NCBI GenBank assembly: GCA_016867315.1
Contig: VGJV01000002.1
Coordinates: 51,386 to 115,385 of the forward strand
Reading direction: 5' to 3'
Length of the DNA stretch: 64,000 nucleotides
From: Candidatus Liptonbacteria bacterium
GTDB lineage: Bacteria > Patescibacteriota > Minisyncoccia > UBA6257 > 2-01-FULL-56-20
Shown here: piece by piece, positions 1 through 64,000 of the stretch
Position numbering within the stretch: the stretch's first letter is position 1
Layout of the letters: the number at the start of each line of letters is the position of its first letter
Made by a program: the position numbers and the translations under genes
The notes under the pieces: generated by a model
Seen by the model: the letters and a program-made list of their open reading frames with translations, nothing else
Databases searched by the model: none
What the model was told of the DNA's origin: nothing

Positions 1-130
1 ATCGGTTGATTTTTACACTTGAGATTTTCCCCTTAAGCTGCTCGATCTGATGATCAATCCGCTTTTCCCGCTTCCATAAAATGGATCGCAGGATCCGATG
101 CACGACTTGAGCAATCCAGAAAAAATCCAT
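1..130 (-). CDS. Hypothetical protein, N-terminal fragment (gene continues past the left edge of the window)
   Basis: ATG at 130-128 (minus) opens an in-frame ORF (MDFFWIAQVVHRILRSILWKREKRIDHQIEQLKGK...) that runs off the window start. Not in the ORF track because fewer than 60 codons are inside the window. Confidence 0.25.
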   Translation of the reverse strand, partial: MDFFWIAQVVHRILRSILWKREKRIDHQIEQLKGKISSVKINR

Positions 131-341
131 CTTCTGGTACGCCCACCCACGCTGGATTTGGGGAATCCCGTACGCTTCAAGCAACTTGTCTTGAATCGCC
201 ACAAAGGCAGTTATATGTAAAACGTCGCGACGCACGGCACCGTGATATCGTTCGGGCGATCGCCGGGTTTATTTTCGTCCTGTTCTCCTTTCCTCTTATT
301 GAGTTCCTCTTCGATTTTGTGATGACAACAATCCATAGCGA

Positions 342-731
342 TTAAAGCTGCGTGGAAGTAACGCTTGGCCGGAGCGAACACCCGCTTGCCTCGCTCAACC
401 TGGCAAGACCCATTTCTCCCTTAAATCTCCTTCCATCCTTCACAATCCAAGTAGGATATCCCTTCACTCGCTGCGCTACACAGGCCTGCGGATCCTTCGG
501 ACATTCTATATAAGGAATGAGTCGGAAAGAATCTCCCAACGCGCGCTTCTCATTTTGGCAATGGGGACACCAGTCTGCTCCGTACATAGCAAACCCCTTA
601 TCCGCGAGACACTGCGCAAACCCATCATACTCCCCTGACGCAGGTACGGGAGAATAGAGCAACCACCACAATCCTGCCGCAATTCCCACAACCAGCAACG
701 CACTAAGAATATGCTGTTTTTTATTATTCAT
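342..731 (-). CDS. Membrane-anchored thioredoxin-like thiol-disulfide oxidoreductase
   Basis: 129 aa, N-terminal TM helix and a WCPHC (CxxC) active-site motif. The stop overlaps the upstream gene by 8 nt, so it is in an operon with ccdA. Confidence 0.7.
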   Translation of the reverse strand: MNNKKQHILSALLVVGIAAGLWWLLYSPVPASGEYDGFAQCLADKGFAMYGADWCPHCQNEKRALGDSFRLIPYIECPKDPQACVAQRVKGYPTWIVKDGRRFKGEMGLARLSEASGCSLRPSVTSTQL

Positions 732-1224
732 CGCAGCAATTTACTAATTTATTAACGATGTCTTTATACGTCCACGCCTTCTCGGCTCCGGCAATTTCTT
801 TGAACTCCCCGGCATTAATCAGTTTAAGCCGCAAAACCCAAAACATCGAATAGGTTTCATGCGCTTTTTTGAAAAGCTCTTTCGCCTCTTCTTTTTTACC
901 GTCTGCATTGAGTTTCGTCCCCACTTCCATGAGCCGCATGGTGGCTGCCAAGAGGTGCTTCGTAATGCACCAGGTTTCGCCTTCGTGCTTCGGCACCATC
1001 CGCTCCATCACGCTTTTCCGCAATTCTCGAATTTGCGTAAGAAGCCCTAAATATTCCTCCTTGCCAGTTTTCACGTTGGTGAAGAATAAATGCTCCTCCA
1101 AACTTACTAAGTTCATCGCCGCAATGCTCAAATCCTCCTCGGTAGATAAATCCACCGTACCGGAAGCTTTGAGTTTTTCTACCTTTTTTATGATTTCTCC
1201 GAAATCGAATGTTGGGTTAGTCAT
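724..1224 (-). CDS. Hypothetical protein (trimmed to the MTNPTFDFGEI... start)
   Basis: Charged, helical-looking sequence in the minus frame. The ORF-track 251-aa version extends upstream through a Cys/Ser-rich stretch that is unlikely to be coding. The antisense 869..1624 ORF is Ser-rich and was judged spurious. Confidence 0.5.
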   Translation of the reverse strand: MTNPTFDFGEIIKKVEKLKASGTVDLSTEEDLSIAAMNLVSLEEHLFFTNVKTGKEEYLGLLTQIRELRKSVMERMVPKHEGETWCITKHLLAATMRLMEVGTKLNADGKKEEAKELFKKAHETYSMFWVLRLKLINAGEFKEIAGAEKAWTYKDIVNKLVNCCDE

Positions 1225-1351
1225 GAATTTGAATGACTGTAAAGAACACATAGCTGCAGGGCTTCTCGCAGTCCCGCCAAGGCGGGAAGAGCAGAGCTGC
1301 TGCGGCTGCAGCCGCAGACAGCGTCCCTGCAATATGTGTTCGAACAGTCCA

Positions 1352-2134
1352 TTAGAAGATAAACACGAATATTCCAAGAAGGATCGCCAAGAGCCCTCCC
1401 CACAAGCGCAATCGACCTGTTTCCCGCTTCTTCCAATCCTCAATTTTAGCGAGCACGCCTTTGTCACTCCCCAAGGCAAGCATCACGACGAGCGGCGCTA
1501 CGAAAATGAGGTTATAGAGCGCGAGATAGCCGAGCCCCATGAGATATGTTCCTTGATCATGCAAGAGCCCCAACACCAAGAGGTATGGCCCTCCCGTACA
1601 GGGAAACTCGCACACTCCCACTAATGCCCCCAAGAGAAATGCCGCTGGTAGCGTCGATCTCTCCATAAGCGCAGCCATTGGCCGATGGGAAATAGATGGG
1701 ATTTTAAGCTTGATGGGAAACGAAGGAAAAAAATGATTCACGAGACTCAGGAATCCCGCCGCGATCATAAGCGACGCCGCAATCTTCGCCATGAAATGGG
1801 GCGTGTTGAAGAGATGGAGCGCCTGGAGAAGCCCTATTCCAATAAGGAAGTACGCGGCAAAAATCCCCGCGATATAGAACGCCCCTACGGTGAGAATTTT
1901 TCCTCGTGCCGACCCCAAACTCACGAGAAACGCTATCGTAAGAATAAGCACCGAAAACGCACACGGATTGATGCTATCTAAAAGAGCAGCTACCAACACG
2001 AGAGGCAAAAGCCATTTTCCTTCGCCCGAAAGATTCCAGAGCGCCTCGGTTCCAATATTCCCTGTCTTGATTACGATCACAGTTCCTAATACTGCGACCG
2101 CTAATCCTACGAGAATCCAGAATTTCTTGGTCAT
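1352..2134 (-). CDS. ccdA: Cytochrome c-type biogenesis / thiol:disulfide interchange membrane protein CcdA (DsbD core family)
   Basis: 260 aa, six or more TM segments, conserved Cys in TM helices (INPCAF ... CEFPCTGGPY) typical of the CcdA/DsbD family. Confidence 0.8.
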   Translation of the reverse strand: MTKKFWILVGLAVAVLGTVIVIKTGNIGTEALWNLSGEGKWLLPLVLVAALLDSINPCAFSVLILTIAFLVSLGSARGKILTVGAFYIAGIFAAYFLIGIGLLQALHLFNTPHFMAKIAASLMIAAGFLSLVNHFFPSFPIKLKIPSISHRPMAALMERSTLPAAFLLGALVGVCEFPCTGGPYLLVLGLLHDQGTYLMGLGYLALYNLIFVAPLVVMLALGSDKGVLAKIEDWKKRETGRLRLWGGLLAILLGIFVFIF

Positions 2135-2135
2135 A

Positions 2136-2633
2136 TTAGGGAGTTACCTGCGCGGTAAAGCGAAGCTCGAATGGAAGCCCAGTCTCCGTTTCTACAAACA
2201 CTGCCCGTTCGATTTTTCCTACCCCTGCCGGCCCATGCGCCGCCGGATCAAATACTGCCTCCACCACAGCTTCTTCCTGAGGAGCCAAAGTAATATCGAT
2301 TCCCGGAATAAAGCCGTGGCCCGGCATCCCATATGGCCCTACTTTTTTGGCCAAAGTCATGAGCTGCGCCGTAGTACACATGCATGACGTATAAAGTTTC
2401 GTGAGTCTCACGGGGGTGGAACTACCGTTTCGAATACTGAATACATGCTTAACTTTCCCCGCCGCCATTGATATAGATCCGAAATCGAAACTCGTTTCCA
2501 CGGCGCTCAACGCCGACGTCCCCGAAACTATAGGGGCGACACCCGGAGAAGATTGTTTTCCCCAAATAAAAAGCGCTCCTATTACCACTACCACAAACCC
2601 GATTCCAATAAGTACATTTTTAGAATTGTCCAT
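2136..2633 (-). CDS. Hypothetical membrane-anchored exported protein
   Basis: 165 aa, N-terminal TM helix, and a start overlapping the ccdA stop (same operon). No recognisable catalytic motif. Confidence 0.5.
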   Translation of the reverse strand: MDNSKNVLIGIGFVVVVIGALFIWGKQSSPGVAPIVSGTSALSAVETSFDFGSISMAAGKVKHVFSIRNGSSTPVRLTKLYTSCMCTTAQLMTLAKKVGPYGMPGHGFIPGIDITLAPQEEAVVEAVFDPAAHGPAGVGKIERAVFVETETGLPFELRFTAQVTP

Positions 2634-2717
2634 GTAAGTAGACCCCGTGTAAACAAAAACCTGCCTCCCAAAATTTCGACGAAGTGCGCGCCGACATGCG
2701 CACTGATTCGCCCGAAA

Positions 2718-3125
2718 TTAAAGCGCTAAGGCAGGATCCCTTCGTTCGTGCAGTTTAAGCCAACGAGCGAAACGCTCAGGAAGCTTCAAAAAATTTCCTT
2801 GTAAAGTCTTCAAATAGAGAGAAAGCGCTCCCTCGAAAATATGAGAAGCAATGTGCTGCAGCGCCATCCAACCCGCAAAAAGCAGGAGAAGCGCGGCGAA
2901 CACTCCCCATGCACTCATCGTGGCGAGCGAAAAACCTTTCAAGGCCTCGAGATAAAAACCGGAAGTGGAAACCGCATCCCCTGGAGGACACGCCACACCC
3001 CCATGTGCACTCGCGGCCAAACATCCTCCTCCGTGATTCGCTCCATGATTCATACCGAAAGCCCCCAGCACCGCGATGGATACGAAAGCTAATATAAGAA
3101 ATACAGCTCCTGCTTTCCGGCTCAT
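2718..3125 (-). CDS. Hypothetical membrane protein with a His/Gly-rich segment (possible metal binding)
   Basis: Trimmed to the MSRKAG start. Two TM segments and an HGANHGGGC...AHGGVACPPGD motif. Confidence 0.4.
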   Translation of the reverse strand: MSRKAGAVFLILAFVSIAVLGAFGMNHGANHGGGCLAASAHGGVACPPGDAVSTSGFYLEALKGFSLATMSAWGVFAALLLLFAGWMALQHIASHIFEGALSLYLKTLQGNFLKLPERFARWLKLHERRDPALAL

Positions 3126-3198
3126 ATTCCAATTATAGTATTCTCCCCTAAAAAACAAACCCCATCCATGCGGGGTTAGGAAACCATGCAATTCTACT

Positions 3199-4107
3199 CT
3201 AGCTCTTAAGGTAACGCCGCACTGCGATAAAACTGGAGAGAGCCCCGATACCGATCCCGAAAAGTAATTGATACCCCAAAAGAGTAATGAAGTTCGCGAT
3301 AAAGTATTGGAAAAGGTTCAATCCAGGAATAAATACCGCGAGATATGGGGAAGCAAAGTAAATTGCAGGAGCAATGAAGATAAGACTGGCGACCGCAGCA
3401 ATTGCTCCGGAAATAATGCCTTCAACCATATAAGGGCCGCGCACTAACGCATTCGAAGCCCCTACTACTCGCATAATCCCGATTTCTTCGCGGTTCGAGT
3501 AGATTGCGAGCCGAATAGTATTGAACACCACGAGGCCTGCGATAAGAGAAAGAAGGAGGGTAAGCGTAAACCCTGCTTTATTGACGTTATCGATAATTCG
3601 CGCGAGTCGGTCGATCACCACCTGATTTTTGGCATAACTCACGTTATCGATGTAATTCGAAAGATTCGGCGCGGAAAGATATCGGGCAATAGTCGCATAC
3701 TGTTCCGGCTTCTGAGCCTTGATACTTAAAGAGGCCTGAAAAGGATTGGTATTCAACTCGTTGACAGCCTGGCTGATAACCTGCTCATTTTTATGCGCAG
3801 TTTTAAAAAGCTCGAGCGCCTTGTCGCTCGAAACGTAATTCACGTCTTTCACCTCCGAAAGATTCTCCAGGGATTGTTTGATATTCAAGATCTGATCTTC
3901 GGAAGTATTGTTTTTGAAATACACACTGATATCGATCTTGTCCTGGATGGAAACCACCGCATGCTGAGTCGTAACGCGGAAAAGAATAAGACCTACGAAT
4001 ACCATAAGCGCCAAAATAGTAATAGCCACCGTGGCCGTCGAGAGCCAGCCATTTCGGCGAAAACCTTTGAATCCGAACTGTACGATGCGAAAGACAATAG
4101 TAAACAT
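3199..4107 (-). CDS. ftsX: Cell division ABC transporter permease FtsX
   Basis: 302 aa, four TM helices with a large extracytoplasmic loop, immediately downstream of ftsE. Confidence 0.8.
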   Translation of the reverse strand: MFTIVFRIVQFGFKGFRRNGWLSTATVAITILALMVFVGLILFRVTTQHAVVSIQDKIDISVYFKNNTSEDQILNIKQSLENLSEVKDVNYVSSDKALELFKTAHKNEQVISQAVNELNTNPFQASLSIKAQKPEQYATIARYLSAPNLSNYIDNVSYAKNQVVIDRLARIIDNVNKAGFTLTLLLSLIAGLVVFNTIRLAIYSNREEIGIMRVVGASNALVRGPYMVEGIISGAIAAVASLIFIAPAIYFASPYLAVFIPGLNLFQYFIANFITLLGYQLLFGIGIGALSSFIAVRRYLKS

Positions 4108-4214
4108 AAATAAAATTTCTAATTTCTAATTGACCTAATTTCTAAAGAAAATTGTTGCGCCTTATTCATTGGGAGTTGGGATTTATTTAGGAATTAGAAA
4201 TTCTGAATTAGAAA
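4108..4214. repeat. AT-rich inverted-repeat element (aatttctaatttctaatt ... aattagaaattctgaattagaaatt) between ftsX and ftsE
   Basis: Arms of about 30 nt at 4113-4145 and 4178-4212 flank a 30-nt GC-richer centre. Confidence 0.45.
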
Positions 4215-4898
4215 TTACACAAGGATATATTTGCCTTTAACCTCGTCCCGGAACACCCGCCCTCGATCGAGCGTAATCACACGCTTTTCGAGATTATTGA
4301 TGATTTCCTTGTCGTGGGTGGCAAGTATTACCGTCGTCCCTAATTGATTGATTTTCTCCAATAATTTAATGATTTCCGCAGTATGAAATGGATCAAGATT
4401 CCCCGTCGGCTCATCCGCAATAATGACTTCCGGCCGGTGGATCATCGCCCGCGCGATTGCCACCCGCTGCTTCTCCCCTCCTGAAAGCTCATGCGGAAAA
4501 TTCTTGCTCTTCTCGGCCAGCCCTACCATATCCAAAACCTGCGGTACCAACTCATTAATCTCCCGCTGAGCCCGCCCCTCTACCTCGAGCGCAAATGCGA
4601 CGTTCTCAAATGCAGTTTTAGTGGGAAGCAATCGGAAATCCTGGAACACCACTCCGATATGGCGACGAAATTGGGGTAATTCGCTGGAACCCAATTTATT
4701 GACTTCATATTGACCAAAAAACACCCGGCCGCGGCTGGGTTTCTCTTCTCCAATTAAAAGCTTAATAAGCGTAGACTTTCCGGCTCCCGATCTCCCCGCA
4801 AGCGAAACGAACTCTCCCTGTTTTATCTCTAACGTAACATCCTCAAGCGCTGGACTTAAGTGATCATAAATTTTAGCTACCCCTTGAAAAAAAATCAT
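4215..4898 (-). CDS. ftsE: Cell division ATP-binding protein FtsE
   Basis: Walker [13 protein letters not shown] signature [14 protein letters not shown], Walker [12 protein letters not shown]. Trimmed to the [11 protein letters not shown] start. Confidence 0.85.
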
Positions 4899-4971
4899 AG
4901 GCAAGAAAAAAAGCCATTCCGGCCCCCCCATTCTACCCTACCTTTGACGAAGTTGTCCACTTCTCGTGAAT

Positions 4972-6004
4972 TTAAACTCCTTTTTCTATTTCCGCTTCAA
5001 TAAATAAATCAAGTTCTCCATTTAAAACCTTATCCACCTGCGAAGTTTCCACTTCAGTGCGGTGATCTTTCACTAATTGATACGGATTCAAAACATACGA
5101 ACGGAGCTGATTGCCCCACTCTGGCTTTACTTTTACCCGCAACGCAGAAAGTTCTTCCACATGATGCTGCTCCATAAGCTGAAAAATCTTGGCCTTCAAG
5201 AGCCGGAGCGCATATTCCCGATTCTGCTGCTGACTTCGCTCTACCCGCGCGCTCACGGCGAGCCCAGTAGGCAAATGCACCACGCGTACTGCCGTTTCCA
5301 CCTTGTTCACATTTTGTCCTCCCGGACCCCCCGCCCGGGAAAATTCCCACTTCAAATCAGCTTCCGGGATTTGAATTTTTGACTCCTCGACGGAAGGCAA
5401 ATCCGGCACGACTTCCACAAGCGCAAAAGCCGTATGCCGCAGCTGCTTTGCGGAAAAGGGAGACATCCGCACCAAGCGGTGCACTCCCGATTCTTTTTTC
5501 AGATAGCCGTAGGCATATTGTCCCTTCATCTCGATCATGCGCCCCCGAGGATTATCATCCAGAATCCGGGTTTTCCATCCATTCCGCTCAGCATAGCGAA
5601 TATACATTTCTCCAAGCATTCGTGCCCAGTCTTCCGCATCTTCCCCTCCTGCTCCGGGATATACCGAGAGCACCGCCGCTTGCCCGTCATATTTACCCTT
5701 AAAAAGCTCCTCGAGTTCCAGCGTCCGAAATTTCCGGCGTATTTCGTAAAATAAATTCTCCTCAAAGTTACTCTGGAGAGTCGCAAGTCCATCCTCAATT
5801 TCTTTGTACCGGGAAAGCAAATCCCGAAGAATCCCCCCGCGTTTCAGCTTCTCTTCGGCTGCCGCCTTATCCTGCCAAAAACCAGGCACGGCCATATCCG
5901 CCTCCAATTCTTTTAGTTCTTTTTCCTTTACCGCGAGGTCAAAGCCGCCCGCCTAACCGGCGGGCCTCAGTCGCAAGTTCTTCCAAATTCTCTCGCGAAT
6001 CCAT
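4972..6004 (-). CDS. prfB: Peptide chain release factor 2, with a programmed +1 ribosomal frameshift
   Basis: GGQ motif (RAGGPGGQNVNKVETAVR). A 21-codon ORF0 (MDSRENLEELATEARRLGGRL) ends at CUU UGA C (5944-5938) preceded by the SD-like AGGCGGG. The +1 frame then continues to the 4972 stop. Confidence 0.85.
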
Positions 6005-6326
6005 AAAAAAAGAATAGCACGTTTTAGAAAAAAACACCGGTCGAAAGCTCCTTGGCTCCTTCGACCGGCATCCCTTATTTGGCATTTAATCGATATCCTC
6101 TTCGGGCACTGGCCCGATCCCAATAGAGACGTTTTCGAGAAAAAACAAGCACATCCCAAACCCTATAACTTTTAATAAATGTGCCCCGGCTTGTTGAGAA
6201 ACTCGAAGAAAATCTTGCGGCTCTTCTGAAACATTTGATTCATTCATAGAGGATTTCCCTTGATTGTGAAAGCAAACCAGAAACAGTTTGCTGGAGGCAA
6301 GAATAGCACGCTCCGGTATTGCTCAC

Positions 6327-6362
6327 AAGAAAAAGCTATGCCGAAGGGAGGCCTTCGGCATA
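6327..6362 (-). terminator. Rho-independent terminator of the 6387..6893 gene
   Basis: The minus-strand sequence forms a GC-rich hairpin (tatgccgaagg...ccttcggcata) followed by a T-run (agcttttttcttg). Confidence 0.6.
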
Positions 6363-6386
6363 CATGAGTTAATTTACGGAGTCCGA

Positions 6387-6893
6387 TTAATGCGGTTTGG
6401 GAATAAACTTTCGAGGAGTATCTGCCTTTGGCACGACCTTAGGCTTAGACCCTAAGGACTTGGACGAATTCAGTGCATCCATTTGTACCGGCCATTGTTT
6501 CGGCTCATCCGGCTTCCCGAGCTCAAACCAGGTGGTACGTCCGGACTGCGCCGAACCTAGTCGTCGCAAGTCCAAATGAAACTCCTCTCCATCAGGATTA
6601 TCCGAGACGAAAAAGAGTCGTGCAGCCAATCGCTCGCGGGTTTTTTCATCAAAACATCCGTTTACCTCCTCATCCTGGAATCCGAGCGCCCGCTGCAGCC
6701 TTTTCACCGCTTCAATGGTTTTCTCTCCCCAACATCCAGCCTCCTCGCCAGTTAAAAAGTCCGGATCCAACAATCCCAAAGTCACAAGCGTGATTTGCAC
6801 TGACACAACTGCCACCCCTTCCGCCTTGGGGCCTAAATGCGGCGGCAATAACTGTAACGCTTGAACCAATAATTTCTTGTCTGACATAACCAT
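6387..6893 (-). CDS. Putative peptidoglycan-binding domain protein
   Basis: 168 aa. Segments CWGEKTIEAVKRLQRALG and GCFDEKTRERLAARL resemble the PG_binding_1 helical-repeat domain. Confidence 0.5.
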   Translation of the reverse strand: MVMSDKKLLVQALQLLPPHLGPKAEGVAVVSVQITLVTLGLLDPDFLTGEEAGCWGEKTIEAVKRLQRALGFQDEEVNGCFDEKTRERLAARLFFVSDNPDGEEFHLDLRRLGSAQSGRTTWFELGKPDEPKQWPVQMDALNSSKSLGSKPKVVPKADTPRKFIPKPH

Positions 6894-7007
6894 CCTTCTC
6901 TCAACGTGTTGATTTGTTAAGGTCCGAGGGACCCTTTCTTCAGCCGCGCAAACGGCTTAATTACGGTGTACCACGCAAGCAGAAAACCAGTCAATGAGAA
7001 AAATAGT

Positions 7008-7082
7008 TGGAGCCGATGAGAGGACTTGAACCTCCAACCTTTCCCTTACGAAGGGATTGCTCTGCCATTGAGCTACATCGGC
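7008..7082 (-). tRNA. tRNA-Thr (anticodon CGT)
   Basis: Minus-strand sequence GCCGATGTAGCTCAATGGCAGAGCAATCCCTTCGTAAGGGAAAGGTTGGAGGTTCAAGTCCTCTCATCGGCTCCA. Cloverleaf with anticodon loop TTCGTAA, and CCA is encoded. Confidence 0.85.
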
Positions 7083-7167
7083 ATGAACAGCATTATTCTA
7101 CGTACTTTTGAGCTTCGTGCAACTCCTTCACCCCTTGAGAAAAATCTCCTAGAATGGGAATGTCTCA

Positions 7168-10100
7168 TGGGAAAATTTGTTCATCTTCACACTCACTCTC
7201 ACTACTCTCTCCTTGATGGCCTTGCGAAAATTGAGGATCTTGTAGGTCGCGCAAAAGAACTCGAAATGGATGCCTTGGCACTCACTGATCACGGCGTGCT
7301 TTACGGCGCAATCGAGTTTTATAAAAAAGCCAAAGCTGCCGGGATCAAACCCATCCTAGGAGTGGAAGCCTATATTGCCCCGAAAGATAGGAGGTCTCGC
7401 GATGCAGGAGAAAAATACTATCACCTCATTCTACTCTCCGAAAATATCACCGGTTGGAAAAATCTTATTAAACTCGTAACGAAAGCGAATCTCGAAGGTT
7501 TTTATTACAAACCGCGGATGGATAAGGACCTTCTTCGTGAATACCACGAAGGAATTATTGCGCTTTCCGCCTGCTTCACGGGAGAAATTCAACGCGCCAT
7601 CAACGAAGATAAAGATACGGACGCAGTATTAAAGGAATACGTGGACATTTTCGGCAAAGAAAACTTCTTCTTGGAAATCGGCTATCACCCTCATGTAAGC
7701 CCCAAACAACACGAAAAGGTGTGGAATGGATTGATCGCCCTCTCCAAACGGTCGGGAATTCCCCTTGCTGCCACGCAGGATATCCATTATGCACACCCCG
7801 ATGATCGCGAATATCATGATGTACTTCTTGCGGTGCAAACAGGAAGCAACCTGTCGGATGGAGATCGATTAACGCTCAAAGCTGACAATTTTTCCATGAC
7901 CTCTCCTGAGGAAATGGAAAAGAATTTTAAAAATATTCCGGAAGCGGTAACGAACACGGTAAAAATCGCCGAGCGCTGCAACGTAGAACTCGAACTTGGG
8001 AAAACCCAGCTCCCTGATTTTCCGAAACCGGAAGGCAAAACTGCCAATCAATATCTCCGCGAACTGGCGTATGAACGTCTCCCCAACCGTTTTTCGAAAG
8101 AAGCGCAAACACAGGAAGTGCTCGACCGGCTGGAGTATGAGTTAGGAGTTATAGAGAAAACCGGCTTCGCCGACTACTTCCTTATCGTGCAAGATCTTAC
8201 CGGCTGGGCTCGTGCGCACGGTATTGCGGTGGGCCCAGGAAGAGGCTCTGCGGCCGGGAGCCTTATGTCCTACGTCCTCGGAATTACGGACATTAACCCA
8301 TTGCGGTACGGGCTCCTCTTTGAGCGTTTTTTAAATCCGGAACGTATTCAAATGCCCGACATCGACATCGATTTCGCCGACACTCGCCGGGATGAAGTGT
8401 TAGCCTATGCACGTCAAAAATACGGCGAAGATCGCGTAGCCCAGATCATCACGTTTGGAACAATGGCTGCCCGTGCCGCAGTACGCGACGCCGGCCGCGC
8501 CATGGGCCTTCAATATGGCTTTTGCGATCAAATCGCGAAACTCATTCCTTTCAATGCCACGATCGAGGAATCGTTGGAACAAGTTCCTGAACTTCTCGAA
8601 CTTTACAAAAAAACTCCGGATGCAAAACGCGTGATGGATACAGCGAAGCACCTCGAAGGGGTGGCACGGCATGCGTCGGTACACGCCTGCGGTACTGTGA
8701 TTTCCAAAAAATCTCTTACCGAATACCTCCCACTCCAATACGCGCCGCAAGACAAAAACGCGATTATTACTCAATTTGAAATGCATTCCGTGGAAGACCT
8801 TGGGCTCCTTAAAATGGATCTTCTGGGTTTGAAAAACCTCACTATAATCGAAGAAACTATTCGGCTCGTAAAAGATCTGCGGGGAGAGGAAATCCAAATC
8901 TCGAATCTGCCACTCGACGACAAAGCCACCTTCACGCTGCTCCAAGCCGGAAATACCACGGGCGTATTTCAATTTGAGTCATCGGGCATGCGCCGCTACA
9001 TGAAAGAAATCCACCCAACCGAACTCGAAGATTTAATCGCCTTAGTAGCGCTGTTCCGCCCGGGTCCTATGGAACTTATTCCCACTTTTATTAAACGCAA
9101 ACACGGCCTGGAGAAAATCACCTATCTTCACCCCCACCTCGAACCAATTTTGAAAACCACCTACGGCATCGGTGTGTATCAAGAGCAAATGATGCAAATC
9201 GCCCGGGACGTTGCGGGGTACACCTTGCCCGAAGCAGACACGTTGCGGAAAGCTATCGGGAAAAAGATTAAATCGCTTTTGGATGAACAAAAATCCAAGC
9301 TGGTGAACGGAATGGTAAAGAACGGCATTCCCCCAAAGATTGCGGAAGCAATTTGGGAACTCTTCCCGCCCTTCGCCCGATACGGATTCAACAAGAGTCA
9401 CGCCGCCTGCTATGCCTTGATCGGCTATCAAACTGCCTACTTGAAAGCCCATTATCCCATCGAATACATGGCGGCACTCCTCAATGCCGATCTGAACGAT
9501 TTGGATCGCATTTCCTTCCTGGTAAATGAAGCCAAACAAAACAACATTCCAGTGCTCGCTCCCGATGTTAACAAAAGCTTCGTAAAATTTGCTCCGGAGG
9601 AAGGGAAAATCCGCTTCGGCCTTTTAGGAATCAAAAATGTCGGTTCTCAAATCGCGCACGCCATTATTGAGGAACGGATAAAAGGCGGAGCTTTCCAAAC
9701 TTTCACGGACTTCCTCGCCCGCATTCAACACAAAGATTTGAATAAAAAATCTTTGGAAAGCTTGGCAAAGGGAGGTGCTTTGGAATCCTTAGGCGTGGAA
9801 CGCAATCAGGTAATCCAAAATTTGGATGACATCGTGCGTTTTGCGGGCGCCGCGCGGAAAACCGCCGGCCAATCAAATTCCCTCTTCGGCTCTTCTACCG
9901 CCTCGCTTTCCATAAAGCTAAAACCCGCGCCTCCCGCTACTCGGGAAGAAAAACTGGGCTGGGAAAAGGAACTCCTGGGCTTCTATCTCTCGGATCATCC
10001 GTTGAACTCTTATAAAGAAAAAATAAACTGGCTCAAAGCGAAGCCGCTCCATGAAGTTCGCGCCATCAAAGACGAAACCAAAACCTTCCGCGCCGCGGGC

Positions 10101-10331
10101 CTAGTCTCTACTATTAAAAAAATACTCACAAAAAACGGAGAGCCGATGCTCTTCGCCACTTTGGAAGATTTCTCCCCGCAACCCTTGGAAGTAATAGTAT
10201 TTACCAAAACGCTCGCCAAAACCGAAGCTGCGTGGCAGGAAAACAACGTAGTCATCCTCCAGGGCCGCATGTCCTGGAGAAACGGAGAGCCAAAGATCAT
10301 CTGCGACGACGCGAAAAAATTAGAAGCCTAA
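7168..10331 (+). CDS. dnaE: DNA polymerase III alpha subunit
   Basis: PHP domain start (MGKFVHLHTHSHYSLLDG), polymerase core and OB-fold. The ORF-track start at 7026 overlaps tRNA-Thr, so the start was moved to the ATG at 7168. Confidence 0.9.
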
Positions 10332-10333
10332 AT

Positions 10334-10368
10334 TCTTAAACCCGACGACCGTCGAGTTTAAGAATCCG
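10334..10368. terminator. Bidirectional hairpin terminator between convergent dnaE and the cytidylyltransferase gene
   Basis: attcttaaacccgacgaccgtcgagtttaagaat is a long perfect inverted repeat with A/T-rich flanks. Confidence 0.55.
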
Positions 10369-10371
10369 ATG

Positions 10372-10776
10372 TTAAAGAATCGAGGAATGAAACTTCTCGG
10401 GTTCATGCGGTTCCATCACCTTGATTTCAAACTCCCAGTCGAATTCTTTCCCTTGTTGCCGCTTTTCTAAATCCTCCTTAAGCGGCTGCTGATCATACCC
10501 CAGCGCCACCACTGCCGGCCGCTGCTTTCGGAACATCACATAATTTTCTCCAAGCCTGTCTCCCATCACTACCTCGTCTACATATTCGGAAGACTTCAAA
10601 TGCTCCATACGCACGAGTATAGGAAGCCGAGGATAAATTCCTTTAAGCCCTTCCGCCACCGTATCTCGCGCGACAAGCGCCACAAGATAATCCCCCTGCG
10701 CCCGAGCCTGCTTCAAAAACTGTTTGTGTCCCTCGTGCAAACCATCAAAAACTCCGAACACTAAAACTTTTCGCAT
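10372..10776 (-). CDS. Cytidylyltransferase-family nucleotidyltransferase (TagD/RibL-like)
   Basis: 134 aa. VLVFGVFDGLHEGHKQFLKQARAQGDYLVALV matches the HxGH nucleotidyltransferase motif of glycerol-3-phosphate cytidylyltransferase and archaeal FAD synthetase. Confidence 0.7.
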   Translation of the reverse strand: MRKVLVFGVFDGLHEGHKQFLKQARAQGDYLVALVARDTVAEGLKGIYPRLPILVRMEHLKSSEYVDEVVMGDRLGENYVMFRKQRPAVVALGYDQQPLKEDLEKRQQGKEFDWEFEIKVMEPHEPEKFHSSIL

Positions 10777-10827
10777 AGTGAAGAAAAATTACGAATTATG
10801 CATTATGCGCAATTCGTTATTCATGAT

Positions 10828-12285
10828 TCATGATTCGTTTTTGCGATGCCGCATCAAAGGATAGATCACTGTCTCGCGCAAAGGTTTATCCATAAGAAAC
10901 GCAAAAAGCCTCTCCGAAAGTCCGAATCCTGCGATGGGCGGAAATCCATATTCCATTGCTCGCAAGAATTCCTCATCAATCATCTGCGCCTCCGTATCTC
11001 CTGCTTCTCGCAATTTCATCTGCTCCTCAAATCGTGCCCGCTGATCCAAAGGATCGTTCAACTCCGAAAACCCTTTTGCCAATTCCGTTGCTCCGGCCAC
11101 TACTTGAAATCGCTCCACGCGTTCCGGATCTTCCGCCATCCGCTTCGCAAGGGGCTCAATTGCTACCGGGGGATTCACCAAAAAGCCCGGCTGAATAAGA
11201 TTGGGTCTCACAGTTTTTTTATAAATAAGATCGATGAGCCTTCCTCTTCCAAGGCCTGGTTCGAGCGCGATCTTCAAAGCCTGCGCTTTTGCCCTAAGCT
11301 CTTCAACATTTGCAGTGCGCGGATCAAGCCCGTTCGCCTCTTGGAAAACTTCACAGTACTCTATTTTCTTCCACTTCTTTCCCCATTCAATTTTTTTCCC
11401 TTGATGCATGGTAGTAAGTCCTCCAGTAACCTTCTTGATCGTCTCTTTAAATAAAGCTTCGGTGATCTTCATCAAATCATGGTAGTCCCGATACGCCCAA
11501 TAAAATTCGAGTTGCGTGTAGTCCTGGAGATGCTCCCGATCGATACCCTCGTTTCGGAAGATACGCCCGATTTCGAATACTTTCTCATACCCACTCGCCA
11601 TAAGCTTCTTCAAAGGCAGCTCCAGCGAAATCCGAAGATAGAAATCGGCATCGAGTGCATTGTGATGAGTGATAAAAGGCTCTGCCTCCGCTCCGCCCGG
11701 CACTATCTCGAACACCGGCGTCTCTACCTCCAGAAATCCTTCCTTTTTAAGGAAGTTACGAATAGTATCCCAAAACCCTGCTTTTTTGCGGAATAGTTCT
11801 CGAGCCTCCTCGGAAAAAAAAATATCCAAATACCGCTCCCGCAACCGAGTCTCTACATCTTCCACTCCATACCACGTGGAAGGCATGGGACGAAGCGACT
11901 TCGAAGCCAAGGTAAGCGCCTTCGCTTCTACGCTCTGCTCCCCCCTCTTCGTCACAAAAAGCGGTCCAGTCACAGAGAGAAAATCCCCCCGATCGAGTAC
12001 CGTCCGCCAAAATTCGAAGTCTTTTAAACTCTCCTCTTTAAGTACCGCTTGGATCGAACCGGATTCATTCCGCAAATCCAAAAACACAATTTTCCCTTGA
12101 TCGCGGATGCTCATTACGCGCCCCACAAGAGAAACTTTCTTTTTAGCCTTCGAGAGGGAAGCAAATTTTTCCTTCGCTTCTGCAACAGAGTGCGTACGCG
12201 GCACCTTCACAGGATAAGGCTCTACCCCATGGGCCTTGAGCGCCTCTAATTTTTTTCGCCGCTCGGCAATAAGATCCTCCAACAT
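10828..12285 (-). CDS. lysS: Lysine--tRNA ligase (class II)
   Basis: 485 aa, N-terminal OB anticodon-binding domain (GRVMSIRDQGKIVFLDLRNESGSIQAV) and class II catalytic motifs. Confidence 0.9.
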   Translation of the reverse strand: MLEDLIAERRKKLEALKAHGVEPYPVKVPRTHSVAEAKEKFASLSKAKKKVSLVGRVMSIRDQGKIVFLDLRNESGSIQAVLKEESLKDFEFWRTVLDRGDFLSVTGPLFVTKRGEQSVEAKALTLASKSLRPMPSTWYGVEDVETRLRERYLDIFFSEEARELFRKKAGFWDTIRNFLKKEGFLEVETPVFEIVPGGAEAEPFITHHNALDADFYLRISLELPLKKLMASGYEKVFEIGRIFRNEGIDREHLQDYTQLEFYWAYRDYHDLMKITEALFKETIKKVTGGLTTMHQGKKIEWGKKWKKIEYCEVFQEANGLDPRTANVEELRAKAQALKIALEPGLGRGRLIDLIYKKTVRPNLIQPGFLVNPPVAIEPLAKRMAEDPERVERFQVVAGATELAKGFSELNDPLDQRARFEEQMKLREAGDTEAQMIDEEFLRAMEYGFPPIAGFGLSERLFAFLMDKPLRETVIYPLMRHRKNES

Positions 12286-12426
12286 TGTTATCCATACTAC
12301 CAGCTTTTTAGGCCCTTACAAAATGGAACCGTCTCTTCTTCCAACATAAATGAAGTCCTGTTTCTGCAAGGATTCTCGAACCACTTTCCCAACTAAGTGA
12401 AATCCTGCTTTTCTCGAACGTGGTCC

Positions 12427-12522
12427 AATATGCGAAGTCCTGTTTCGTGCAGAGATTCTCGGAGTGCGTCGGCACGAGAGCATAGCGGTCGCGAAAGCCC
12501 TTCGCGAACCGCGTCCCCGCAA
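12427..12522. repeat. GC-rich structured repeat, copy 1 (conserved core plus a covarying closing helix). Partial copies lie at 12342-12372 and 12387-12410
   Basis: Core GATTCTCGGAGTGCGTCGGCACGAGAGCATAGCGGTCGCGAAAGCCCTTCGCGAACCGCGTCCCC. Flanked by gtcctgtttcgtgc ... gcaagaaataggac (14-bp helix). Lies between the greA stop and the lysS start. Confidence 0.6.
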
Positions 12523-12542
12523 GAAATAGGACAAGCCCCTTT

Positions 12543-13010
12543 TTATTCGATTTTTATAATCTCAAACGTAGATTTTCCTGAAGGAGTAAGCACGGTCACC
12601 TCATCTCCCTTCTCGTGTCCCATAAACGCACGTCCAAGGGGAGATTCGTCGGAAATTTTGCCCTCTTCCGGCTTCGCGTCATAAGGTCCTACAATAGTAT
12701 ATTTAGTTTCTTTGCCGTTCTTCTTCACCGTCACCGCACACCCAACGCGCACCACTCCTCCCGTTCCTCCCGCTTCCTCTTCAATAATGACTGCCTTTTT
12801 CAAAAGTTCCTCGAGTTCGAAAATGCGGTTTTCGATAAGATTCTGCTCTTCACGAGCTTCAGCATATTCAGCGTTCTCGGAAAGATCTCCGTATTCCTTA
12901 GCCCGCTTTAATTTATCGGCAATATCCGCACGACCTTCCCCTTTAAGAGTTTCGAGTTCCTTCTTCAACTCCTCGTGCCGCTCTTTCGAAAGGTGATATT
13001 GGTTCGGCAT
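12543..13010 (-). CDS. greA: Transcription elongation factor GreA
   Basis: N-terminal coiled coil (ELKKELETLKGEGRADIADKLKRAKEYGDLSENAEY) and a C-terminal FKBP-like domain. Trimmed to the MPNQYHL start. Confidence 0.85.
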   Translation of the reverse strand: MPNQYHLSKERHEELKKELETLKGEGRADIADKLKRAKEYGDLSENAEYAEAREEQNLIENRIFELEELLKKAVIIEEEAGGTGGVVRVGCAVTVKKNGKETKYTIVGPYDAKPEEGKISDESPLGRAFMGHEKGDEVTVLTPSGKSTFEIIKIE

Positions 13011-13048
13011 GGTAGCGCCTAAAGGCTTAGCAATATGCAAAGCGTTAA

Positions 13049-13852
13049 TTAAATTTCGTTCTTTGCTTCTTGCTCTTCTCTGCCCGGCAGTGGTTTCGTC
13101 GCGGCAGAATTTTTAGTTCGGATATGATAGGTATCCGCCCAAAGTCTGAAGCGAATTGTAAGGGTTTCGATAGCAAAACGCAAGCCTGCCGAAAGCGGCA
13201 CTGTGGAAGCTCGGTCGTTTCTCCAATGCGCCGGAATCTCTTTGATGCGCAACTCTAAAGCACGCGCCAACGCCAAGGCCTCCACATCGAAGGCCCACCC
13301 ATTCATCTCCGCTCGAGAAAATATTTCTTCCGCTGCGCCACCCGTAAATACCTTGAATCCGCATTGGGTGTCCCACACACCGGGAAGAAGAAGCGCTTGC
13401 GCAAAAAGATTCAGCACTTTTCCGGCCACCCGTCGAAAAAGGGGTTGTGGCGGATCTAACTGCGCTCCACGCACTGCTCTCGAAGCCACCACTATATCGT
13501 ATTGCTCATGTTCATTTTGAAGATAAGGAAGGGCGAGCTCGAGATGCTCAAGAGAAGTAGAATTATCTGCATCCATAAATAGACGGATCTCCCCTCGGGC
13601 CGCAAGCATTCCTTGTCTCACCACCGCCCCTTTCCCGCGATTTTTTTTATTTTCAAGGAGAGAAAGAAAAGGGATGCCTTTGGCCATCTCACTCACAAGC
13701 TCCGCAGTGGCATCTTGCGATCCATCATTCACGACCAGAATCTCATATGAAAAGTTTTTTCCGCTCAAAATCCGATGCACATCTTGAAGCGTGGGCGGCA
13801 AGCGCTTCGCTTCGTTATACGCGGGAATGATGACGGAAAGAAATGGCTGCAT
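13049..13852 (-). CDS. Family 2 glycosyltransferase (dolichol-phosphate mannosyltransferase-like)
   Basis: VIIPAYNEAKRL ... VVNDGSQDATAEL ... DAD motif, consistent with a GT-A fold GT2 enzyme. Confidence 0.75.
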   Translation of the reverse strand: MQPFLSVIIPAYNEAKRLPPTLQDVHRILSGKNFSYEILVVNDGSQDATAELVSEMAKGIPFLSLLENKKNRGKGAVVRQGMLAARGEIRLFMDADNSTSLEHLELALPYLQNEHEQYDIVVASRAVRGAQLDPPQPLFRRVAGKVLNLFAQALLLPGVWDTQCGFKVFTGGAAEEIFSRAEMNGWAFDVEALALARALELRIKEIPAHWRNDRASTVPLSAGLRFAIETLTIRFRLWADTYHIRTKNSAATKPLPGREEQEAKNEI

Positions 13853-13862
13853 AGCAAGTGGT

Positions 13863-13943
13863 AAGTAGTAGGTAGTATGTAGCGAGAAGAATGTAAACGA
13901 GGTGAAGAATTGATTGCGTATTCTACTACTTACTACTTTCTAC
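13863..13943. repeat. GTAG-rich long inverted repeat (hairpin) between map and the GT2 gene
   Basis: gtaagtagtaggtagtatgtag ... ttctactacttactactttctacatactacttac. Imperfect inverted repeat of about 22-35 nt arms. Confidence 0.5.
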
Positions 13944-13946
13944 ATA

Positions 13947-14711
13947 CTACTTACTCGTGAGTATTCTCGGTCCTGACTCCGTGATCGCCACCGTATGCTC
14001 GAAATGAGCAGTAATACTTCCATCTGCCGCCGCAAAACTATCATCAGGAAACTGCTTCACTTTGCCACGCCCTGCAGCAACCATGGGTTCAATCGCCAGC
14101 ACCATGCCAGGCAAAAGTTTGAGTCCCCGTCCGGGTACTCCCGTATTTAAAACCGAGGGCTCCTCATGAAGTTCTTTTCCAATTCCATGTCCGCATAATT
14201 TTTCTACTATAGAAAATCCGTCCTCTTCCACTCGCTTCTGAATCGCCGCTCCTATGTCCCCTAAAGTATTTCCGGGTCGTGCCTGTCTGATTCCCCCCAT
14301 AAGCGCCGCGTGAGTCGTCTTAAGCAATCGCTTCGCTTCCTCGGTGCCTTTTCCTGCGATGACTGTACGCGCCGAATCCACATTCCAATCTTTCCACGTA
14401 AGCCCGGCATCGATTTTGACCACATCCCTCTCTCTAATTTCATACCCCGAAGGAATTCCGTGCACCACGGTCTCATTTATAGAAACACAAAGCGCCGCAG
14501 GATATCGCTCATCGCTCCCGGGAGCGTGATATCCCAAAAAAACCGGTATGGCTTCCGCTTCTTGAATGAGTTTTCGGGCAAGCAAATCAAGCTCCTCTGT
14601 CCGCATTCCCACACGCACTGCACTCACTAATACCTCAAGCACGTGGGCCAAACGCTTTCCCGCTTCGGCCATCATTTCAATTTCTGCCGGAGTTTTTATT
14701 GTGATTGCCAT
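13947..14711 (-). CDS. map: Methionine aminopeptidase type I
   Basis: 254 aa, conserved metal-ligand residues of the pita-bread fold (D..D..H..E..E pattern). Confidence 0.9.
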   Translation of the reverse strand: MAITIKTPAEIEMMAEAGKRLAHVLEVLVSAVRVGMRTEELDLLARKLIQEAEAIPVFLGYHAPGSDERYPAALCVSINETVVHGIPSGYEIRERDVVKIDAGLTWKDWNVDSARTVIAGKGTEEAKRLLKTTHAALMGGIRQARPGNTLGDIGAAIQKRVEEDGFSIVEKLCGHGIGKELHEEPSVLNTGVPGRGLKLLPGMVLAIEPMVAAGRGKVKQFPDDSFAAADGSITAHFEHTVAITESGPRILTSK

Positions 14712-15259
14712 GAAGTATATGCGTCTTTAACAATGCCAATCACCTGCTCCAAGTTATTTTTGCCAGTATCCACCACTAAATCGAACTGGGATGGGTTCGT
14801 GTAGTCAATTTTATAAAGATCCCAGTAGCGCTTCTTCTCACTTTCCAACCGCTTCATCGTATTGTGATAAATCTCCTCGACGGAAGATCCGGCCTGACTC
14901 GCTCTCCCTTCCCGCTGGATCTGCGCGAAGGTGCGCTCAGCAGCTTTCCGAATATCCAGATTCAAAAAAACCTTAAACGCCTCGGGAATCCAATGAAACG
15001 CCATCCGCGAATCGATCACGAACCCCTCTTTTTCCTGACCTAACTTTTCGATCCATTTATCGACTTCGAAGTCAATTTCTTTTTGGGTTTCGGCGGCGAT
15101 ATTAATCCCCTCAATCGAAAGCCCGCGATCCGCCGCCATTTTTCTAAAAAGGTCCCCCGAAGAAAAATGCTCATAGCTCAAAACAAGTGCTACTCCTTTC
15201 GCAGTGCTCGATTTTCCGCTTCCCGGCACGCCGGTGATTGTAATAATCTTTTTTTTCAT
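14696..15259 (-). CDS. cmk: Putative cytidylate kinase, archaeal type (P-loop NMP kinase)
   Basis: 187 aa. KIITITGVPGSGKSSTAKGVA...SSGDLFRKMAADRGLS resembles the archaeal-type Cmk / Cytidylate_kin2 family. Confidence 0.6.
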   Translation of the reverse strand: MKKKIITITGVPGSGKSSTAKGVALVLSYEHFSSGDLFRKMAADRGLSIEGINIAAETQKEIDFEVDKWIEKLGQEKEGFVIDSRMAFHWIPEAFKVFLNLDIRKAAERTFAQIQREGRASQAGSSVEEIYHNTMKRLESEKKRYWDLYKIDYTNPSQFDLVVDTGKNNLEQVIGIVKDAYTSWQSQ

Positions 15260-15837
15260 GCGAGTTCAAGTACGATATTCACGCTCTTTTGCACCGCTTC
15301 GATCGATGGCCGCCCATCCACCTCGAAAAATTCGGTGCGCTGCCGCATAAAAGGAAGCATGGGCACGGTATTCGCCTGATAATCCGCGAGCCTACGCTCG
15401 ATTGCCGCCAAAGTGTCATCGCTCCGGCCTTCTTTTTCAGCGCGAAGCAACAATCGCTTTCGAGATTCTTCAATAGGAATATCGAGGAATACCGAAGCAA
15501 ATCGCTTTTTCCCAAACGACTGCAGCAATCCAAAAAGAAAGTCAGCCTGTCCCACGCGGCGAGGAATCCCATCGAACACGATCCCTTGTTCCCGAGGTAG
15601 GGATTCAAGCTCAGTCCGCACGACACTTAAAAGCTCCTCGTCGGTAAAAAGCCTACCACTTTTTAATATATCTCCCGCGCGCGCGCCGCTCACCGTAATC
15701 ATCTCCGAATTTCGACGAAGCACTGCTCCGGTGTCCCAGAAGAAAAAACCCAGTTTCTCTGCGAGTAATTTAGCCTGAGTGCCCTTCCCAGACCCTTGCG
15801 GGCCAAGGACAAAAATAGCATCGTATCCCCGATTCAT
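15256..15837 (-). CDS. adk: Adenylate kinase (short form, no zinc lid)
   Basis: P-loop GPQGSGKGTQ and an NMP-binding region. 193 aa. Confidence 0.9.
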   Translation of the reverse strand: MNRGYDAIFVLGPQGSGKGTQAKLLAEKLGFFFWDTGAVLRRNSEMITVSGARAGDILKSGRLFTDEELLSVVRTELESLPREQGIVFDGIPRRVGQADFLFGLLQSFGKKRFASVFLDIPIEESRKRLLLRAEKEGRSDDTLAAIERRLADYQANTVPMLPFMRQRTEFFEVDGRPSIEAVQKSVNIVLELA

Positions 15838-15876
15838 GGGAATAAGGTACCAAAAAATCGAAAGAACGTACAGATT

Positions 15877-17148
15877 TTATTGGATCCCTTCGTATTCACG
15901 CACCGTAAGCTGCGAATCAATCTGCCTCATGGTCTCCAAAGCCACCGCCACTACAATAAGCAACGCCGTACCGCTTACGGTAAGCACCGCTACCCCCGTG
16001 ATCGCCTGCACAATGATAGGCAAAATCGCAATGAGCCCCAAAAACACGGCCCCGAAGAAAGTCACACGATTCACGGTTTTTTTGAAGAATTCTTCAGTCA
16101 TTTCTCCCGGTCGGATTCCCGGAATAAACCCTCCTCCTCGCTGTAAATTCTTGGCTACCTCCGATGGATTGAATGTGATCGAAGTGTAGAAATAGGTGAA
16201 TGCGAACACAAGCGAGAAGTAGATGATCCCGTAGAACATTCGGTTATTAAGCACACTCGTCACGATCTCATTAAGTTTGACTCCCACCCCGGGAGAAATG
16301 GCCGTCATCACCTGCGCGATGAATTGCGGGAAAAGGAATACTGAGATTGCGAAGATCAAAGGAATCATTCCTGCTTGGTTTACTTTAAGCGGCAGGTAGC
16401 TCGATACTCCGCCGAACATCTTCATGCCCCGCACACGTCGAGCGTACGCCACAGGCACTTTCCGCTCCCCCTCGTTCAAATACACGACTCCAAAGATCAC
16501 AAGAAGCAACACTAAAAGGAATCCGATGTAGGTAGCCAATTTCGCGGGCGTGTAGGAAAGGAGCAGCAAACGCACATTCGCCGGCAAGCCCGCCACAATT
16601 CCTGCAAGGATGATAAGCGAAATGCCATTCCCCACTTTTTGCTCAGTGATAAGTTCTCCGAGCCACACTGCGATCATTGCTCCCGCGGTGATCACCACCA
16701 CAGTCGTAAGCAAAAGCCAAGCATCCGGTCGATCGAGAACTCCCGAACTCATAAGGAGTGCAAGGAATCCGTACGCCTGAAGCACTGCAAGCGGCACGGT
16801 GAGCATTCGGGAATATTGATTAAATTTCGCACGTCCTTGGGCTCCTTCCTCGTAATAAAGTTGCTTGAACTTCGGGAAAATGAGCGTCAAAAGCTGCATG
16901 ATAATTGTCGCCGTGATGTACGGTCCTACCCCCAACATCATGACCGACAAACTTTCTAATCCTCCTCCTGAAAAAAAGTTCAAAAAACCCAAGAGCTGGT
17001 TGGAGTTGAAATATTGCTGGAGTCTGTCCGCATCCACCCCGGGAATAGGAATAGCGGCAAAGAAACGGTATGCCACAAGTACCCCTAATACGATAAGGAT
17101 TTTGTTGCGGATTTCAGGGATTCTAAAAATTTGGAGGATTCGATTCAT
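15877..17148 (-). CDS. secY: Preprotein translocase subunit SecY
   Basis: 10 TM segments and SecY signature regions. Trimmed to MNRILQIFRIPEIRNKIL, because the longer ORF would overlap the upstream repeat element. Confidence 0.9.
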   Translation of the reverse strand: MNRILQIFRIPEIRNKILIVLGVLVAYRFFAAIPIPGVDADRLQQYFNSNQLLGFLNFFSGGGLESLSVMMLGVGPYITATIIMQLLTLIFPKFKQLYYEEGAQGRAKFNQYSRMLTVPLAVLQAYGFLALLMSSGVLDRPDAWLLLTTVVVITAGAMIAVWLGELITEQKVGNGISLIILAGIVAGLPANVRLLLLSYTPAKLATYIGFLLVLLLVIFGVVYLNEGERKVPVAYARRVRGMKMFGGVSSYLPLKVNQAGMIPLIFAISVFLFPQFIAQVMTAISPGVGVKLNEIVTSVLNNRMFYGIIYFSLVFAFTYFYTSITFNPSEVAKNLQRGGGFIPGIRPGEMTEEFFKKTVNRVTFFGAVFLGLIAILPIIVQAITGVAVLTVSGTALLIVVAVALETMRQIDSQLTVREYEGIQ

Positions 17149-17171
17149 AACGTTAAGTAGTAAAAAGAGAC

Positions 17172-17272
17172 GTCGGCTTCGGGTGGAAAAGGGATTCTCG
17201 GAGCGCGGCGGCGCGAGAGCATAGCGGCTGCGAAAGCCCATCGCGGACCGCGTCCCTTTGCCATACGAAGCC
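17172..17272. repeat. GC-rich structured repeat, copy 2 (between rplO and secY)
   Basis: Core GGGATTCTCGGAGCGCGGCGGCGCGAGAGCATAGCGGCTGCGAAAGCCCATCGCGGACCGCGTCCC. Flanked by cggcttcgggtggaaaaggga ... tccctttgccatacgaagccg (21-bp helix, 19 pairs). Confidence 0.6.
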
Positions 17273-17291
17273 GCGCCGGAGCATACTCATA

Positions 17292-17735
17292 TTATTGCAC
17301 TTTTCCTCCTGCCTTCTCAATCTGAGCCTTGGCAGACTTAGATGTCGGCAAACCGTGAAGCTCGAGAGAGGCCGAAAGCTCTCCCCCTCCCAAAATTTTC
17401 ACTGCGCCGCGAAACCCCGGTGGAATAATACCTGCCTTCTGAAGTACCTCGCGGTTCACCACCAAAGGTGCCTTGCTGTCATGAAGCGGCGCTAACTTCT
17501 TTCCGAGAATTCCTACTTGAATCGGTATCGGCTTAGCCTCAATCGGCTTATTGCGAAACCCTCGACGCTTAGGAAGTCGAATAATGAGATCGCGCACCGC
17601 CGGCCGGATACGCCGCCCGGATCGGGATTTCTGCCCCTTTACTCCGCGTCCGGAATAACTGCCTCGCTTACCGCTGCGCCCAATGCGCTGCGCTCGCTTT
17701 TTAGCCGGATTTTTTTGTAATTCGTGTAATTGCAT
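17292..17735 (-). CDS. rplO: 50S ribosomal protein L15
   Basis: Gly/Arg-rich N-terminus and L15 family conservation. Position in the spc operon. Confidence 0.9.
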   Translation of the reverse strand: MQLHELQKNPAKKRAQRIGRSGKRGSYSGRGVKGQKSRSGRRIRPAVRDLIIRLPKRRGFRNKPIEAKPIPIQVGILGKKLAPLHDSKAPLVVNREVLQKAGIIPPGFRGAVKILGGGELSASLELHGLPTSKSAKAQIEKAGGKVQ

Positions 17736-17745
17736 GAAGGTAATG

Positions 17746-18225
17746 TTACTGCTTCTTCACTTGAGACGGCTTGAGCTTCCGAAGCGCACTAAGGGTTGCT
17801 AATGCATTCGTAAGTTTATTAGGCGTACGACCTAATACCTTAGAAGTGGCGTCTTTGATTCCGACCAGAGTAAGTACCGCACGTACTGCTCCTCCCGCAC
17901 GAATTCCATGTCCTGGAGGCGCCGGTTTTATAAGCACTTTCGCCGCGCTGTATTTGGCGAAAACTTCATGAGGAAGAGTTCGTCCGTCTCGAAGAGGCAC
18001 GGTAAAAAGAGCCTTCCTCGCTACCACTTTGGCCTTAGCTACCGCCTGCGCGACATCCACGCCCTTAGCAATCCCAATCCCCACTTGTCCCTTCATATCG
18101 CCAAGCGCCAAGGTTGCCCGAAAGCGAAATCTCTTTCCTCCAGCCACCACACGGGTGACACGCCGAAGATCGAGCATTTTCTCCTTGTATAATTCCTCTC
18201 TTTTTATTTGCGGCATATTTCTCAT
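17746..18225 (-). CDS. rpsE: 30S ribosomal protein S5
   Basis: dsRBD-like N-terminal domain (RVTRVVAGGKRFRFRATLALGD). Confidence 0.9.
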   Translation of the reverse strand: MRNMPQIKREELYKEKMLDLRRVTRVVAGGKRFRFRATLALGDMKGQVGIGIAKGVDVAQAVAKAKVVARKALFTVPLRDGRTLPHEVFAKYSAAKVLIKPAPPGHGIRAGGAVRAVLTLVGIKDATSKVLGRTPNKLTNALATLSALRKLKPSQVKKQ

Positions 18226-18240
18226 AGTAGGTATAGGGTA

Positions 18241-18597
18241 TTAGAACGTTAATCCTCCTGCTCGTGCGGCCTCGGCCAAAGCCTTCACTCGTCCATGATA
18301 TCGATATCCGCCGCGATCAAATACGGCCTTCTTGATACCCATCTCTGTTGCCCGCTTTGCGATCAAAGCTCCCACTTTTTCTGCAATGTGACTCTTTCCC
18401 CTACCTTCTTTTATTTCCCGATTGGAAGCCTGCGTAAGCGTTACTCCTTTTGCATCGTCAATAAGCTGGACATAAATTCCCCGGTTACTGCGAAACACGG
18501 AAAGCCTCGGCCGAAGAGCATTGCCGATAATCCGCTCATGTGTGCGGTGAGCCCGGCGCATACGAACTTGATTGTGATGTTTACGAATACTTGCCAT
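18241..18597 (-). CDS. rplR: 50S ribosomal protein L18
   Basis: Family conservation and operon position. Confidence 0.9.
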
Positions 18598-18606
18598 GGT
18601 AGTGTT

Positions 18607-19149
18607 TTACGCCGCTCCGGACGCAGCCGCCGCCTTTTTACCCGCTTTTCGACGAATTACTTCTCCTTGATAATGGATTCCCTTGCCTTTGTACGGCTCC
18701 GGTGGTTTAAGCCCACGAATCCTTGAAGCTACGCCTCCCACTAATTCTTTGTTTACTCCGCTTACTTTCATGCTTCCTTTCTCCACCGTGATCGTAATCC
18801 CCTCGGGTATGGGAAACCGAATCGGATTCACAAACCCCAGGTTCAACACGAGCGTCTTCCCTTCAAGCGCCGCTTTAAATCCTACTCCTTCAATTTCTAA
18901 AACTTTAGTGAAGCCTTGAGACACTCCCTCGGCAGCATTACGGGTATGAGACCACATCGTTCCGGTCTTCGCAGATTCTCCGGAAAAAAATGCTTTATTT
19001 TCTTCTTGCTTCAAAGTGACTCCGGCAAGAAGCGACAAGGACAAGGTTCCTTTGGGCCCTTGGAGCGTAAGAGTATTGCCTTCCTGTCGAAGCGTAACGC
19101 CCTCAGGAAGAACTACAGGTTTTTTAGTAAGTCGGGACATGGTTACCAA
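18607..19149 (-). CDS. rplF: 50S ribosomal protein L6
   Basis: Two-domain L6 fold. Operon position. Confidence 0.9.
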   Translation of the reverse strand: MVTMSRLTKKPVVLPEGVTLRQEGNTLTLQGPKGTLSLSLLAGVTLKQEENKAFFSGESAKTGTMWSHTRNAAEGVSQGFTKVLEIEGVGFKAALEGKTLVLNLGFVNPIRFPIPEGITITVEKGSMKVSGVNKELVGGVASRIRGLKPPEPYKGKGIHYQGEVIRRKAGKKAAAASGAA

Positions 19150-19523
19150 ATTTCAAAAAGATATTCGCCTCCGACTTTTTGCTTTCGAGCCTCTCCATTC
19201 GTCATGATTCCCTTAGAAGTCGAAAGAATCGCCACGCCAAATCCCTGTCGCACCGGCTTCAACTCTGCATACGGTTTATAAAGCCGTCGACTGGGTTTGC
19301 TCATGATTTTTACGCCTTCAATGCGAGGCTTTCCTGCCTCATATTTCAATTTCACCTCTAGCATGTTCCGGCGGCCGATGGTCTTCCGCTGCACTTCCTT
19401 AATCAATCGGCGATCCGCAAGGACCTTAAGTACCGCTTGATCCATCTGCGAATAAGGCACTAGCACGGCCTCCTTGCCGGCCATTTGTGCATTCTTAACT
19501 TTTATTATTGCGTCGTAATACAT
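19143..19523 (-). CDS. rpsH: 30S ribosomal protein S8
   Basis: Family conservation. Operon position. Confidence 0.9.
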   Translation of the reverse strand: MYYDAIIKVKNAQMAGKEAVLVPYSQMDQAVLKVLADRRLIKEVQRKTIGRRNMLEVKLKYEAGKPRIEGVKIMSKPSRRLYKPYAELKPVRQGFGVAILSTSKGIMTNGEARKQKVGGEYLFEIW

Positions 19524-19536
19524 AGTATAGTAGTGA

Positions 19537-19722
19537 TTACCAAGAAGCTTTTCGCACTCCCGGGATTTCGCCGCGGGTCGCCATTTCGCGGAAACAAATT
19601 CTGCAAAGCTGGAACTCCCTCATATAGCCGCGCTTTCTGCCACAGCGAAAACACCGCCGCACCATTCGGGTTGCATATTTAGGAGTTTTTCTACTCCTCG
19701 CTATGACTGAAGTCTTTGGCAT
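19537..19722 (-). CDS. rpsZ: 30S ribosomal protein S14, type Z (zinc-binding, 61 aa)
   Basis: CxxC...CxxC motif (CFRCGRK...CRICFRE). Confidence 0.9.
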
Positions 19723-19724
19723 GA

Positions 19725-20258
19725 TTATTTTTTCTTACCGGCGTGTTTTACCTCCTTCATAAAAGGAATACCCAACGCGCGGAACGCCTCTTCGGCTGCC
19801 ACGCGATCCCGTTTCTTAGGCACAATGCTCATCCCTAGAGAAAAAGAAAAAGGGGAAACCTCCGGGTTGATTTCCGGAAATACCACCTGCTCCCGGATAC
19901 CGATATTCAATACTCCTTTTCCGTCAATCGCGTGCGGATTAATACCATGAAAATCGCGGACACGAGGCAATACTATGGTAATTAACTTCGTGAAAAAATC
20001 AATCATTCTCGCGCGCCGGAGCGTCACCCGAAGCCCCACGGTCTGGCCCTCCCGCACCTTAAAGCCCGCAATCGAGCGGCGTGCTTGCCGAATTTCGGGC
20101 TTCTGGCCGGAAATAAGCGCGATATCCTTCATGATTTGCGGCAACACCTTATCTTCAAAGTTCGGTTGCGCACTCAATTTCCCGATTCCCGCATCGATAA
20201 CAATTTTTTCGATTATTGCGCGCGCTCCCGCGCCTTTATGCATGGTGTCTTTTTTCAT
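19725..20258 (-). CDS. rplE: 50S ribosomal protein L5
   Basis: Trimmed to the MKKDTMHK start, 4 nt upstream of the rplX stop. Confidence 0.85.
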
Positions 20259-20262
20259 CGCA

Positions 20263-20580
20263 CTAGAAAGAAGCCTTACACTTTTTACAAAGCCGCATAG
20301 ACCGACCTTCGGACATAGCATGCCCCACTCGTGTAGGTCGCTTGCAATTGGGACACACCACCATCACATTGCTCATAGAAATCGCGCGAGGCAAAGAAAC
20401 CATTTCTCCTTTTGCTCCGGCTTTCTTCGGCCGAACGCGCTTTTTATAAAGATTAAGACCTTCTATCACTACGCGGCCCTCGTCCGAGAGTACGCGGAGT
20501 ACCGCTCCGCTCTTACCATGGTCCTTACCGACTAACATTTTCACTTGATCGCCTTTTTTGATACGCATGGGTTTATACAA
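20263..20580 (-). CDS. rplX: 50S ribosomal protein L24 with an unusual C-terminal C4 zinc-ribbon
   Basis: KOW motif (IKKGDQVKMLVGKDHGKSG), then CPNC...(18)...CKKC at the C-terminus. Confidence 0.85.
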   Translation of the reverse strand: MYKPMRIKKGDQVKMLVGKDHGKSGAVLRVLSDEGRVVIEGLNLYKKRVRPKKAGAKGEMVSLPRAISMSNVMVVCPNCKRPTRVGHAMSEGRSMRLCKKCKASF

Positions 20581-20941
20581 TTTCTTCCGCCATTGTCATG
20601 AGCTTTTCGAACCCTCGATCCTTAAGCTCCCGAGGCATGGGTCCGAACACCCGAGTAGCCACCGGTTCTTTTTTAGCATCGATAAGCACTACCGCATTTT
20701 CATCGAATCGGATATAGGAGCCATCGGACCGCCGAAGCGCGGCTTGCGAACGCACAATGAGCACCTTGACCACATCTTTCTTCTTAACCGTCTTCCGGGG
20801 CTCTGCCACCTGCACCGATGCCACGACGATGTCTCCCACGCGCGCATAGTGCCGGCGAGTACCTCCCAAAATACGGAAACAACGCACTGTTTTGGCGCCG
20901 CTGTTGTCTGCTACTTTTAATATGGATCGCTCTTGTATCAT
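20573..20941 (-). CDS. rplN: 50S ribosomal protein L14
   Basis: MIQERSILKVADNSGAK start typical of L14. Confidence 0.9.
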   Translation of the reverse strand: MIQERSILKVADNSGAKTVRCFRILGGTRRHYARVGDIVVASVQVAEPRKTVKKKDVVKVLIVRSQAALRRSDGSYIRFDENAVVLIDAKKEPVATRVFGPMPRELKDRGFEKLMTMAEEIV

Positions 20942-20945
20942 GGGA

Positions 20946-21200
20946 TTATTCGCTGACTTTTCCTATAATTTTCCAGCGCTTTTCGCGAGATAAGGGCCGA
21001 GTCTCTTCGAGAATTACACGGTCTCCAACTTTATATTCGTTGTTCTCGTCATGCGCCTTCACTCGGGTAGTAATCGTGTAGTACTTCAAATATTTCGGAT
21101 GTTTGCGGGAACGCGAAATCACGACAACGCGCGTCTTCTGCATTTTGTCGGAAGCTACTACACCTTCTCGAACTCGTTTTTTAGATTCGTGCTGGTTCAT
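20946..21200 (-). CDS. rpsQ: 30S ribosomal protein S17
   Basis: OB-fold family conservation. Confidence 0.9.
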   Translation of the reverse strand: MNQHESKKRVREGVVASDKMQKTRVVVISRSRKHPKYLKYYTITTRVKAHDENNEYKVGDRVILEETRPLSREKRWKIIGKVSE

Positions 21201-21212
21201 AAAAATGATTGC

Positions 21213-21419
21213 CTACTTCGATTGCGTCGACTGAATCTTCGAGAAAGTTTTCATGCGCGCAATCGCCTTGCGGATCATTCGAAGCTCCGCCACATTCTTC
21301 ACTTTTCCAGCCTCCAAGTCAAACCGAAGCTTTCGGAGCTTCTCTTCGGACTCCTTGATAAGCTTCGAGAGCTCGGCAACAGGCTTCGTCTTTAATTGTT
21401 CAATTTCGCGCTTTTTCAT
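21213..21419 (-). CDS. rpmC: 50S ribosomal protein L29
   Basis: 68 aa helical protein. Operon position. Confidence 0.85.
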   Translation of the reverse strand: MKKREIEQLKTKPVAELSKLIKESEEKLRKLRFDLEAGKVKNVAELRMIRKAIARMKTFSKIQSTQSK

Positions 21420-21832
21420 TACTTTTTGGTAATAATTCGGTATTTAAACGGCAACTTATATCCCGCGAATTTAAGCGCTTCCTGAGCCACTTTCTCTTCC
21501 ACTCCGTCAATTTCAAACACCACTCGTCCCGGCAAAACTTTCGCCACATAGTGATCGACGCTTCCCTTTCCTCCTCCCATTGTGGTTTCCGGAGGCCGCA
21601 CCGTGATTGGCTTGTCGGGGAATACCCGGATCCAAAGCCGTCCGCGTCGTTGCATGTGTCCGGTGATCGCCTTCCGAGCTGCTTCGATCTGGCGAGAATT
21701 AAGCCACGCCGGCTCAAGCGCCTTAAGCCCATATTGGCCGTATGAAACAGAAAGACCGCGAGTCTCCACGGTCCGGCCGCGAGAGCGTCCCTTGTGCCAT
21801 TTCCGGTGTTTTACTTTTTTAGGGATTAACAT
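21419..21832 (-). CDS. rplP: 50S ribosomal protein L16
   Basis: Family conservation. Confidence 0.9.
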
Positions 21833-21847
21833 GGAAATATAAAAGAA

Positions 21848-22573
21848 TTAGTGTTCGCGTCGTCCGCCCCGGTGTTCTCGCTTGGCCGGCATTTCTTCTT
21901 TCGGCTTTTCTTCAAAAATTTCGCCTTTATAAATCCAGACTTTGATTCCGACAGTGCCATAACTCGTGAAAGCCGTAGCCTGCCCGAAATCAATATCCGC
22001 ACGAAGCGTCTGCAAAGGCAAAGAACCTTTCGCCAACCATTCCCGCCGGGCAATTTCGTTTCCATCCAACCGGCCGGAGAGGAATATCTTGGCGCCCTTC
22101 ACCTCACGGTTCTGCATAATCTGTTCCAAATACTTTTTCATCGTGCGGCGGAATGGAAATCGTTTCTCCAAATCCCACGCGATCTGCTGCGCCACATAAG
22201 GAGCCGCGATCTGCGAACGCTTCAATTCCTCTACATTCACACTAAGCTGGGGGGCTTTACCGGTATTCTTTCGGCGAGCGCGCACGGCGCGAAGCGCTTT
22301 TTCAATTGCCTTAGTAAGATCTTCGATTCCCTTTCCTCCACGACCGATGATAAATCCAGGACGCGCTGCTTGAATCGAAATGCGAAGATTATTCGAAGTG
22401 CGCTCGATCTCCAACGCAGATACTCCCGCTTGACTGATCTTTTCCTTGATCACGCGGCGAATCGCCTCATCTTCTTCGAGGAATTGCCCGTAGTTGCCCT
22501 TGAGGAGCCACCTCGCCGGCCAGTTCTTGACCACTCCCATCCGGAGTGAAATTGGATTTATTTTCTGTCCCAT
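21848..22573 (-). CDS. rpsC: 30S ribosomal protein S3
   Basis: KH domain plus C-terminal domain. Basic C-terminal tail. Confidence 0.9.
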   Translation of the reverse strand: MGQKINPISLRMGVVKNWPARWLLKGNYGQFLEEDEAIRRVIKEKISQAGVSALEIERTSNNLRISIQAARPGFIIGRGGKGIEDLTKAIEKALRAVRARRKNTGKAPQLSVNVEELKRSQIAAPYVAQQIAWDLEKRFPFRRTMKKYLEQIMQNREVKGAKIFLSGRLDGNEIARREWLAKGSLPLQTLRADIDFGQATAFTSYGTVGIKVWIYKGEIFEEKPKEEMPAKREHRGGRREH

Positions 22574-22623
22574 AGTATTGATCGAACCCCTATTAAAACA
22601 TTAATTAAGGCTCTTGTGAATGA

Positions 22624-23130
22624 TTAGACCGACTTTCTCCGAAACATTTTTTTCCAAAAACCTTTTTCCTGCCGCGGGTTCTTTCCCCCTTCTTCGGCCG
22701 GAGTGCCAGGCTTCTCCTTTTCTTTCTTAGGTCGGTGCACATGCGGAGCCGCCTTTGGTTTCCGTTCGGTAACGATAGTGAAGCGGGGGGCTTTCTTAGC
22801 GCCTTCTCCCAATATTAAGGTGATATTGCTCATTTTCTTTTGGATCGGAGTAGCCATACCGCGGGCTCGAGGCAAGAACCGCTTGAGCATAGGTCCCTGA
22901 TCCACTCGGATTTCGGAAATAATGAGATTCGCGTGTTCCATTTTCTGCTGCTTGGCATTCGCCATGGCCGAGCGAAGCAACTTCAAAAGAGGCTTCGCCG
23001 CACGCCGCGGGTGGAGCATTAACTCCGCTTCGGCCTCGTTCACGCTTCGTCCGCGAAGCAAATCCGCGACTACCCGCACCTTGCGAGGAGCCATATGAAG
23101 AAACTTGAGTTGTGCGGAAGCTTTGGGCAT
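22624..23130 (-). CDS. rplV: 50S ribosomal protein L22 (with a Lys/Glu/Pro-rich C-terminal extension)
   Basis: SPRKVRVVADLLRG motif. About 50 extra basic C-terminal residues. Confidence 0.9.
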   Translation of the reverse strand: MPKASAQLKFLHMAPRKVRVVADLLRGRSVNEAEAELMLHPRRAAKPLLKLLRSAMANAKQQKMEHANLIISEIRVDQGPMLKRFLPRARGMATPIQKKMSNITLILGEGAKKAPRFTIVTERKPKAAPHVHRPKKEKEKPGTPAEEGGKNPRQEKGFWKKMFRRKSV

Positions 23131-23155
23131 TGCGATAGATGATCAATAATATTGA

Positions 23156-23470
23156 CTATTTTTTAGCCGGGGCCGCCGGAACCGCTGCAGCCGCGCCTGC
23201 TTCAATATCACGCTGCATTTTCCCTCCATGTTTCGTGAATTTCCGGGTCGGAGAAAACTCTCCCAGTCGGTGTCCCACCATTTCCTCGGTGACACGCACT
23301 TCAATGAAATCTTTTCCGTTGTGAACCGCAAAGGCAAACCCCACCATTTCCGGAGCAATTTCCGAAGCCCGCGCCCATGTTTTAATAGCAGGAGCGCCCG
23401 GCCTGAGACCGGAAATCTTTTTAAGTAATCGCGGGTCTACGTAAGGCCCCTTTTTAGATGATCGTGCCAT
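23156..23470 (-). CDS. rpsS: 30S ribosomal protein S19
   Basis: [19 protein letters not shown] start typical of S19. Confidence 0.9.
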
Positions 23471-23485
23471 AGAAGTGAGTATTGA

Positions 23486-24313
23486 TTATTTGCGACTTGG
23501 TCGACGAGACACCACAAATACATTGGACCATTTCTTTTTGTTGCGAGTTTTTCTTCCGCCCGTGATTTTCCCCCAAAGCGTCTTGGGTTTCCGGGTTCCT
23601 CGAGGCTGACGGCCTTCTCCACCTCCATACGGGTGATCCACCGGGTTCATCACCATTCCGCGCACGGTGGGTCGAATACCCATCCAGCGAGCCCGGCCGG
23701 CTTTTCCAATTACCATCAAGTTGTGCTCCGGATTGGACATCTGCCCCAAGGAAGCAAACCCTTCCCAAGATACTCGGCGCACCGCTCCCGAAGAAAGCTT
23801 GATGTCGGTGTATCCATCTGCATTCGCAAGCACTTCGCCGTAGGAACCGGCGGAACGCGCAAGTACGCCTCCGCGGCCCGGGCGAATTTCTACGTTGTGC
23901 ACCTGATACCCTACCGGAATATTCTTGAGCTTCATGCGATTCCCGGTCTTCAAAGGAACAGATTCTCCAACCACAACCTCATTGCCCGCGTGGAGTCCGT
24001 GCGGAGCCAAAATATAAGAAAGAGTGCCGTCGGGATATTGAACGCGCGCGATAAAAGCAGTTCGGTAGGGATCATATTCGATTCCCAACACTTTCGCGGG
24101 TTCGAGCCGTGCTTGCTTGAAATCCACCAATCGATAGCGTCGCTTCACCCCTCCTCCCTGGTGTCGCATCGTGATCCGTCCCTGCGAGTTCCGTCCCGCG
24201 TGAGACTTCAAAGTGACAAGGAGGCTCTTTACCGGCTTTTCCTTGCTGAGTCCCCGGTAGTCTACCGTCGTCGCGGACCGCCTCGAAGGCGTATATGGTC
24301 TATAAGATTTCAT
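23486..24313 (-). CDS. rplB: 50S ribosomal protein L2
   Basis: 275 aa. Conserved GRNxxGxITxRHxGGG region. Confidence 0.9.
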   Translation of the reverse strand: MKSYRPYTPSRRSATTVDYRGLSKEKPVKSLLVTLKSHAGRNSQGRITMRHQGGGVKRRYRLVDFKQARLEPAKVLGIEYDPYRTAFIARVQYPDGTLSYILAPHGLHAGNEVVVGESVPLKTGNRMKLKNIPVGYQVHNVEIRPGRGGVLARSAGSYGEVLANADGYTDIKLSSGAVRRVSWEGFASLGQMSNPEHNLMVIGKAGRARWMGIRPTVRGMVMNPVDHPYGGGEGRQPRGTRKPKTLWGKITGGRKTRNKKKWSNVFVVSRRPSRK

Positions 24314-24361
24314 GATAGTAAATTCGTACTTTCGTACATATTCGTAAATTTAGTAGATGTG

Positions 24362-24640
24362 TTACTTAGCAATATCAATGGTCTCCCCTTTACGAAGGGT
24401 CACTACCGCTTTTTTGTAGCTGCCTTTCATGCTCCACATCGCTCCCATCCGCTTGGCTTTAGGGGGGCGGTTCACAATATTCACGTTCGTGACGTGCACA
24501 CCATAAAGTTTCTCCACCGCTTTTCGCACTTCGGGTTTGGTAGCTTCGGGTCGCACTATGAAAACATACTTACCCGCCCCTGTGAAGGTAAGGGCTTTTT
24601 CCGTCTGCCAGGGTTTTTGCAATACAAATCGAGCGCTCAT
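24362..24640 (-). CDS. rplW: 50S ribosomal protein L23
   Basis: Family conservation. Operon position. Confidence 0.9.
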   Translation of the reverse strand: MSARFVLQKPWQTEKALTFTGAGKYVFIVRPEATKPEVRKAVEKLYGVHVTNVNIVNRPPKAKRMGAMWSMKGSYKKAVVTLRKGETIDIAK

Positions 24641-25284
24641 GAAAGGTGATAATGTCGAGTCAAAAATGGCACCGCCTCTTTCGCGATAAATACTCGCTTG
24701 TGATTCAAAATGTCATACACGTTCAAGCTTGAAGGGTGAATGGCTTTTACCTTGGGTAAATTCTGCGCCGCCCGGAACGTGTTTTTCTCTTCCACTGCCG
24801 GAATAAGCAAGGCGTCAAACCGCTTCACCTTTGACGATACGCTCGTGAGTGTCCGGAGCGCGGAAGCGAGCATCTTAGTCTTCGATTCCTTCGGTGCCAA
24901 TCCATCCACGATTTTCACTTCCCCGCTGTGGAATTTCTTCGCGAGAATAGAAAAGATCGCCGTGCGGTTCATTTTCTTATTGATCTTCTGAGTGTAATCC
25001 CGCTCCTTGTTCGGCCCATGAGATTTTCCTCCTCCCACCCACAACGGAGATCGGATCGAACCGTGCCGCGCGCGGCCGGTACCCTTTTGTCTCCAGGGTT
25101 TCTTTCCTCCTCCGCGCACCTCGCCGCGGCCTTTGGCGTGTGCCCACGGCCGTCGGCTGTTCGCACGATGCGCAGTCACAACTTGCGCCACAAGCGCAGG
25201 CCGCCACCGTTCGCCAAAAAGCGAATCGGGGATTTCGATCGATTCCACTATTTTATTCTCGATGTTATATACGTCTACCTTCAT
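24637..25284 (-). CDS. rplD: 50S ribosomal protein L4
   Basis: Family conservation. 4-nt overlap with rplW. Confidence 0.9.
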   Translation of the reverse strand: MKVDVYNIENKIVESIEIPDSLFGERWRPALVAQVVTAHRANSRRPWAHAKGRGEVRGGGKKPWRQKGTGRARHGSIRSPLWVGGGKSHGPNKERDYTQKINKKMNRTAIFSILAKKFHSGEVKIVDGLAPKESKTKMLASALRTLTSVSSKVKRFDALLIPAVEEKNTFRAAQNLPKVKAIHPSSLNVYDILNHKRVFIAKEAVPFLTRHYHLS

Positions 25285-25292
25285 GGAAATTA

Positions 25293-25832
25293 TTATCGCG
25301 TCTCAATTTCGAGAAGACTCCCGCGCATGCCGGGCACCGCTCCTTTGACCATTAAAAGACTTCTCTCCTTATCTACTCCCACAATTTTCAAATTTTTGAT
25401 CGTCACCCGTTCCACTCCCATGTGTCCCGCCATCCGTCGGCCGGGAATAACGCGCTGCGGAGTTGTGTTGCCAATAGAACCAGGCATCCGATAGCGGTTC
25501 TTTTGTCCGTGGGTCTTCGGCCCTCCGCCGAACCCGTGCCGCTTTACTACCCCCTGGAATCCGCGTCCTTTGGTAAACGCACTCACACGCACAACGTCGC
25601 CTTCTTTGAACGCCGACACGTCTATCGTGTCTCCTTTTTTGAGTTCTCCGGTTCCTTTGAATTCCTTGCGCGCCTTCCCCAGCTGGACCTGTACTGCACT
25701 GTACCCATCCTTCTCGGGAACCCGCACAAGGGAAATAGTATTCGGTTCGGCCTTAATAACCGTGACCGGAATCACTTTTTTATCTTGCCAAATTTGGCTC
25801 ATTTTAAATTTTTTCCCCAAAATGAATGACAT
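25293..25832 (-). CDS. rplC: 50S ribosomal protein L3
   Basis: Trimmed to MSFILGKKFKMSQIW, the classic L3 N-terminus. Confidence 0.85.
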   Translation of the reverse strand: MSFILGKKFKMSQIWQDKKVIPVTVIKAEPNTISLVRVPEKDGYSAVQVQLGKARKEFKGTGELKKGDTIDVSAFKEGDVVRVSAFTKGRGFQGVVKRHGFGGGPKTHGQKNRYRMPGSIGNTTPQRVIPGRRMAGHMGVERVTIKNLKIVGVDKERSLLMVKGAVPGMRGSLLEIETR

Positions 25833-26049
25833 CCAATTCGCATTATTTGCCTCCATTCGAATTATTCGCGATTACTCCTAAATAAAAACTGCCCAAGGCA
25901 CGTACCTTTAGGCAGGGACGTCCTTGTGCAACCCAGCTCTTTACGCTTTAGGAATCCAGCACAACATCCCTAGAAAATTCTCACATCGAGAAGTTATACG
26001 GGACAATGTGTTGTTGCCTAAAGGGCTGGGCCATTAAAGAGACTGGAAC

Positions 26050-26080
26050 ATGATAAGCCAAATGGCAAAAAGTGTCAAAC
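26050..26080 (-). terminator. Hairpin terminator immediately after the RelE/ParE toxin gene
   Basis: aaaaagtAGTGTttgACACTttttgcc is a perfect palindrome flanked by A/T runs. Confidence 0.55.
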
Positions 26081-26081
26081 A

Positions 26082-26360
26082 CTACTTTTTGGGTTTCTTG
26101 TATACCTTATCCCGCAACGCAATGCGATGAATCGTAACAATATGTGATTCGTGTTCCATCTCGTAAACCACTCGCCAATCTCCTACACGCAGCTTAAAAT
26201 ATCCGTGCCACTCGTGGCCAAGCGCCTCATGAACAACCGAAGGAAAATTCTCGCGAAACCACTCCAATTTGCCTAAAATCCTTCTCTGTACTGGCGCGTC
26301 CAAAGAGCGTAAATCTTCCTCTCCGGTGAGAGTGAAAGTAAATTTCCAGCCCGAGGACAT
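26082..26360 (-). CDS. Type II toxin, RelE/ParE family
   Basis: 92 aa. FKLRVGDWRVVYEMEHESHIVTIHRIALRDKVY is typical of the RelE/ParE fold (plasmid stabilisation system protein). Confidence 0.75.
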   Translation of the reverse strand: MSSGWKFTFTLTGEEDLRSLDAPVQRRILGKLEWFRENFPSVVHEALGHEWHGYFKLRVGDWRVVYEMEHESHIVTIHRIALRDKVYKKPKK

Positions 26361-26368
26361 TCTATAAA

Positions 26369-26569
26369 CTAGAGCGAACTCACTACCTCCTCAAAAGTAC
26401 GGATCCTGCCTTGCTTTTTTTCCGCAGCAGATTTCTTGAGTCTCTTTACAAACGCGGAGCGAATCTCAAGTCCTTTGTCAGAATCGATAAGCAATTCGCG
26501 CAATGCACGCTGCACCGCCCGCTCCACCACTGCTTCGATTTTTTTTTCTTCAATAGTAATGCGAGCCAT
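26369..26569 (-). CDS. Putative antitoxin (ribbon-helix-helix or Phd-like), partner of the RelE/ParE toxin
   Basis: 66 aa, helical and charged. Stop lies 9 nt upstream of the toxin start. Confidence 0.6.
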   Translation of the reverse strand: MARITIEEKKIEAVVERAVQRALRELLIDSDKGLEIRSAFVKRLKKSAAEKKQGRIRTFEEVVSSL

Positions 26570-26980
26570 GCTTTCACTCTACCTCCTAAAAATGGAAAGT
26601 CAATGAAGCTTGGTCTGAAGCGTACGCGTATTCCCATGTTTCAAGAGCCCTCGATACGATTCGAGCGTTGCCGATTTTCCATTATTCGCCACATTCTTGA
26701 ACATCCGCCGCTTCGTCGCCGTGCGGAGTACGCGATGGTCGGGAAAATGGAAGGTGTTCATACTTTTTTTTGCCACGGGGACTTGGACGCACACTCGCTC
26801 TATGCGAGGGCGTTGCATCACTTATTGATTTTGCCGCAGCACTCATTCCGCGACTGTCTGCTTCTTCTACATCAATCCGCGACATGAATGCTGGGGCAAA
26901 AAACCTCTCAAAAGATTGGGTAAATCATACCATTTCTCAATAAAAAACGCAAGGATTAAAGGATTAGCCTTGAAAACACA

Positions 26981-27007
26981 AACGCACCCTTTCGAGTGCG
27001 TTTTGTT
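26981..27007. terminator. Intrinsic terminator-like hairpin downstream of rpsJ and the copy-3 repeat
   Basis: aacgcac-cctttcga-gtgcgtt stem-loop followed by ttttgtt. On the minus strand it is followed by gtgttttc. Confidence 0.55.
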
Positions 27008-27020
27008 ACTAATCCAATAA

Positions 27021-27055
27021 GCGAAGTCCTGTTCCAGATGGGGATTCTCGAACCC
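27021..27055. repeat. Partial copy of the GC-rich structured repeat (5' helix strand plus the first 9 nt of the core)
   Basis: gcgaagtcctgttccagatggggattctcgaaccc is the same truncation point (ctcgaacc) as the two partial copies at 12.34-12.41 kb. Confidence 0.5.
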
Positions 27056-27099
27056 AATAAAAGGAACGGGGGCATATTCTCTTACAGCTAACAAAGCGA

Positions 27100-27195
27100 A
27101 ATCCTGCCGCTTGTGGGGATTGTCGGAGCGCGGCGGCGCGAGACATAGCGCTGCGAGAGCCCCTCGCAGATAGCGTCCCCACAAGTGACAGGATG
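27100..27195. repeat. GC-rich structured repeat, copy 3 (3' of rpsJ)
   Basis: Core GGGATTGTCGGAGCGCGGCGGCGCGAGACATAGCGCTGCGAGAGCCCCTCGCAGATAGCGTCCCC. Flanked by atcctgccgcttgtgggga ... tccccacaagtgacaggat (19-bp helix, one mismatch, one G-U). Confidence 0.6.
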
Positions 27196-27203
27196 AGCGC
27201 CTC

Positions 27204-27536
27204 TTATACCATTTTAATTTCGACGTCGACCCCAGCCGGCAGGTTCAGGTTCCCAAGAGATTCAATGATCTTCTGATTCGGATTCATGATATCGATGAGC
27301 CGCTTGTGCATCCGAAGCTCGAACTGCTCCCGCGAATCCTTGTGTACGAAGGTAGAACGGTTCACGGTATACTTCCGCGTCTCGGTGGGCAACGGAATTG
27401 GCCCCACCACCTTCGCATCGTGCCGCTCTGCGGCATCGATGATCTGGCGCGCAGAAGAATCGATCAGCTTGTGGTCGTAGGAACGAATCCGCAAGCGGAG
27501 CTTCTGATGAAAATCGTTTTCCTGTTTCTTAGCCAT
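27204..27536 (-). CDS. rpsJ: 30S ribosomal protein S10
   Basis: 110 aa. Family conservation. Confidence 0.9.
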
Positions 27537-27562
27537 GAGAAAGGAGCTGCGTACCTAAATGC

Positions 27563-28762
27563 TTATTTATTGATCTTAGTTACGACTCCTGCACCTACGG
27601 TCTTTCCTCCTTCGCGGATGGCAAAGCGCTGTTTCTCTTCGAGTGCGACAGGGGAGATAAGTTTCACTGCGAGCTTTACCGTATCGCCGGGCATCACCAT
27701 TTCCATTCCCTCAGGAAGCGTGATTTCTCCCGTTACATCGGTCGTGCGGATATAGAATTGCGGCTTGTAGCCTTTGAAGAACGGCGAGTGCCGGCCACCT
27801 TCCTCTTTGGAAAGTACATACACTTCACAGTCAAAATCAGTATGAGGAGTCACGCTGCCGGGCTTCGCGATAACCTGTCCACGCTCCACGTCTTCTTTCT
27901 TCAAACCTCGGAGAAGGATTCCGACGTTGTCGCCGGCCATGGCATCATCCAAGAGCTTGTTAAACATTTCGATTCCGGTCACGACGGTCTTTTGCGTCGG
28001 CCGAAGTCCGATAGCTTCCACTTCGTCGTTCACTTTGATCTTTCCGCGTTCCGCGCGGCCCGTTACCACGGTTCCGCGGCCTTCGATCGAGAAGATGTCT
28101 TCGATAGGCATAAGGAACGGCTTGTCCAAGTCTCGCACCGGGTCCGGCACGAAGCTGTCCAAAGCGGCCATAAGATCCAGGATCGGCTTCGCATCTGCTT
28201 CATCGGCAGACTTCGAGTTCAATGCTTTCAAAGCTGAACCACGGATGATAGGAGTCGTGTCTCCGGGGAATTCATATTTCTTCAAAAGTTCGCGTACTTC
28301 GGATTCCACGAGGTCCACAAGCTCTGGGTCATCCACTTGATCCATTTTGTTCAAGAACACTACGATCGCCGGCACGCCTACTTGGCGGGCAAGCAAGATA
28401 TGCTCCCGAGTCTGAGGCATCGGTCCGTCTGCGGCAGACACCACAAGCACCGCTCCGTCCATTTGGGCGGCACCGGTAATCATGTTCTTGATATAGTCTG
28501 CGTGTCCCGGAGCATCGATGTGCGCATAGTGGCGCTTCTCCGACTCATACTCCGAGTGGTGAAGGGCGATGGTGATTCCACGCGCCTTCTCTTCGGGGGC
28601 GTTGTCAATTTGATCGACTTTCTCTTCCTTCTTCGCCCAACCTTTCATAAAGAGGACGTGGGTAATGGCGGCCGTAAGGGTCGTCTTCCCGTGGTCCACG
28701 TGGCCGATAGTCCCCACGTTCACGTGCGGCTTTGTTCGGCTAAACTTTTCCTTCTCTGCCAT
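27563..28762 (-). CDS. tuf: Elongation factor Tu
   Basis: [15 protein letters not shown]-like DAPGHADY and NKMD G-motifs. 399 aa. Confidence 0.95.
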
Positions 28763-28868
28763 GGGTTAATTTATTTTAGTATGTACGGCTCTCGACGTTC
28801 GAAGAGCCTTATACGACTTGTTTATTCTATGAATAACCGGTCAAAAGTCAAATACACAGCTCGTGGTT

Positions 28869-30971
28869 TTATTTCTTTTTTCCCTCGATGATGAGCTGCG
28901 CCACGTTCTGCGGCGTGGGTTCATAGTGGTCGAACTCCATCGTAAATGATCCTCTCCCCTGCGTCATAGATCGAAGTTCCGTCGCATACCCGAACATTTC
29001 AGAAAGCGGCACCTTCGCATCGATCACTTTGATGTTCACACGATCACCCAGGTTTTCGATCTTGCCTCGCTTCGAATTCACGTTTCCAGTAACTTCCCCA
29101 AGGAAATCCGGCGGCACGATCACTTGAAGCTTCATGACCGGTTCCAAAATCACAGGATTGGCGCGCTTCACTGCTTCCTGGAAGGCCATCGAACCTGCAA
29201 TCTTGAACGCCGCTTCCGAAGAGTCCACTTCGTGGAAGGACCCGTCATAGAGCTCCACCTCGACATCGATCATCGGATAATGCGCGAGTACCCCGCGATC
29301 GAGCGCTTCTTTGACTCCCTTTTCTACTGCCGGAATGAATTCGCGGGGAATCACTCCTCCCTTGATCGCATCCACAAACACAAAGCCTGTCCCGCGCTCA
29401 AGCGATTTAACTTTGAGCCGCACATGTCCGTATTGTCCGCGTCCACCGGATTGCTTGATATACTTGCCTTCCGCTTCGGCAGACCCGGTGATGGTTTCTT
29501 TGTATGCCACCTGCGGACGTCCCACGGATGCTTCCACCCCGAATTCCCGCTTCATGCGGTCCACGATGATTTCCAAATGCAATTCGCCCATACCCGAAAT
29601 GATAGTCTCTCCCGTCTCGGGGTCTCCCGCCACTCGGAATGTAGGATCTTCTTCCGCCAACCGGCGAAGGGCGGTACCCATTTTTTCCTGGTCAGCTTTG
29701 GTTTTGGGTTCGATGCGGATTCCGATCACGGGCTCGGGGAAGGTGATCTTCTCAAGCACAATAAGCTTCTCCGTATCACAAAGCGTGTCTCCGGTGGTAG
29801 TGCCTTTGAGCCCCACGATTGCGGCAATTTCTCCCGCATATACTTCTTCCACTTCTTCCCGCTGGTTTGCGTGCAAGCGCACGACGCGGCCGATACGTTC
29901 CTGCACTCCTTTCGTGGAGTTAAATACATACGATCCCCGCTTCAACACTCCCGCATAGTTGCGGAAGAAGGTAAGCGATCCGACGAATGGGTCCGCCGCG
30001 ATTTTGAACGCGAGCGCCGTGAAAGGTTCGGCATCATCCGCCGTGCGGGTAAGCTCTCCTCCTTTTTCATCAGTCCCTTTGACCGGCGGTAAGTCCAGTG
30101 GCGAGGGGAGATAATCCACCACCGCATCGAGTACGAACTGCACGCCCTTGTTTTTGAGTGCTGATCCGCAAAGTACGGGTACGATTTTGTAGCCAATCAC
30201 CATCTTTCGAAGCGTCCGGCGCAGGTCTTCGAGACCGATTTCTTTCCCTTCGAGGTAGCTCGCCATTAAGGCGTCGTCTCCCTCCACAATCTTCTCGACA
30301 AGCTGGTGCCGCCATTTCTCCACTTCTTCTTTCATAGTGTCCGGAATAGGGATTTCTTTGATGTTCTCCCCGTGCTCTCCTTCAAAGGCATACGCCTTCA
30401 TGCGCATAAGATCGACGATACCTCGGTGCTCCGATTCGAGTCCGATAGGCAGCTGAATGGGGTAAGCGTTCGGCGTGAGCCGCTCCCGGATCGCCTCGAA
30501 ACTTCCCCAGAAGCTTGCACCCATCCGGTCCATTTTGTTGATAAAGCAAAGCCGCGGCACATGATATTCGTCCGCATAATGCCAGTTGGTTTCGGTCTGC
30601 GGTTCCACACCGCTCACGCCGTCGAATACGACGACTGCGCCATCGAGCACACGGAGCGACCGCTTCACCTCCACGGTAAAGTCGATGTGGCCTGGCGTAT
30701 CGATAAGGTTGATGCGATGCGAAAAATTCTTATCGTTCCCGCGATAGGTGGGCACCCAAAACGCGGTAGTAGCCGCAGCGGTAATCGTGATACCACGCTC
30801 CCGTTCCTGTTCCATCCAGTCCATCACGGTGTCCCCCGTGTGCACCTCTCCGATCTTGTGCGACACTCCCGTATAAAAAAGAATCCGCTCGGAAACGGTA
30901 GTTTTTCCGGCGTCAATATGCGCCACAATTCCTATATTACGAATCTTCTCGATAGGGTATAACCTTGCCAT
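28869..30971 (-). CDS. fusA: Elongation factor G
   Basis: [17 protein letters not shown] and NKMD motifs. 700 aa. Confidence 0.95.
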
Positions 30972-30976
30972 AAAAT

Positions 30977-31127
30977 TTAATTAGAAATTGACGCGGGAAA
31001 AGGGTCGGAAAAACGGGAGTTTTTCCGTGGCGGAAGTGCAATTGAAACCGAGGGGTTTCAAGGAGTGGCGCGAAGCGTCGCGACCGGAAATATGTGCAAC
31101 AATCCCAATATTTCTAATTTTCTCAAT
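30977..31127. repeat. AT-rich inverted-repeat element (aattagaaatt ... atttctaatt) with a central A-run/T-run hairpin, between rpsG and fusA
   Basis: ttaattagaaattg at 30977 and atatttctaattttctcaat at 31108. Inner cggaaaaacgggagtttttccg hairpin at 31006-31027. Confidence 0.45.
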
Positions 31128-31153
31128 CGGATACTGACGTGGCATATAGTTGA

Positions 31154-31621
31154 TTACCGTGCAAAGTGCGCGAATGCGCGGTTGGCCTCGGCCATACGAT
31201 GCATATCCTGTTTCTTCTTGATCGCAGCTCCCTCATTCTTCGAAGCCGCAATGAGCTCTTCCGCGAGCTTCTCCGCCATAGGCTTGCCCTTCTTCGATCG
31301 AGCGGATTCCACGATCCAACGCACCGCGAGCATGAAGCGGCGCTCCGGTCGCACCTCCTGCGGCACCTGATAGTTCGCTCCTCCCACGCGTCGCGAGCGC
31401 ACCTCAAGCATGGGCGAAGCTTGTTCCAACGCTTTTTCAAAAATTTTCACCGGATCCTCTCCCGTAGTTTTCTTCACCGCTTCAAAAGCCCCGTACACGA
31501 TTCGCTCCGCGGTCGTCTTTTTCCCGTCTTTCATCACGTAATTCACAAACCGGCCGATATCGACCCGACTGTGGAGAAGGTCAGGCTTATGGTACTTCTT
31601 ATATACTCGCTTTTTTCGCAT
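31154..31621 (-). CDS. rpsG: 30S ribosomal protein S7
   Basis: 155 aa. Family conservation. Confidence 0.9.
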   Translation of the reverse strand: MRKKRVYKKYHKPDLLHSRVDIGRFVNYVMKDGKKTTAERIVYGAFEAVKKTTGEDPVKIFEKALEQASPMLEVRSRRVGGANYQVPQEVRPERRFMLAVRWIVESARSKKGKPMAEKLAEELIAASKNEGAAIKKKQDMHRMAEANRAFAHFAR

Positions 31622-31631
31622 GCTCTAAATT

Positions 31632-32048
31632 CTATGCTCCTTTGGGACGCTTCGCTCCATACTTCGACCGCTGTTGCTTTCTCGCATCTACTCCCGTGGT
31701 ATCCAAAACCCCACGCACAATGTGATATCGCACTCCAGGCAAGTCTTTTACACGCCCTCCGCGGATCACGACGATCGAGTGCTCCTGCAGATTGTGCCCT
31801 TCTCCCGGAATATAGGCGGTCACTTCCATGCCGTTCGTAAGGCGTACCCGAGCCACTTTCCGAAGGGCCGAGTTCGGTTTCTTCGGAGTCGTCGTGAACA
31901 CTTTTACACACACCCCCCGCTTAAAGGGCGATGGGGAATCCACCGGCCGGTTCTGAATAGTATTGAAATAGTATGACAACGCCGGCGATTTGGTCTTCGC
32001 CTTCAAAGGATGACGTCCACGCTTTACTAATTGGTTAATGGTAGGCAT
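31632..32048 (-). CDS. rpsL: 30S ribosomal protein S12
   Basis: 138 aa. [16 protein letters not shown] motif. Confidence 0.95.
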
Positions 32049-32082
32049 AACACACGGAATCTAGAAGCTAGTAAAGTAGAAT

Positions 32083-32112
32083 CTAGAATGAAACAAACAA
32101 TACATTATAAAA
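32083..32112 (-). terminator. Hairpin (atgcccc-gcgcaact-ggggcat) followed by a T-rich run on the minus strand
   Basis: Terminator of the 32233..32736 gene, or a leader structure upstream of rpsL. A TATAAT lies adjacent on the minus strand. Confidence 0.45.
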
Positions 32113-32232
32113 TGCCCCCGCGCAACTGGGGCATGCGTCCCTTATTCTATATAACTCCTTACTACTGTCAATAAAAGCACGCGGGCGAGCCATGAAAGAC
32201 CCGCCCACATAGTAAAAGAAAAAACCTTCAGA

Positions 32233-32736
32233 TCAGAGCAAAGCGACAATTCGCCAGCCCACACAGGGCTCCAAACGAGAGAATCCTTCTTGTTCCGCGC
32301 CTGGAAAACACTCGTGAAGCATATTGGTAAAGTGAAGCTCAGCCAAAACACGCTGTCGTGTGAGTCGCTTCATCTCCGCCCAAAATTTAGCGTAGTCTCC
32401 ATCCTCTCCGAGCAAGGCAACTTCCTCATCGCCAAGATCGAAAGCGATAACCCTTGCTGCCGGAACGTCCGGCAACCAGCGTTTGGCCGCACTCTGTTCT
32501 TGCGCTCTGCAATGTTCGCGCCAATCGAAAAGTCTTTGGCCTGTTCCTTCTCCCAAAATACCCATCACCTTTTCCCCCGTCTGTACTTCCCGCGTAGGTG
32601 AAACTCTTGGGATCTGCAAAGTACCGTCCGAAATATCGAGCACGCGTGCCAGAAAATTATGTTCGGGGATATGGGTTGGTTTAGGAGATTTGATTGCTGG
32701 GGGATTTGCTGAAACCGATTCAATAGTAGCGTTCAT
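32233..32736 (-). CDS. Hypothetical protein
   Basis: 167 aa with good coding character and no recognisable motif. Confidence 0.5.
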   Translation of the reverse strand: MNATIESVSANPPAIKSPKPTHIPEHNFLARVLDISDGTLQIPRVSPTREVQTGEKVMGILGEGTGQRLFDWREHCRAQEQSAAKRWLPDVPAARVIAFDLGDEEVALLGEDGDYAKFWAEMKRLTRQRVLAELHFTNMLHECFPGAEQEGFSRLEPCVGWRIVALL

Positions 32737-32825
32737 ACTCTTCTAGACATAACTTGGTTGGTAAGTTTCGCAAGCAAAAAGCTTGCCCGTCTGCGCGGAT
32801 AATAGCATGCACTGGTTGTAAATTT

Positions 32826-33452
32826 CTACAACCCCGTAAGCAAAGAAAAAAGAGAATGCATGAGCGGTACAATGAGATCAAACCCGAAGAATATAAAGAG
32901 AAGGAGAAGAATCAGCCCGTTGTGTTCGAGAAAAGTAATGACTGCAGCTCCTTTATCCGTACGCGGCAAAAGTGCATAGAGCACCTTCGATCCATCTAAA
33001 GGAGGCAAAGGCACTAAATTGAAAATAGTGAGCAGAATATTGATCTGCACAATCATCGCAAAGAACACCACGAGCATTGGATTCCCTTCCATCGCGACAA
33101 CAAAACGAAGCAAAATACTGAAAGCCACCGCAAGCGCGAGATTAGACGCCGGTCCCGCGAGTGCTATTTTCGCCGCCGCCGTCACCGGGTTCTTGAGATG
33201 CCACGGGTTGTAAGGTACGGGTTTCGCCCACCCCACGATGAATGTCCCGCCGGATACGAACCAAAGCATCACGGGCAAGAGAATTGACCCGATGGGATCG
33301 ATGTGCGGAATGGGATTCAAGGTAATCCGCCCGAGCATCCGCGCGGTAGGATCTCCCAGCTTCTCCGCCATCGCCCCATGCGAGACTTCATGAATCACTA
33401 CGGAGAACACGAACACCAGCAATTCAAATATAAAAAGTGAAACGTTGTCCAT
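32826..33452 (-). CDS. Site-2 protease family (M50) zinc metalloprotease
   Basis: HEVSHG (HExxH) in a TM helix, plus an LDG motif. Trimmed to the MDNVSLF start because the longer ORF overlaps tRNA-Arg. Confidence 0.75.
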   Translation of the reverse strand: MDNVSLFIFELLVFVFSVVIHEVSHGAMAEKLGDPTARMLGRITLNPIPHIDPIGSILLPVMLWFVSGGTFIVGWAKPVPYNPWHLKNPVTAAAKIALAGPASNLALAVAFSILLRFVVAMEGNPMLVVFFAMIVQINILLTIFNLVPLPPLDGSKVLYALLPRTDKGAAVITFLEHNGLILLLLFIFFGFDLIVPLMHSLFSLLTGL

Positions 33453-33457
33453 AAAAT

Positions 33458-33533
33458 GGTGCGCCCGGAGGGACTCGAACCCCCAACCCCTTGGTTCGAA
33501 GCCAAGTACTCTATCCAATTGAGCTACGGGCGC
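33458..33533 (-). tRNA. tRNA-Arg (anticodon TCG)
   Basis: GCGCCCGTAGCTCAATTGGATAGAGTACTTGGCTTCGAACCAAGGGGTTGGGGGTTCGAGTCCCTCCGGGCGCACCA. Anticodon loop CTTCGAA, and CCA is encoded. Confidence 0.85.
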
Positions 33534-33623
33534 TTCCCCCGCATAGTATCAGGTCAGAGAAAATTAGAGAAGTTGCTTTAAAAACCATTCTTACGCTATA
33601 CACCTTAACAAAGGAAAAACTGA

Positions 33624-34706
33624 TTGAAACCGACCAATAATAAACCGAAAGAAGAACAAGCATTCAACCCAAACGCCGCTGCACTCCCGGATTCCGGAAT
33701 TTTCGGCCTACCATGTGATCCCAAGAAAGATAAAGTGATTATTCTGCCCGTTCCGTTCGAGGCAACCACTTCCTACGGCGGAGGTACCGCGAATGGCCCG
33801 CAAGCGATTTTTCACGCGAGCAAACAAGTGGACCTCTTCGATCCGATCACGGGAAATCCCTACGAAGCGGGCATCTCGATGCTTCTCGAGTCCCGGGAAA
33901 TCATCGCGCTCAATAAAAAGGCTCGCGCACTTGCTCAGCCCATCATCCAAGCAGGCGGAGTGGCACCGGGAAACAAACGGCACGAACGGGATGCCGCAGA
34001 GGTAAATGAAATATGCAACAGGGTCCATCGGAAGATCTATGAGCATGTGAAAATCCAACTCGAGCGAGATAAGATTCCCATTGTGCTTGGAGGAGACCAC
34101 TCAGTTGCGCAAGGTGCAATCGAAGCTTACGCGGAAAAATTCCCCAAACTTGGAGTGCTTCAAATTGATGCACATGCCGATCTGCGAGACGGCTTCGAAG
34201 GATTCGAGTACTCCCACGCTTCAGTCATGCACAATGTCCTCTACAGGCGACTCCTCCCGGGAAGTATCGAGAGACTTGTGCAAGTGGGACTGCGGGACAT
34301 AGGACCCGAAGAACACGAGTGCATTCAAACCGAGCGAACTATGAAAATCAAAGCCTTCTTCGCACACGAAGTGAAACGAGGCGCTTGTAGTCCAAGCTTC
34401 GTTTCGAACATATTCTGGAAAATTGCACAGGCGCTTCCAGACGAAGTGTATGTGTCCTTCGACATCGACGGCCTTGATCAATCCATGTGCCCGCACACAG
34501 GCACGCCGGTTCCCGGAGGGCTCACCTGGGACGAGATGGAACAAATTCTCCAGGCTCTCGTCGAAAATGGCAAACGAATCGTGGGCTGCGACCTGGTGGA
34601 AGTTACACCTGGCCCAACCCACGGCGATGAATGGGATGCGAACGTAGGGGCCCGAGTGCTTTACAAGCTTATCGGCTATATGCTCCTGTCGCAAAAAAAT
34701 AAATAG
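33624..34706 (+). CDS. Arginase-family ureohydrolase (agmatinase or formiminoglutamase-like)
   Basis: GGDHS, DAHADL and SFDIDGLD manganese-binding motifs. Confidence 0.8.
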   Translation: MKPTNNKPKEEQAFNPNAAALPDSGIFGLPCDPKKDKVIILPVPFEATTSYGGGTANGPQAIFHASKQVDLFDPITGNPYEAGISMLLESREIIALNKKARALAQPIIQAGGVAPGNKRHERDAAEVNEICNRVHRKIYEHVKIQLERDKIPIVLGGDHSVAQGAIEAYAEKFPKLGVLQIDAHADLRDGFEGFEYSHASVMHNVLYRRLLPGSIERLVQVGLRDIGPEEHECIQTERTMKIKAFFAHEVKRGACSPSFVSNIFWKIAQALPDEVYVSFDIDGLDQSMCPHTGTPVPGGLTWDEMEQILQALVENGKRIVGCDLVEVTPGPTHGDEWDANVGARVLYKLIGYMLLSQKNK

Positions 34707-34802
34707 TTGGAAGAAAGAAATTACAGAAAAGAAAATAGAATTAAAGAAAAGAAACGTCCCGCAATTGCCAATTCTGGCGACTGCGGGACGTTTTGATTTT
34801 GC

Positions 34803-37664
34803 CTATCTCCCTCCCAAAAGATTCACGAACGGCGCAATGATTGTTCCTAAAAGTGAGGGCTGATTTCTCGAAGACTGCGGAGGTGGCGGAGGAGGTTGCG
34901 ACTCTCCACTAGGAGGGGGAGGAGGTGGAGGTGTTCCCTGACTCGGCTGAGGGTACGTGCCCTGCGGAGGCTGAGGATACATTCCTTGCGGAGGGTACTG
35001 CATTCCTCCCGGCGGCTTAGGATACTGACCATCCATTCCCGGCTGGAAACCCGCCGGAGGATTCATAGGATATTGCCCCGGCTGTCCTGGAGTCCCTGGT
35101 TGACCCGGAAATCCCCCCTGTGGAGGCATGCCTGGAGCTCCCGTCGGGAACTGCCCCTGCATCTGTCGGTTCACTTCTCCCTGAAACCGCTCTTGATACT
35201 GTTTCTGAAACTCCGCGTTGTACTGCTGATTAAATTGCTGATTGAACTGCTGCCTATGCTGCTCGTTAAATTGCTCCGGCCGTTGCCCACTCTCCACCGG
35301 AGGCCCGATCGGGCGCGGAGGAACTCTCCCCGGCTCTATGCGGCCGCCTTCCTGTCCAGGAGCACCGCCGTGTTGATTTTTTCCTTGCTCCATCTTGCCG
35401 TAACACTCTCCAATAGCTTTAGCGACTTCGGGAGAAGGCTCACTTCCTCGGCGCAGTTTTTCCAAATCCGCGGCCTCCCCCAGCATAGTCTTCACGCACT
35501 GGAGTACTGGCTCTGGTGCAGGACCCCTGCCCTGCACAGCACCTTGTCCTTGCGGATTCCCCGGAGGTCCGAACCGCTGGTCAGGTTTGCCTCCAGGAAA
35601 ATTCCCTTGTCCCCCTCGGGAACCTGGCAAACTCTCAAAACACTCCTGCATGGCTTTTCCTATAGCTCCTCCCCGGCCACCTCCCGCACGCAATGCTTCC
35701 CCACCTACTTCCCCTCCTATTTTTCCTTTCACGCAGGAAAGCACTTCAGGAGGTATCCCATGCTGAGGCCCCCCTTTAGTTCCCTGCTCTCCCGCGAAAC
35801 TTCCTTGCCCAGGTCTCTGCATTTTCCCGAAACACTCCCGAATGGCCTGTCCCAGAGACCCCCGGTCCGATTCCGCACCGCGCAGCTTTTCCTCAGTAAC
35901 CTCACTACCTGTTTTTTCTTTTACGCACGAGAGCACCTCATGAGGAATTCCTCCCCGCCCGAATGCCTGCCCTTCTCCAGACGGAAATCCTTGCGACCCG
36001 GGGCCACTTGGAAACCCTCCTTGCTCGCCTCGCTCATACCTAGCAGGCGAAGCGGGCCCGCCCTCTCCTCCTGCGGGAGGACCGAAGTGTTCTTGAGGCC
36101 GGAACTGCTCGAAACAACCCCTCATAACCGAAGGGTCTAATCCTTCGACAAGTTCCCCATTTTGAAGCTTTTCGAAATTCGCACCAAGCTTCTCCTTGAA
36201 ACAACTCGCCACTTGAGGTGGAGCCGTACGAAGGAACCGCTGAAAGTCGTGTGGTTGAGGCCTTCCGAATCCTCGACCAGCACCCCCTTGTCCCGGCTGT
36301 CCAGGGCCGCCTGGCTGCCCTCGGAATTCTCCTCCCGGACCACCCGGTCCCCCGGGCTCTCCGAAAAATCCTCCTTTTTCAAATTGCACACTTTGGAAAC
36401 ACACTCGGAAGGTATCCGCGATCTCGGGCGTAGGCGCTTCTTCTCCTTTCTTTATCTTCTCAAATTTATCCCCGAGTTTTTCCTGAATACAAGCGATCAC
36501 CCCCTTCGGGGCATCCTTGAACATATCCTGCGGACCTTTGCGATGTCCGAACTTCTCAAAACACCCCCCCACGCGCTCTCCAATTTCCGGCCCAGGAGTA
36601 AGTTTCCCAGATTCAATATCTTCAATCACATTTGGGCCCACCACCGATTTCAAACAGGCTGCCACTTCTGGAGGAGCATGCTCAAGGCCCGCACGCACCC
36701 GCACAAAGCCCTCTTTGGCCCGCCGCACTTCTTCTTTGCTGATAAATCCATGTTCTTCCGCAAATTTAAAACAGGCTTCTCGATTTGCCGGATCATTACA
36801 GTACGCCTCACACGCCCGGGGAGAGCTACAACCTCCCGGCCCCTTGCCTCCAGTTTTGCGAATCCGTTCTGCTTCGTCTCGGGACATAAACCCAGCTTTT
36901 TCTGCAAACGCCACGCATTCTTCTCCATGCGCCGGCCCATTGCAATATGCCTCACACGCTTCCTTGGATTTACAGCCGCCAGGAGTTTCCCCTTTTTTCG
37001 CAAGCTCCATCACCTTCTGGAACTGCTCAGGAGAAAGATCGTCATCTCCGTGCTGCGGCCCAGGCCCTCCCGGCCGCGCCTGTCCTTTGGCCTGAATAAT
37101 CCCCGCCTTCTTTGCAAACTCAAAACACTCTTCCGCATGGGAAAAATCACTGCAATATGTTTTACATTCCTGCTCGGATTTACATCCTCCAGGCGTAGTA
37201 CCTCCCGCCTTGATATGCTTTAATACCCTCTCCCCCTGTTCCAAATCCCTGCTTTTAATCCCCTGTTTCTTCGCAAAACTCACACATTCTTCTAAATGAG
37301 TGATATCGCTGCAGTACGCTTCACATTCCCCGGGGCTTTTACACCCACCCGGTCCCCCCTTCGCCACCGCCTGGGAGAATTTTTTTGCCCGTTGAGCCTC
37401 TTCTTTATTCATCAATCCGCTCTTCTCCGCAAACGCCACGCACGCTTCTACATTCGCGGGATTTTCACAGTATTGTTTGCAGGCCTGTTTATCCCCGCAG
37501 TTCCCCAATTCCGGGATGGGAAAAATAATACCGCTCGCTTGAATCTGCGCGTCCGTGGGGCCTTCCGGCACATTCGATTCTTGGGCATACACTGCCCCGA
37601 AAAATCCCGCCCATACAAACGCGAACCCCACCAGACCAAGCCCAATGCGCAATTTGATATTCAT
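34803..37664 (-). CDS. Large secreted modular protein with cysteine-motif repeats and Gly/Pro/Gln low-complexity regions; putative surface/adhesin protein
   Basis: Signal peptide (MNIKLRIGLGLVGFAFVWAGFFGAVYA). Five modules of CX5CX3CX8C (e.g. CKSPGECEAYCSDITHLEECVSFAKK), six modules of about 45 aa with two Cys (PPEVLSCVKEKxG...CFExx), GGPGGPGG/QPG linkers, a Q/N/F-rich then P-rich tail, and a hydrophobic C-terminus. Confidence 0.75.
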   Translation of the reverse strand: MNIKLRIGLGLVGFAFVWAGFFGAVYAQESNVPEGPTDAQIQASGIIFPIPELGNCGDKQACKQYCENPANVEACVAFAEKSGLMNKEEAQRAKKFSQAVAKGGPGGCKSPGECEAYCSDITHLEECVSFAKKQGIKSRDLEQGERVLKHIKAGGTTPGGCKSEQECKTYCSDFSHAEECFEFAKKAGIIQAKGQARPGGPGPQHGDDDLSPEQFQKVMELAKKGETPGGCKSKEACEAYCNGPAHGEECVAFAEKAGFMSRDEAERIRKTGGKGPGGCSSPRACEAYCNDPANREACFKFAEEHGFISKEEVRRAKEGFVRVRAGLEHAPPEVAACLKSVVGPNVIEDIESGKLTPGPEIGERVGGCFEKFGHRKGPQDMFKDAPKGVIACIQEKLGDKFEKIKKGEEAPTPEIADTFRVCFQSVQFEKGGFFGEPGGPGGPGGEFRGQPGGPGQPGQGGAGRGFGRPQPHDFQRFLRTAPPQVASCFKEKLGANFEKLQNGELVEGLDPSVMRGCFEQFRPQEHFGPPAGGEGGPASPARYERGEQGGFPSGPGSQGFPSGEGQAFGRGGIPHEVLSCVKEKTGSEVTEEKLRGAESDRGSLGQAIRECFGKMQRPGQGSFAGEQGTKGGPQHGIPPEVLSCVKGKIGGEVGGEALRAGGGRGGAIGKAMQECFESLPGSRGGQGNFPGGKPDQRFGPPGNPQGQGAVQGRGPAPEPVLQCVKTMLGEAADLEKLRRGSEPSPEVAKAIGECYGKMEQGKNQHGGAPGQEGGRIEPGRVPPRPIGPPVESGQRPEQFNEQHRQQFNQQFNQQYNAEFQKQYQERFQGEVNRQMQGQFPTGAPGMPPQGGFPGQPGTPGQPGQYPMNPPAGFQPGMDGQYPKPPGGMQYPPQGMYPQPPQGTYPQPSQGTPPPPPPPSGESQPPPPPPQSSRNQPSLLGTIIAPFVNLLGGR

Positions 37665-37685
37665 TGGATAAATTAAGAGAATCCC

Positions 37686-37958
37686 TTACTCAAAGGGATT
37701 CTTGTATGCATCCTTTATAGGATTCGGCGCCGGCGCTAATTCCGGCACTTTGTCTTGAAGCGGATTCTGCGCCTTCTCCAAAATTGAAGCTCCTAAACTA
37801 GAAGTAGATACCGCTTCAGTCTGAGCAGCAGAAGGAGCTGCAGGAGCCTGCCCCGTTGAAGGAGAAGGAGAAACATCTGCAGAGAGCACATACCACACTG
37901 CGACCGCTGCCGCGATAATGAGTATGGCCCCCACCACAATTATTTCTTTCTTATTCAC
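37686..37958 (-). CDS. Small membrane-anchored Ala/Pro/Ser-rich protein (GTG start inferred)
   Basis: TM helix (IIVVGAILIIAAAVAVWYVL) then a low-complexity tail. The track ORF extends upstream over repeat copy 4, so it was trimmed to the GTG at 37958. Its stop is 21 nt before the large-protein start. Confidence 0.35.
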   Translation of the reverse strand: MNKKEIIVVGAILIIAAAVAVWYVLSADVSPSPSTGQAPAAPSAAQTEAVSTSSLGASILEKAQNPLQDKVPELAPAPNPIKDAYKNPFE

Positions 37959-38053
37959 GTATTTTACATTGTAACAAACTCTCTCACCTGCAATTGTGGA
38001 TATCTCCGTTATCAATAAAAATATGAAGGGCGCGTAGTCTCGTTCGCGCTTCG

Positions 38054-38143
38054 ATATGTCCGGCGGGGATTCTCGGAGCGCGACGGCGTGAGAGTATAGC
38101 GGCCGCGAGAGCCCCGCGCGGACCGCGTCCCCGCAGGACATAT
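38054..38143. repeat. GC-rich structured repeat, copy 4 (between the Kelch gene and the small membrane protein gene)
   Basis: Core GGGATTCTCGGAGCGCGACGGCGTGAGAGTATAGCGGCCGCGAGAGCCCCGCGCGGACCGCGTCCCC. Flanked by atatgtccggcgggga ... tccccgcaggacatat (16-bp helix, one mismatch). Confidence 0.6.
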
Positions 38144-38157
38144 GGGAAGCAACAGAA

Positions 38158-39276
38158 CTACTTAGCAAACGACGAATACCACACCTCGTTATCCCAGCCC
38201 CAATCATTCCGCATTCCTCCGGAAATCCACATCCGATCATGAAACACCACCGCGCCATGGTCTTCTCTTCCAAGCCACGAGGGGTCTCGATCGGTTTTTT
38301 CCCAAGTAACCCCATCTTTCGTAAACCATACATCATTCACTCCGCGAGATTCCGGATCATTCAAACGCCCCAAACTCCAAAGCGCGCCCTCAAAAGAAAG
38401 AAGTGCATGCCCCTGCCGTTCAGCCCAAGGCGGAGTATTCGTGAGTAATCTCCACGCACTTCCATTCTCGGAAACCCACACATCGCGGAACGTGCGCCCC
38501 GCAAGGTCCATACCTCCAGTAAGATATAGCCTATCATTAAACACAGCGACTGCATGATCCCAGCGGGGAATCCATTCTGCTTTGCCAGTTTCCTCCGTCC
38601 AATACACCCCATCCGCCGAAGACCACACATCGCTAAGAGTGCGATCTCCGTACCGCACTCCTCCGATAAGCCAAATTTTGTCGCGCCATACAAGGAGCGT
38701 ATGTCCCTCGCGAGGGATCCAGGGCGCCGCAGAAACCATCTGCTCCCATTGCCCCCCATCCTCGGTAACCCATATATCGTTTTTATATCCTACCTCAGGC
38801 CCCCACCCACCCATCACCCAAAGTTTTCCCCTGAATTCCACTGCCTGAATCGAACGCCGTTTTCCCCAAGGAGCGTGATCTAAAACTTTTTCCCATGTAA
38901 GTCCCGTCTTAGAAGTCCATACGTCATCAAAATACGGCGCTTCCCAATATCGCACATGCTCACCCGCGGCATCCCGAGTAACCAACCCATTGCCGTTGAG
39001 TCCTCCCATCACCCATAAAGCATCTTTGAATACGACAAACGCATGCGAATCCCGCGCCTCCCACATTGGAGATTGAGGCGCCCGATACCACTCGAGCGTA
39101 GGAAGCAAAGGCTGAGGTTCGGGCGGCAAAGGAAGAAGCGCAGGAGCAAATGCCTGTGGCAAAAGCGCCGGTTCATAAATCCCAAGTTCTTTTAAAACTC
39201 CTTGTCGCCAAAATCCAAAAACGATAAGTATCGCGCCTAGGCCTATTCCGATGGCCACCGCCTCATGGTGTCTCAT
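38158..39276 (-). CDS. Membrane-anchored Kelch-repeat beta-propeller protein
   Basis: N-terminal TM helix (AVAIGIGLGAILIVFGFW) then six or more Kelch-like repeats (...WVMGG..., ...IWLIGG..., ...LYLTGG..., ...MWISGG... with a recurring DVW). Trimmed to the MRHHEA start. Confidence 0.7.
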   Translation of the reverse strand: MRHHEAVAIGIGLGAILIVFGFWRQGVLKELGIYEPALLPQAFAPALLPLPPEPQPLLPTLEWYRAPQSPMWEARDSHAFVVFKDALWVMGGLNGNGLVTRDAAGEHVRYWEAPYFDDVWTSKTGLTWEKVLDHAPWGKRRSIQAVEFRGKLWVMGGWGPEVGYKNDIWVTEDGGQWEQMVSAAPWIPREGHTLLVWRDKIWLIGGVRYGDRTLSDVWSSADGVYWTEETGKAEWIPRWDHAVAVFNDRLYLTGGMDLAGRTFRDVWVSENGSAWRLLTNTPPWAERQGHALLSFEGALWSLGRLNDPESRGVNDVWFTKDGVTWEKTDRDPSWLGREDHGAVVFHDRMWISGGMRNDWGWDNEVWYSSFAK

Positions 39277-39283
39277 ATGAAAT

Positions 39284-41083
39284 TTAATTTTGCCCCATCC
39301 AATCATAAGAAGTATCAAGCCACGCGAGGAGCTTCTTAGCCTCTCCAAAACGATCTTCGGACTCGAGAAGGACTCCAATAATATACCCCTGCCCCTTTGG
39401 ACTCTCTGCCGCGAAGATAAAAGCTTGTCCTGCCCGCGGCGTCTCTCCGGTTTTGCCGGCAAAAACTTCGAAAGGAGCATTCGAAGAATTACTCAGTAAT
39501 GCGTTGGTAGTACGAACGCGATACGTATTGCCACGCGTGCTCCGTACTCGCGTGTCAGGTGTTCCTAATATAGTGCGAAGCGAGGGATGCACCTCGAGCA
39601 CCTCGCGGAAGAGGGCGACAAGCTCGCGGGGCGCAGCTCGATTCAGCGAACTGTCTTTTGCACCATCAAGTCCGGTCACATTAGAAATCGCTACGGCGCT
39701 AAGCCCCAACCTTTGAGCCTCTTCTTTCATAAGCTCGATAAACTTTTCATTCCCTATAGCGTCCGCAAGCGCCCGCGCCGCCGGATTCGATGACTCTATA
39801 AGAAGCAACGAAAGCATCTCTTCTATGGAAATAGCTTCTCCCGCTTCAAGCCGAGCCTGCCCCTCCTTCACCGCTTCCCGAGCAGCCGACAAAGAAACGG
39901 TGATGAGTGTTCCTGGCGGGAAAAGTTTCTCCGCTACAATAGCCGTAAAAAGTTTAGTGATACTCGCGATAGCGCGCGGCACTCGAGACTCCTTTTCCAT
40001 AAGAATCTTGGGCTCGCCTTCCCATGGTATATACACTGCGAGTGCCCCTTGAGCGGAAAGTTCTAACCCGCTGGCTGGACCACGAAATCGGGGATAGCGC
40101 TCATCTCCATGCAAGGCAAGATATTCCGCGGTTCCCACGTTGCCCTCTTTGATCCCTTTCGCAATTGCCTCCCCTACAAATCGATAATGCCAAGGCTCAT
40201 GCATATAGGTCGTGATGGTTTCCCGCTCGGGCGGATAAGATTGTACAAATCCAAATTCTGCAGCATGCCTCTCCAACCAACGCCCCTCTTCGGTTTTATG
40301 GAAATTCAAAGGCGTCCCTCTAAACCCTACGGTAAATCCTGTGAGATCTACCGTAGTTCCTAACTGGTGCTCAGAAGCCCCGGGAGGAGCCACGGCGTTG
40401 CGTGCGCGCTCTCCCTCAACTGCGAGCCAATACTCAAAAAGAGCTTTTTGCACCTCTGCCGAGCGGAAACCGGAACTCACTCCCAACTGAATATTTTCTT
40501 TTTTGGCTGCCTCGAGCATTCGCCTGAGAGCTCCTGCGGTCTCCTCTCGTAAACAAATAATTCCATTTGTCCAAATTCCCTTCGCTTCAAGCACCACAAG
40601 ATCCGCAGGCGCATACGCGTACGGCAAGGAATGCTCCTTGTCTACGCGATACAAAGAAAAATCCGGATATGCTCCTGAAGGTTTGGGACACACTACGTCA
40701 AAATACAGTCTATTTATGTGCTCTCGAGTTTCGGCATCAAATGTTCCCGTCTCCGGTAAATTTTCTTCTTTCTGCAAAGCACGCACTGCGGCCTGCGTCC
40801 GGTCGCCGTAAAAACCGGAAACATCTTTTGCATTCAAAAAGTTTTGCTGCGCAAGTGTCCGCTGCAGCAATGTCACATCTGCACCTCGAATTCCCTTTCC
40901 CAAATCCCGAGTAAAACCAGCTCGAGCCCGCCACTCCCGCGCGGCATTCACTTCGAGCCGAAGCAACGCCGCCACCTGCGACTCGGAAATTTCCTCCTCA
41001 ATAACCGCCTTATGCACGAGAAGTCCGCTAAGGATTACCGTAATCCCTACCGCCCCTCCGATCCACATAAACCATCGACTCAT
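39284..41083 (-). CDS. Multidomain cell-wall enzyme: peptidoglycan-binding domain, M15 (VanY-like) D-Ala-D-Ala carboxypeptidase, and S11 serine DD-carboxypeptidase (PBP5-like)
   Basis: TM anchor. PG_binding_1-like segment (DVTLLQRTLAQQNFL...GFYGDRTQAAVRALQ). VanY-like SGFRSAEVQ ... EHQLGTTVD. Serine peptidase SITK (SxxK) and SSN motifs. Trimmed to the MSRWFMW start. Confidence 0.7.
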   Translation of the reverse strand: MSRWFMWIGGAVGITVILSGLLVHKAVIEEEISESQVAALLRLEVNAAREWRARAGFTRDLGKGIRGADVTLLQRTLAQQNFLNAKDVSGFYGDRTQAAVRALQKEENLPETGTFDAETREHINRLYFDVVCPKPSGAYPDFSLYRVDKEHSLPYAYAPADLVVLEAKGIWTNGIICLREETAGALRRMLEAAKKENIQLGVSSGFRSAEVQKALFEYWLAVEGERARNAVAPPGASEHQLGTTVDLTGFTVGFRGTPLNFHKTEEGRWLERHAAEFGFVQSYPPERETITTYMHEPWHYRFVGEAIAKGIKEGNVGTAEYLALHGDERYPRFRGPASGLELSAQGALAVYIPWEGEPKILMEKESRVPRAIASITKLFTAIVAEKLFPPGTLITVSLSAAREAVKEGQARLEAGEAISIEEMLSLLLIESSNPAARALADAIGNEKFIELMKEEAQRLGLSAVAISNVTGLDGAKDSSLNRAAPRELVALFREVLEVHPSLRTILGTPDTRVRSTRGNTYRVRTTNALLSNSSNAPFEVFAGKTGETPRAGQAFIFAAESPKGQGYIIGVLLESEDRFGEAKKLLAWLDTSYDWMGQN

Positions 41084-41302
41084 ATGAAAATAAGAGTACA
41101 CGACAAGGAAGCTCCTCGCCAGGAGTTTTTGCCAATTGAAGAGAGTTATGGTATACTTCCGCGGTAAGTGTTCTCGGAGGTTTTCTGAACCCAAGACACC
41201 TTGAGTGTTGTAAGGCGAGGAACCAGAAGAGAGAGGGGGTCTCGAGCAATTTGCTCTTAATTAATAAGACTCCAGGTCGCCTTACAGCCTATACGAAGAA
41301 AA

Positions 41303-41590
41303 ATGGCTAAAAGATTGTACGTAGGAGGACTTCCCTATTCCACCACGCAGGACGAGTTGAAAGACGCGTTCGCGCAAGCGGGAACTGTGGAATCCGCCTC
41401 GATCATCACCGACAAAATGTCCGGCCGCTCCAAAGGTTTTGGTTTCGTCGAAATGTCGACTGACGCGGAAGCGCAGAAGGCAATTGAGATGTGGAACGGA
41501 AAAGACTTTGGTGGACGGAAATTGACGGTGAACGAAGCACGGCCCATGGAGGCCCGTGCACCCCGCAGCGGTGGTGGAGGAAACTGGTAA
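41303..41590 (+). CDS. RNA-binding protein with a single RRM domain and a Gly-rich tail
   Basis: RNP-2 LYVGGL and RNP-1 KGFGFVEM. Confidence 0.85.
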   Translation: MAKRLYVGGLPYSTTQDELKDAFAQAGTVESASIITDKMSGRSKGFGFVEMSTDAEAQKAIEMWNGKDFGGRKLTVNEARPMEARAPRSGGGGNW

Positions 41591-41610
41591 CCCAGTCCCC
41601 TCGCAACGGG

Positions 41611-41640
41611 AAAACACCCCGACCTAGGTCGGGGTGTTTT
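41611..41640 (+). terminator. Rho-independent terminator after the RRM protein gene
   Basis: aaaacaccccgacctaggtcggggtgtttt is a perfect hairpin followed by a T-run. Confidence 0.7.
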
Positions 41641-41725
41641 ATTGTGCCCTGAGCGAAGCCAAAAGTTTTGACAAGAACGGGAAGATATTATAAAGTTTTG
41701 CCGGCCTTTTAAACAATTTTATATT

Positions 41726-42307
41726 ATGGAAACAACTACCGAACCAAACCGAATCTGCATCTTGCTGCTTGAGGATAACGTGGAAAATGTGAGAAGGGTG
41801 GAAAGCACACTTAAAACCGCCGGGTTGAATCATTCAATTCTATGGGTAAAAACCAATGAGGATTTTGCAGGAGAACTGTCAAATTCAGCTCCCTCTCAAA
41901 TAATCCTCTCAGGATGGAAAGGAACGGCTTTCGAGGGCCTCACCGCTCTCGACATTACTAGAGAAAGAACTCCCACCATTCCATTTCTATTCGTTACAAA
42001 CTCGCCGGGCGACTCTGCAATTATCGAAGCATTCCGTCGTGGAGCTACCGATTTTATTGTAGGAAACCAACTCTCCACCGAGCTCATCCCGGCAATCACG
42101 CGAGCCCTAGAAATCGCAAAAAAACGCCTGGGAAAATATCTCCCCATTTGTAGTCATTGCAAAAAGATTCGAGAAGGCACAAATCAATGGTATCAACTCG
42201 AAAGATTTTTCACAGACAAAGTGGGGGTTCGATTCAGTCATTCTATCTGCCCAGACTGTTTTGCAAAACAAATGGCAGATATCGAAAATCTGCCTCTACC
42301 CAAATAA
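41726..42307 (+). CDS. Receiver (REC)-like domain protein lacking the phospho-acceptor Asp, with a C-terminal CxxC...CxxC zinc-finger-like domain
   Basis: CheY-like fold (ICILLLEDN...FLFVTNS...). The D57-equivalent position reads IILSGW and no conserved Lys is present. C-terminus is CSHCKK...(25)...CPDC. Confidence 0.6.
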   Translation: METTTEPNRICILLLEDNVENVRRVESTLKTAGLNHSILWVKTNEDFAGELSNSAPSQIILSGWKGTAFEGLTALDITRERTPTIPFLFVTNSPGDSAIIEAFRRGATDFIVGNQLSTELIPAITRALEIAKKRLGKYLPICSHCKKIREGTNQWYQLERFFTDKVGVRFSHSICPDCFAKQMADIENLPLPK

Positions 42308-42340
42308 CAACGAATTCCACGGAACTTTGAGCGAGACCAA

Positions 42341-42385
42341 AAAGAAGCCCGGAGGCGCAGGGCGCTCCGGGCTTCTTACATTTCA
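42341..42385 (+). terminator. Rho-independent terminator after the REC-like gene
   Basis: aaaagaagcccggaggcgcagggcgctccgggcttcttacattt is a long GC hairpin plus a T-rich run. Confidence 0.65.
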
Positions 42386-42513
42386 AAATGAAGCCCCTTC
42401 ATATACCCTTCACTCTCCGAGCTTAGGCTTCTAAACAGGGGCAGCCGGGATGCTGTCCTCCCCCTTAACAAGAAACCAAACCGGGCTGCAAGATAGCCTA
42501 AAGAAAGGAGTCG

Positions 42514-43302
42514 ATGATGGCCAAAGGGTTACGGCCGTTCTTCGATACAGTGTTGCACGCAGCTGGAGCAAAATTGTTCTGGCGACATCAGAGAGGGAAA
42601 ACCGAAGCCCTCTTTTCTAAATCAGATAATCCAGCGGATAGGGTAACAAGGGGCGATTATGATTCCACTCGGATTATCGAAAAACATCTGCGAGCCGAAT
42701 TCCCCGACCACAAAAGGATTGGGGAAGAAGGAAAACGACGATGGATATTAGATCCTAAAAACGGTACATGGATCTACGATCCCTTGGACGGCACGTGGAA
42801 CTTTTCTCAACACGACCCACGCTTTGCAGTGATGATGGCATTCGCGCAAAGCAATGAGCTCGAGGCAGCAGGGATATTTTTCCCTATCACCAACCAATTC
42901 TACTTCGCGCAGCGAGGCAGAGGACTTTTCCTTAACGGAAATCGGGTACCTCTTTGCGACGGGAAAGAAAGGAGAAGTAAGAATGGCGGTTGTGTGGGAG
43001 ACAAAAATCTGCCTCAGGTGGAAAGACTCATCAAAAGATTCAGATTCGCCACCTGGAACGAGTGCGTCGCGTGGGATGCGGACATGCTCATTCAGGGACA
43101 AGCCAATTGGCTCGTCTCATTCGAAGCGATGATTTGGGACTATGCTCCCGTCGCGCTTATCCTTATGGAAGGAGGCTTCGTCGTGACGAACGCCGAAGGC
43201 GCTCCTTGGTCCTTAACGGACAACACACTGGTCGCAGCGCCCGTTGCTGGCCATCCGAATATACTGAAACACGTGAAGAAAGTGAGAAAGCTCATCAAAT
43301 GA
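42514..43302 (+). CDS. Inositol monophosphatase family protein (SuhB/IMPase-like)
   Basis: IYDPLDGTWNF (DPxDGT) and WDxA-type motifs. Confidence 0.75.
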   Translation: MMAKGLRPFFDTVLHAAGAKLFWRHQRGKTEALFSKSDNPADRVTRGDYDSTRIIEKHLRAEFPDHKRIGEEGKRRWILDPKNGTWIYDPLDGTWNFSQHDPRFAVMMAFAQSNELEAAGIFFPITNQFYFAQRGRGLFLNGNRVPLCDGKERRSKNGGCVGDKNLPQVERLIKRFRFATWNECVAWDADMLIQGQANWLVSFEAMIWDYAPVALILMEGGFVVTNAEGAPWSLTDNTLVAAPVAGHPNILKHVKKVRKLIK

Positions 43303-43336
43303 GGCCCAAGATTACCAAGGAGGGGCCTCTTTTCAT

Positions 43337-43999
43337 TTATATCTTCTCTGCGTTTTCTACCCGGAAGGTTCCGATCTGCGTCCGGCGCAAACTCCAAAGC
43401 GTCGCCGGCACCCCTACACGCTTTCCAATCTCTTCCGCCAAAGAACGGATATACGTTCCGCTTGCGACTTCTGTCTCAAACTTCAGAACTACCCCCTCTC
43501 CTTCCTGGCAAATTCCTTGAAATGTAATTCGAATCACTTCCATTTCTTTTTCGGGAGGAGTAAATTCCTCCCTTTGTCGTGCTTTTGCATACAAACGCTT
43601 CCCACCCACCTTAATCGCCGAATATTTTGGTACCGGCAACATAATCTTTCCCACCATGCTTTTTAAAACTCCCTCCGAGCTTTCTTTTAGAAATTCGAAA
43701 TTAGTAATGAGTAATTTCTCGAGGACCTTCCCTTCCCTATCTCCCGTGTCTGTGCGCATTCCAAGCATTACCTCTGCCTCGTAGACTTTTGGCAACTTCA
43801 GATATTCTTGTAATTTTTTTGTACCCTCCCCCACCGCCACAATCATGAGTCCCGTGGCCAGTGGGTCGAGCGTGCCCGCATGCCCCATCTTGGGAAAAGG
43901 CGCCGAATGGCCATTTTCTCTAAACTTTCGCCGCAGTCTTCGGATCACATCAAACGACGTGATCCCGGAAGGCTTGTCTATAAGCAAAATGTTGTGCAT
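43337..43999 (-). CDS. truB: tRNA pseudouridine(55) synthase TruB
   Basis: [14 protein letters not shown] ... [14 protein letters not shown] catalytic Asp motif. Confidence 0.85.
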
Positions 44000-44056
44000 A
44001 TGAAATATAAGAAATCGTGGAGGTCCGCATTGCTGCAGACCTCAACTTTTTTCAAT

Positions 44057-44467
44057 CTACTCCGAAGGATCAGAGACGGGCCGAAGTCCTCCCAATTTGT
44101 GGTAGAGCTCCGCCGATAACCCAAAATGATTCGTCGCGCGCTCATCTGCTCCGCGTTCGACGAGCAGCGCAAGCATGAGTTCGCTGTGCATTGCGGCCGC
44201 CACCATAAGCGGAGTGGTTCCATATTCGCTTTTCACATCGATATCCATCCCCGCCCCCAGAAGGGCTACGACAACCGCTTCATTCTCTGCGGCGACCGCG
44301 AGATGGAGAAGAGTAAGGCCGTTTTTCCCGCGCAAGGATAAAAAGGAATGGGGGCTGAAAAGAATGTCCCCTTCTTTTCTCTTTAAAATCTCTACCAGTT
44401 CTCCTCCCTCGTTCGTATCTACGCTAGTCACATTCATCTCAGCTATCTGCATAGTATCGTCATTCAT
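44057..44467 (-). CDS. Ankyrin-repeat protein
   Basis: Three or more ANK repeats (GLTLLHLAVAAENEAVVVALLGAGMDIDVKSEYGTTPLMVAAAMH...). Confidence 0.75.
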   Translation of the reverse strand: MNDDTMQIAEMNVTSVDTNEGGELVEILKRKEGDILFSPHSFLSLRGKNGLTLLHLAVAAENEAVVVALLGAGMDIDVKSEYGTTPLMVAAAMHSELMLALLVERGADERATNHFGLSAELYHKLGGLRPVSDPSE

Positions 44468-44571
44468 AAACTCATCGGGTTAAATTGTTGCTAGTGCCGC
44501 GACTATTAAACCACCCATAAGAAAGGTGTCAAACAAAACCCAAGTCGCGTAACTCCAGTGTTTCTTACGTT

Positions 44572-45603
44572 CTAGATTCTCCCCGGTTTCACGCGCGGCG
44601 TGGTCGAAGTGGGCATAGGCCCGAAGATACTCTGCACAAATTCTTCGATGGACACGGAAGAAGCAGGAGCCTCGATAGTAACAGGCACATTGAAATCCTT
44701 CCAAAGAGTAGTAATGGTCATCTTCCCATAATTATCCTTCCCATCTTGGAAAGGAATCATGACCATAGCTTTCGAGGGAAGAAGCTTCGTCTTATCCACC
44801 CATAATTCCGCCTTCACGCTTCCTAATATGGCCACCAATCTCTTCCTATCTTCCGGTTTCCAAAGCTCTTCTATTTCCTCCTCGGCAGTTTCTCGGACGT
44901 ACTCTTCGAGAGCTCGGAGTAAATTTTCCGCATTGGGTTGTATCTCATAATGATAAGAAAGCACCCCCTCCACATCCTCTTCTCGTAACACCTTGGAAAC
45001 TTTAACGAGCTTCTCGTCTCCAAATGCTTTTTTGAATTTCTCCATCTGTTCGGCAAAAGAAGGAGTAGAAGCGGAAAAGGAATCCGCCCCAAACTGTTCC
45101 GCCTGCTTTTGAAGGGCTTGAGGGTCAATCTTAATCCACTTTCGCGCAAATGGTTGCAAATTGATAAATCCCCAAAGCGGGGCTTTTGCCAATTGGACGT
45201 ATTGGAGATTATCTTTCGCAATCATCTGGATTGCTCCCTCTATTTTTTGATCTTCCTGAATCATGCGAAACGTCATTGTCTGGTCAAACGCAGGATTCTC
45301 GGTCTCCGTCAAGTCATATGCTCCCTCTATGGAAAAAGTAAGAGGAGAAGAAGAAGAAAAGGGCAAAAGCGCCGCAATTCCTCCTGCCTGAGGATTCTTT
45401 GCTACGATGGCGTCGTAATTCAAAAGAAGTTGCGCCTCACTAGAAGTACGAAAGGACTGGGCATTCTGGAGGTTATCGAACGTCCCTTGAATCACCTTTT
45501 CCGGAGGCAATCCCGAAGTAGGGGTAAGCCAATATACGAGCCCTCCCGCCACAATAATTGCAGCTACCCCAAGCGCCTTAAGCGCCGTAGAAGAAATTTG
45601 CAT
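44572..45603 (-). CDS. Hypothetical secreted/anchored protein
   Basis: Trimmed to MQISSTALKALGVAAIIVAGGLVYW (signal-anchor). 344 aa with no recognisable domain. Confidence 0.5.
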   Translation of the reverse strand: MQISSTALKALGVAAIIVAGGLVYWLTPTSGLPPEKVIQGTFDNLQNAQSFRTSSEAQLLLNYDAIVAKNPQAGGIAALLPFSSSSPLTFSIEGAYDLTETENPAFDQTMTFRMIQEDQKIEGAIQMIAKDNLQYVQLAKAPLWGFINLQPFARKWIKIDPQALQKQAEQFGADSFSASTPSFAEQMEKFKKAFGDEKLVKVSKVLREEDVEGVLSYHYEIQPNAENLLRALEEYVRETAEEEIEELWKPEDRKRLVAILGSVKAELWVDKTKLLPSKAMVMIPFQDGKDNYGKMTITTLWKDFNVPVTIEAPASSVSIEEFVQSIFGPMPTSTTPRVKPGRI

Positions 45604-45731
45604 AATGCTGGGATTATACTCCAACGCTATAAATTGACAAAAGACTCTCCGATTGGCATGCTCGAGGCAACAACCGATTGTGCTCATCGCCGTAAATGCG
45701 GCGAAATCACAATCCAACAAAAACTAAAACG

Positions 45732-45933
45732 TATGCAATCTCCTTCTATCTCTCTAATCCTGCTCGGAATTGTAATCCTCTTCCAAACCATAACCGGCGC
45801 GTACTTCCTGATCAAGAAATCCGGAAGTGTACTGGAAGAAGAGCGACGACTCGGAATTCCTGGGCGCTACCTGCTCCCCTTCGGAATAGTCATGCTCATC
45901 CTCTTTCTTATCAACGCATTCAATCCCTCTTAA
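45732..45933 (+). CDS. Small two-TM hydrophobic protein (66 aa)
   Basis: MQSPSISLILLGIVILFQTITGAYFLIKKSG...LLPFGIVMLILFLINAF. Found as the tail of a track ORF whose upstream portion is antisense to a bona fide gene. Confidence 0.35.
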
Positions 45934-45934
45934 T

Positions 45935-46090
45935 ATGCGCCCTCTTCTTGTCATTCTAAGTGCAGTGCTCATCATGGGCGGCCTCCTCACCACCGCCGTG
46001 GGCTGGAAAAGAGGGAATAACACGCTCGAATTTCGAGGATGGATTGCTGTGGTAATTGGAATCCTGGTGCTTCTGAAACTCTTTCCGTAA
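45935..46090 (+). CDS. Small two-TM hydrophobic protein (51 aa), tandem with the preceding one
   Basis: MRPLLVILSAVLIMGGLLTTAVGWKRGNNTLEFRGWIAVVIGILVLLKLFP. Its ATG is 1 nt after the previous stop. Below the ORF-track size cutoff. Confidence 0.3.
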   Translation: MRPLLVILSAVLIMGGLLTTAVGWKRGNNTLEFRGWIAVVIGILVLLKLFP

Positions 46091-46171
46091 AACAAGTATT
46101 GAAAAATACTCACAAAGAAAGCTCCTTCGGGAGCCTCTTCTTTTTCTGAAGAAGCACACTATACTACCCAT

Positions 46172-47233
46172 ATGGATTTGGCCCTCATTCTTATTCTCAT
46201 CCTGATTCTTGCCGCGCTCGCCGGTGGCTTTTGGTTTTTATGGCGGGAAATGCATCGCGAAAAAGAGGCAAAACCCGATCAATCCCTCCTTCTCCTTCAA
46301 AACCAAATCAATGAACTCTCCCGCGTACTTGATAACCGACTAGGGGATTCTGCGAAAGCAATCCAGACGCATTTTGGAGAAAGCACAAAACTTATCCGCG
46401 AAATCACCCAAGAACTCGTGCGCGTGGGCGAAGGTCAAAAACAAGTCCTCTCCATCACCGACCAACTCAAAAACCTCCAGGATATTTTGAAAAACCCGAA
46501 ACAGCGAGGAGTGCTGGGAGAATATTATCTGGAAACCGCCCTCCGAAACGTCCTCCCTCCGGGAAGCTATCAAATGCAATATCCCTTTAAAGATGGGACG
46601 ATCGTGGACGCAGTCATATTCCACCAAGGAAAAATCATCCCCATTGATTCCAAATTCTCCCTCGAAAACTACACGCGCATATTGGATTCGAAAACCGATG
46701 CAGATCGGAAAAAATTTGAGGAAGCGTTCCGCGGCGATCTAAAAACCCGTATCGATGAAACTTCAAAATATATAAAACCCACCGAAGGCACTATCGAGTT
46801 CGCCTTTATGTATATCCCCTCGGAAGGAATTTACTACGACCTCCTGGTCAATAAAGTAGGAGCGGTAGCCGCGCGCGACCTCCTAGAGTACGCCATTGCG
46901 GAAAAGAAGGTTGTCCCCGTCTCTCCTACGTCGTTTGCCGCCTATCTCCAAACAATTCTCATGGGTTTGAAACAAGCTGAAATTAACAAATCTGCTGATG
47001 AAATCCGAAAACGCGTGGGGGACTTGGGTCGCCACCTCATGAGCTTCGAAGAATACATGAAAAAATTAGGCGTGCAATTAGGCACTGCTTCGAAAACCTA
47101 TTCTAAAGCCTATCAGGAGCTCCGGAAAATAGACAAAGACGTGTTAAAAATCAGCGGCGAAACGATGGGTGTAGAACCTATGACGCTCGAAGCTCCGAGT
47201 TTTGACGAAGAAGAAAGCCAAGCACTACTTTAA
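46172..47233 (+). CDS. rmuC: DNA recombination protein RmuC
   Basis: N-terminal TM, coiled coil, and a conserved C-terminal RmuC domain (KNPKQRGVLGEYYLETALRNVLP...). Confidence 0.8.
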   Translation: MDLALILILILILAALAGGFWFLWREMHREKEAKPDQSLLLLQNQINELSRVLDNRLGDSAKAIQTHFGESTKLIREITQELVRVGEGQKQVLSITDQLKNLQDILKNPKQRGVLGEYYLETALRNVLPPGSYQMQYPFKDGTIVDAVIFHQGKIIPIDSKFSLENYTRILDSKTDADRKKFEEAFRGDLKTRIDETSKYIKPTEGTIEFAFMYIPSEGIYYDLLVNKVGAVAARDLLEYAIAEKKVVPVSPTSFAAYLQTILMGLKQAEINKSADEIRKRVGDLGRHLMSFEEYMKKLGVQLGTASKTYSKAYQELRKIDKDVLKISGETMGVEPMTLEAPSFDEEESQALL

Positions 47234-47345
47234 TTTCTAATTACTAATTCCTAAAAAATACTCAAATCCCAAATTCCAAAGGTATCCGTTCGGATTTAGA
47301 AATTGGAGTTTGTTTAGAAATTAGATATTAGGAATTAGGATTTAT
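47231..47345. repeat. AT-rich inverted-repeat element (taatttctaattactaattcctaa ... ttagaaattagatattaggaattagga) between convergent rmuC and ftsZ
   Basis: Inner atccgttcggat palindrome. Same aatttctaatt/aattagaaatt motif family as at 4.1 kb and 31.0 kb. Confidence 0.45.
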
Positions 47346-48583
47346 TTTTTGCGCCTGCGCAAAAAAGTAGGAATGTCCCAAATATCTACTTCTTCTTTCT
47401 CTTGTTTTTCCACTGGTTTTTTAGAATGCATTTCGGGCTTCTCGATTTTCTCTATCTTTTCCATCACCGGCGTAGGTTTTTTCCCCAATTCCTCTGTTCT
47501 TTCTCCGAGGGGCTTAAGGGAAGAAGCAGGTTTATTGAACCCTTCGAAAAATGAAGAGTGTGCCGCGGCTGCAGGTCGCGCCGTCGGCACTTGCCCCGCT
47601 CCAAACAAAGAGGAAGCAGAGGCTCCATTGAAACCTGCCGCAATAAGCGTGACTTTGATTTGCTTGGGTCTGAGCCGCCGATCGTAATAGGCTCCGAAAA
47701 TAATGCGCGCCGAAGGATCCGCGGTTTGGGCCACAAGCTTCGCTGCATCATTGATTTCGTTCATCGTAAGGTCTCGAGCGCCGGAAATTCCCAAGAGGAT
47801 CCGCTTGGCCCCTTCTGCACTCGTCTCGAGAAGTGGAGAGTTTAACGCCGACTGCACTGCATTCATGGCACGTTCGGGCCCCGACGCAGTCCCTACCCCC
47901 ACAATCGCCGAGCCCGCATCCTCGAGGATGCTTCGCACATCCGCGAAATCGAGATTGATAAGACCGTTTGTAACCACTAATTCCACGATTCCCCTCAAGG
48001 CGTTTCGCAATACATCATCAATCGCCTCGAAAGATTTGAGCACAGGCGTATCTTTGCCGATAACAGAGAATATTCTATCATTCTGCACCACAATCAAAGC
48101 ATCTACTTTATCTTTGAGCTTCACCACCGCTTCCTGGGCAATCCGCTCTCGCTGGCTCCCTTCAAATGCGAAAGGCTTCGTCACCACTGCCACTACAAGT
48201 GATCCTAAGGATTTCGCGATTTCCGCCACGACCGGCGTGCCTCCGCTGCCCGTTCCTCCGCCAAATCCGGCAGTGAGAAATACGAGATCTGACCCTCGGA
48301 GCGCTTCGGTGATCTCCGAGCGATTCTCTTCAGCGGCCTGCCTCCCCAGGTCCGGGTTCATCCCGGTTCCTAACCCGCGCGTAAGATTCTTCCCTATATA
48401 AATTTTAGTCCGCACCTCTGCATGGTCCAGATCTTGATGATCAGTGTTGATCGCCAGGAACTGCACCCCTCGCACAAAGTCTTTGCTAATGCGAGATACT
48501 GCATTGCCTCCCCCTCCTCCGATCCCCACCACCTTGACGTTCGCGATGGGAACAGACGTTTTTTCTTTAGGAACTTTTGCCAT
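47342..48583 (-). CDS. ftsZ: Cell division protein FtsZ
   Basis: GIGGGGGNAV and GGGTGSG tubulin signature. C-terminal linker plus a conserved C-terminal peptide (DIPTFLRRRKK). Confidence 0.95.
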   Translation of the reverse strand: MAKVPKEKTSVPIANVKVVGIGGGGGNAVSRISKDFVRGVQFLAINTDHQDLDHAEVRTKIYIGKNLTRGLGTGMNPDLGRQAAEENRSEITEALRGSDLVFLTAGFGGGTGSGGTPVVAEIAKSLGSLVVAVVTKPFAFEGSQRERIAQEAVVKLKDKVDALIVVQNDRIFSVIGKDTPVLKSFEAIDDVLRNALRGIVELVVTNGLINLDFADVRSILEDAGSAIVGVGTASGPERAMNAVQSALNSPLLETSAEGAKRILLGISGARDLTMNEINDAAKLVAQTADPSARIIFGAYYDRRLRPKQIKVTLIAAGFNGASASSLFGAGQVPTARPAAAAHSSFFEGFNKPASSLKPLGERTEELGKKPTPVMEKIEKIEKPEMHSKKPVEKQEKEEVDIWDIPTFLRRRKK

Positions 48584-48627
48584 AATAAGTCTACGCGTTT
48601 ATAGACCTATAGTAGCACTCAATTTAA

Positions 48628-49863
48628 TTACGGCAAGAAGTACTTAAAGAGTTCTTTTACCGTCTTTAATTCAAACTTGAAATTCTGAAGGGGATGTGCG
48701 GACTCCCATTCCCCTTCTTCCGCTCCCCAAAGCACCAACCCTAGTACCGTCGCAAATTCTGGGTCTTCTAAATAACCGGAAAACTCGCCGTTTCCAGGGG
48801 TAAACCCTACCGTAGCTCCAATTTTAGAACTAAGTCTTAGTTCCTGCTTCACCAATTCCGTAAGCCCAGGCAACTTGGCTCCACCGCCAACGAGAACTAC
48901 TCCGCCTGGGAGTTTTCCTGCTTTTCCGATTGCCTTTAACTCTTCGCCCACAAATTCCAAAATCTCCGCCATCCGGGATTCAATAATTTCGCTTACATAT
49001 CGGCGAGAAGTGGTACCCTTCACTTCTGGGGCAAATTTCCGAAGCTCAATAATGTCCTTACTTGACACCTCCCGTGCCAATGCGTAGCCATAACCTAATT
49101 TAAGCTCCTCTGCCGCATCCACCGGCACCCGCAAACCTACGGCGAGATCATTCGACACATTCGAGGAACCCACAGGAAATTTAGCAAGACTTAAAAGCTT
49201 ATTCTCCTCATACACTGTCATTCCCGTGGTCCCTGATCCAATATCAATAAGGAGAGTCCCTAATTCCTTTTGAGCCCGCGAAAGGGAAGCGCGGGAAGCG
49301 ACGAGGGGGGCCCACACCAGCCCGCTAATCCTCCCTCCTGCGAGCTCTACCACCCGCATAAGATTTTTCACATGAGGAGTAAACGCATCAATCACGAAAC
49401 TCACCACTTCCAAGCGAGATCCGGACAATCCCAAAGGATCTGGAATATCGCCCACCCCATCAACAATAAACTCCCGGGTAACGTTATGAATAATAGTGCG
49501 ATTAGGAAGAAGATTTACGGCCTGAGAAGCTTTAATAGCACGATCTACGTCATCGGGATAAATCTCCATATCCGCACGTGACACCGCGACAATGCCTCGA
49601 GAATTTTGGACCTTCGCATGGGGCGTACCTATGGAAAGATAAACGTTCTTCAGAGCCGGCTTTGCCACCTTGCGCACCTCTCCGAGCACTCGGCTTATGA
49701 CATGGGAAGCCTCGGTAACATCCGCAATAGCGCCTTTTCGCACTCCGCGGGATTCCTCTCGATGCACAAACCGTAATACCGCTCTGCCGCGGATATTCTC
49801 TGCCACTGCTACCTTAATAGAAGTAGTTCCTATATCGAGCGCCGTAATAAAAGAGGAGCTCAT
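48628..49863 (-). CDS. ftsA: Cell division protein FtsA
   Basis: Actin-like ATPase (ALDIGTTSIKVAV...). Trimmed to the MSSSFITALDIG start. Confidence 0.9.
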   Translation of the reverse strand: MSSSFITALDIGTTSIKVAVAENIRGRAVLRFVHREESRGVRKGAIADVTEASHVISRVLGEVRKVAKPALKNVYLSIGTPHAKVQNSRGIVAVSRADMEIYPDDVDRAIKASQAVNLLPNRTIIHNVTREFIVDGVGDIPDPLGLSGSRLEVVSFVIDAFTPHVKNLMRVVELAGGRISGLVWAPLVASRASLSRAQKELGTLLIDIGSGTTGMTVYEENKLLSLAKFPVGSSNVSNDLAVGLRVPVDAAEELKLGYGYALAREVSSKDIIELRKFAPEVKGTTSRRYVSEIIESRMAEILEFVGEELKAIGKAGKLPGGVVLVGGGAKLPGLTELVKQELRLSSKIGATVGFTPGNGEFSGYLEDPEFATVLGLVLWGAEEGEWESAHPLQNFKFELKTVKELFKYFLP

Positions 49864-49873
49864 AAAAATCGAA

Positions 49874-50302
49874 TTAAAAACCTTCGCGCGCGAGCATGAG
49901 AAGCTTCTTTTCTGCTCGACGCATCTTGATCGTATCACGCTCCCGCGCATGACGGAAGCCAAGTAGATGAGCGAAACCGTGGATAACTAAAAAAAGCAGT
50001 CGATCTGGATCGTTCTCGAACCGTTCCGCATTCACGTAGATCTCCCCCAAAGAAGTCTCTCTGTCCGGATGAGGAAAATTATGAGGCTCCTCAAATGCCA
50101 AAACATCTACTATGCGCACTTTCTTCCCTGTAGTCTTGAACTTAAGGGCGCGCATCTCCGCATCAGTCACAAAAAAAACCTCCACAGCCCCTGGAGGATG
50201 ACCGAGCTCCCTAAGAACCCGAGCCACAGCCCGCCGGATGCGTTCGCGAAGCTTGGAACCCATCTCAAAATCCATCCCGGCTGCGATACGAGGCGATTTC
50301 AT
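49874..50302 (-). CDS. ybeY: rRNA maturation endoribonuclease YbeY
   Basis: HGFAHLLGFRH (HxxxHxxxxxH) zinc motif. Confidence 0.8.
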   Translation of the reverse strand: MKSPRIAAGMDFEMGSKLRERIRRAVARVLRELGHPPGAVEVFFVTDAEMRALKFKTTGKKVRIVDVLAFEEPHNFPHPDRETSLGEIYVNAERFENDPDRLLFLVIHGFAHLLGFRHARERDTIKMRRAEKKLLMLAREGF

Positions 50303-50410
50303 CCCCTACCGCGAAGCGAAGGCGAAGACGTACCCGCTGCGGTACGACGAGTCCCGAAGCGACAAAGGTAGGAATTTTGAGATGGGTTCTAGGCTCTGCC
50401 TTTCTTTTTT

Positions 50411-50857
50411 TCATTCTCCCAAAGCTTTTTTGACGCACGCCCCCACACGCTGCCCCTCTGCTTTGCCTTTGAGCTCCTGCATAGCTCCCTTCATAAGAGT
50501 AGAAAATTCAGTGGCTCCTTTTTCTTTTAGTCGCTGCACTACAGCTTCAATTTCTGCATCGGTCGCTTGTGGAGGAAGATACGCAGCAATCAAAGCGGCC
50601 TCCTTGAGCTCTTTCTCTGCTAAATCCGCTCGGTTGCCTTTGGTATAAAGCTCGGCTGCCTCTCGGCGCTTTTTGGATTCCCGTTCCAATACTTTAAGCA
50701 CCTCCTCGTCAGTGAGCGTCAAAACCCCGGAGGCCCGCTTCTCGATCTCCACCGTATTCACTGCCGCCTGAACCATTCTTAACACCCCCACTCGCTCCGC
50801 TTCTCCGGCCTTCATTGCAGCCTTCAAATCCGAAGCTAGTTTCTCTCTAAGAGCCAT
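50411..50857 (-). CDS. yqeY: GatB/YqeY domain protein
   Basis: 148 aa, all-helical YqeY family pattern. Confidence 0.75.
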   Translation of the reverse strand: MALREKLASDLKAAMKAGEAERVGVLRMVQAAVNTVEIEKRASGVLTLTDEEVLKVLERESKKRREAAELYTKGNRADLAEKELKEAALIAAYLPPQATDAEIEAVVQRLKEKGATEFSTLMKGAMQELKGKAEGQRVGACVKKALGE

Positions 50858-50862
50858 TGGTC

Positions 50863-51075
50863 TTAAATCATTCCCGCCCGCTTCAAGCGCTCGATTTCCT
50901 GTTTTTTAGATTCCCGGTGTAACGCCGAAATACGCCGCTTTAGGCGAGTCACCGGTCGATCATGGAACCGCCGGGATTTGGCTTCTTTAAGAACGCCGCT
51001 ACGCTTTACTTTCCGGGAAAACCGAAAAAAAAGTGCGCCGGCGCTTTCCCCTTCTTTCTTCTTGGCTTCAATCAT
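50863..51075 (-). CDS. rpsU: 30S ribosomal protein S21
   Basis: 70 aa, basic. FFRFSRKVKRSGVLKEAKSRRFHDRP family pattern. Confidence 0.85.
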   Translation of the reverse strand: MIEAKKKEGESAGALFFRFSRKVKRSGVLKEAKSRRFHDRPVTRLKRRISALHRESKKQEIERLKRAGMI

Positions 51076-51485
51076 GTGGACGTAATATATAACTTCTTTT
51101 GCATTATTTCAAGAGGGTCTTTGGAGGGGTTCTCTACAATACTATGAATTGACCCCCCTCCATCCTCTTCGAACCGAGAAAGAACATGCACGTGAAGATG
51201 TCCTACCGCTTGCCCGCTCGCGCGCCCATCATTCACGCCAATGGTAAGCGCGTCCGCGTTGAGCCGCTTCTTCACCTCCTTACTTATTTTTTGGACCGCC
51301 TCGAAAAGAGGTGCGACTTCCTCTTGGGGCAAATCTCCTAAAGTACCAGCGTGCACCTTAGGAATCACCATAGTGTGCCCAGGAGCTTTGGGATGTATGT
51401 CGAGAAAAGCAAACACATGCGCGTCCTCATACACTACATGAGAGAAAATTTCTTTATGAGCGATTTTACAGAATAAACAGTCCAT
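51072..51485 (-). CDS. HIT-family (histidine triad) nucleotide hydrolase
   Basis: HLHVHVL histidine triad. Confidence 0.85.
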   Translation of the reverse strand: MDCLFCKIAHKEIFSHVVYEDAHVFAFLDIHPKAPGHTMVIPKVHAGTLGDLPQEEVAPLFEAVQKISKEVKKRLNADALTIGVNDGRASGQAVGHLHVHVLSRFEEDGGGSIHSIVENPSKDPLEIMQKKLYITST

Positions 51486-51550
51486 AACGCTATAGGTTTT
51501 CCTATTTCCGACCGTAAATCCGCAGGGAGGAATTAGGAAAACAAATAAGT

Positions 51551-52864
51551 TTAGCGCAAACGTTTCTTTATCTCTTCCACGATTCTATCGAGAGGCACCG
51601 TCTCCTGGAGCCCCGACCCCAAATCGCGCACAATAACCGTCCCTTCATAAATCTCCTTTTGCCCGAAAATAAGCGCGAGCTTAGCCTCTTCTTTGTCCGC
51701 AGATTTAAGCTGCGCCTTCAAAGATTCTTTAGCCAACGCTTCTTTAATATGGATTCCCGCCTGTCGAAGTTCTTCCACAAAGCGGAAGGATTTCCGCTTC
51801 GCCATATCTCCTGCATGCGCAACAAACACCACCGCCTTCCCCCGGGGAGAAAGGGGAGTATTTTGGGCTTTCATGACCGCGATAAGCCTCTCCACTCCTG
51901 CCGCTCCTCCTATTGCCGGCGTAGCGTGTCCACCCAAGAATTCCGCGAGATAGTCATACCGTCCCCCTCCTGCTACTGCCCCCACTTCCTTACCTTCCGC
52001 TTCAGTGAAAAATTCAAATACGGTACGACTGTAATAATCGAGTCCCCGCACGAGCGTATTGTCGAGTACATATGAAATTTTGAGCTCGTCTAAATATTCG
52101 AGCACGCCTTTAAAATGCGCGCTGCAGGTCGTGCAAAGCTTATCAAGCATATTAGGAGCATGCTCTCGAAGCGCGGCACATCCCGGCTCCTTACAGTCTA
52201 AAAGGCGAAGCGGATTCACCTTAAACCGCCGCACACAATCTGCACACAATTCCTTCTCATGAGTACGATAGTAATTTTGAAGCTGTCGTCGATAAATGGG
52301 CTGACAAATCCGGCATCCTATAGAATTCAATTTAAGAATCACATCTTTGATTTTGAGTCCCGTAAGCAAGCGTAAAAATATGAGAATGATCTGCGCGTCA
52401 TAAATGGAATCGTTTTGCCCTCCAACCACCTCGAAATCCAAATGGGAAAACTGGCGATATCGTCCAAGTTGAGGATTGTCATGCCGAAACACTGGTCCCA
52501 TTGCGTATAATTTTTGAGGCTGGCCCAACCTTCCGAGACTGTGTCCCAAGTAGGCGCGCATGATAGGCGCGGTATATTCAGGGCGAAGCGCGAGAAGATC
52601 GCCGCCCCGAGTTTTAAGCGTATACATCTCCTTCGTCACAATATCGCTCGTCTCTCCTACCGTCTTTTTAAAAACATCGGCAAATTCGAGCACGGGAGTC
52701 TCAATCCGGTGGAATCCGTATTCTTCGACGAGCTCCTTGGCTACAATCTCGATCCGACCCCAATGCGCCTCATCCACAGGGAGTACATCATGCATACCCT
52801 TGGGTTCTTGGAAAAGTTGTTCCTTTTTCCCCTTACTGGGGGCCTTTTTAGGAGAGGTAGTCAT
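51551..52864 (-). CDS. hisS: Histidine--tRNA ligase
   Basis: Class II aaRS motifs and a HisRS anticodon-binding C-terminal domain. 437 aa. Confidence 0.9.
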   Translation of the reverse strand: MTTSPKKAPSKGKKEQLFQEPKGMHDVLPVDEAHWGRIEIVAKELVEEYGFHRIETPVLEFADVFKKTVGETSDIVTKEMYTLKTRGGDLLALRPEYTAPIMRAYLGHSLGRLGQPQKLYAMGPVFRHDNPQLGRYRQFSHLDFEVVGGQNDSIYDAQIILIFLRLLTGLKIKDVILKLNSIGCRICQPIYRRQLQNYYRTHEKELCADCVRRFKVNPLRLLDCKEPGCAALREHAPNMLDKLCTTCSAHFKGVLEYLDELKISYVLDNTLVRGLDYYSRTVFEFFTEAEGKEVGAVAGGGRYDYLAEFLGGHATPAIGGAAGVERLIAVMKAQNTPLSPRGKAVVFVAHAGDMAKRKSFRFVEELRQAGIHIKEALAKESLKAQLKSADKEEAKLALIFGQKEIYEGTVIVRDLGSGLQETVPLDRIVEEIKKRLR

Positions 52865-52870
52865 AAAATA

Positions 52871-53422
52871 CTATTGATTGTACTGCGGAGAAGTGAACGC
52901 CTTAATTTGAGGCAATGGCCATAACCTTATTCGAGCAATACCCACTACATTCTTAGTAGGAAGCCCTCCCCAATTCCGAGAATCGAAACTGAATGATCGA
53001 TTGTCCCCCAACACAAAATATTCCGAATCGCTCAGAACATATTCAGCATCCCCTCCCGTGACCACCCCTGGGGCCAAATATTTTTCCTCGAGCATAAAAG
53101 GTTCTCCTGAAAGAGGGACTACTTCTATCTTGTTGTTTTTGATACGCACCCGCTCGCCCGGCAATCCGATAATTCTTTTAATTAAATAGGTGAAAGGGTT
53201 ACCATCATATCGAAATACCACCACCTCTCCTCGTTCAGGAGTGCGGAAACGATACGTGAGCTCGTCCACTAATAAATAATCCCCGTTTTCAAAATTAGGA
53301 ACCATGCTCGATCCGCTCACCACAAATGGCTGGACCAAAAACGTCCGGACGAGAAATACCGAAGCCACCGCCACTAATGCGATTTCAAAAACTTCAAGGA
53401 GCGAAGCAAGGAATTTTCTCAT
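52871..53422 (-). CDS. lepB: Signal peptidase I
   Basis: SGSSMVPNF (Ser box) and GDNRSFSFDSR boxes. Confidence 0.85.
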   Translation of the reverse strand: MRKFLASLLEVFEIALVAVASVFLVRTFLVQPFVVSGSSMVPNFENGDYLLVDELTYRFRTPERGEVVVFRYDGNPFTYLIKRIIGLPGERVRIKNNKIEVVPLSGEPFMLEEKYLAPGVVTGGDAEYVLSDSEYFVLGDNRSFSFDSRNWGGLPTKNVVGIARIRLWPLPQIKAFTSPQYNQ

Positions 53423-53520
53423 AAAAGAAGTCTGTAAAGCCTAGTATACTGGCGGGCTTCATGCTTGTCTATGGGCTCCCCGCAAAATACACGTATAATA
53501 ATGGAGAACAAATACTCCAA

Positions 53521-54066
53521 ATGCCCCTTCCTTCTAAGGTACGCCTTTTCCTAGGAATAGGAAATCCAGGCGAAGAATTCGAAAATACCTATCATAACGC
53601 CGGACTCTTAGCCCTAGAAACCCTTGCCTCACGCGATGGAGTAAAAGAATTTCAAAAAGTATCTCGCAAGCATTTCGCCCGCGCCAAGGGGAATACTTTC
53701 CTCTTTATTCGATCGCTTACTTTTATGAATGAATCGGGCATAAGCGCGGAAGAAGCCTGCGCGCTCTTTAATATCAACCCGGAAGAACTCGTAGTGCTCC
53801 ATGATGAAAGCGACCTTTCCTTAGGCCGCATTCAATTCGCATTCGGCAAAGGACCCGCAGGACATAAAGGAGTAGCTTCAATCGCTCAAGCCCTCGGCAC
53901 AAATGATTTTTGGAGAATAAGAATAGGCATCCGTAAGCCTGAAGAATTGCGGCGCAAAGCCAGTGAATTTGTTCTTTCGAAAATCAGCAAAGGGGACAAA
54001 ATACTCCTCTCTCAAGCCTGCGAAAAAATAGGAGATTCCCTTAATCTCCCACAGATTAAAGCTTAG
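53521..54066 (+). CDS. pth: Peptidyl-tRNA hydrolase
   Basis: LFLGIGNPGEEFENTYHNAGL signature. Trimmed to the MPLPSKVRLFLG start. Confidence 0.85.
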   Translation: MPLPSKVRLFLGIGNPGEEFENTYHNAGLLALETLASRDGVKEFQKVSRKHFARAKGNTFLFIRSLTFMNESGISAEEACALFNINPEELVVLHDESDLSLGRIQFAFGKGPAGHKGVASIAQALGTNDFWRIRIGIRKPEELRRKASEFVLSKISKGDKILLSQACEKIGDSLNLPQIKA

Positions 54067-55606
54067 CCGCAAAACTCAAAGAAAAAGTAAACCCTCGGCC
54101 TGCCGCTTTTCTGATCTCCGTAAGAGGCAACTGAGTACTTTTGAAAGCGGGATCAGTATCAAGGGCTTTCTTTAAATTCAATATATCCGTCTCCGAAGGC
54201 GCCTCTCCGGAAAGCACGGTAGCAGTACTGCTGTCCTGATAGTAAAGCCGATGCAGCTGAATGTGATGAGTGGCAAGTAAAGCCGTGAGCTTCCCAATAA
54301 GCGGACCCTTAGGAATTCGGAACTTCTCCGTCGCCTGAATAAGCTCGAGGGTTCGATTAAAGCGGGCGGCATGGGCCCTAAGCGACTCCATTTCAGCCAC
54401 CTCTGCCTTTTTGAGCTGGAATGCGCTCTGCGATTCGAGTGTTCGTCGCATGTTGATGAGAAAGACATCCGCCACTATAAAAGCAATAAGAAGTATGCCA
54501 AGTACTGCGGGTATCACCACTCTCCAAAAACTTATAAATCCTAGAACTTGCTCATGCCGAAAACGCTCCTGCGCCCCGATTCCCAAAAGACTAATATCTC
54601 GATCTTCCCCTCGAGGCACAAGCCCTCGAAGTGCGCTTCCCAATGCCACGAACCACTCTGGAGTAGCTTGCAAATTTCCTTGAAGCGCAAGGGGCTGCAC
54701 GGTCAATCCAAAATTACTACTTACCACTCGCCCCACTTCGTCTCCTAAGGCGGAAGCCGAAATGAGCACTTCCTTTACCGGTTCCGGCCAGTGTGCACTA
54801 TAAAAGTTCAATACCTGATAAAGACTTCGCTTGAGAAGCGCTTCGAAAGCTTCCCGTGTCACTTGTTGTTTATCATTTTGGACATCTTTCCAACCATGAA
54901 AATATTCAAAGTAGAGATGCCCCTTCCTAAGAATAAGAAAATCCAACCCCGAAGAGTCGAGGTTTATTAATACATAAGGTTTTGTGGACTCCACACGTAC
55001 CCCCCGTTCGCGCGCCAAACGCGCTAAAGCTAATGCTCGAGACTCGATAGCCACGACGCTAAATCCGCCCTCCTCCAAAGCCTTGGTCACTTCATCCACG
55101 ACTTTCCGATCTATAAAAGCAGAAAGTACCTCCAGCCGAAACGTATCCTTATCCTCTCCCACAAGTTGCCACCCTGAATATGCCTCCTTCACCTCTACGG
55201 GGGAAACCATTTGAATATTAAGCTGGACTGCCTTTTCTAAATTCTCTCCTTGAATAATCGGGAGTCCGAAAACCTGACTATAAATACTGATGGAGCTCAA
55301 AGACACCACTACATTCACTTTTTTATTTTTTGCCGCATCCGGCCCCAAAACCTGTTCGCGCAGCTTCTTTACAATCGCCACAAATTCCGGCCGATTTTTG
55401 ATGTGATTTGACTCCATGAGTCCCGGAGGCAGCCGCATACTCACAAACTTGGGCTTCCCCTCTTCAAAAAGCGCGAAGCGAACAGCGGTATCCGATATTT
55501 CCAACCCGCCGATAGGAGTTCTTGCCCGAAGAAGCGCCGCAGCGCGCTGGAGATAATAACCAAAATTCTGAAGCGAGGAAGTCATGATCACTGGACTTCT
55601 TTCCAT
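54056..55606 (-). CDS. pilM: Type IV pilus assembly protein: PilM (actin-like) fused to a PilN-like TM/coiled-coil region
   Basis: N-terminal 350 aa is an actin-like ATPase fold. It is followed by a single TM helix (ISFWRVVIPAVLGILLIAFIVADVFL), a coiled coil and a periplasmic domain. 516 aa. Confidence 0.7.
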   Translation of the reverse strand: MERSPVIMTSSLQNFGYYLQRAAALLRARTPIGGLEISDTAVRFALFEEGKPKFVSMRLPPGLMESNHIKNRPEFVAIVKKLREQVLGPDAAKNKKVNVVVSLSSISIYSQVFGLPIIQGENLEKAVQLNIQMVSPVEVKEAYSGWQLVGEDKDTFRLEVLSAFIDRKVVDEVTKALEEGGFSVVAIESRALALARLARERGVRVESTKPYVLINLDSSGLDFLILRKGHLYFEYFHGWKDVQNDKQQVTREAFEALLKRSLYQVLNFYSAHWPEPVKEVLISASALGDEVGRVVSSNFGLTVQPLALQGNLQATPEWFVALGSALRGLVPRGEDRDISLLGIGAQERFRHEQVLGFISFWRVVIPAVLGILLIAFIVADVFLINMRRTLESQSAFQLKKAEVAEMESLRAHAARFNRTLELIQATEKFRIPKGPLIGKLTALLATHHIQLHRLYYQDSSTATVLSGEAPSETDILNLKKALDTDPAFKSTQLPLTEIRKAAGRGFTFSLSFAAKL

Positions 55607-56019
55607 AATACAAGGCTTACCTGCCCCGTGGAAGATGCGACGGAAGCAATCACTTGCACCTTTCTTGTGTGAAACGAGATAGTAGCAGTGGAAAGAATGC
55701 TTACAAGGCCTGTAGCAGGAGAGTTCTGGGTCACCGTAACCGTCGCGTTGTCATTTCCTAACGGCACATTGTACCCTGTGGTATTCGAGAAATCTTTATT
55801 GCGAAGCAATTGAAAATATCCATCGTTCGCCCCCGCCTTGGCCAATCCCAATGCTCGTTGAGCGGCTACGTACCCAAAACTCGAATTTACGAAGCTCGAA
55901 GTAAGAAATCCAAGAGTAACACCCACGAGAATCACAATGCTTCCCACGAGAAACACGAAGGAAAGTGCCGCCTGCCCCTTACGAGAAAATAGAAAATAGA
56001 AAATAGAAAATAGAGACAT
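55588..56019 (-). CDS. Pilin-like (pseudopilin) protein with a prepilin-type N-terminal hydrophobic segment and no Glu5
   Basis: MSLFSIFYFLFSRKG|QAALSFVFLVGSIVILVGV. Leader encoded by the (ttctatttt)n repeat. Confidence 0.6.
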   Translation of the reverse strand: MSLFSIFYFLFSRKGQAALSFVFLVGSIVILVGVTLGFLTSSFVNSSFGYVAAQRALGLAKAGANDGYFQLLRNKDFSNTTGYNVPLGNDNATVTVTQNSPATGLVSILSTATISFHTRKVQVIASVASSTGQVSLVLWKEVQ

Positions 56020-56081
56020 GCAACTTTGAAATTATACCTTTTCTGCCCTTCTACTTTCTACTTTCCAAATTCTACTTTCTG
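55984..56081. repeat. agaaaRtag/ctaYtttct inverted repeats bracketing the start codon of pilin-like gene 55588..56019
   Basis: (agaaaatag)x3.5 at 55984-56015 lies inside codons 2-12. ttctactttctactttccaaattctactttct at 56050-56081 is complementary with G-U pairs. TATAAT and the ATG lie in the 34-nt loop. Confidence 0.55.
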
Positions 56082-56083
56082 TC

Positions 56084-56968
56084 CTAGGGACTCCAATTGA
56101 TAATAACTTCGTTTACGGTAGGAGAAGTAGTTTGCATCCGATTTGATACAAGAATCACTCGATAGCGGAAATATCGCTTACCACTGTGCAATGTGTAATC
56201 CACCCGTTTCGATACCCCAGGACTCGTAGCATAGTACGTATTCGATGTCCCATCCGATCCCACATACGTCCAAGGACCGCTCGAGGAATTAGAAGTAGCG
56301 AATTGGAAACGCACCTGAGTCTCCGACGGCTGGGTACCCTGCCAAAGTACCGAGTTGATCTGCACCCCGCCTGAAACTCCCGTATCAAATGTGGAAGAAT
56401 CTAATGTCGCGATTGCTGAAGTTGCCACCCAAGAAGCCTGCAGTCTGTAATTCGAAACAAGACAACTATTGGAGGTATACTCGCTATTGTTTGCGCAATT
56501 AAAACTAATCCATCCTGCAACATCATTCCAAGCGTAACCGGAAAACATCCCGTTATCCGCATCAATAAGCACCTGATAATTAGAAGTACCGCATCCATTA
56601 TTATTATGGCAATCGAAGCTGATCCAACCGTATTGATCATTCCATGCATAGCCGCTTAAATTCCCGATGCCGTCATTCGTTACCTGATAATTGGATTGAC
56701 TGCAAATATTACCGCCAGAAGTAGTAGCGCAATCGAGGGAAATATCTTCTACCGAAGAACTTGCATATCCTTTGAGAAACTGGGAGTTCACCTTCACGGT
56801 GTCATTGATATAAAAGTCCATCCAGCCTATAAGATCATTCCACGCATAACGATACGTAGAATCAACATCCGTGGCGGCGCGAGCCACAGAAATGACAAGC
56901 AGGAAAGAAGCTACTCCGCATGCGATCCACAATATGGGGTTGGAATTTCGAGGAGAGGGCGATCTCAT
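56084..56968 (-). CDS. Secreted WND/GW-repeat protein in the pilus operon (putative pilus-associated adhesin)
   Basis: Signal peptide. Four repeats of YAWND(L/Q/V)xGW(M/I)(D/S)F(x)C spaced about 40-45 aa apart. Ser/Thr/Asn-rich. Confidence 0.6.
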   Translation of the reverse strand: MRSPSPRNSNPILWIACGVASFLLVISVARAATDVDSTYRYAWNDLIGWMDFYINDTVKVNSQFLKGYASSSVEDISLDCATTSGGNICSQSNYQVTNDGIGNLSGYAWNDQYGWISFDCHNNNGCGTSNYQVLIDADNGMFSGYAWNDVAGWISFNCANNSEYTSNSCLVSNYRLQASWVATSAIATLDSSTFDTGVSGGVQINSVLWQGTQPSETQVRFQFATSNSSSGPWTYVGSDGTSNTYYATSPGVSKRVDYTLHSGKRYFRYRVILVSNRMQTTSPTVNEVIINWSP

Positions 56969-57630
56969 TGAAATTGAATTTGGATAGAGCCGGTGCTCGT
57001 CGTGTAATAAATTTTTGTAGAAGTAGAAAACTTGCTATTAGTGCTTGTAACGGGGGTATCTTGGCCGGGGCCTCCAAACCAATCTGTTTGGCTGTAGATA
57101 TAACTAGTACGAGATCGAGTGAGATATGTGGAAAGAGTATTGGTAGCGCTTTGCGGCCAGCGGTACACGACGGTAACCCTCTTCGTAGAAGGATCGCTAT
57201 TTCCTCCGCTTGTTACTATAAGATTCCCCGCATCCCGAAAAACATCATCTACATAAAAATAGCGCGTATAGGTCGTAGTTCCCACCTGAAGATTTTCACT
57301 GCCAGACACCGAAGAAAAAGGGGAGGTGCTCGTCGTGAGGTAATATCGATTTGCCGAAGTGGTACTCAAGGCCAGAAGACCATTCCAATCGCCTTGAGAC
57401 CATACGCTCACATTATCCAAAAGTTCTTTCCCAAGGCTTGTACCTACTTGCGACTTAAGTGTCTGCGTATTGCTTCGAAGGACGGGGGCAATAATAGTGG
57501 CTCCTGCTCCAATCATGATGACTCCCACGAGAAGGGCGATCAAAACCTCGATAAGAGACTGCCCTCCACGGGCAGAAAGTAGAAAATAGAAAGTAGAAAA
57601 TAAATTCTTATGTTGATTCATGCCATCCAT
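56965..57630 (-). CDS. Pilin-like protein (prepilin-type N-terminus, Glu5 present)
   Basis: ...LLSARGG|QSLIEVLIALLVGVIMIGAGATII. Unusually long hydrophobic leader (NLFSTFYFLL). Confidence 0.65.
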   Translation of the reverse strand: MDGMNQHKNLFSTFYFLLSARGGQSLIEVLIALLVGVIMIGAGATIIAPVLRSNTQTLKSQVGTSLGKELLDNVSVWSQGDWNGLLALSTTSANRYYLTTSTSPFSSVSGSENLQVGTTTYTRYFYVDDVFRDAGNLIVTSGGNSDPSTKRVTVVYRWPQSATNTLSTYLTRSRTSYIYSQTDWFGGPGQDTPVTSTNSKFSTSTKIYYTTSTGSIQIQFQ

Positions 57631-57665
57631 TCTATTTTCTGCTTTCTAAATTCTATTTTCTAGTC
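57574..57665. repeat. agaaaRtag/ctaYtttct inverted repeats bracketing the start codon of pilin-like gene 56965..57630
   Basis: agaaagtagaaaatagaaagtagaaaataaa (coding, 57574-57604) and attctattttctgctttctaaattctattttctag (57631-57665). Confidence 0.55.
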
Positions 57666-58154
57666 TTAGTAGCTCACCGCCCCACTGGCATTAATTGATA
57701 TTGTAGTCGAAGCTGACCCGGATTTGGTCTGGATAATGACGGAAGTGGCCGTAGAAGCCAATCCGGTAATTTGAGCAAACGTTATTTCTTTAGTAGCTCC
57801 GGACCCTAAACTCGAAGTGGTATATGAAACAGTTTTAGGCAAAGGATAATGTCCCACGCGGGTAGAAGTCGTGTACGTGCCGTAAAAAAGCACATAAAAA
57901 GGCGTGGTAGAAGTGCTATTTTCAAAGTGTACTCCCCATACGGAACTTGAAGCCCGACTAAGAGACCTGCTCTGCGCTTCCCGCAAGGTAGCAGTCACTC
58001 GTTTTATCGTATCTTCAAATTCAGTTCTACTCTGGAATCCGAAAAGGCCAGTGAAGAGAAATGCGGCAAGAATCGCTCCAATAAAAAGCACGAGGGTAAT
58101 TTCCAATATAGTAAATCCTCTTCTATCGGTAATATGCTTTTGTAGTGCCCGCAT
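57666..58154 (-). CDS. Prepilin-type N-terminal cleavage/methylation domain protein (minor pilin)
   Basis: MRALQKHITDRRG|FTILEITLVLFIGAILAAFLF is a classic class III signal with Glu5. Confidence 0.8.
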   Translation of the reverse strand: MRALQKHITDRRGFTILEITLVLFIGAILAAFLFTGLFGFQSRTEFEDTIKRVTATLREAQSRSLSRASSSVWGVHFENSTSTTPFYVLFYGTYTTSTRVGHYPLPKTVSYTTSSLGSGATKEITFAQITGLASTATSVIIQTKSGSASTTISINASGAVSY

Positions 58155-58181
58155 TCTATTTTCTTTTTTATTTTCTAATGC

Positions 58182-59387
58182 CTAGAACTGAGTGGTAAGC
58201 TGATAAATTGGCACAATAATCGAAAGCGCAATAAGGACCACTATTCCTCCCATGCCCATAATGAGAAGTGGCTCAAGCACCGACACTAGCGACTTAATAC
58301 TCGCATCAATACTCGTGGCATAAAATTCACCCAAAGTTTCGAGCACTTCTTCGAGATGCCCGGCCTTTTCGGAAATTGCAATAAGATTTACTACCACCTT
58401 AGGAAATACCACTTCTCGACGGAATGCCTCCCCAATAGTAAGCCCTTTGGCAAGTCCTTCTCGAGCTACCCGCAATAACGCATAACGATATTCCTCCGAT
58501 CCTACGGCATCCGCAGTAATCTCAATGGTCTGGATAATAGGAAGTCCGGCTTTTAAAAGCAACGCCATAGTTGAAACCATTCGCTGAATTGCCACCTCGC
58601 GATAAACACTCTTAATAACAGGGATCCGGCTCATAACTTGGTCCACAATCCGACGACCCACAGAAGTTCGAGTAAAGAAGTATACCCCTCCTAACAGCAA
58701 CCCGATAAAGAGAATGGAGATAACCACAATATGTTCTCCTATGAAAAGACCCACGCCAAAAACCACTCGGGAAAAGAACGGCGGATTGATACCAGAATCA
58801 GTAAAAACCTTAGCAATTTTAGGCAGCGCAAAAGTCACAAGAAACACAAGCACCGCAAAGGCCGCGATAAGAAGAATGATGGGATAGATGAGTGCCGAGC
58901 GAATTCGAATGCGAAGCTCGGCTTCTCGATTCATAGATATGGAAAGATCTTCAAAAGTCTGTTGCAAGCTTCCCGAAGCTTCGGCCGCCTTAATAAGATT
59001 CACAAAAGTCGCAGGGAAAATAGTGGGATATTTTGCAAAAGCCTGATGGAAAGGTAACCCGCGAGTGAGATTCTCCCGCACTTCCAGGAGAAAGTTACGC
59101 ATGGCAGGATTATCAAAATCTCCAATCAAAATATTGATTGCGGAAAGCAAATCAGTCCCCACCCGAAGCATGAGCGCGAGGTACTTTGTAAGGAACACTT
59201 TATCGGTAATAGTGATCCCTCCGAAAATCCTTTTTACTCCGCCGCCTTTTTGTGCCAACGGCGTAATAGTAACCGGCCGCAATTCCTTCGCTGAAAGAAA
59301 TTGAAGTACCTGGGGTAAATTCACGGCATCCGTATCCCCCTCTACAACTTTTCCGGTTTTATCCGATGCAATGTAGTGATACAACAT
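58182..59387 (-). CDS. pilC: Type IV pilus inner-membrane platform protein PilC (GspF family)
   Basis: Two GspF repeats, three TM helices. 401 aa. Confidence 0.85.
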   Translation of the reverse strand: MLYHYIASDKTGKVVEGDTDAVNLPQVLQFLSAKELRPVTITPLAQKGGGVKRIFGGITITDKVFLTKYLALMLRVGTDLLSAINILIGDFDNPAMRNFLLEVRENLTRGLPFHQAFAKYPTIFPATFVNLIKAAEASGSLQQTFEDLSISMNREAELRIRIRSALIYPIILLIAAFAVLVFLVTFALPKIAKVFTDSGINPPFFSRVVFGVGLFIGEHIVVISILFIGLLLGGVYFFTRTSVGRRIVDQVMSRIPVIKSVYREVAIQRMVSTMALLLKAGLPIIQTIEITADAVGSEEYRYALLRVAREGLAKGLTIGEAFRREVVFPKVVVNLIAISEKAGHLEEVLETLGEFYATSIDASIKSLVSVLEPLLIMGMGGIVVLIALSIIVPIYQLTTQF

Positions 59388-59391
59388 AAGA

Positions 59392-61104
59392 TTATTCGCG
59401 TATTACCCGCATCACTTCTTCGAGCGTAGTAAGGGCAAGCTCGGCCTTCTCAAGACCGTCTTCGAACATGGTCTTCATGCCTGCCTTCCGTGCTTCTGAC
59501 CGAAGCGTGTCCAAACTGAAATGGGAATCGGTAATAATTTTCTTGATACCCTCAGAAACTTCAAGCACCTCGAAAATACCAAGTCTGCCCTTATATCCGC
59601 TCCCCTCGCACGCGTTACAGCCTTTCCCCCGATATACCGTTTTAGGAAAATAAGCTTCTTTCTCAAGTCCGAGCTCATTAAATTGAGACTGGATCACCTG
59701 CTTATATTCCGGCTTCATTTCCTCGGAAGAAATGCAAGTAGGGCAAATTCGCCGTACAAGACGTTGTGCTACTATCACATTCAACACCGAAGCGACGAGG
59801 AATGGAGGAATACCTAAATCGAAAAGCCGGGGCACTGCAGTGGGCGCATCATTCGTGTGAAGCGAGGACATTAGTAAGTGCCCCGTAAGAGCGGCTTGGA
59901 CAGCAATGTTCGCAGTTTCCGCATCTCGAATTTCCCCCACCATGATAATGTTTGGATCTTGCCGAAGAAATGCCCGAAGACCTGAAGCAAAGGTAACTCC
60001 CGCCTGAGGATTGATTTGGGTTTGATTCACATATCGCATGTTGTACTCAATAGGGTCTTCAATGGTCACAAGATTCACGTGAGGCTTATTTAAAATATTG
60101 ATGAGCGCATAAAGCGTCGTGGTCTTCCCTGAACCCGTAGGGCCACAGGATAACACCATGCCATAAGTCTTCTTTAAATTAGTGCGAATCAAAGTAGCCG
60201 GTTGAGGTAAAAGCCCCAACTCTTCCAAAGAAAGCGGTTTCTGGGAAGATTCGAGCAACCGCATTTCGATCTTCTCTCCATAGAAAGTAGGCATGATGGA
60301 AACCCGGACATCAACTATTTGATTCACAATATGATGACGAAACCGCCCATCTTGAGGTTTGAAATGCTCGTCAATCTTAAGACCCGAAAGTAATTTTAAT
60401 CGAGCAAGAAGCGCGGGATGAATAATCTTAGGAATTGAAAGTACTTCGTGGAGTATCCCGTCTACGCGATAGCGAATCAGCATCTGATCCTCAAGCACTT
60501 CGAGATGTACATCCGATGCCCTCGAAGCCACCGCAAAAGAAAGAAGATTGTCGACGATTGCCGCGACGGGTAAGTCTGCCGCTGCCTCCTCGGCGCTTTT
60601 AGTTTGGGATTGCAAAGAAGCATGGATATTCTCCTCGATAAGCTTCTTGAAATCTTTTCCGAGCTCATACCCATAAATTGCGAACCCGCGATTCAAGTCC
60701 TCAGACATTGCAAGAAAAGGTCGGGTGCGAGCCTTGAGATGTTGCGCTAAGAATTCGAGCGTCTCCAAGTCCGATGGATCCGCCATCGCCACATCATAAG
60801 TACCATCCTGCTCTCGCCCAAAGATAATGACCTGCCGTTGCCGGGCAATTTCTTCGGAAAGCAGCTGCACTAAATCTTTGTTGATGGGATGGAGCCGCAG
60901 ATTAACTCTTCCTACCCCCAACATTTTGGCTACCAAATCCCCGAGATATTCTGATTCCACCACTCCCTCGGAAACCAACACATCTAAAATACTCTGATTT
61001 TTTCTATCTGCTTCCGCATAGAAAGCATCGAAGCGGTCAGGAGTGATGAGATTCTCCTCTACCAATCGTCGTTTAAGTTGAAAAGAAGGAATAGGAAGCT
61101 TCAT
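59392..61104 (-). CDS. pilB: Type IV pilus assembly ATPase PilB (GspE family)
   Basis: Walker A GPTGSGKTT, Asp box, Walker B and His box. N-terminal GSPII-like domain. 570 aa. Confidence 0.9.
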   Translation of the reverse strand: MKLPIPSFQLKRRLVEENLITPDRFDAFYAEADRKNQSILDVLVSEGVVESEYLGDLVAKMLGVGRVNLRLHPINKDLVQLLSEEIARQRQVIIFGREQDGTYDVAMADPSDLETLEFLAQHLKARTRPFLAMSEDLNRGFAIYGYELGKDFKKLIEENIHASLQSQTKSAEEAAADLPVAAIVDNLLSFAVASRASDVHLEVLEDQMLIRYRVDGILHEVLSIPKIIHPALLARLKLLSGLKIDEHFKPQDGRFRHHIVNQIVDVRVSIMPTFYGEKIEMRLLESSQKPLSLEELGLLPQPATLIRTNLKKTYGMVLSCGPTGSGKTTTLYALINILNKPHVNLVTIEDPIEYNMRYVNQTQINPQAGVTFASGLRAFLRQDPNIIMVGEIRDAETANIAVQAALTGHLLMSSLHTNDAPTAVPRLFDLGIPPFLVASVLNVIVAQRLVRRICPTCISSEEMKPEYKQVIQSQFNELGLEKEAYFPKTVYRGKGCNACEGSGYKGRLGIFEVLEVSEGIKKIITDSHFSLDTLRSEARKAGMKTMFEDGLEKAELALTTLEEVMRVIRE

Positions 61105-61227
61105 CCCATTAGAAACAGACTCCAGGAAGGAGCCGTAGCAAAACGACCCTTATACCGACCCACATTGTTCTTTACCAAATATTGTCTCATCGAAATTTTA
61201 AAAGCTTTGTTATCACGGAATAGAAAA

Positions 61228-61800
61228 CTAAAGCGCAAAGAGATTTCTCACCGACTCCGGAATGAAGTATTGCTCCAAAATTATAACAGACATCGCGATA
61301 GGCACCCACCAATAATAAAGAGGAGCTCGTCCCCAGTGAAACGCGGCGTACACTCCCGTAAGTAAAAACCCGATTAACAATACCGCCACTCCATACCATA
61401 AAAAAGTAGGGAATCCCGCAAGGAAAAAACACAATCCTAAAAGGGCCGCTTCTCCCTTTTCAAAAAAACGATCCCTGCAATAGCAATTGAGCCAATGTGC
61501 CACAAAAGCCAGTGACACTCCCGCTACCAACGAAAAAATCCAAGGAGCAAACAACCGTCTTACATAAAGGAGAAAATAATCTGATGACTGATAAGGGGGA
61601 AGAAAAAAGCGGGTAACTTCATTTCCCTGCCATGCCCAATAAAGAGCGGATGCCCAATACATAAGCACCCCCCCAATGATCACACCTCCAGCAATCCAAA
61701 ATACCTTCACGGTCCTTCGAAAAGAAGAAAGGGGGAGCAAACACTGCAACACAAAACAAGCTGAGAGAAGGGCGAAGCCCAGCTTGTCGGTGAGAAACAT
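61228..61800 (-). CDS. Polytopic membrane protein, possible short prepilin peptidase (A24-like)
   Basis: 190 aa, five or six TM helices, located between pilB and the major pilin. Canonical GGDVKL is not clearly present (FEKGEAALLG). Confidence 0.35.
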   Translation of the reverse strand: MFLTDKLGFALLSACFVLQCLLPLSSFRRTVKVFWIAGGVIIGGVLMYWASALYWAWQGNEVTRFFLPPYQSSDYFLLYVRRLFAPWIFSLVAGVSLAFVAHWLNCYCRDRFFEKGEAALLGLCFFLAGFPTFLWYGVAVLLIGFLLTGVYAAFHWGRAPLYYWWVPIAMSVIILEQYFIPESVRNLFAL

Positions 61801-61805
61801 ACGTA

Positions 61806-62405
61806 TTACAAATCGAGCCCTGGATCAGTACCTACTTCATAAAGAGTCGAACTTGACCCTCCGTCGGTTGATTCTACATCGTTAGATCCCCCGCTCGAGT
61901 ATCGTGTGCTCTCCATTTCCGCATTGAGCTCAAAAGTATAGTTGGTTTCTTCCGCGGCATAACTATAAAAGTAAGTGGCGTTATTGATGGGATCGATAGG
62001 TAGTACGCTTAAGGGAGCTCCGGAACTAATAGCATTGAAGTTTACGGGGAGCCAACCAGACATGTCCACTGTCCGGGCACTGCTCGTCTGTACCGTGGTC
62101 GCGCTGCTATATCGGCCGTTACACCCGGAAGCAGTCGCCGTAGCCGTAGAGGACGTGTGCGCGTAACATTTGCTGTTGGTTCCCGTAATATCGGGACTTG
62201 CTACGTCAGCCATATACAAACTAAGTGCACTCTTCAAAGTAGAAAGGTCGGATATTCGATTTGAATCCCTGGCTTGTCTCAAAAGTTGAGCCGGGTTCAG
62301 CGTGATTACAAGCACTACCGACAATACCGCCACAATAGCAATTACCACGAGCAATTCGATAAGCGTGAATCCCTTTGCGGCACGAGAGTGATGTAAATTG
62401 GACAT
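61806..62405 (-). CDS. pilA: Type IV pilin (candidate major pilin)
   Basis: MSNLHHSRAAKG|FTLIELLVVIAIVAVLSVVLV is a class III signal with Glu5. 199 aa with a Ser/Thr-rich C-terminal domain. Confidence 0.85.
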   Translation of the reverse strand: MSNLHHSRAAKGFTLIELLVVIAIVAVLSVVLVITLNPAQLLRQARDSNRISDLSTLKSALSLYMADVASPDITGTNSKCYAHTSSTATATASGCNGRYSSATTVQTSSARTVDMSGWLPVNFNAISSGAPLSVLPIDPINNATYFYSYAAEETNYTFELNAEMESTRYSSGGSNDVESTDGGSSSTLYEVGTDPGLDL

Positions 62406-62456
62406 AATTTCCCCTTTAAGTATTTAGATCGGCTTGAGTCCATTATACTAAATCCC

Positions 62457-63173
62457 TTATTGGGAGGGTGTGGATAACTCTCCGAATCGCGCAAATTCCT
62501 CGGGAGGTTCCGCCTCTAATCGCAACACGCTCCCCGACCCCATAAGGGGAAACTCGAGTACTAAAGCATGAAGCATGAGTCGACTCTGAAACGGAAGCTT
62601 TTTCCCATATAAAACATCTCCGACTACTGAATGACCGATGCTCGCACAATGCACCCGAATTTGATGGGTGCGTCCCGTCTCCGGCCTAAGCTCGAGAAGA
62701 GAAAACTGCTCCCCTTCTTTATTAATAGTATTTCGCACCGAATACCGGGTGATAGCTTCTTTCTGCATCCGCGTGGAATGCACGCTCCGGCGAGTACTTT
62801 CATTGAGCACTCCGATGGGCTTTTGAATCACCCCTTTCCTCTCTCGGGGTTCTCCACGCACCCATGCTAAATAGGTTTTCTTGATAACGCGGGTAGCAAA
62901 AAGCGACTTAAGATATTCGAAGGATGCCTGGGTTTTAGCCGCCACCATCACCCCCGAAGTGTCCCGGTCCAATCGATGAACAATACCCGGCCTATTTTCC
63001 GGATCATCCCCCACCGTTTTTACAGATGGATATTTTTGCGTCAGCCAATCCGCGAGCGTGAGTTCTTTATTATCAAATTTGGAATTTTTAATTTTATGGA
63101 CCAAAAGTCCTGCCGGCTTGTTCACGGCCACCAAGTTTTCATCCTCATAAATAATTTCGGGTTCGAGCATTAA
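62457..63173 (-). CDS. RluA-family pseudouridine synthase
   Basis: HRLDRDTSG catalytic motif. Trimmed to the MLEPEIIYED start because the longer ORF overlaps tRNA-Ile. Confidence 0.8.
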   Translation of the reverse strand, partial: LMLEPEIIYEDENLVAVNKPAGLLVHKIKNSKFDNKELTLADWLTQKYPSVKTVGDDPENRPGIVHRLDRDTSGVMVAAKTQASFEYLKSLFATRVIKKTYLAWVRGEPRERKGVIQKPIGVLNESTRRSVHSTRMQKEAITRYSVRNTINKEGEQFSLLELRPETGRTHQIRVHCASIGHSVVGDVLYGKKLPFQSRLMLHALVLEFPLMGSGSVLRLEAEPPEEFARFGELSTPSQ

Positions 63174-63174
63174 G

Positions 63175-63247
63175 GTGGGTGTGGAAGGAATCGAACCTTC
63201 GACCTCTGTCTTATCAGGACAGCGTTCTACCACTGAACTACACACCC
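63175..63247 (-). tRNA. tRNA-Ile (anticodon GAT)
   Basis: GGGTGTGTAGTTCAGTGGTAGAACGCTGTCCTGATAAGACAGAGGTCGAAGGTTCGATTCCTTCCACACCCACC. Anticodon loop CTGATAA. CCA is not fully encoded. Confidence 0.85.
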
Positions 63248-63299
63248 GTATAAAATTTCGTTTTCTCCGAGCGAACCATTTGTATCAAAATACTTTGAT

Positions 63300-63335
63300 A
63301 TCAGGACAGCGTTCTACCACTGAACTACACACCCG
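63300..63335 (-). pseudogene. Partial duplicate of tRNA-Ile (positions 1-36, from the 5' end through the anticodon), followed on the minus strand by a tatcaaa-atac-tttgata hairpin
   Basis: 36-nt exact identity to 63213-63248. Diverges immediately 3' of the anticodon GAT. Confidence 0.6.
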
Positions 63336-63413
63336 CGTGTCGCACACTATCATACGATTTTAGAACGAAAAATCAATCTTTAAGGCGTTGTCCCCTAATG
63401 GTAATTGTTGGGG

Positions 63414-63485
63414 TGCGTCCTGGAGGGATCGAACCTCCGACCTTTTGCGTGTCATGCAAACGCTCTACCACTGAGCTAAGGACGC
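63414..63485 (-). tRNA. tRNA-Val (anticodon GAC)
   Basis: GCGTCCTTAGCTCAGTGGTAGAGCGTTTGCATGACACGCAAAAGGTCGGAGGTTCGATCCCTCCAGGACGCA. Anticodon loop ATGACAC. CCA not encoded (CCC). Confidence 0.8.
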
Positions 63486-63493
63486 AAACGAAC

Positions 63494-63709
63494 TTATTGT
63501 ATCCCAGGAAGCTTCAACTTCTGAAATTCTTCGAAACGGAAATTAACCCCCTTTTCCTCTCCGCTCTTTACCGTAATAGCTTGAGTAAGATTTGCCGTCA
63601 AGGCGGCGATCCCCCACGCCGTATACATAAAAAGAAATATAAGAAACCCCAACGCGCAAAAAATAAGCACGAACTCTTGATGTAAACGCAGAAACTCTCG
63701 GATCCTCAT
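63494..63709 (-). CDS. Small membrane protein (hypothetical)
   Basis: 71 aa, one TM helix (LIFCALGFLIFLFMYTAWGIAAL). Confidence 0.4.
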   Translation of the reverse strand: MRIREFLRLHQEFVLIFCALGFLIFLFMYTAWGIAALTANLTQAITVKSGEEKGVNFRFEEFQKLKLPGIQ

Positions 63710-63710
63710 C

Positions 63711-63950
63711 TTACTTAAAAAATACCCTGCCTTGTCCTAAAAATCGATACTCTTCCCCGCCCCGAGTAAGATCGAAAGAATCGAACGTTGCAAGAAACCG
63801 AGGCGGCTCGAACTCCACATCTTTAAGGAATCCCATAATGTCCGCGTAAGCGCCCGTAACATCCAGAGAAAATCCCACCGATCCCGGCGTGTTCCCTTGT
63901 GGCAATGCTTGCCCGCCTTGAAACGCGAAGTTCAATGCCACCTTTCGCAC
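63711..63950 (-). CDS. Hypothetical protein (may extend beyond the window edge)
   Basis: 79 aa as tracked. Its stop is 2 nt before the next gene start. Confidence 0.3.
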   Translation of the reverse strand: MRKVALNFAFQGGQALPQGNTPGSVGFSLDVTGAYADIMGFLKDVEFEPPRFLATFDSFDLTRGGEEYRFLGQGRVFFK

Positions 63951-64000
63951 CCGAGCTAAATTGTCGAGCGTACGGGGAAAATCGAGGAGTTGTTCTTGGG

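Follow-up and report, generated by a model that had tools for sequence, protein, structure and literature searches.

A GC-rich interspersed repeat with a T-shaped fold in Candidatus Liptonbacteria looks like a new small mobile structured element

The genome of a Candidatus Liptonbacteria bacterium carries a genuine family of GC-rich interspersed repeats. Within the window (the whole 64-kb stretch of DNA that was analysed) five full copies, four close and one diverged, and three truncated left-end copies were found; a covariance-model search of an extra 17 kb beyond both window ends returned no copy. The repeat unit is ~90–117 bp long, with a G+C content of 62–76% against 49% for the genome, and consists of terminal inverted arms (P1, 13–21 bp) enclosing two GC-rich palindromes (P2 and P3), joined by bases that are conserved (UUCUCG-(G/C)AG, GAG-CAUAGC, a bulged A and GCGUCCC). 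Folded singly, either strand takes the shape of a T, with a three-way junction. The distribution is patchy among close relatives and restricted to a genus-level Candidatus Liptonbacteria clade (CPR/Patescibacteria). No match was found in Rfam or in phage, plasmid or viral collections. The family has the look of a small structured repeat of a new kind, mobile or selfish, more than that of a regulatory RNA. The reading preferred here is a non-autonomous mobile DNA repeat that behaves like a REP or MITE, has a T-shaped architecture that is new and affects operon mRNAs secondarily; it is given about an even chance.

Copies 1–4, whose consensus reads on the plus strand, have a core of ~65 nt in common, as the original prediction had described. 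They lie at 12437–12532 (copy 1), 17174–17273 (copy 2), 27101–27194 (copy 3) and 38054–38143 (copy 4), and all four are among the 7 occurrences of GATTCTCGGAG with at most one mismatch (1.95 expected). Copy 1 scored 98.4 bits (MFE −44.1 on the plus and −44.6 on the minus strand; z about −4.3) and is composed of the P1 5′ arm (12437–12455), UU (12456–12457), the P2 hairpin (12458–12480), a CAUA junction (12481–12484), the P3 hairpin with the bulged A (12485–12512), a G (12513) and the P1 3′ arm (12514–12532). Copy 2 (97.8 bits) occupies the spacer between rplO (stop 17292) and secY (start 17148). Copy 3 (90.1 bits) starts 9 nt past the rpsJ stop; its core has two 1-nt deletions and its P1 two compensated pairs. 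Copy 4 (100.9 bits) lies in the spacer upstream of a small membrane-protein gene, and ORF P0121, called through it, is spurious at the 5′ end. Only these four full copies had been predicted; all are real, but a fifth, diverged copy was missed at 1245–1340 (plus strand; covariance model 45 bits, E 4e-7; z −5.7), about 11 nt past the stop of the gene at 1352–2134. Its P2 and P3 helix sequences and loops differ, its junctions are the same and its P1 arms are homologous; it scored 70.9 bits with R2, the covariance model from seven copies. Every window copy is flanked by co-directional minus-strand genes, as had been claimed, the five full copies have a single orientation relative to the genes, and five of six primary copies start 9–22 nt past a stop codon.

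Copy 1 begins 10 nt past the stop codon (TAA, 12545–12543) of its upstream gene greA (12543–13040, minus strand; PF03449, PF01272). The downstream gene is lysS (10828–12285, minus strand; PF01336, PF00152), and copy 1 had been placed immediately upstream of it; a gap of ~150 nt containing two half copies intervenes. TTGTAA-16-TAGTAT in the same gap reads as a promoter-like sequence. The truncated copies, all on the plus strand, were found with the 5′ arm and TTCTCG that had been predicted for them; the AACC said to follow is present in two and is AACG in the third. Copy h1a (12340–12382) has the left flank, the 5′ arm (GTCCTGTTTCTGCAAGGA), TTCTCG and then AACC. Copy h1b (12388–12420), also without GGA, has the left flank, a 5′ arm remnant (GAAATCCTG), TTCTCG and then AACG. 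Copy h3 (27013–27054), the counterpart of h1a, has the left flank, the 5′ arm, TTCTCG and then AACC; a canonical terminator (27003–26980) comes after it on the minus strand. The conserved left flank (TCCAATATGCGAA; 12424–12436, plus strand, at copy 1) is common to the half copies and the copy 3 locus, and belongs to a composite duplication: an alignment of the loci of copies 1 and 3 extends for ~200 nt, half copy and flanks included. The half copies had been suggested to act as an alternative-pairing platform, a role that was rejected, since copy 1 retained its own fold when the greA–lysS spacer was folded whole and the remainder was not significant (z −1.3).

Each full copy, folded on either strand, had the three-way junction as its minimum-energy structure (z −3.4 to −7). 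A long helix closes each copy (16–21 bp found, 14–21 bp predicted), and the compensatory changes listed for the inner helices were present as described. Covariation, which had been named as a check, was found at 14 of 30 pairs changed on both sides with five copies and at 17 of 30 with seven, two of them from a relative; paired cells made up 91–94% of the alignment (91% with seven copies). None of 500 shuffles equalled the observed values and structures slid by 1–3 columns scored far lower, in statistics that rest on 7–8 related sequences of a family carried by two genomes. The loop rAGCCCy, predicted to be conserved, is retained in copies 1–4 and in copy A of the relative L029, but is replaced in copy 5 (UGCA) and absent from L029 copy C. 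On the consensus strand 7 G-U pairs were counted against 4 A-C mismatches (mirrored on the sense strand as 4 and 7), which gives no strand signal. Four of six copies fold more stably on the consensus strand, with a margin of 3.9–6.2 kcal/mol over the complement, a preference in folding energy that is not significant. In DNA palindromes, templated correction between arms (quasipalindrome mutagenesis) can yield compensatory change without selection on RNA.

The closing helix had been described as different at each locus, and this was overstated. P1 arms are homologous in copies 1, 4 and 5 and in the other-species copies L029 C and A, with an ancestral form of about TTTCCTGCGGGGA...TCCCCGCAGGAAATATGG. 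Over the 7+7 nt adjoining GGGGA/TCCCC, identity to the L029 copy at 14265–14381 was 86% for copy 1 and 79% for copy 4, and copies 1 and 4 were 64% identical to each other. Copy 3 has a partly related P1, and only that of copy 2 is unrelated (0–21% identity). Because the arms are homologous across loci and species, P1 travels with the element; on this comparison of arm sequences, the arms appear to be inherited parts of it and not locus-specific. The earlier argument for selection on an RNA or cruciform structure thus keeps the conserved three-way fold and the double-sided changes, but loses its step from copy-specific helices to RNA selection.

Among related genomes, copies were found in one. 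In L029 (SecY 81% identity) three copies cluster after greA within one 500-nt spacer, one inverted and one degenerate; the best-preserved (copy C) lies inverted relative to the flanking genes, between two plus-strand genes. L029 is itself more closely related to element-free genomes than it is to the window genome. A search of Rfam and of relatives had been proposed in the original prediction; beside the absence of an Rfam match and the copies in L029, the covariance models scored nothing in the DNA sampled from the same region in seven other related lineages (14 further loci). In four relatives read at these sites (SecY 83–86%) the rplO–secY and rpsJ–rplC spacers were without the element, as was the greA–lysS spacer in two of the four; at this identity spacers are not alignable, which limits the comparison of presence and absence. 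The element-free spacers hold simple terminator-like hairpins or AT-rich sequence instead, ordinary terminator hairpins being found after greA and rpsJ. Public contigs of the source organism (Logan, ENA, JGI) were 100% identical to the window, with one at 99.97%, and among them no empty site or insertion polymorphism was seen. Pattern scans returned three chance matches in unrelated phyla (5′ half, genome_contigs) and five in high-GC DNA (3′ half, metagenome_contigs). These two negatives are weak, since neither scan recovered the source organism itself, whose JGI contig should span the copies by extrapolation from its length and its alignment to the window. Two patterns gave zero matches in viral_contigs, and blastn against phages and plasmids gave nothing relevant.

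Known identities were searched for and rejected. At Rfam 15 gathering thresholds the window gave tRNAs only, and in E-value mode (E up to 10) 12280–12560 and 25840–27260 gave chance matches only (STnc250 at 14 bits against 42, and miRNA models). The earlier rejection of a T-box, riboswitch or ribozyme was right: no Rfam model of these, including hammerhead, twister, twister-sister, pistol, hatchet and HDV-like ribozymes, or of sRNAs matched. Group II intron domain 5 was ruled out by sequence reading and Rfam. A tRNA-like reading of GGTTCGAGAATCC in the half copies is a superficial T-arm resemblance with no cloverleaf, and the four ordinary tRNAs found in the window by ARAGORN and Rfam all lie elsewhere than the repeats. 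Although five frames of the core are open, a small ORF was rejected for lack of a conserved ATG, and a six-frame peptide profile run against 5.8 billion protein clusters matched only the spurious ORF P0121 of the same genome. Integron attC sites have conserved R″/R′ core sites (RYYYAAC...GTTRRRY) at the stem base and a variable centre; here the reverse applies, with a conserved centre and inner stem, and the stem base lacks GTTRRRY.

On the mobile DNA reading, an enzyme whose gene lies elsewhere in the genome would copy or move the unit at the DNA level. It would recognise folded or inverted-repeat ends and leave no target duplication; REP/RAYT and IS200/IS605-derived elements would be the closest behavioural analogues of the unit. 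Copies may land or survive at the few permissive sites of a compact genome, 9–22 nt past a stop codon, and would be co-transcribed there. The closing helix would loop the insert out of the mRNA, so that copies with a paired P1 could be tolerated in essential operons such as rplO–secY, and the very stable fold would probably act secondarily as a block to 3′ degradation or as a partial terminator. Mobility, enzyme type and mRNA effects are proposals. The inherited arms, the lack of a strand signal, the inverted L029 copy, the composite duplicates and the patchiness are better accounted for by duplicative or mobile DNA than by a conserved cis-regulatory RNA.

Several findings count against mobility. 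Among the window ORFs scanned (30 against Pfam, plus precomputed Pfam hits, with several short ORFs left out) none encoded a transposase, RAYT, integrase or reverse transcriptase, in line with the earlier statement that no transposase is adjacent; the readable part of the genome was ~84 kb. No empty site was seen, and there was no target-site duplication (a shared k-mer of at least 3 nt abutting both ends in 0/6 copies) and no common target or flank motif among six copies. The single orientation, the post-stop placement and the conservation of junctions and fold across two species also count against it, and would fit a selected cis-acting RNA as well.

Likeness to known mobile repeats is partial. 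REP, BIME and REPIN sequences of proteobacteria, mobilised in trans by RAYT Y1 HUH transposases, are likewise short, GC-rich structured repeats in post-gene operon spacers, co-transcribed, with compensatory changes that preserve the hairpin, no target-site duplication and a secondary role as mRNA 3′ stabilisers or terminators. They are however single 20–40 nt imperfect palindromes with a conserved GTAG-type head (a REPIN being two inverted REPs), whereas a single unit here spans ~95 nt, forms a three-way junction and shows no GTAG head, and its inner hairpins P2 and P3 are unrelated, neither being the reverse complement of the other, so that REP/REPIN identity was rejected. We know of no RAYT for the source genome. 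Bacterial MITEs (Correia of Neisseria, ERIC/IRU, RUP, bcr1) share the size (~100 bp), the intergenic, co-transcribed setting, truncated and composite copies, and a transcript whose fold can serve as RNase III substrate or terminator. Their copy-conserved terminal inverted repeats also have a counterpart here (64–86% identity over 14 nt beside the core in copies 1, 4 and 5 and L029 C and A, with copy 3 partly related and copy 2 unrelated). They normally have target-site duplications, which are lacking here, and a recognisable parent IS, and their interior is usually not a conserved, covarying pair of hairpins. IS200/IS605-derived PATEs resemble it in needing no inverted-repeat footprint, making no target duplication, being recognised as ssDNA hairpins and having a replication-related orientation bias; a PATE was rejected, since PATE ends are not complementary and insertion is 3′ of a fixed tetra- or pentanucleotide, whereas the ends here are complementary and the flanks differ between copies. 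The GC clusters of yeast mitochondria and the double-hairpin elements of chytrid/Allomyces mtDNA are also mobile, GC-rich palindromic modules in the spacers of compact, lower-G+C genomes, lineage-specific and patchy, but belong to another domain of life, have no sequence relation, are shorter and are not closed by a long helix. In parvoviruses, the T-shaped terminal hairpins (AAV ITR) recognised by HUH Rep proteins have a long stem capped by two short GC-rich cross-arm palindromes and fold from ssDNA. They are, however, telomeres of a linear ssDNA replicon, with Rep-binding GAGC repeats and a nick site, and the window elements are internal to a chromosome; the likeness is one of shape only.

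A possible but unlikely alternative is a host-selected, cis-acting RNA in the operon transcripts, read from the sense (window minus) strand, that would stabilise 3′ ends, offer a processing site (to RNase III at the long P1, for example), insulate, or terminate transcription in a non-canonical way. Besides orientation and placement, the very stable folds and covarying pairs are consistent with it, as are the ordinary terminator hairpins that relatives have after greA and rpsJ. Intrinsic terminators have a GC-rich stem followed by a U tract within 0–2 nt; sense-strand tails past P1 are T-rich in copies 3 and 5, weakly so in copy 1 and offset by 7 nt in copy 2, but the terminator scan flagged P1 in no copy and copy 3 still has a canonical terminator behind it. 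Termination at copy 2 would be harmful inside the rplO–secY unit. The sense strand carries more A-C mismatches than G-U pairs, the best-preserved copy of the relative is inverted, the four closest relatives whose corresponding spacers were read lack the family at those sites, and a regulatory site would not be expected to occur as truncated copies or in composite duplicates. It is rather improbable that the conserved junction (UUCUCG-NAG, GAG-CAUAGC, the bulged A and GCGUCCC), set in its covarying three-way junction, is the core of a new CPR-specific functional RNA; such an RNA might cleave itself or direct processing, or might bind a protein and so punctuate the operon transcripts, and could have spread by duplication and persisted in at least two species.

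A non-selfish host site acting as DNA, whose T-shaped or cruciform structure a host protein would bind or cut, for example during replication, recombination or nucleoid organisation, would suit a fold equally good on both strands, wobble pairs without strand bias and junction bases conserved across species, as well as window copies in one orientation on a single replichore with uniformly negative GC skew. We consider it improbable, given the patchiness among close relatives, the degenerate and truncated copies, the three copies in one 500-nt spacer and the lack of an identified partner protein. Still less credence is given to a new autonomous RNA activity (a self-cleaving ribozyme or small trans-acting RNA) from the consensus (window plus) strand. 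The variable-length P2, long closing P1 and conserved junctions may resemble the layout of multi-copy small ribozymes, and the folding energies and G-U excess lean to that strand, but the lean comes from 7–8 sequences and is not significant, no Rfam ribozyme or sRNA model matched at E up to 10, the strand is antisense to all flanking window genes with no bracketing promoter or terminator, and L029 copy C is inverted. Insertion of the core into the loops of pre-existing, locus-specific terminator hairpins, with P1 derived from the target, is largely refuted and very improbable: the genome has 15–19 bp intergenic hairpins with tiny loops, relatives have hairpins directly after rpsJ and greA, and the P1 of copy 2 is unrelated to all others, but P1 homology in copies 1, 4, 5, L029 C and A confines this origin to copy 2 at most.

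The family is well documented but small (two genomes), and its mechanism is a proposal. The small, densely packed genomes of CPR/Patescibacteria are generally said to have few repeats and little mobile DNA; one of them accommodates stable GC-rich structured inserts of ~100 nt within essential operons for ribosomal proteins and secY. If a mobilising enzyme is found, the family could define a new element–enzyme pairing acting on T-shaped DNA. Should the fold act at the RNA level instead, the family would represent a new motif for punctuating operons. In close relatives the same spacers are filled by unrelated, lineage-specific hairpin repeats, which points to a fast turnover of structured spacer elements in the clade.

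Repeat finding and motif search located full copies 2, 3 and 4 of the element at 17174-17273, 27101-27194 and 38054-38143, and a truncated unit near copy 3 at 27013-27054. Full copy 1 (12437-12532) lies between the minus-strand genes greA and lysS, in a spacer (12286-12542) that also contains truncated units at 12340-12382 and 12388-12420. The four full and three truncated copies of the original prediction were thereby confirmed, but the covariance model that it had called for, built from the four full copies (R1) and run with filters off, detected a fifth, diverged full copy that it had missed (1245-1340; 45 bits, E 4e-7). Beyond these five full and three truncated units, no further copy was found in the window or in the 17 kb past its ends. 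The elements are 62-76% G+C, in a window of 49%. Five of the six primary copies (copies 1, 2, 3 and 5, and copy A of contig L029 from a relative) start 9-22 nt past the upstream stop codon; copy 4 lies 217 nt downstream of the upstream gene's stop codon. The 5' part of the window ORF at 37686-38336 (P0121) looks spurious.

Folded alone, every full copy gave the same three-way junction on both strands, with energies of -44 to -72 kcal/mol and z-scores of -3.4 to -7 (one degenerate copy from the relative excepted in each case). In the junction, a long helix closes the element (P1); the other two arms are P2, a short bipartite hairpin with a CUC/GAG stem and a variable tip, and P3, an 11-bp hairpin whose 3' side carries a bulged A. 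In the five window copies, standard pairs occupied 93.9% of pair cells and 14 of the 30 pairs were altered on both sides; addition of two copies from the relative gave 91.3% and 17 of 30. These values were reached by none of 500 shuffles with either set, and control structures shifted by 1-3 columns paired at only 31-52%, so that the covariation anticipated by the original prediction was borne out. Because the alignments had been fitted to the model, they lean toward the structure, but folds of the single sequences, which are independent of it, agree. Copy 5 and copy C of L029 have entirely different P2 tips, upper P3 stems and loops, and retain the junction bases: GGG-n-UUCUCG-(G/C)AG, GAG-CA(U/G)AGC, the bulged A and GCGUCCC.

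SecY and the proteins encoded near it assign the window to a Candidatus Liptonbacteria MAG. Contigs of the same organism from several samples were 100% identical to the window (one 99.97%) and therefore offered no population variation to compare. One of them, the Logan contig L024, stops at window position 17268, within copy 2; since this short-read contig ends inside an element, the family may break up assemblies, and copy numbers in MAGs may be too low. Syntenic DNA from eight related lineages was obtained by anchoring on SecY and L3 homologues. Neither R1 nor R2 (built from seven copies) matched in seven of these lineages (14 loci). Where spacers were read (L013, L014 and L026, and L010 for rplO-secY; SecY identity 83-86%), the rplO-secY and rpsJ-rplC spacers were short, AT-rich or occupied by plain terminator-like hairpins, as was greA-lysS in L013 and L026. 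The one relative with the family is JGI contig Ga0484002_000697 (L029), whose SecY is 81% identical to that of the window and nearer to those of element-free relatives (87-88%). Three copies lie within a 500-nt spacer directly after greA: A (13907-13989) and B (14053-14146; left half intact, right half degenerate) are oriented as in the window, and C (14265-14381) has the inverted orientation and an excellent fold (-72 kcal/mol). Copy C is flanked by two plus-strand genes; downstream of it, an uninterrupted reading frame of 290 codons runs from 14467, with a signal peptide at its start, and the gene calls on the other strand look spurious there. Ten further kb of this contig held no additional copy.

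Core-pattern scans of public genome, metagenome and viral collections, and blastn against phages and plasmids, returned chance matches only; the two large scans also missed the source organism and show only that the family is not widespread. The core profile, translated in five frames and compared with 5.8 billion protein clusters, found only the window genome's own spurious ORF.

Several other features of the relatives were recorded. The L029 region 14467-15337, which starts after the element cluster, encodes a secreted, repeat-rich protein that has a signal peptide and internal repeats of ~130 aa, and the JGI opposite-strand calls at 13866-14678 and 14715-15131 cross the GC-rich elements and look spurious. 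The dnaE gene of L013 (16633-20952) carries an intein (PF14890), absent from dnaE of the window (7026-10331, 1101 aa) and of L026 (1054 aa). Many operon spacers in the window genome and its relatives are filled with unrelated hairpins of ~100 nt, AT-rich in several lineages. This second class has its own sequence family in each lineage, with AT-rich, low-complexity arms in the window (13850-13950, 4108-4218, 57570-57668, 47227-47344 and 51491-51547) and in L014 (3233-3376, 5645-5746, 7283-7384, 9916-10006 and 11268-11374); those of L010 are at 1347-1400, 5425-5545, 6407-6527 and 6874-6925. In L014 the hairpin spans exactly from one gene's stop codon to the CUCC-AUG of the next, and one copy there has z = -8.8.

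The original prediction needed correcting chiefly on the closing helix, which it took to differ at each locus. Alignment of the L029 copies with those of the window revealed instead that the arms are related in copy 4 (ATATGTCCGGCGGGGA / TCCCCGCAGGACATATGG), L029 copy C (GTGTTTCCTGCGGGGA / TCCCCGCAGGAAATATGG), copy 1 (CCTGTTTCGTGCAGAGA / TCCCCGCAAGAAATAGG) and copy 5 (ATAGCTGCAGGG / CCCTGCAATATGTG). The 14 nt flanking the core are 86% (copy 1) and 79% (copy 4) identical to those of copy C, and copy 3 has two compensated pair differences in P1; the arms of copy 2 alone are unrelated. The arms thus move together with the element, as terminal inverted repeats do; they belong to it and were not acquired locus by locus. 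The copies lack target-site duplications and have no flank motif in common.

The loci of copies 1 and 3 align over ~200 nt with 80% column identity, through half copy, spacer, full copy and 10 nt of outer flank, so a composite block from one operon spacer was copied into another. All three truncated units share one break (TTCTCG, then AAC): they derive from one truncated ancestor and did not decay independently. A ParE-type toxin cassette that has its own promoter (ParE-like ORF 26082-26360, upstream small ORF ~26360-26560) is bordered by copy 3, the half copy beside it and a canonical terminator (27003-26980). This cassette interrupts rpsJ-rplC only in the window genome; in the four relatives read there, the spacer contains only a hairpin, a promoter and a leader.

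Upstream of rplC, a promoter and leader are conserved in the window (25870-26078, minus strand) and in the five relatives read (L013 ~1150-1275, L014 ~340-470, L026 ~340-478, L029 80-215 and L010 ~600-735), in the order TTGACA-17-TATCAT (variants occur), TCTCTTTAATGG, CACAAGGA and a GC hairpin with a T run. The arrangement resembles a ribosomal-protein leader of the attenuator type; Rfam in E-value mode gave no match.

The reported lack of an adjacent transposase was confirmed: no transposase, integrase, reverse transcriptase or HUH domain appeared in the 30 window ORFs scanned against Pfam or among the precomputed Pfam hits of the remaining genes. Small PDDEXK_3 (PF13366) ORFs occur on two fetched loci (L031 4999-5313 and L015 15812-16216), one inserted between rpsG and fusA in a relative and the other between purine-synthesis genes just past the window start; no element copy adjoins either. 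A 37-nt segment from the 3' part of tRNA-Ile is duplicated exactly (63212-63248 and 63299-63335), 87 nt from the gene, and may be left over from an integration or excision event.

Compensatory change had been read as selection on an RNA or cruciform structure. Template switching between the two arms is known to correct imperfect DNA palindromes, and enzymes of the REP/RAYT and IS200/IS605 type, which read folded single-stranded DNA, also select hairpins; compensatory change alone is therefore no argument for RNA. The seven aligned copies held 182 Watson-Crick cells, 7 G-U and 4 A-C cells on the consensus (plus) strand and 14 other mismatches. An A-C cell on this strand is a G-U on the opposite one, so 7 versus 4 gives no strand signature, and A-C exceeds G-U when the sense strand for the window genes is counted. 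In four of six copies the consensus strand is more stable than its complement by 3.9-6.2 kcal/mol, and in two the strands fold equally well, which is not decisive. GC skew is negative throughout the window, so all copies lie in a single replichore where the genes run in the direction of replication, and orientation relative to transcription is inseparable from orientation relative to replication. Tails 3' of P1 on the sense strand are T-rich in copies 3 and 5 and less so in the others, and the terminator scan made no call on any. Among the alternatives, a selected cis-acting RNA was judged rather unlikely, a DNA site of the host was given a low probability, and a new catalytic or trans-acting RNA a slightly lower one. 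Insertion into pre-existing hairpins could apply to copy 2 only and is highly improbable.

The best fit, to which we give about an even chance, is a small non-autonomous T-folding repeat that multiplies as DNA, given its lineage-restricted and patchy distribution, composite and truncated copies, inversion, foreign composition and lack of an RNA strand signature. It behaves like structured repeats of the REP, MITE and GC-cluster type. It failed the defining tests of REP, classical MITE, PATE, attC site and every Rfam family, and its architecture (three-way junction, conserved junction bases, inherited inverted arms, no target duplication) could not be matched to a described family. The family is real, well characterised and small, and the mechanism put forward for it is a proposed one. 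A host-level reason for P1 pairing is plausible: with the arms paired, the insert would be looped out of the operon mRNA and the stop codon before it would stay close to the start codon after it, an idea that the stop-to-start hairpins of L014 fit.

Follow-up and report, generated by a model that had tools for sequence, protein, structure and literature searches.

The window, by which we mean the whole 64-kb stretch of Liptonbacteria DNA that was analysed, carries a structured repeat in several copies, one of which, copy 2 (c2), lies between rplO and secY. The features of this junction are as follows.

17292..17735, - strand: rplO, encoding L15; TAA stop at 17294-17292; Pfam Ribosomal_L27A on the identical contig L023
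17153..17290, - strand: 45-codon bridging ORF through c2; ATG 1 nt past the rplO stop, TAA 4 nt before the secY ATG
17171..17275, unstranded: c2, Y-shaped palindromic repeat; covariance model 96.3 bits
17171..17196, + strand: 5′ arm of the c2 outer stem P1, CG.CGGCTTCG.GTGG.AAAGGGAT; from the fold and an inverted-repeat search
17197..17219, + strand: c2 hairpin H1, CTC-GGA-GCGC-GGCG-GCGC-GA-GAG; the family's best-conserved module across genomes
17224..17251, + strand: c2 hairpin H2, GCGGCTGCGA...TCGCGG.CCGC; from the fold
17252..17275, + strand: 3′ arm of the c2 outer stem P1; from the fold and an inverted-repeat search
15877..17148, - strand: secY, 423 aa; ATG 17148-17146, beginning MNRILQ; 100% identical to an annotated SecY

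A copy of a structured repeat within this spacer had been proposed in a first-pass annotation, and its presence is upheld here by repeat finding, by the covariance model R1 and by covariation. The lengths given there, 101 nt for the element and 125 nt for the spacer, did not survive: c2 fills 105 nt of a 143-nt spacer (17149-17291). The same annotation took MNRILQ as the start of secY and regarded a longer ORF as reading through the element, and in this we agree. The longer ORF (454 aa, from 17241 inside c2) is an artefact; among the matches listed, almost all SecY homologues are 423 aa long, and the MNRILQ start is therefore correct. The identical SecY protein is annotated in a Candidatus Liptonbacteria MAG.

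The inverted arms of c2 (17174-17194 and 17253-17273) are 21 nt long and 86% complementary, and in the predicted fold P1, the outer stem, measures about 25 bp and is interrupted by two bulges; it is followed by H1, a 4-nt junction and H2. In its RNA form, H1 reads CUC-GGA-GCGC-GNCG-GCGC-GA-GAG. The conserved core lies on the + strand, that is, antisense to rplO and secY. Both strands of c2 fold about equally stably, the gene-sense strand at -58.6 kcal/mol (z -4.25) and the + strand at -58.9 kcal/mol (z -2.94); two further copies, c3 and c4, fold slightly better on the + strand. On the mRNA strand, the c2 stem is followed by UCUUUUU, a U-tract that the other window copies lack, and a consensus scan, whose loop limit excludes such a structure, called no intrinsic terminator at c2. 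A short repeat (TATGA or ATG) is present at both borders of c2. Within the conserved coding sequence at the end of rplO, a sigma-70-like consensus match (TTGAGA-18-AATAAT with an upstream TG) could place a transcript start at the edge of c2.

In total, the window contains five full copies of the repeat and three shortened units made of the 5′ arm, which lie in the following positions.

1233..1350, unstranded: c0, a diverged copy with a variant H1; 44.6 bits; fills a 127-nt spacer
1221..1352, - strand: 43-codon bridging ORF through c0; TAATG overlap upstream, ATGA overlap downstream
12432..12536, unstranded: c1; 94.8 bits; 6 nt downstream of the greA stop codon (12545-12543)
12338..12423, + strand: two tandem shortened 5′-arm units beside c1; each ends ...TTCTCG/AAC (the slash marks the break)
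27096..27200, unstranded: c3; 88.8 bits; 3 nt downstream of the rpsJ stop codon (27206-27204)
27010..27056, + strand: shortened 5′-arm unit beside c3
38048..38150, unstranded: c4; 100.9 bits; 7 nt downstream of the stop codon of a Kelch-repeat gene (38160-38158)

Repeat finding detected four copies in the same orientation, and shuffled sequences yielded 0 chance matches to an exact 65-nt query. The covariance model R1, built from six copies (four window copies and two metagenomic relatives), gives the four window copies scores of 89-101 bits (E 1e-18 to 1e-21), and it also detects the fifth, diverged copy at 1249-1336. In the six-copy alignment, 96% of the cells are paired in the proposed structure, and two-sided changes occur in 12 of the 30 pairs, a count matched by 0 of 500 shuffles and approached by no slid register. 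Double changes that keep the pairing affect 7 of the 13 pairs of P1; in H1, compensatory changes have turned C-G into G-C in c3 and C-G into T-A in c1. The arm sequences differ between the window copies, yet they still pair, and the core is about 85-90% identical. All five copies have one orientation relative to the genes, and each starts 1-16 nt past the stop codon of the upstream gene. While c0 and c2 fill whole intercistronic spacers, c1, c3 and c4 each follow a stop codon and precede the next promoter or terminator, c4 being upstream of the promoter-like TACAAT of the next gene. The genes flanking c0 encode a 260-aa putative membrane protein (stop 1354-1352) and a product starting at ATG 1224-1222, and neither protein has a Pfam match. 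All three shortened units, beside c1 and c3, break at TTCTCG/AAC. Adjoining sequence of the same genome, 17 kb in all, held no further copy.

A protein-coding element was considered and rejected: frame-breaking 1-nt indels are present in c3 and in two loci from other genomes, L016 and L017, Pfam gave no match, and a profile of the translated element, compared with 5.8 billion proteins, matched solely the window's own 43-aa ORF. In searches of Rfam (Rfam 15, whose families cover hammerhead, twister, 5S, SRP and ribosomal-protein leader RNAs), only tRNAs in the window reach the gathering score, c2 has no match at E up to 10, and three other subfamilies gave just spurious long-hairpin miRNA matches. 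Likenesses to hammerhead, 5S, SRP, K-turn and S8/S15-site RNAs, judged by eye, were likewise set aside: the junction strands lack the CUGANGA/GAA core, and the bulge in the H1 loop beside the tandem G.A is 1 nt and not 3 nt.

Several other features of the window were recorded. The interval between rpsJ and rplC is about 1.3 kb (25857-27203) and holds, besides c3 and its partial unit, a 73-aa ORF, an intrinsic terminator (27003-26980, - strand), a ParE-family toxin gene (26082-26360) and its 66-aa upstream partner (26369-26569); because the latter two lie between rpsJ and rplC, a toxin-antitoxin pair is situated inside the classical S10 cluster. At 25857-26087 (- strand), the rplC gene has its own promoter (TTGACA-17-TATCAT) and after it a leader conserved in five Liptonbacteria, namely the window and the relatives L019 (590-744), L020 (1130-1277), L021 (332-470) and L022 (332-480). 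This leader comprises a short ORF of 7-17 codons starting in TCTCTTTAATGG, followed by a hairpin, CACAAGGA...CCTTGGGCGATTTTTT, which is likewise conserved. Rfam gives no match for the arrangement, which looks like leader-peptide or attenuator control of the rplC operon. Elsewhere, 37 nt of tRNA-Ile are duplicated exactly (63212-63248 and 63299-63335, 87 nt apart) between tRNA-Ile and tRNA-Val, and the duplicate may be a remnant of integration or duplication. Another, AT-rich intergenic family, with repeats AGAAAATAGAAAATAG or AGGAATTAGAAATT, forms inverted pairs at 4169-4217, 47231-47279, 55981-56084 and 57570-57664. A 953-aa secreted-looking protein with repeated Cys-containing modules and long Gly/Pro/Gln-rich tracts is encoded at 34803-37664 (- strand).

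Is c2 an old part of this operon? Four Liptonbacteria relatives, in which SecY is 83-86% identical and the gene order is the same, gave no match to R1. Where the window has 143 nt between rplO and secY, one relative has a TAATG overlap and the others have 85, 45 and 11 nt. A comparison of this spacer in related genomes had been recommended in the first-pass annotation, and its outcome favours the element as a discrete insert: the relatives lack the element, their spacers are shorter, and none has a spacer of the window's length without the conserved core. Within the loci covered, the orthologous spacer lacks the element in 4 of 4 relatives for c2, in three for c1, and in three, as well as on the rplC side in L019, for c3; the c1 and c3 sites in the relatives hold only ordinary terminators. 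Because four relatives lack the element and have shorter spacers, c2 is shown by this sequence comparison to be a probable lineage-specific insertion, made after the split from the sampled relatives. The insertion is not datable as recent, because the nearest relative has a SecY identity of only 86%; a search for a closer relative with an empty site returned other assemblies of the organism, which are 100% identical to the window. Since the element is missing at the same sites in the relatives, it is not a conserved feature of secY expression and answers to no conserved regulatory need, and a conserved position and orientation upstream of secY, as expected of a cis-regulatory element, were seen in none of the four. 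The contexts of the other window copies (after greA, rpsJ, the Kelch-repeat gene and the putative membrane-protein gene) are unrelated.

Unrelated palindromes also fill spacers of the same operon, both in the relatives and in the window. For example, the secY-adk spacer of L021 and L022 holds a palindrome, GGAGTAATCGCGAATAA..., and an operon spacer in L019 and L022 holds another, ATCCCGTTAGAAATT.... Because unrelated palindromes occupy the spacers of this one operon, the insertion of hairpins into operon spacers appears, from the sequences compared, to be a general habit of this clade. Intercistronic members of other palindromic families were located at 13852-13955 and 25860-25885 in the window, at 5415-5516 and 6815-6925 in L019, at 11272-11368 in L021, and at 11272-11365 and 6334-6449 in L022. 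These families include palindromes with AGTAGT/ACTACT arms, GGAGTAATCGCGAATAAT... and ATCCCGTTAGAAATT..., and half of a GGAGTAATCGCGAATAAT palindrome lies directly upstream of rplC in the window.

How might secY be translated with such a stem in front of it? A 45-codon ORF bridges c2 from just past the rplO stop codon to just before the secY ATG, and one public catalogue annotates a 43-aa version as a gene. Similarly, a 43-codon ORF bridges c0, and a bridging ORF is likewise found in L008, a spacer-filling Niyogibacteria copy of the opposite core orientation. We came upon these bridges post hoc; when the sequence is dinucleotide-shuffled with the codons on either side held constant, a bridge arises by chance in 3% of cases for c2 (161/5000), 16% for c0 and 15% for L008. 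Taken together, they are suggestive of translational coupling that is kept rather than broken. The unrelated palindrome at 13852-13955 has stops in all frames and no bridging ORF, and therefore such an ORF is not general to long spacers. Among 24 start codons between 1224 and 28762, almost none has a Shine-Dalgarno sequence; the leaders are A/C/U-rich (ACTACT, CTACC), and the 22 unstructured, A/C/U-rich nt between c2 and the secY ATG are alike. The idea that the insertion had cost secY its Shine-Dalgarno sequence was dropped, because the genome has almost none. As a separate observation, a -10-like TAGTAT, conserved in L020 and L022, ends 9 nt before the lysS start codon (ATG 12285), and this position suggests near-leaderless mRNAs.

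The first-pass annotation had further suggested that the element could be a processing site or stabiliser, or could decouple secY translation from the ribosomal-protein genes. Our results speak against its having evolved for decoupling: copies are interspersed in unrelated contexts, their orientation varies between genomes, unrelated palindromes occupy the same operon's spacers in the relatives, and the 45-codon ORF would keep the coupling. Nor does the underlying premise of tight rplO-secY coupling hold across the clade, in which the spacers range from a 4-nt overlap to 85 nt and Shine-Dalgarno sequences are almost absent.

The family extends to other genomes. A strict 21-base H1 pattern was searched for in a set of species-representative genomes, in metagenome contigs and in viral contigs. 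It matched 14 loci in the genome set (10 in one Niyogibacteria MAG, 1 in another, 2 in a Yanofskybacteria MAG and 1 on a Saccharibacteria-labelled contig) and four metagenome contigs; the scan of viral contigs gave no match. R1 also aligns end to end, at 32-93 bits, with 17 more loci on contigs of Niyogibacteria, Yanofskybacteria and other Parcubacteria. Across genomes, H1 and the junction are nearly invariant, and H2 and the arms vary by subfamily, H2 being kept in the Liptonbacteria-type subfamily and replaced by different hairpins in the others. Positions that do not pair are among the near-invariant ones (the junction and, in H1, the GNCG loop and GGA/GA internal loop), and at its base the junction has a U.G pair that does not vary. 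Wobble cells number 37 for G.U and 10 for A.C, but about 20 of the G.U cells come from the invariant U.G pair, without which the counts favour neither strand. The two copies in the Yanofskybacteria MAG differ in arm sequence and keep their pairing, as in the window.

The Niyogibacteria copies (n=10) are near-identical palindromes of about 150 nt with terminal inverted repeats, GAACTCATCCCAAAACC, and are flanked by TA on the left in 10 of 10 and on the right in 9 of 10. Relative to the flanking genes, the element in the Niyogibacteria MAG is sense in 6 cases and antisense in 3, and 2 further cases lie between genes that oppose each other. The window copies are all antisense, and L016 and L017, of the nearest subfamily, are sense; at both of these loci, a terminator-like hairpin precedes the element and the next promoter follows it, so that it belongs to no obvious mRNA. 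The GC skew of the pattern strand takes both signs across the loci and gives no orientation rule. Three related genomes share the element at one orthologous site, although one of these copies is decaying, and it can therefore be stable over long periods. Several side observations concern these loci. The contig labelled uncultured Saccharibacteria (L012, CAZYEL010000014.1) is syntenic with L016 and L017, its proteins being 69-98% identical, and carries a decayed Liptonbacteria-type copy; the label may be wrong. At five Niyogibacteria loci (L003, L006, L009, L010 and L013), the terminal TAG or TGA of the repeat is the stop codon of the upstream gene, and the ATG in the 3′ terminal repeat, GAAATGAGTTCTA, appears to start downstream genes (MSS...), one of which encodes an N-terminus resembling a signal peptide.

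How might such an element have come to lie inside this operon? We consider that c2 is a copy in a family of small, non-coding, interspersed Parcubacteria palindromes and is likely to be a non-autonomous mobile element of the MITE/REP-like kind, a reading to which we give a probability of about 60%. First, the copies have the size of MITEs (below about 300 bp), at about 105 nt each in the window, and are repeated within a genome, with ten in the one Niyogibacteria MAG. Second, shared terminal repeats, a MITE characteristic, are present in Niyogibacteria as GAACTCATCCCAAAACC; the window arms are complementary but different in each copy. Third, presence and absence at orthologous sites, also expected of MITEs, was observed for c1, c2 and c3. 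The shortened units cluster beside full copies, and such shortening and clustering has been described in other MITEs as well (PMC10969869). Among the known properties of bacterial MITEs such as ERIC, Correia and RUP are termini of TA, long stem-loop transcripts and ORFs contiguous with their neighbours (PMC2229807). For the window copies, neither a target-site duplication nor a shared terminal repeat could be defined, and when all ORFs in about 210 kb of fetched loci and in the window were compared with one another, no repeated transposase-like ORF emerged that would point to an autonomous IS. The family is previously undescribed, and its unusual feature is the conserved branched tip.

According to this model, the long complementary arms would end in an asymmetric tip, conserved and built from two hairpins that meet at a three-way junction, and c2 would have entered the rplO-secY junction in this Liptonbacteria lineage after its divergence from the sampled relatives. 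It probably persisted because it did little harm at a non-coding site, and it would be tolerated because the 22 nt before the secY ATG provide a normal start context in a genome poor in Shine-Dalgarno sequences. Ribosomes leaving rplO would translate the 45-codon ORF, melt the hairpin and re-initiate at secY, and we speculate that operon-internal copies survive where ribosomes can cross and re-initiate in this manner. A processing or stabilising effect of c2 in the transcript is possible by analogy; acting as an RNase III/E target or a barrier to 3′ exonucleases would then be a by-product, as in ERIC and Correia elements, and not dedicated control of secY. Nothing in our results shows c2 to be a dedicated secY regulator.

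The most serious competitor of the mobile-repeat interpretation, which we nevertheless regard as unlikely, is that the element has been exapted as a cis-acting RNA. The 25-bp stem would then be an RNase III site, or a 3′-exonuclease barrier by which the ribosomal-protein segment upstream is stabilised, or else an insulator or partial terminator that sets the ratio of secY to the ribosomal proteins, and such a role is compatible with a mobile origin. The very stable fold of the mRNA strand, the covarying stems, the UCUUUUU after the c2 stem, and the placement of all five copies in one orientation 1-16 nt after a stop codon are all consistent with this, as are the terminators found in relatives where c1 and c3 sit, and known elements provide parallels, Correia repeats being cut by RNase III and ERIC modulating mRNA decay (PMC2229807, PMC10969869). 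However, no terminator was called at c2 by the consensus scan, U-tracts are missing from the other copies, the orientation is reversed or mixed in other genomes, the element in L016 and L017 lies outside any obvious mRNA, relatives lack it at the same sites, and a plain hairpin has no need of a conserved asymmetric core.

The conserved centre raises a different question. When the centre is conserved and the arms covary, this is the mark of selection for a single-strand structure, and it is the reverse of a typical MITE, in which the ends are conserved and the centre is free to change. It is conceivable, if improbable, that the element is structure-specific in its mobility or recombination, the Y-shaped core being recognised in its folded state (ssDNA or RNA) by a dedicated enzyme of the HUH/RAYT-like, integrase-like or RNA-guided type, with arms that provide only a stem. 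Conservation of the core across subfamilies with unrelated arms, the near-invariance of the unpaired GGA/GA, GNCG and junction positions, the arm covariation within genomes and the invariant U.G pair at the junction base would all fit, but no candidate enzyme gene was seen near any copy, wobble pairs have no strand bias beyond the invariant U.G, orientation is mixed with respect to GC skew, and the Niyogibacteria copies have conventional terminal repeats and TA flanks. The folded core as the recognised entity stays in consideration because of the covarying arms, the lack of a recurrent transposase-like gene in the fetched loci and of a definable target duplication in the window, the retained locus and the strand-neutral wobble counts. 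A similarly slim chance attaches to the proposal that the core (H1, junction and H2) is the heart of a new structure-specific class in candidate-phyla bacteria, recognised by an enzyme when folded, or itself catalytic; such a reading would explain the conserved centre in Liptonbacteria, Niyogibacteria and Yanofskybacteria despite the covarying arms. Finally, a multicopy small RNA gene with its own promoter, transcribed from the core (+) strand and antisense to the spc operon in this genome, is very improbable, for although a covarying three-way junction whose 5′ and 3′ ends form a terminal stem, an orientation independent of neighbours, as expected of a free-standing gene, and the slightly better + strand folds of c3 and c4 suit it, no conserved + strand promoter or terminator flanks the copies, c0 and c2 leave no room for their own signals in spacers of 127 and 143 nt, no Rfam family matched, and the near-identical, TA-flanked multicopy spread in Niyogibacteria fits transposition better.

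Tolerance of selfish DNA within the ribosomal-protein/secY operon of a tiny, tightly packed genome is what the mobile-repeat interpretation would imply, and a short ORF that carries ribosomes across the insert is the apparent route of this tolerance. In the literature on bacterial MITEs, we found no earlier account of small palindromic repeats in Patescibacteria. In practical terms, the element creates a false 454-aa secY ORF, R1 provides a marker for strain-level comparison, and the copies may complicate assembly, the Logan contig L023 breaking off some 330 bp before it reaches the partial unit at c3. If the core were indeed recognised as a folded strand, which is the less likely reading, it would represent a new mobility mechanism.

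Among known repeat systems, the ERIC/IRU sequences of enterobacteria are 127-bp imperfect palindromes that can alter the stability of flanking mRNA (PMC2229807). Like ERIC, the present elements are about 100-150 bp long, intergenic and in either orientation, with a long stem formed by pairing of the 5′ and 3′ ends; ERIC sequences are also co-transcribed with neighbouring genes and have TA termini and contiguous ORFs (PMC2229807). In contrast, the two do not resemble each other in sequence, a conserved branched tip is missing from ERIC, and ERIC copies share their arms, whereas here the arms differ within a genome and the centre is conserved. The REP/BIME/REPIN systems resemble our family in being extragenic palindromes just past stop codons, in clusters with partial units. 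REPs are recognised as hairpins and stabilise upstream mRNA. A REP, however, is a simple hairpin of 20-40 nt with a GTAG-type head and an accompanying RAYT gene in the genome, whereas the present element is about 105 nt long and branched; no RAYT gene was seen in the partly sampled genomes, and the family does not conform to REP/REPIN. Many partial copies also accompany Chunjie, a Geobacter uraniireducens MITE, which is a different family. The TA-bounded terminal inverted repeats on both sides of the Niyogibacteria copies are reminiscent of RUP of Streptococcus pneumoniae and of IS630/Tc1-type MITEs, for which the TA target duplication is attributed to IS630-type mobilisation (PMC2229807). No IS630-like parent with matching ends was found, the window copies have no such ends, and the flanking TA in Niyogibacteria could instead be part of the repeat. 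The Correia/NEMIS elements of Neisseria are likewise small TA-flanked palindromic repeats, many of them located within transcription units, but they have conserved terminal repeats of 24-26 bp and an IHF site, without a three-way junction. Their mRNA hairpins are cut by RNase III (PMC2229807, PMC10969869), a precedent for processing that may also occur at the stem of c2.

Follow-up and report, generated by a model that had tools for sequence, protein, structure and literature searches.

A RelE-type toxin gene and its helical partner in the rpsJ-rplC spacer of a Candidatus Liptonbacteria genome

What kind of gene pair occupies the space between rpsJ and rplC, and how it came to stand among ribosomal-protein genes, are the questions raised by a contig of Candidatus Liptonbacteria, of which a stretch of 64,000 nt (hereafter the window) was analysed. 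The original prediction placed an antitoxin gene at 26369-26569 and a toxin gene at 26082-26360, and the ORF list, together with NCBIfam equivalogs for the neighbouring genes, confirms this arrangement: between rpsJ and rplC there are two minus-strand genes, the antitoxin gene first and, 8 nt further on, the toxin gene. Very probably, the two genes form a type II toxin-antitoxin (TA) module that is intact and was acquired horizontally. It stands between the end of one transcription unit and the start of the next, at a recurrently used site; as a mobile module it is ordinary, and its location is mildly unusual.

The toxin and its partner

The 92-aa protein encoded at 26082-26360 is a RelE-type toxin and belongs to an already known kind, namely ordinary RelE-family proteins, as which it is annotated by NCBI (RelE/ParE family toxin). 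With Pfam PF05016 it reaches 29.6 bits, above the gathering cut-off of 23 (E 1.1e-6, profile positions 6-87 of 89); it matches the PHROG 1213 "RelE-like toxin" family (E 3e-14, 54 bits) and scores 21.9 bits against NCBIfam TIGR02385 RelE_StbE, below the cut-off of 27.9; its sequence matches in the PDB at E <= 0.1 are exclusively of the RelE type (2khe, 9g12, and 3g5o_B). The AF2 model (pLDDT 80.9) consists of elements E6-9, H11-19, H22-42, E54-59, E62-69, and E74-82, that is, the N-terminal strand, two helices and three-stranded antiparallel sheet of the RelE/ParE fold. Foldseek searches of the PDB with this model gave 14 matches at E <= 1e-3, all to toxins of the RelE/ParE superfamily; ranks 1-12 are RelE throughout (E 3e-6 to 5e-4), rank 13 brings the first YafQ match, and ParE is encountered only from rank 34 (E 6e-3) to rank 49. 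RelE structures among the strongest sequence or fold matches are 2khe, 9g12, 3g5o, 1wmi, 3bpq, 4fxe, and 4v7k, and by both measures the toxin is nearer to RelE than to ParE, YoeB, HigB or YafQ.

The catalytic residues of E. coli RelE, which we take from structural work on RelE and the ribosome to be K52, K54, R61, R81, and Y87, were located in a MAFFT alignment with a RelE sequence verified against 4v7k. Four family-invariant residues of the toxin (K56, R63, R83, and Y87) align with K54, R61, R81, and Y87, respectively, and the equivalent of K52 is missing, as it falls in an alignment gap; the two proteins share 24% identity, a level that leaves some doubt about whether R81/R83 are in register. 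Profile, PDB, Foldseek, PHROG and residue evidence thus agree with the predicted placement of this protein in the RelE/ParE superfamily. By analogy with RelE, the toxin would enter the ribosomal A site and cleave translated mRNA, and its toxicity is presumed.

The 66-aa partner (26369-26569, minus strand) is all-helical, with three helices in its model, and belongs to an unclassified family with the consensus ..LSDPDxGLEL..RLKKS.., for which 48 representative homologues were found at E<1e-3 among 1.84 billion proteins. Its Pfam matches are spurious or weak (SRP54_N, 22.8 bits; DUF2683 in 6 of 39 members), NCBIfam and PADLOC gave no match, the profile search of the PDB gave nothing below E 0.06, and Foldseek with the model gave nothing below E 3.7 and no meaningful fold match. 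The RHH or Phd identity that had been proposed for the antitoxin did not survive the HMM check: neither by profile nor by fold does the protein belong to RelB/RHH, Phd/YefM, HTH-Xre, AbrB/MazE or ParD, or to any other known antitoxin family. Profile, fold and model searches also detected no DNA-binding domain, and autoregulation by the antitoxin is hypothetical, as the protein has neither a known antitoxin family nor a recognisable domain of this kind.

The 66-aa protein is assigned as the cognate partner because its homologues precede homologues of the toxin in three other genomic contexts. In these, antitoxin homologues of 54%, 36%, and 46% identity are encoded immediately upstream of toxin homologues of 68%, 50%, and 45% identity, and the surroundings are unrelated: a PaaX_M gene is the neighbour in locus L008, RecO in L009/L010, and genes for GIY-YIG and pseudouridine synthase proteins enclose the pair in L110; the toxin homologues on L008, L009, and L110 likewise pass PF05016. 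The pair thus has the properties of a type II module, namely a small co-oriented neighbour gene and a pairing that is conserved across contexts, and the helical protein presumably neutralises the toxin by direct binding. The small family to which it belongs, with helical members of about 65 aa, has no entry in Pfam, NCBIfam or the PDB; since its members consistently precede RelE-like toxins, it is a candidate new antitoxin family.

As to expression of the pair, the scan yielded no confident promoter candidate. The best one is a weak promoter-like site, TTGACT-16-TAGAGT (26576-26603, minus strand, 9 of 12 matches), which overlaps an AGGAGG Shine-Dalgarno-like box (26582-26587) positioned 12 nt before the antitoxin ATG, an unusually long spacing; the stretch 26570-26700 holds AAWATGGAARRT motifs. 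The toxin gene has no ribosome-binding site of its own, therefore its translation is probably coupled to that of the antitoxin. Because the junction sequence is identical in more than 10 independent assemblies (ENA, JGI, Logan, NCBI), the insertion is no assembly artefact. Across the same assemblies neither gene shows any variation, both ORFs are full length, and the toxin keeps all family-invariant residues. At 0.126 bits per codon, the codon score of the toxin is low and comes close to the 5th percentile of gene chunks read in frame.

Two other readings of the pair concern what the toxin does and whether it does anything. That it is a ParE-type gyrase poison, not a RelE-type mRNA endonuclease, might be concluded from the name of the best Pfam match (ParE_toxin), the sub-threshold RelE_StbE score and the ParE structures at ranks 34-49 of the fold matches; however, PF05016 spans the whole RelE/ParE superfamily, the NCBI name covers both families, the strongest sequence and fold matches are all RelE, and the PHROG name is RelE-like. 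Moreover, the C-terminal R..VY and the KLR..R motif align with the catalytic residues of RelE, which ParE proteins are not known to have; the gyrase reading is very improbable. We also consider it improbable that the module is an inactive remnant, whose intact ORFs are unexpressed or whose toxin is non-toxic. The doubtful promoter, the 12-nt Shine-Dalgarno spacing, the low codon score and the unconserved K52 would fit such decay, but the full-length ORFs with their invariant residues, an 8-nt gap of the kind usual between coupled TA genes and the constancy of both genes across more than 10 assemblies speak for the intact module.

Transcription units and spacer DNA around the pair

The genes flanking the pair were identified as rpsJ for ribosomal protein S10 (27204-27536, minus strand; NCBIfam NF001861 146 bits, TIGR01049 138 bits), which is the last gene of the fusA-tuf-rpsJ unit, and rplC for ribosomal protein L3 (25293-25856, minus strand; TIGR03625 197 bits), for which NCBI gives the start as M9 (25832), P0009 being 179 aa long. 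A promoter of rplC, TTGACA-17-TATCAT (26050-26078, minus strand, 11 of 12 matches), begins 3 nt past the toxin stop codon, and is found at the same site in L107 and L117, with TTGAC and TAnnAT invariant in six genomes. In the leader that follows it (25857-26049, minus strand), a variable hairpin separates a TCTCTTTAATGG box from a CACAAGGA box at 25921-25928, after which come an attenuator-like hairpin at 25889-25915 and its T run (25880-25888); matches of the terminator scan lie at the equivalent place of the leader in L107 and L117. Alignments show the promoter and leader to be conserved in six genomes, the window included, and the DNA upstream of rplC is 81-83% identical to that of L105-L108. 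The leader has no Rfam match, and across 25000-28000 nothing beyond chance hairpin matches was obtained, so the junction comparison has exposed a conserved attenuator-like rplC leader without Rfam counterpart.

On the other side of the junction, the scan places a terminator hairpin 3' of rpsJ in L117; in L107 and L109, terminator-like GC hairpins can be read off 3' of this gene. As judged from sequence, a terminator closes the rpsJ unit in this clade, and rplC is provided with a promoter and leader of its own, hence there is no S10 operon in the E. coli sense, in which no terminator or promoter separates rpsJ from rplC. The module, which had been placed in the middle of the S10 operon, is located instead between two units, with the rpsJ terminator on one side and the rplC promoter on the other. 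The description of the pair as a terminator-bounded unit is not borne out either, as the upstream terminator-like hairpin (27003-26980) is about 410 nt before the antitoxin gene and downstream there is none before the rplC promoter. From the toxin stop codon (26082-26084) to the -35 box of rplC (26078-26073) there are only 3 nt, and the next terminator-like hairpin past the toxin is the one at 25889-25915 in the conserved leader. Since no terminator intervenes between toxin and rplC promoter, TA transcripts would have to enter the rplC leader, where they would either stop at its attenuator-like hairpin or read through it.

Upstream of the pair, a full copy of a GC-rich structured repeat forming a long hairpin (27094-27203, minus strand) starts right after the rpsJ stop codon and fills the place of the simple terminator hairpin of the relatives. 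It has inverted arms at 27101-27119 and 27176-27194 (fold z-score -5.0 for 26940-27210), occurs in four copies in the window and is absent from the relatives' loci. A partial copy, corresponding to the low-coordinate (plus-strand 5') end of the repeat (27013-27050, minus strand), is 79% identical to 12424-12461 and 75% to 27094-27125; next to it the consensus scan detected the above-mentioned terminator-like hairpin (26980-27003, minus strand), with 10 bp and a weak T run. The remaining spacer of about 410 nt (26570-26979) is specific to this lineage, and blastn and tblastx against the relatives detected no homologue of it; it contains a hairpin with 24-nt arms (26829-26901) and a polymorphic spot (26682-26692).

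The original prediction took 26570-26980 to be apparently non-coding, with doubtful ORFs only, and no convincing gene emerged from our searches: the spacer has no Pfam or PHROG match, and its two gene-caller ORFs are singleton clusters in about 15 billion proteins. A minus-strand frame at 26600-26821 has gene-like codon usage and no homologue, and this codon bias is the only hint of coding; the decayed gene suggested in the original prediction is no more than a possibility. In the pseudogene check of 26570-27203, blastn and tblastx against the fetched relatives and the rest of the window matched the structured repeat only.

Insertion and recurrent use of the junction

The insertion proposed at this junction is borne out by the comparison with relatives. 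Neither TA protein is present at the rpsJ-rplC junction of about 80 genome loci surveyed, among the matches listed by the genome scan, which defines the relatives here so that further close ones are possible. The rpsJ-rplC gap is 179 nt in L107 (S10 92% identical), 168 nt in L116 (91%), and 255 nt in L109 (81%), without a gene in any of the three. Region 25857-26081 is homologous to the sequence upstream of rplC in the relatives, and 26570-27203 matches nothing there. The pair, along with about 630 nt of unrelated DNA, thus appears to be an insertion, bordered by the rpsJ terminator and the rplC promoter, in one lineage of Candidatus Liptonbacteria.

The TA insertion is not marked by a gene for mobility, by repeats at its flanks or by an unusual composition. 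Recent transfer was considered on composition and dropped, the GC content of the pair (0.463) not being distinctive from that of the window (0.493 +/- 0.034). The ends of the cassette could not be fixed either, as flanking repeats are missing and the DNA homology to the closest TA relative ends within the toxin coding sequence. A phage or plasmid origin was rejected, since there is no DNA match in phage or plasmid collections and no antitoxin relative in viral contigs. Coexistence of TA-plus and TA-minus alleles in one population was likewise rejected. In many independent assemblies, the contigs are interrupted at 26693 and 26681, leaving an 11-nt uncovered gap at 26682-26692, therefore the breaks fit a small polymorphism and not a presence/absence variant; only in sample 3300020109 / SRR7979709 do they lie just outside the cassette, at 26684-26705 and 26065-26066, so that a TA-less allele would be conceivable there. 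No TA-less contig was recovered, and a metagenome scan for the conserved rplC-promoter motif RTTCCAGTCTCTTTAATGG, aimed at further junctions and any TA-less alleles, returned only two contigs of the L107 species and three unrelated matches.

The same junction is occupied by other cargo in related genomes. In L117, an excisionase-HTH gene, a Doc toxin gene (TIGR01550, 52.8 bits, cut-off 38.65) and a HEPN-like gene take up the place that the pair has in the window, from the terminator position to the conserved promoter. DinB-like and NUDIX genes were found at the junction of L045, and a gene for a 219-aa unknown protein at that of L037; in L105, at least 350 nt of unrelated DNA lie upstream of the rplC promoter. 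Altogether, genes occupy the rpsJ-rplC spacer in 4 of about 25 Patescibacteria loci, a figure for this spacer only, and among about 55 loci labelled as other phyla the junctions are mostly shorter than 100 nt, with the single exception of L042. The cargo in L117, L045, and L037 supports the predicted insertion hot spot. Different small selfish or defence-type cassettes have repeatedly used this spacer, flanked by essential, highly conserved genes, in related Patescibacteria, and the site is presumably favoured. L109 carries an unknown gene in another part of the cluster, between fusA and tuf.

It is possible, if doubtful, that the apparent hot spot reflects chance, a small number of unrelated insertions having occurred in a CPR spacer that is long, under little constraint and otherwise not special. 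The low number of occupied junctions (4 of about 25) is compatible with this, and other spacers of the cluster take insertions too, as indicated by the gene between fusA and tuf in L109; on the other hand, the window and L117 hold two different TA families in one and the same slot between terminator position and conserved promoter, and the junctions of about 55 loci labelled as other phyla are, L042 apart, mostly below 100 nt. Hardly credible is a pair that the whole clade has domesticated to serve the ribosomal-protein cluster, whether as a ribosome-associated or as a regulatory factor. Its position among translation genes and its intact state, with 100% conservation across many samples of this species, could be read in that sense; however, the pair is absent from every relative's junction examined, its homologues occur elsewhere in unrelated contexts, and in L117 this position is held by another TA family. 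Clade-wide conservation, named in the original prediction as the scenario that would speak against a mobile insertion, is thus largely refuted, and a horizontally acquired module remains the preferred reading.

Comparison with known systems

Among known systems, the pair most resembles RelBE (E. coli RelE and homologues from T. thermophilus, M. tuberculosis and archaea), with which it shares toxin size, fold and best matches, the probable equivalents of K54, R61, R81, and Y87, and the gene order usual for RelBE, the antitoxin gene being upstream and closely spaced. However, its partner is not RelB but a member of an unclassified helical family that has neither RHH nor Phd/YefM nor any other of the known antitoxin domains, and its toxin lacks the K52 equivalent and falls below the TIGR02385 cut-off. 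ParDE and PaaR2-PaaA2-ParE2 have toxins of the same superfamily, PF05016; ParE structures, however, match the toxin model much less well than RelE structures do. PaaA2 is a short helical antitoxin without a known DNA-binding domain, regulation being exerted by a separate protein. The 66-aa partner resembles it in being short and helical with no DNA-binding domain found, a likeness by description only; in contrast to PaaR2-PaaA2-ParE2, no regulator gene was found beside the pair, the upstream ORF (26600-26821) having no homologue in Pfam or PHROG. The Phd-Doc type of cargo in L117 is likewise a small two-gene, addiction-type module with a translation-targeting toxin in the same slot between rpsJ terminator and rplC promoter, whereas its families are unrelated (excisionase-type HTH and Fic/Doc kinase) and a HEPN-like gene is added; the unrelated protein families indicate independent acquisition and not shared ancestry.

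Compared with the S10 operon of E. coli, where rpsJ to rpsQ form one L4-attenuated transcript, the window retains the gene order tuf-rpsJ-rplC-rplD-rplW-rplB and a terminator-type leader before the block containing rplD. The predicted promoter and attenuator-like leader, however, precede rplC and not rpsJ, which is grouped with tuf and followed by a terminator, and the leader has no Rfam family. Integration hot spots and defence islands of enterobacteria and pseudomonads similarly combine a fixed core-gene position with varying accessory or defence-type cargo; the site described here differs in its size of 0.5-1.8 kb with one to three genes, in having no integrase, tRNA or attachment site, and in its genome-reduced CPR hosts, and the likeness is one of position and cargo, not of enrichment statistics.

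Within the literature covered by the search, there is no report of a TA module at the rpsJ-rplC junction. A broader reading, which we consider rather unlikely, would make the rpsJ-rplC spacer a dedicated landing pad for translation-targeting toxins, with physical coupling of TA and ribosomal-protein synthesis and with the partner standing for a new family of antitoxins that lack a DNA-binding domain. Under this reading, the transcripts of the toxin modules would enter the ribosomal-protein leader because the modules have no terminator of their own, the attenuator-controlled rplC promoter would be a previously undescribed one, and the captured toxins would be RelE here and Doc plus HEPN in a relative. 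Apart from this reading, the ribosomal-protein cluster has, even in genome-reduced CPR bacteria, a permissive seam at the rpsJ-rplC junction, where different toxin or defence cassettes accumulate, which bears on the persistence of accessory genes in streamlined genomes and matters where ribosomal-protein synteny is used in binning or phylogenomics.

A RelE-like toxin and its partner

The window's genes from fusA to rplB are all encoded by the minus strand and follow one another as fusA (28869-30971), tuf (27563-28762), rpsJ (27204-27536), two small ORFs, rplC (25293-25856), rplD, rplW and rplB, with rpsJ and rplC assigned by NCBIfam equivalog models. The first small ORF (66 aa, 26369-26569) is separated from rpsJ by 634 nt, and the second (92 aa, 26082-26360) from rplC by 225 nt. 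Since the window is matched at 100% identity across both junctions by more than 10 independent assemblies (ENA, JGI, Logan, NCBI), the arrangement is no assembly chimera. The rplC start is ambiguous: the longest ORF begins at 25856 (187 aa), whereas the NCBI protein P0009 (179 aa) begins at M9 (25832), and relatives favour the shorter form.

Public databases carry the exact 92-aa sequence as 'type II toxin-antitoxin system RelE/ParE family toxin [Candidatus Liptonbacteria bacterium]'. The protein passes Pfam PF05016 (29.6 bits, cut-off 23) and matches PHROG 1213, 'RelE-like toxin' (54 bits, E 3e-14); its NCBIfam RelE_StbE score (21.9 bits) is under the cut-off of 27.9. Among PDB sequences, only RelE-type proteins are matched at E <= 0.1 (2khe, 9g12, 3g5o_B), and the weaker matches include two more RelE proteins, 1wmi and 3bpq. 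The AlphaFold model, built with seven homologues in the alignment (pLDDT 80.9), shows what this fold should have, namely one strand, two helices and a sheet of three strands. A Foldseek search of the PDB with the model places at ranks 1-12 the RelE toxins of Thermus, Pyrococcus, M. tuberculosis, Methanococcus and E. coli, ribosome-bound RelE among them; YafQ appears from rank 13, HigB2 and YoeB lower, and ParE not before rank 34. The E. coli RelE sequence was checked against PDB entry 4v7k and aligned with the toxin family, the invariant residues K56, R63, R83 and Y87 of which align with E. coli K54, R61, R81 and Y87; E. coli K52 has no counterpart. On these matches in sequence and fold, with the residue alignment, the protein is placed with RelE as a predicted mRNA endonuclease, and not with the gyrase poisons of the ParE type.

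The 66-aa protein, which databases list under that organism as hypothetical, matches no known antitoxin family, and the RHH/Phd type first suggested for it is not supported. Pfam gives only a marginal, implausible SRP54_N match and a weak DUF2683 match, and no meaningful match came from NCBIfam, PADLOC or PHROGs. When 1.84 billion representative proteins were searched in full with HMMER, 48 relatives were recovered at E<1e-3, nearly all of 61-72 aa, with the family consensus ..KKIxxxVRxxVxxxLRExLSDPDxGLELxxxFxxRLKKS..G....L..VL..Y; no relative was found among PDB sequences with the family profile or in a fold search with a three-helix model. Homologues of the 66-aa protein are located directly upstream of toxin homologues in three unrelated neighbourhoods: beside a PaaX_M gene (locus L008; antitoxin 54% and toxin 68% identical), beside an 829-aa gene and RecO (L009/L010; 36% and 50%), and beside GIY-YIG and pseudouridine synthase genes (L110; 46% and 45%). 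Because this pairing is conserved, we identify the 66-aa protein, from gene context, as the predicted antitoxin. The proposed RelE/ParE toxin-antitoxin (TA) module is therefore supported both by PF05016 and by the pairing, and is functionally RelBE-like (type II), but with a non-canonical partner.

Insertion between two predicted transcription units

The rpsJ-rplC survey covered 80 genome loci listed via S10, with closer relatives added via L3 homologues. Neither TA protein occurs near the junction in the 80 S10-found loci; rpsJ and rplC are separated by -27 to about +130 nt in most of the listed loci that are labelled as non-CPR, and by 31-400 nt in the CPR genomes listed. No gene is present in the gaps of the relatives L107/L108 (179 nt; S10 92% and L3 73% identical), L116, a Liptonbacteria MAG (168 nt; 91% and 72%), and L109 (255 nt; 81% and 75%). 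Positions 25857-26081 are homologous to the region upstream of rplC in relatives, whereas 26570-27203 match none of them, and therefore the lineage-specific block comprises about 26082-27203. The relatives' gaps without the pair agree with the insertion originally proposed, and on this comparison we regard the pair as inserted between rpsJ and rplC.

Judged by sequence signals, the description of the module as lying inside an operon does not hold in the transcriptional sense. A scan revealed a GC-rich terminator hairpin after rpsJ in L117, a further relative, and similar terminator-like hairpins were read directly in the sequences of L107 and L109; in all three, a TTGACA-17-TATCAT promoter precedes rplC, followed by a conserved leader that ends in a hairpin and T run 10-25 nt before the gene. 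The window has the same promoter (26078-26050, 11/12 matches) and leader, together spanning 25857-26078 on the minus strand (in the relatives, L105 350-507; L107 2862-3000; L109 about 2795-3000; L116 about 2870-3000; L117 2848-3000). The additional DNA of the window, like that of L117, exactly fills the interval from the rpsJ terminator position to the rplC promoter.

Between the toxin stop codon (26082-26084) and the rplC -35 box there are 3 nt. No terminator lies between the toxin and the rplC promoter in the window, and therefore TA transcripts should run into the rplC leader, where they would stop at or read through the hairpin at 25889-25915 (T run 25880-25888). Upstream of the antitoxin, the candidate start signals are limited to a weak promoter-like site at 26603-26576 and an AGGAGG box that overlaps it, at 12 nt from the ATG; rpsJ read-through may supply transcription.

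The conserved promoter and leader, for which Rfam gave no match, are ordered as TTGACA-17-TAtcAT, a TCTCTTTAATGG box, a variable hairpin, CA(C/G)AAGGA ... CGCC(C/G)GG ... CCTT(G/C)GGCGA, and a T run just before rplC. The segment CCTT-Z-GGCG can pair alternatively with CGCC-Y (terminator) or with X-AAGG, and X, Y and Z are jointly changed in L117 (G, G, C versus C, C, G in the other five genomes), which fits a putative terminator/antiterminator switch. The leader may be an attenuator for ribosomal proteins that follows a logic similar to that of the E. coli S10 leader; Eckert & Weinberg 2020 (PMC7247131) list an L4 leader ahead of rplC only in Archaeoglobi.

Recurrent use of the junction

L117 (L3 73% identical) contains three genes between rpsJ and rplC (cassette 1305-2757; GCA_028871935.1, contig JAGWLW010000025.1), encoding an excisionase-family HTH protein (TIGR01764), a Doc (death-on-curing) toxin (TIGR01550, 52.8 bits, cut-off 38.65), and a HEPN RiboL-PSP-like protein under the Pfam cut-off. 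Judged by these family matches, the cassette is a second, unrelated TA module, predicted to target translation, at the same position as the window pair. A palindrome, cacaggttatcatatgataacctgtg, stands at its start. The junction carries DinB-like and NUDIX genes in L045 (Paceibacterota; 2889-3886), an unknown 219-aa gene in L037 (4423-5082), and, upstream of the rplC promoter in L105, unrelated DNA of 350 nt or more. Among the listed loci labelled as other phyla, only L042 (an Actinomycetota MAG) has a gap gene, a 399-aa ORF on the opposite strand (4399-5598). The suggested insertion hot spot is thus borne out, as repeated occupation of the rpsJ-rplC spacer taken by itself, by the different cargo in L117, L045, L037 and L105. 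In L109, a 274-aa ORF (151-975) with no Pfam or PADLOC match lies between fusA and tuf, and therefore insertions enter the str/S10 cluster at further seams too.

Transcriptional neutrality of the site would be a plausible reason for recurrent cargo; the flanking essential, conserved genes could act as recombination anchors and guard against deletion, and the resistance of addiction modules to loss would favour persistence. CPR genomes are known to hold TA modules, the toxin has an existing annotation, and its mechanism is not novel. What modest novelty there is lies in the candidate antitoxin family, which is unclassified, in the position at a ribosomal-protein cluster seam and in the recurrent use of this seam by different toxin cassettes; the literature searched contained no report of such a module at the rpsJ-rplC seam.

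The spacer upstream of the pair

Directly after rpsJ, a GC-rich structured repeat (about 70-110 nt; core GGGGATTCTCGGAGCGCG.CGGCGCGAGAGCATAGCGGC.GCGAGAGCCCC.CGCGGACCGCGTCCCC) is present as one full copy at 27094-27203, followed by a partial copy (27013-27050) and a terminator-like hairpin (27003-26980). The four full copies in the window (the others at 12424-12540, 17188-17275 and 38063-38150) share one orientation and begin 0-16 nt after minus-strand gene stop codons, one of them between a 147-aa ORF (17292-17735) and a 454-aa ORF (15877-17241), presumably rplO and secY. The repeat, which may be a REP-like 3' terminator or stabiliser, is absent from the relatives' loci, and Rfam gave no covering match for the 27094-27203 copy.

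The next roughly 410 nt (26570-26979) yielded no homologue and no protein family match, and the two gene-caller ORFs there are singletons. A decayed gene had been suspected in 26570-26980. In its favour, the frame of a 73-aa GTG-start ORF (26600-26821, minus strand), which stops 31 nt short of the antitoxin, has a codon-usage score of 0.246 bits per codon, within the range of real genes, and therefore may represent a decayed or orphan small gene; however, this ORF has no homologue or family match and was never called by gene finders. Compared with shuffled sequences, the upstream region has only a moderate folding advantage (z = -2.1).

A 14-mer, TTTT(G/T)AGGAGGTAG, occurs twice on the minus strand, just upstream of the antitoxin start (26579-26592) and inside the antitoxin 3' end, 22 nt before the toxin start (26383-26396); no ribosome-binding site lies nearer the toxin start than the latter copy. 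The motif AAWATGGAARRT also occurs twice upstream of the antitoxin (26589-26600 and 26744-26755; expected count for the whole window, 0.12); an imperfect copy in inverted orientation stands between them (26673-26686), and these copies may be an operator, or chance. Nine or more Logan contigs, from different runs, stop at 26693 or start at 26681, and the 11-nt gap that they leave (26682-26692) points to a spacer polymorphism such as a small indel or several SNPs. The contigs of sample 3300020109 / SRR7979709 are instead broken at 26684-26705 and at 26065-26066, positions immediately beyond the TA cassette.

Follow-up and report, generated by a model that had tools for sequence, protein, structure and literature searches.

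The interval between rpsJ and rplC

The window, i.e. the complete 64,000-nucleotide stretch of DNA analysed here, has three ribosomal clusters (str, S10 and spc) on its minus strand, with the genes in the order rpsL, rpsG, fusA, tuf, rpsJ, a gap, rplC, rplD, rplW, rplB, rpsS and onwards to rplO and secY. A metagenome contig of 85.6 kb was identical in sequence to the window, an identical small ORF is recorded at NCBI for a Candidatus Liptonbacteria MAG, and the closest S10 proteins belonged to Patescibacteria/Parcubacteria in every case. The gap spans 1347 nt between the end of rpsJ at 27204 and the start of rplC at 25856. Following the minus strand 3' of rpsJ, one meets a full repeat, a partial repeat, a terminator, the remnant of a reverse-transcriptase (RT) gene, a 66-aa ORF, a toxin gene, a promoter and a leader before rplC begins (L031, L033, L162 and L163 are contigs of relatives introduced below):

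27204..27536, minus strand: rpsJ (S10), 26 nt downstream of tuf; PF00338 match, C-terminus intact
27100..27195, plus strand (motif strand, antisense to rpsJ): full copy of a three-way-junction palindromic element, from inverted arms, fold and covariance-model match
27013..27054, plus strand: decayed partial copy (5' flank, 5' arm of P1 and first core bases), from similarity to the copy downstream of greA
26970..27003, minus strand: predicted intrinsic terminator of the tuf-rpsJ transcript, from hairpin scan, fold and comparison with L162
26606..26761, minus strand: C-terminal remnant of an RT gene (tblastn E 1e-15; the homologues are RT fragments)
26576..26603, minus strand: promoter-like site TTGACT-16-TAGAGT before the antitoxin gene, from promoter scan and reading; putative function
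26369..26569, minus strand: putative antitoxin, 66 aa, from position and size only
26082..26360, minus strand: RelE/ParE-superfamily toxin, 92 aa (PF05016)
26050..26078, minus strand: predicted promoter of the rplC operon, TTGACA-17-TATCAT, matching 11/12 consensus positions and conserved in L031, L033, L162 and L163
25857..26043, minus strand: conserved rplC leader of ~190 nt, from folding and comparison with relatives
25293..25856, minus strand: rplC (L3), first gene of the L3-L4-L23-L2-S19... cluster

Elsewhere in the window, part of a tRNA-Ile gene is duplicated as a perfect 37-nt direct repeat (63212-63248 and 63299-63335, 87 nt apart), which could be a relic of integration at the tRNA. 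A 953-aa ORF at 34803-37664 on the minus strand carries internal GC-rich direct repeats.

The C-terminus of S10 is unchanged, as in an alignment the window protein and those of six relatives all end in ...EIKMV. A terminator had been predicted behind the gene at 26981-27007, and we located it at 27003-26980 as a GC-rich hairpin followed by a U-tract: it has a 10-bp stem, a tetraloop, a T-run and the tail GTGTTTTC and folds with -16.4 kcal/mol (z -4.8). Just downstream, at 26924-26952 on the minus strand, a possible extended -10 promoter, TTGCGT-17-(TGg)TATGAT, can be read by eye, which was absent from the promoter scan. In the stretch of ~200 nt between the terminator and the RT remnant no ORF with a family match was found. 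A second terminator, predicted at 26050-26080, did not survive: the AU-rich stem at this place reached -8.3 kcal/mol with a z score of 0.04, i.e. as for shuffled sequence, it was unlisted by the terminator scan, and the site matches a promoter instead. The hexamers and the spacing of this rplC promoter are conserved among the relatives while the spacer sequences differ.

Between promoter and rplC lies the leader, which like the RT remnant had been overlooked in the original prediction. It comprises a UCUCUUUAAUGG box, a variable helix H1, a terminal hairpin H2 (~25889-25931) and a U-tract at 25881-25888. Comparison across the window, L031, L033, L162, L163 and L164 gave the hairpin consensus GGAUUGCACAAGGAYGU...GCCUUGGGCGAUUUUU, and both helices are retained in the relatives with some compensatory changes. 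The leader had no match in Rfam. By its attenuator-like design it is a candidate ribosomal-protein attenuator. It resembles the E. coli S10 leader, the site of L4-mediated attenuation, in being a hairpin-plus-U-tract leader just upstream of an rplD-containing cluster, here conserved in five genomes. It differs in being located before rplC rather than rpsJ and in having neither sequence nor Rfam similarity. Before rpsJ, which starts 26 nt past tuf, no leader of the E. coli S10 type or any other leader was found.

The homologues of the RT remnant are themselves RT fragments (P0134 matches PF00078 and TIGR04416), and the remnant is also found in the relative L031 (6398-6547), conserved at the protein level. 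An origin as the tail of a DGR reverse transcriptase was considered and dropped, given that the support extends to an RT remnant only, with the best partial matches to a group-II-intron-type RT and to UG4. We also rejected that remnant and repeat form one retroelement: their orientations are opposite, and the RT-fragment loci L153-L155 are devoid of the element. Many similar RT fragments of 63-93 aa are annotated as hypothetical proteins in Patescibacteria. At L154 (3001-3856) another RT fragment lies directly 5' of a HicB/HicA toxin-antitoxin pair, and the RT homology stops (..KRRM.K) where the short contigs of the window break. Nine such short contigs with an identical rpsJ end at 26684-26724, several rplC contigs begin at 26681 or 26065, and the Logan assemblies of the organism all break at 26681-26724, within the RT remnant, with their rpsJ contigs ending at 26693-26724 and their rplC contigs starting at 26681. 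This suggests that the sequence at the break is repeated elsewhere in the genome or in the community.

Downstream of the remnant a RelE/ParE toxin-antitoxin pair had been predicted. For the toxin this assignment stood, with a RelE/ParE-type domain found by PF05016 (ParE_toxin) at 29.6 bits for a cutoff of 23; TIGR02385 scored 21.9 bits, below its cutoff of 27.9, and the RelE-like PDB matches were weak (E 2e-4 to 0.6). The 66-aa ORF ends 8 nt before the toxin gene and matched no antitoxin family and no PDB entry, such that it is called antitoxin from position and size only. In its layout, i.e. a small upstream gene, 8 nt, a 92-aa PF05016 toxin and a promoter-like site upstream, the cassette is like type II RelBE/ParDE modules, but it differs from them in an antitoxin without known family and a toxin under the TIGR02385 cutoff. 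Unusual is also its site inside a ribosomal-protein promoter; in the literature we found no description of a toxin-antitoxin pair in the S10/L3 junction. The cassette, ~525 nt in length, is located at the -35 box of the rplC promoter and has TTGAC on either side (26603-26599 and 26078-26074). The left TTGAC, which belongs to the promoter-like site before the antitoxin gene, comes directly after sequence with homology to the end of the L031 remnant. The bracketing motif, of 5 nt only, could be a target duplication, a duplicated promoter or chance. An identical toxin is encoded in 16 contigs, and in 16/16 the context is the same, with JGI contigs bridging the assembly break. A strain-specific presence of the pair, raised earlier as something to check, found no backing, as no strain without the cassette was found; for the same reasons (shared context, bridged break) we rejected the assembly breaks as a sign of strain polymorphism.

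The boundary in related genomes

We compared the interval with the contigs encoding the six closest S10 proteins on long contigs (S10 identity 84-93%):

L033, S10 92%, gap 179 nt: GC hairpin right after rpsJ, TTGACA-17-TATCAT, leader TTCCAGTCTCTTTAATGG...GGATTGCACAAGGATGT...GCCTTGGGCGATTTTTT
L031, S10 93%, gap 350 nt: hairpin and T-run, RT remnant as in the window, same promoter and leader
L162, S10 92%, gap 513 nt: terminator ACGCACTCGCAAGGGTGCGTTTT, then promoter and leader
L163, S10 85%, gap 417 nt: hairpin terminator, TTGACA-17-TACAAT, leader
L164, S10 84%, gap 68 nt: final hairpin and U-tract only
L032, S10 93%, no rplC after rpsJ: 664 nt non-coding (2697-3360), then tmk, gatB and miaA-like genes

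In L032 the ribosomal cluster is thus physically broken after rpsJ.

According to the original prediction a contiguous S10-L3-L4 transcript had been split by one insertion of 1.3 kb that brought in the repeat together with the toxin-antitoxin pair and uncoupled S10 from the rest of its operon. That these two are lineage-specific additions was borne out by synteny: repeat and toxin-antitoxin genes are absent from the loci of all six relatives, five of which have gaps of 68-513 nt as compared to 1347 nt in the window. The gap of L164 (84% S10 identity) is tight, with 68 nt and no recognisable promoter, as a once contiguous transcript would have it, and a predicted terminator does follow rpsJ in the window. 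However, four relatives without the inserts (L033, L031, L162 and L163) already carry terminator, promoter and leader, such that the separation of rpsJ and rplC appears to be ancestral and older than the inserts. The L162 terminator ACGCACTCGCAAGGGTGCGTTTT, 67 nt past the rpsJ stop, matches ACGCACTCGAAAGGGTGCGTTT of the window, and judged by sequence the two are clearly orthologous. Furthermore, the old terminator is preceded by the repeat, L031 has the RT remnant as well, and the cassette is located at the promoter, which argues for at least three separate events instead of one insertion. A split of a continuous operon by one insertion is, taking these data together, highly improbable.

We consider it rather likely that the spacer between rpsJ and rplC marks an ancestral operon boundary at which selfish DNA later inserted. 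In this clade, rpsJ would be the last gene of an rpsL-rpsG-fusA-tuf-rpsJ transcript that ends at its own intrinsic terminator, and the rplC cluster would be transcribed from its own sigma-70-type promoter through a conserved leader with an attenuator-like terminal hairpin and U-tract. A composite repeat copy, partial plus full, would then have entered downstream of the rpsJ stop codon but ahead of the old terminator, and transcription would now place it, as a hairpin in antisense orientation, within the 3' UTR of rpsJ. The RT gene remnant, common to one relative, would have come to sit between terminator and promoter, and the ~525-nt RelE/ParE-type cassette would have landed at the -35 box of the rplC promoter with a TTGAC direct repeat on either side. 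We infer the activities of terminator, promoter and attenuator from sequence, and likewise the order of the events. Parsimony favours gain over loss of cassette and repeat, as both are absent from 6/6 relatives, a comparison of six relatives without a tree.

A structured repeat family

The full repeat copy behind rpsJ, originally predicted at 27100-27195, has inverted arms of 19-20 nt at 27100-27119 and 27176-27195 that enclose a covariance-model match at 27109-27185 (64.4 bits, E ~1e-15). It folds with -59 to -61 kcal/mol (either strand ~-60; z -4.7 to -6.0) and begins 8 nt from the rpsJ stop codon, or 3 nt if the outermost extra pairs are included. The truncated copy predicted at 27021-27055 was recovered at 27013-27054 as a sequence similar to the copy downstream of greA: positions 27013-27050 are 79% identical to 12424-12461, which hold the 5' flank and 5' arm of that copy, and GGATTCTCGAACC occurs exactly at 27042-27054 and at 12370-12382. 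The arrangement of a partial plus a full copy recurs downstream of greA (~12350-12540), with 77% identity between both loci. Taken by itself the partial copy has no structure (z ~0).

Four copies in the window share the core UCGGAG(C/U)GCGNCGGC(G/A)(C/U)GAGA:

12445-12523, plus strand: repeat copy
17184-17262, plus strand: repeat copy
27109-27185, plus strand: repeat copy
38058-38138, plus strand: repeat copy
1252-1333, plus strand: fifth, diverged repeat copy (covariance-model match 31-33 bits)

The fifth copy, which the original prediction had overlooked, differs in the sequence of the P2 tip and retains P1, P3 and the bulged A; it is located 18 nt from the stop codon of the ORF 1352-2134. 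All five lie on the plus strand, starting 3-21 nt past the stop codon of a minus-strand ORF or gene (an unnamed ORF, greA, rplO, rpsJ and a Kelch-repeat gene), such that their motif strand is antisense to all neighbouring genes. None of the five is a clear case of a copy inside a gene. Common terminal inverted repeats or target duplications were not found among the window copies, and their outer stems differ. The copy at 17184-17262 (region 17148-17292) fills the rplO-secY spacer, where gene callers place the secY start at 17241, within the element. The SecY-like N-terminus (MNRILQIF...) starts at 17148, such that the annotated 31-aa secY extension is probably spurious. A general rule of stop codon, repeat and terminator was rejected, as a scan-called terminator is present only at the rpsJ copy.

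A covariance model built from 18 members gave 85 matches in 84 sources, the window included, on CPR contigs. The core pattern itself was found in Niyogibacteria, where one MAG has 10 copies, as well as in Yanofskybacteria, another CPR MAG and >119 metagenome loci; about half of the latter are chance matches in GC-rich DNA while the remainder are low-GC, CPR-like contigs.

True members all adopt one fold, a three-way junction of about 72-110 nt composed of an outer stem P1, P2, a purine junction, P3 and a short 3' junction. P1 is long and variable, with recurrent tandem G.A mismatches. In P2, a variable helix of 5 bp that retains a non-canonical U.U or U.C position is combined with an internal loop (GGA/GA), a second helix (GCGC/GCGC) and a GNCG loop. 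P3, which a short purine junction precedes, has a base of 3-4 bp and a bulged A, and its upper helix is rich in either AU or GC. The 3' junction measures 1-3 nt and usually holds a conserved G; many members have GUG here, and the window copies have a single G. The internal loop GGA/GA and the loop GNCG are conserved, as are the junction purines and the bulged A, where for P2 the conservation is partly an artefact of the procedure by which members were found.

Over the model alignment, 90.8% of the cells at paired positions could pair, compared to 61.8% after shuffling (0/500 shuffles reached the observed value) and at most 51% for slid partners, for an alignment that was itself fitted to the model. 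In this same fitted alignment two-sided changes were present at 27/28 base pairs, and covariation was strong in P1, P2a and P3. The two strands are not equivalent. The motif strand had the lower free energy in 51/54 elements, and at its paired positions we counted 68 G-U versus 29 A-C combinations and 90 purine-purine versus 25 pyrimidine-pyrimidine mismatches. Comparison with Rfam 15 returned no family at the gathering score and none of relevance at E limits of 10 or 1, and a description of such a palindromic element was not found in the literature.

The Niyogibacteria copies are multicopy, non-coding elements of ~190 nt. They have the junction in the centre, end in inverted repeats of 18 nt (TAGAACTCATCCCAAAAC) and are flanked by TA at either end. 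Outer ends related to these (TTTCAAAAC...) reappear in other lineages. With respect to flanking ORFs the orientation in other genomes is mixed (roughly 15 versus 11), and head-to-head pairs were seen in L098 and L143. Within 8-kb loci around the copies no recurrent protein family or transposase was found; the neighbours are unrelated housekeeping genes, for which reason a partner gene was rejected. A phage origin was rejected as well: seven pattern matches in viral contigs were chance, and the model had 0 matches there. K-turn, hammerhead, twister, attC site and tRNA-like origins fell out on inspection of their features, with ARAGORN and Rfam finding nothing.

In a number of loci the element lies within a gene. 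Compared to the recG of L091, that of L149 (element at 7996-8073) has 41 aa inserted in frame between helicase motifs II and III. In recG of L095 (1758-1836), polA of L053 (1058-1135, antisense orientation) and dnaE of L063 (541-616) the element is contained within one ORF with Pfam domains on both sides. The two recG insertions are at different positions.

A second arrangement of the modules, in which P2 and a longer P3 (GGUCGCGGAAUUUUUCAGCAGAAAAAUAUCCGUGACC) come after an unrelated upstream hairpin (e.g. CUGAAA...UUUCAG) and the enclosing P1 is missing, was seen in L055, L056, L065, L092, L097, L124, L127, L130, L134, L136 and L151. These loci score only 26-35 bits with the model.

Nature of the repeat and meaning of the locus

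Rickettsia palindromic elements are multicopy palindromic repeats that occur between genes as well as in frame inside essential genes. The present family behaves like them: it is ~80-190 nt long, is present in many copies per small genome, occupies spacers and, in frame, essential genes (here recG, polA and dnaE), and has no known associated gene, a likeness by behaviour. Due to this behaviour we infer that the repeat is a selfish palindromic element tolerated at rpsJ rather than a regulator. It differs from the Rickettsia elements in its Patescibacteria host, in the strand asymmetry and in its core, a conserved three-way junction in which compensatory changes occur even between distant lineages. 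Mobilisation may involve recognition of this junction. Unexplained by a selfish element are the strand asymmetry as well as the shared orientation and stop-codon proximity of the five window copies.

Two other groups of repeats resemble the family in part. REP/BIME sequences of Enterobacteria and Pseudomonas are likewise GC-rich extragenic hairpins at gene 3' ends or within operons, also in head-to-head pairs, with a possible role as mRNA 3' stabiliser or terminator. REPs are, in contrast to the three-way junction of the window family, simple imperfect palindromes of 20-40 nt with a GTAG head that are mobilised by RAYT; the family has no GTAG head, and no RAYT was seen in the partial-genome DNA examined. 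With MITEs, e.g. the Correia elements of Neisseria, the Niyogibacteria members share the terminal design (~190 nt, 18-nt inverted repeats, TA ends). The pattern of conservation is reversed, as here the inverted repeats vary between lineages while the internal junction is conserved.

E. coli REP sequences near stop codons block exonucleases, stabilise mRNA 3' ends and hinder terminating ribosomes. At rpsJ the repeat precedes the old terminator and would fall within the transcribed 3' UTR, such that the tuf-rpsJ mRNA should carry its reverse complement as a hairpin of ~-59 kcal/mol, which could stabilise the 3' end of this mRNA or hinder terminating ribosomes. By extension, the repeat could be a domesticated cis-acting element of the mRNA strand, with the 3'-UTR hairpin serving as a barrier to exonucleases, as a pause or termination site for transcription, or as an obstacle at which terminating ribosomes stall. 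The single orientation of the five window copies at 3-21 nt past stop codons, the strong folding of the mRNA-sense strand (-47 to -59 kcal/mol) and the U-rich runs after some copies are in line with such a role. The orientation of the copies is, though, confounded with the replication direction (GC skew -0.13), given that nearly all window genes are on one strand, and their proximity to stop codons is partly forced by the short spacers. Moreover, the strand that folds better and tolerates wobble pairs family-wide is the opposite one, and in other genomes the orientation is mixed and copies inside coding regions run both ways. We therefore regard a domesticated mRNA element as quite unlikely.

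The strand asymmetry would be accounted for if the motif strand encoded, or were recognised as, a functional single-stranded molecule, either a small RNA or ribozyme antisense to gene 3' ends or an ssDNA hairpin for a transposase or recombinase acting in trans. The strong covariation in P1, P2a and P3, the conserved loops, bulged A and junction purines, and the bias towards wobble pairs and purine-purine mismatches on one strand, with the recurrent tandem G.A in P1, all agree with this, as does the MITE-like appearance of the Niyogibacteria copies with their 18-nt terminal inverted repeats and TA flanks. However, the promoter scan found no plus-strand promoter upstream, no transposase or partner gene was found near the copies in the 8-kb loci, and the window copies are without common terminal repeats or target duplications. 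Judging by the copies that lie in frame within genes, at least many copies are no more than tolerated DNA, and the P2 conservation partly reflects how the members were found. A functional molecule of this kind thus appears rather unlikely. With similar reservation, as a tentative proposal, the three-way-junction core might represent an undescribed class of functional single-stranded nucleic acid, i.e. a protein-binding or catalytic RNA or an ssDNA module of a mobilisation machinery, that rides on mobile palindromic elements across Patescibacteria and tolerates or exploits insertion in 3' UTRs and essential coding regions. Our preferred reading remains that of a selfish, tolerated element.

To our knowledge, almost nothing is known about gene regulation in the Patescibacteria (CPR) phylum. 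In this CPR clade S10 is predicted to belong to the str/tuf transcript, with the L3 cluster having its own promoter and an attenuator-like leader, and the rplC leader is a candidate for a new ribosomal-protein regulatory element. At such a boundary, selfish DNA would be accepted even within the best conserved gene cluster that a streamlined genome of ~1 Mb has, here including a toxin-antitoxin pair lodged in a ribosomal-protein promoter. More than the locus itself, it is the element family and the conserved rplC leader that merit further study. The repeat constitutes a widespread structured family that distorts gene calls, as for the secY start inside a copy, and adds peptides to essential replication and repair proteins. 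It thereby matters for the annotation of CPR genomes and for searches for new RNA classes.
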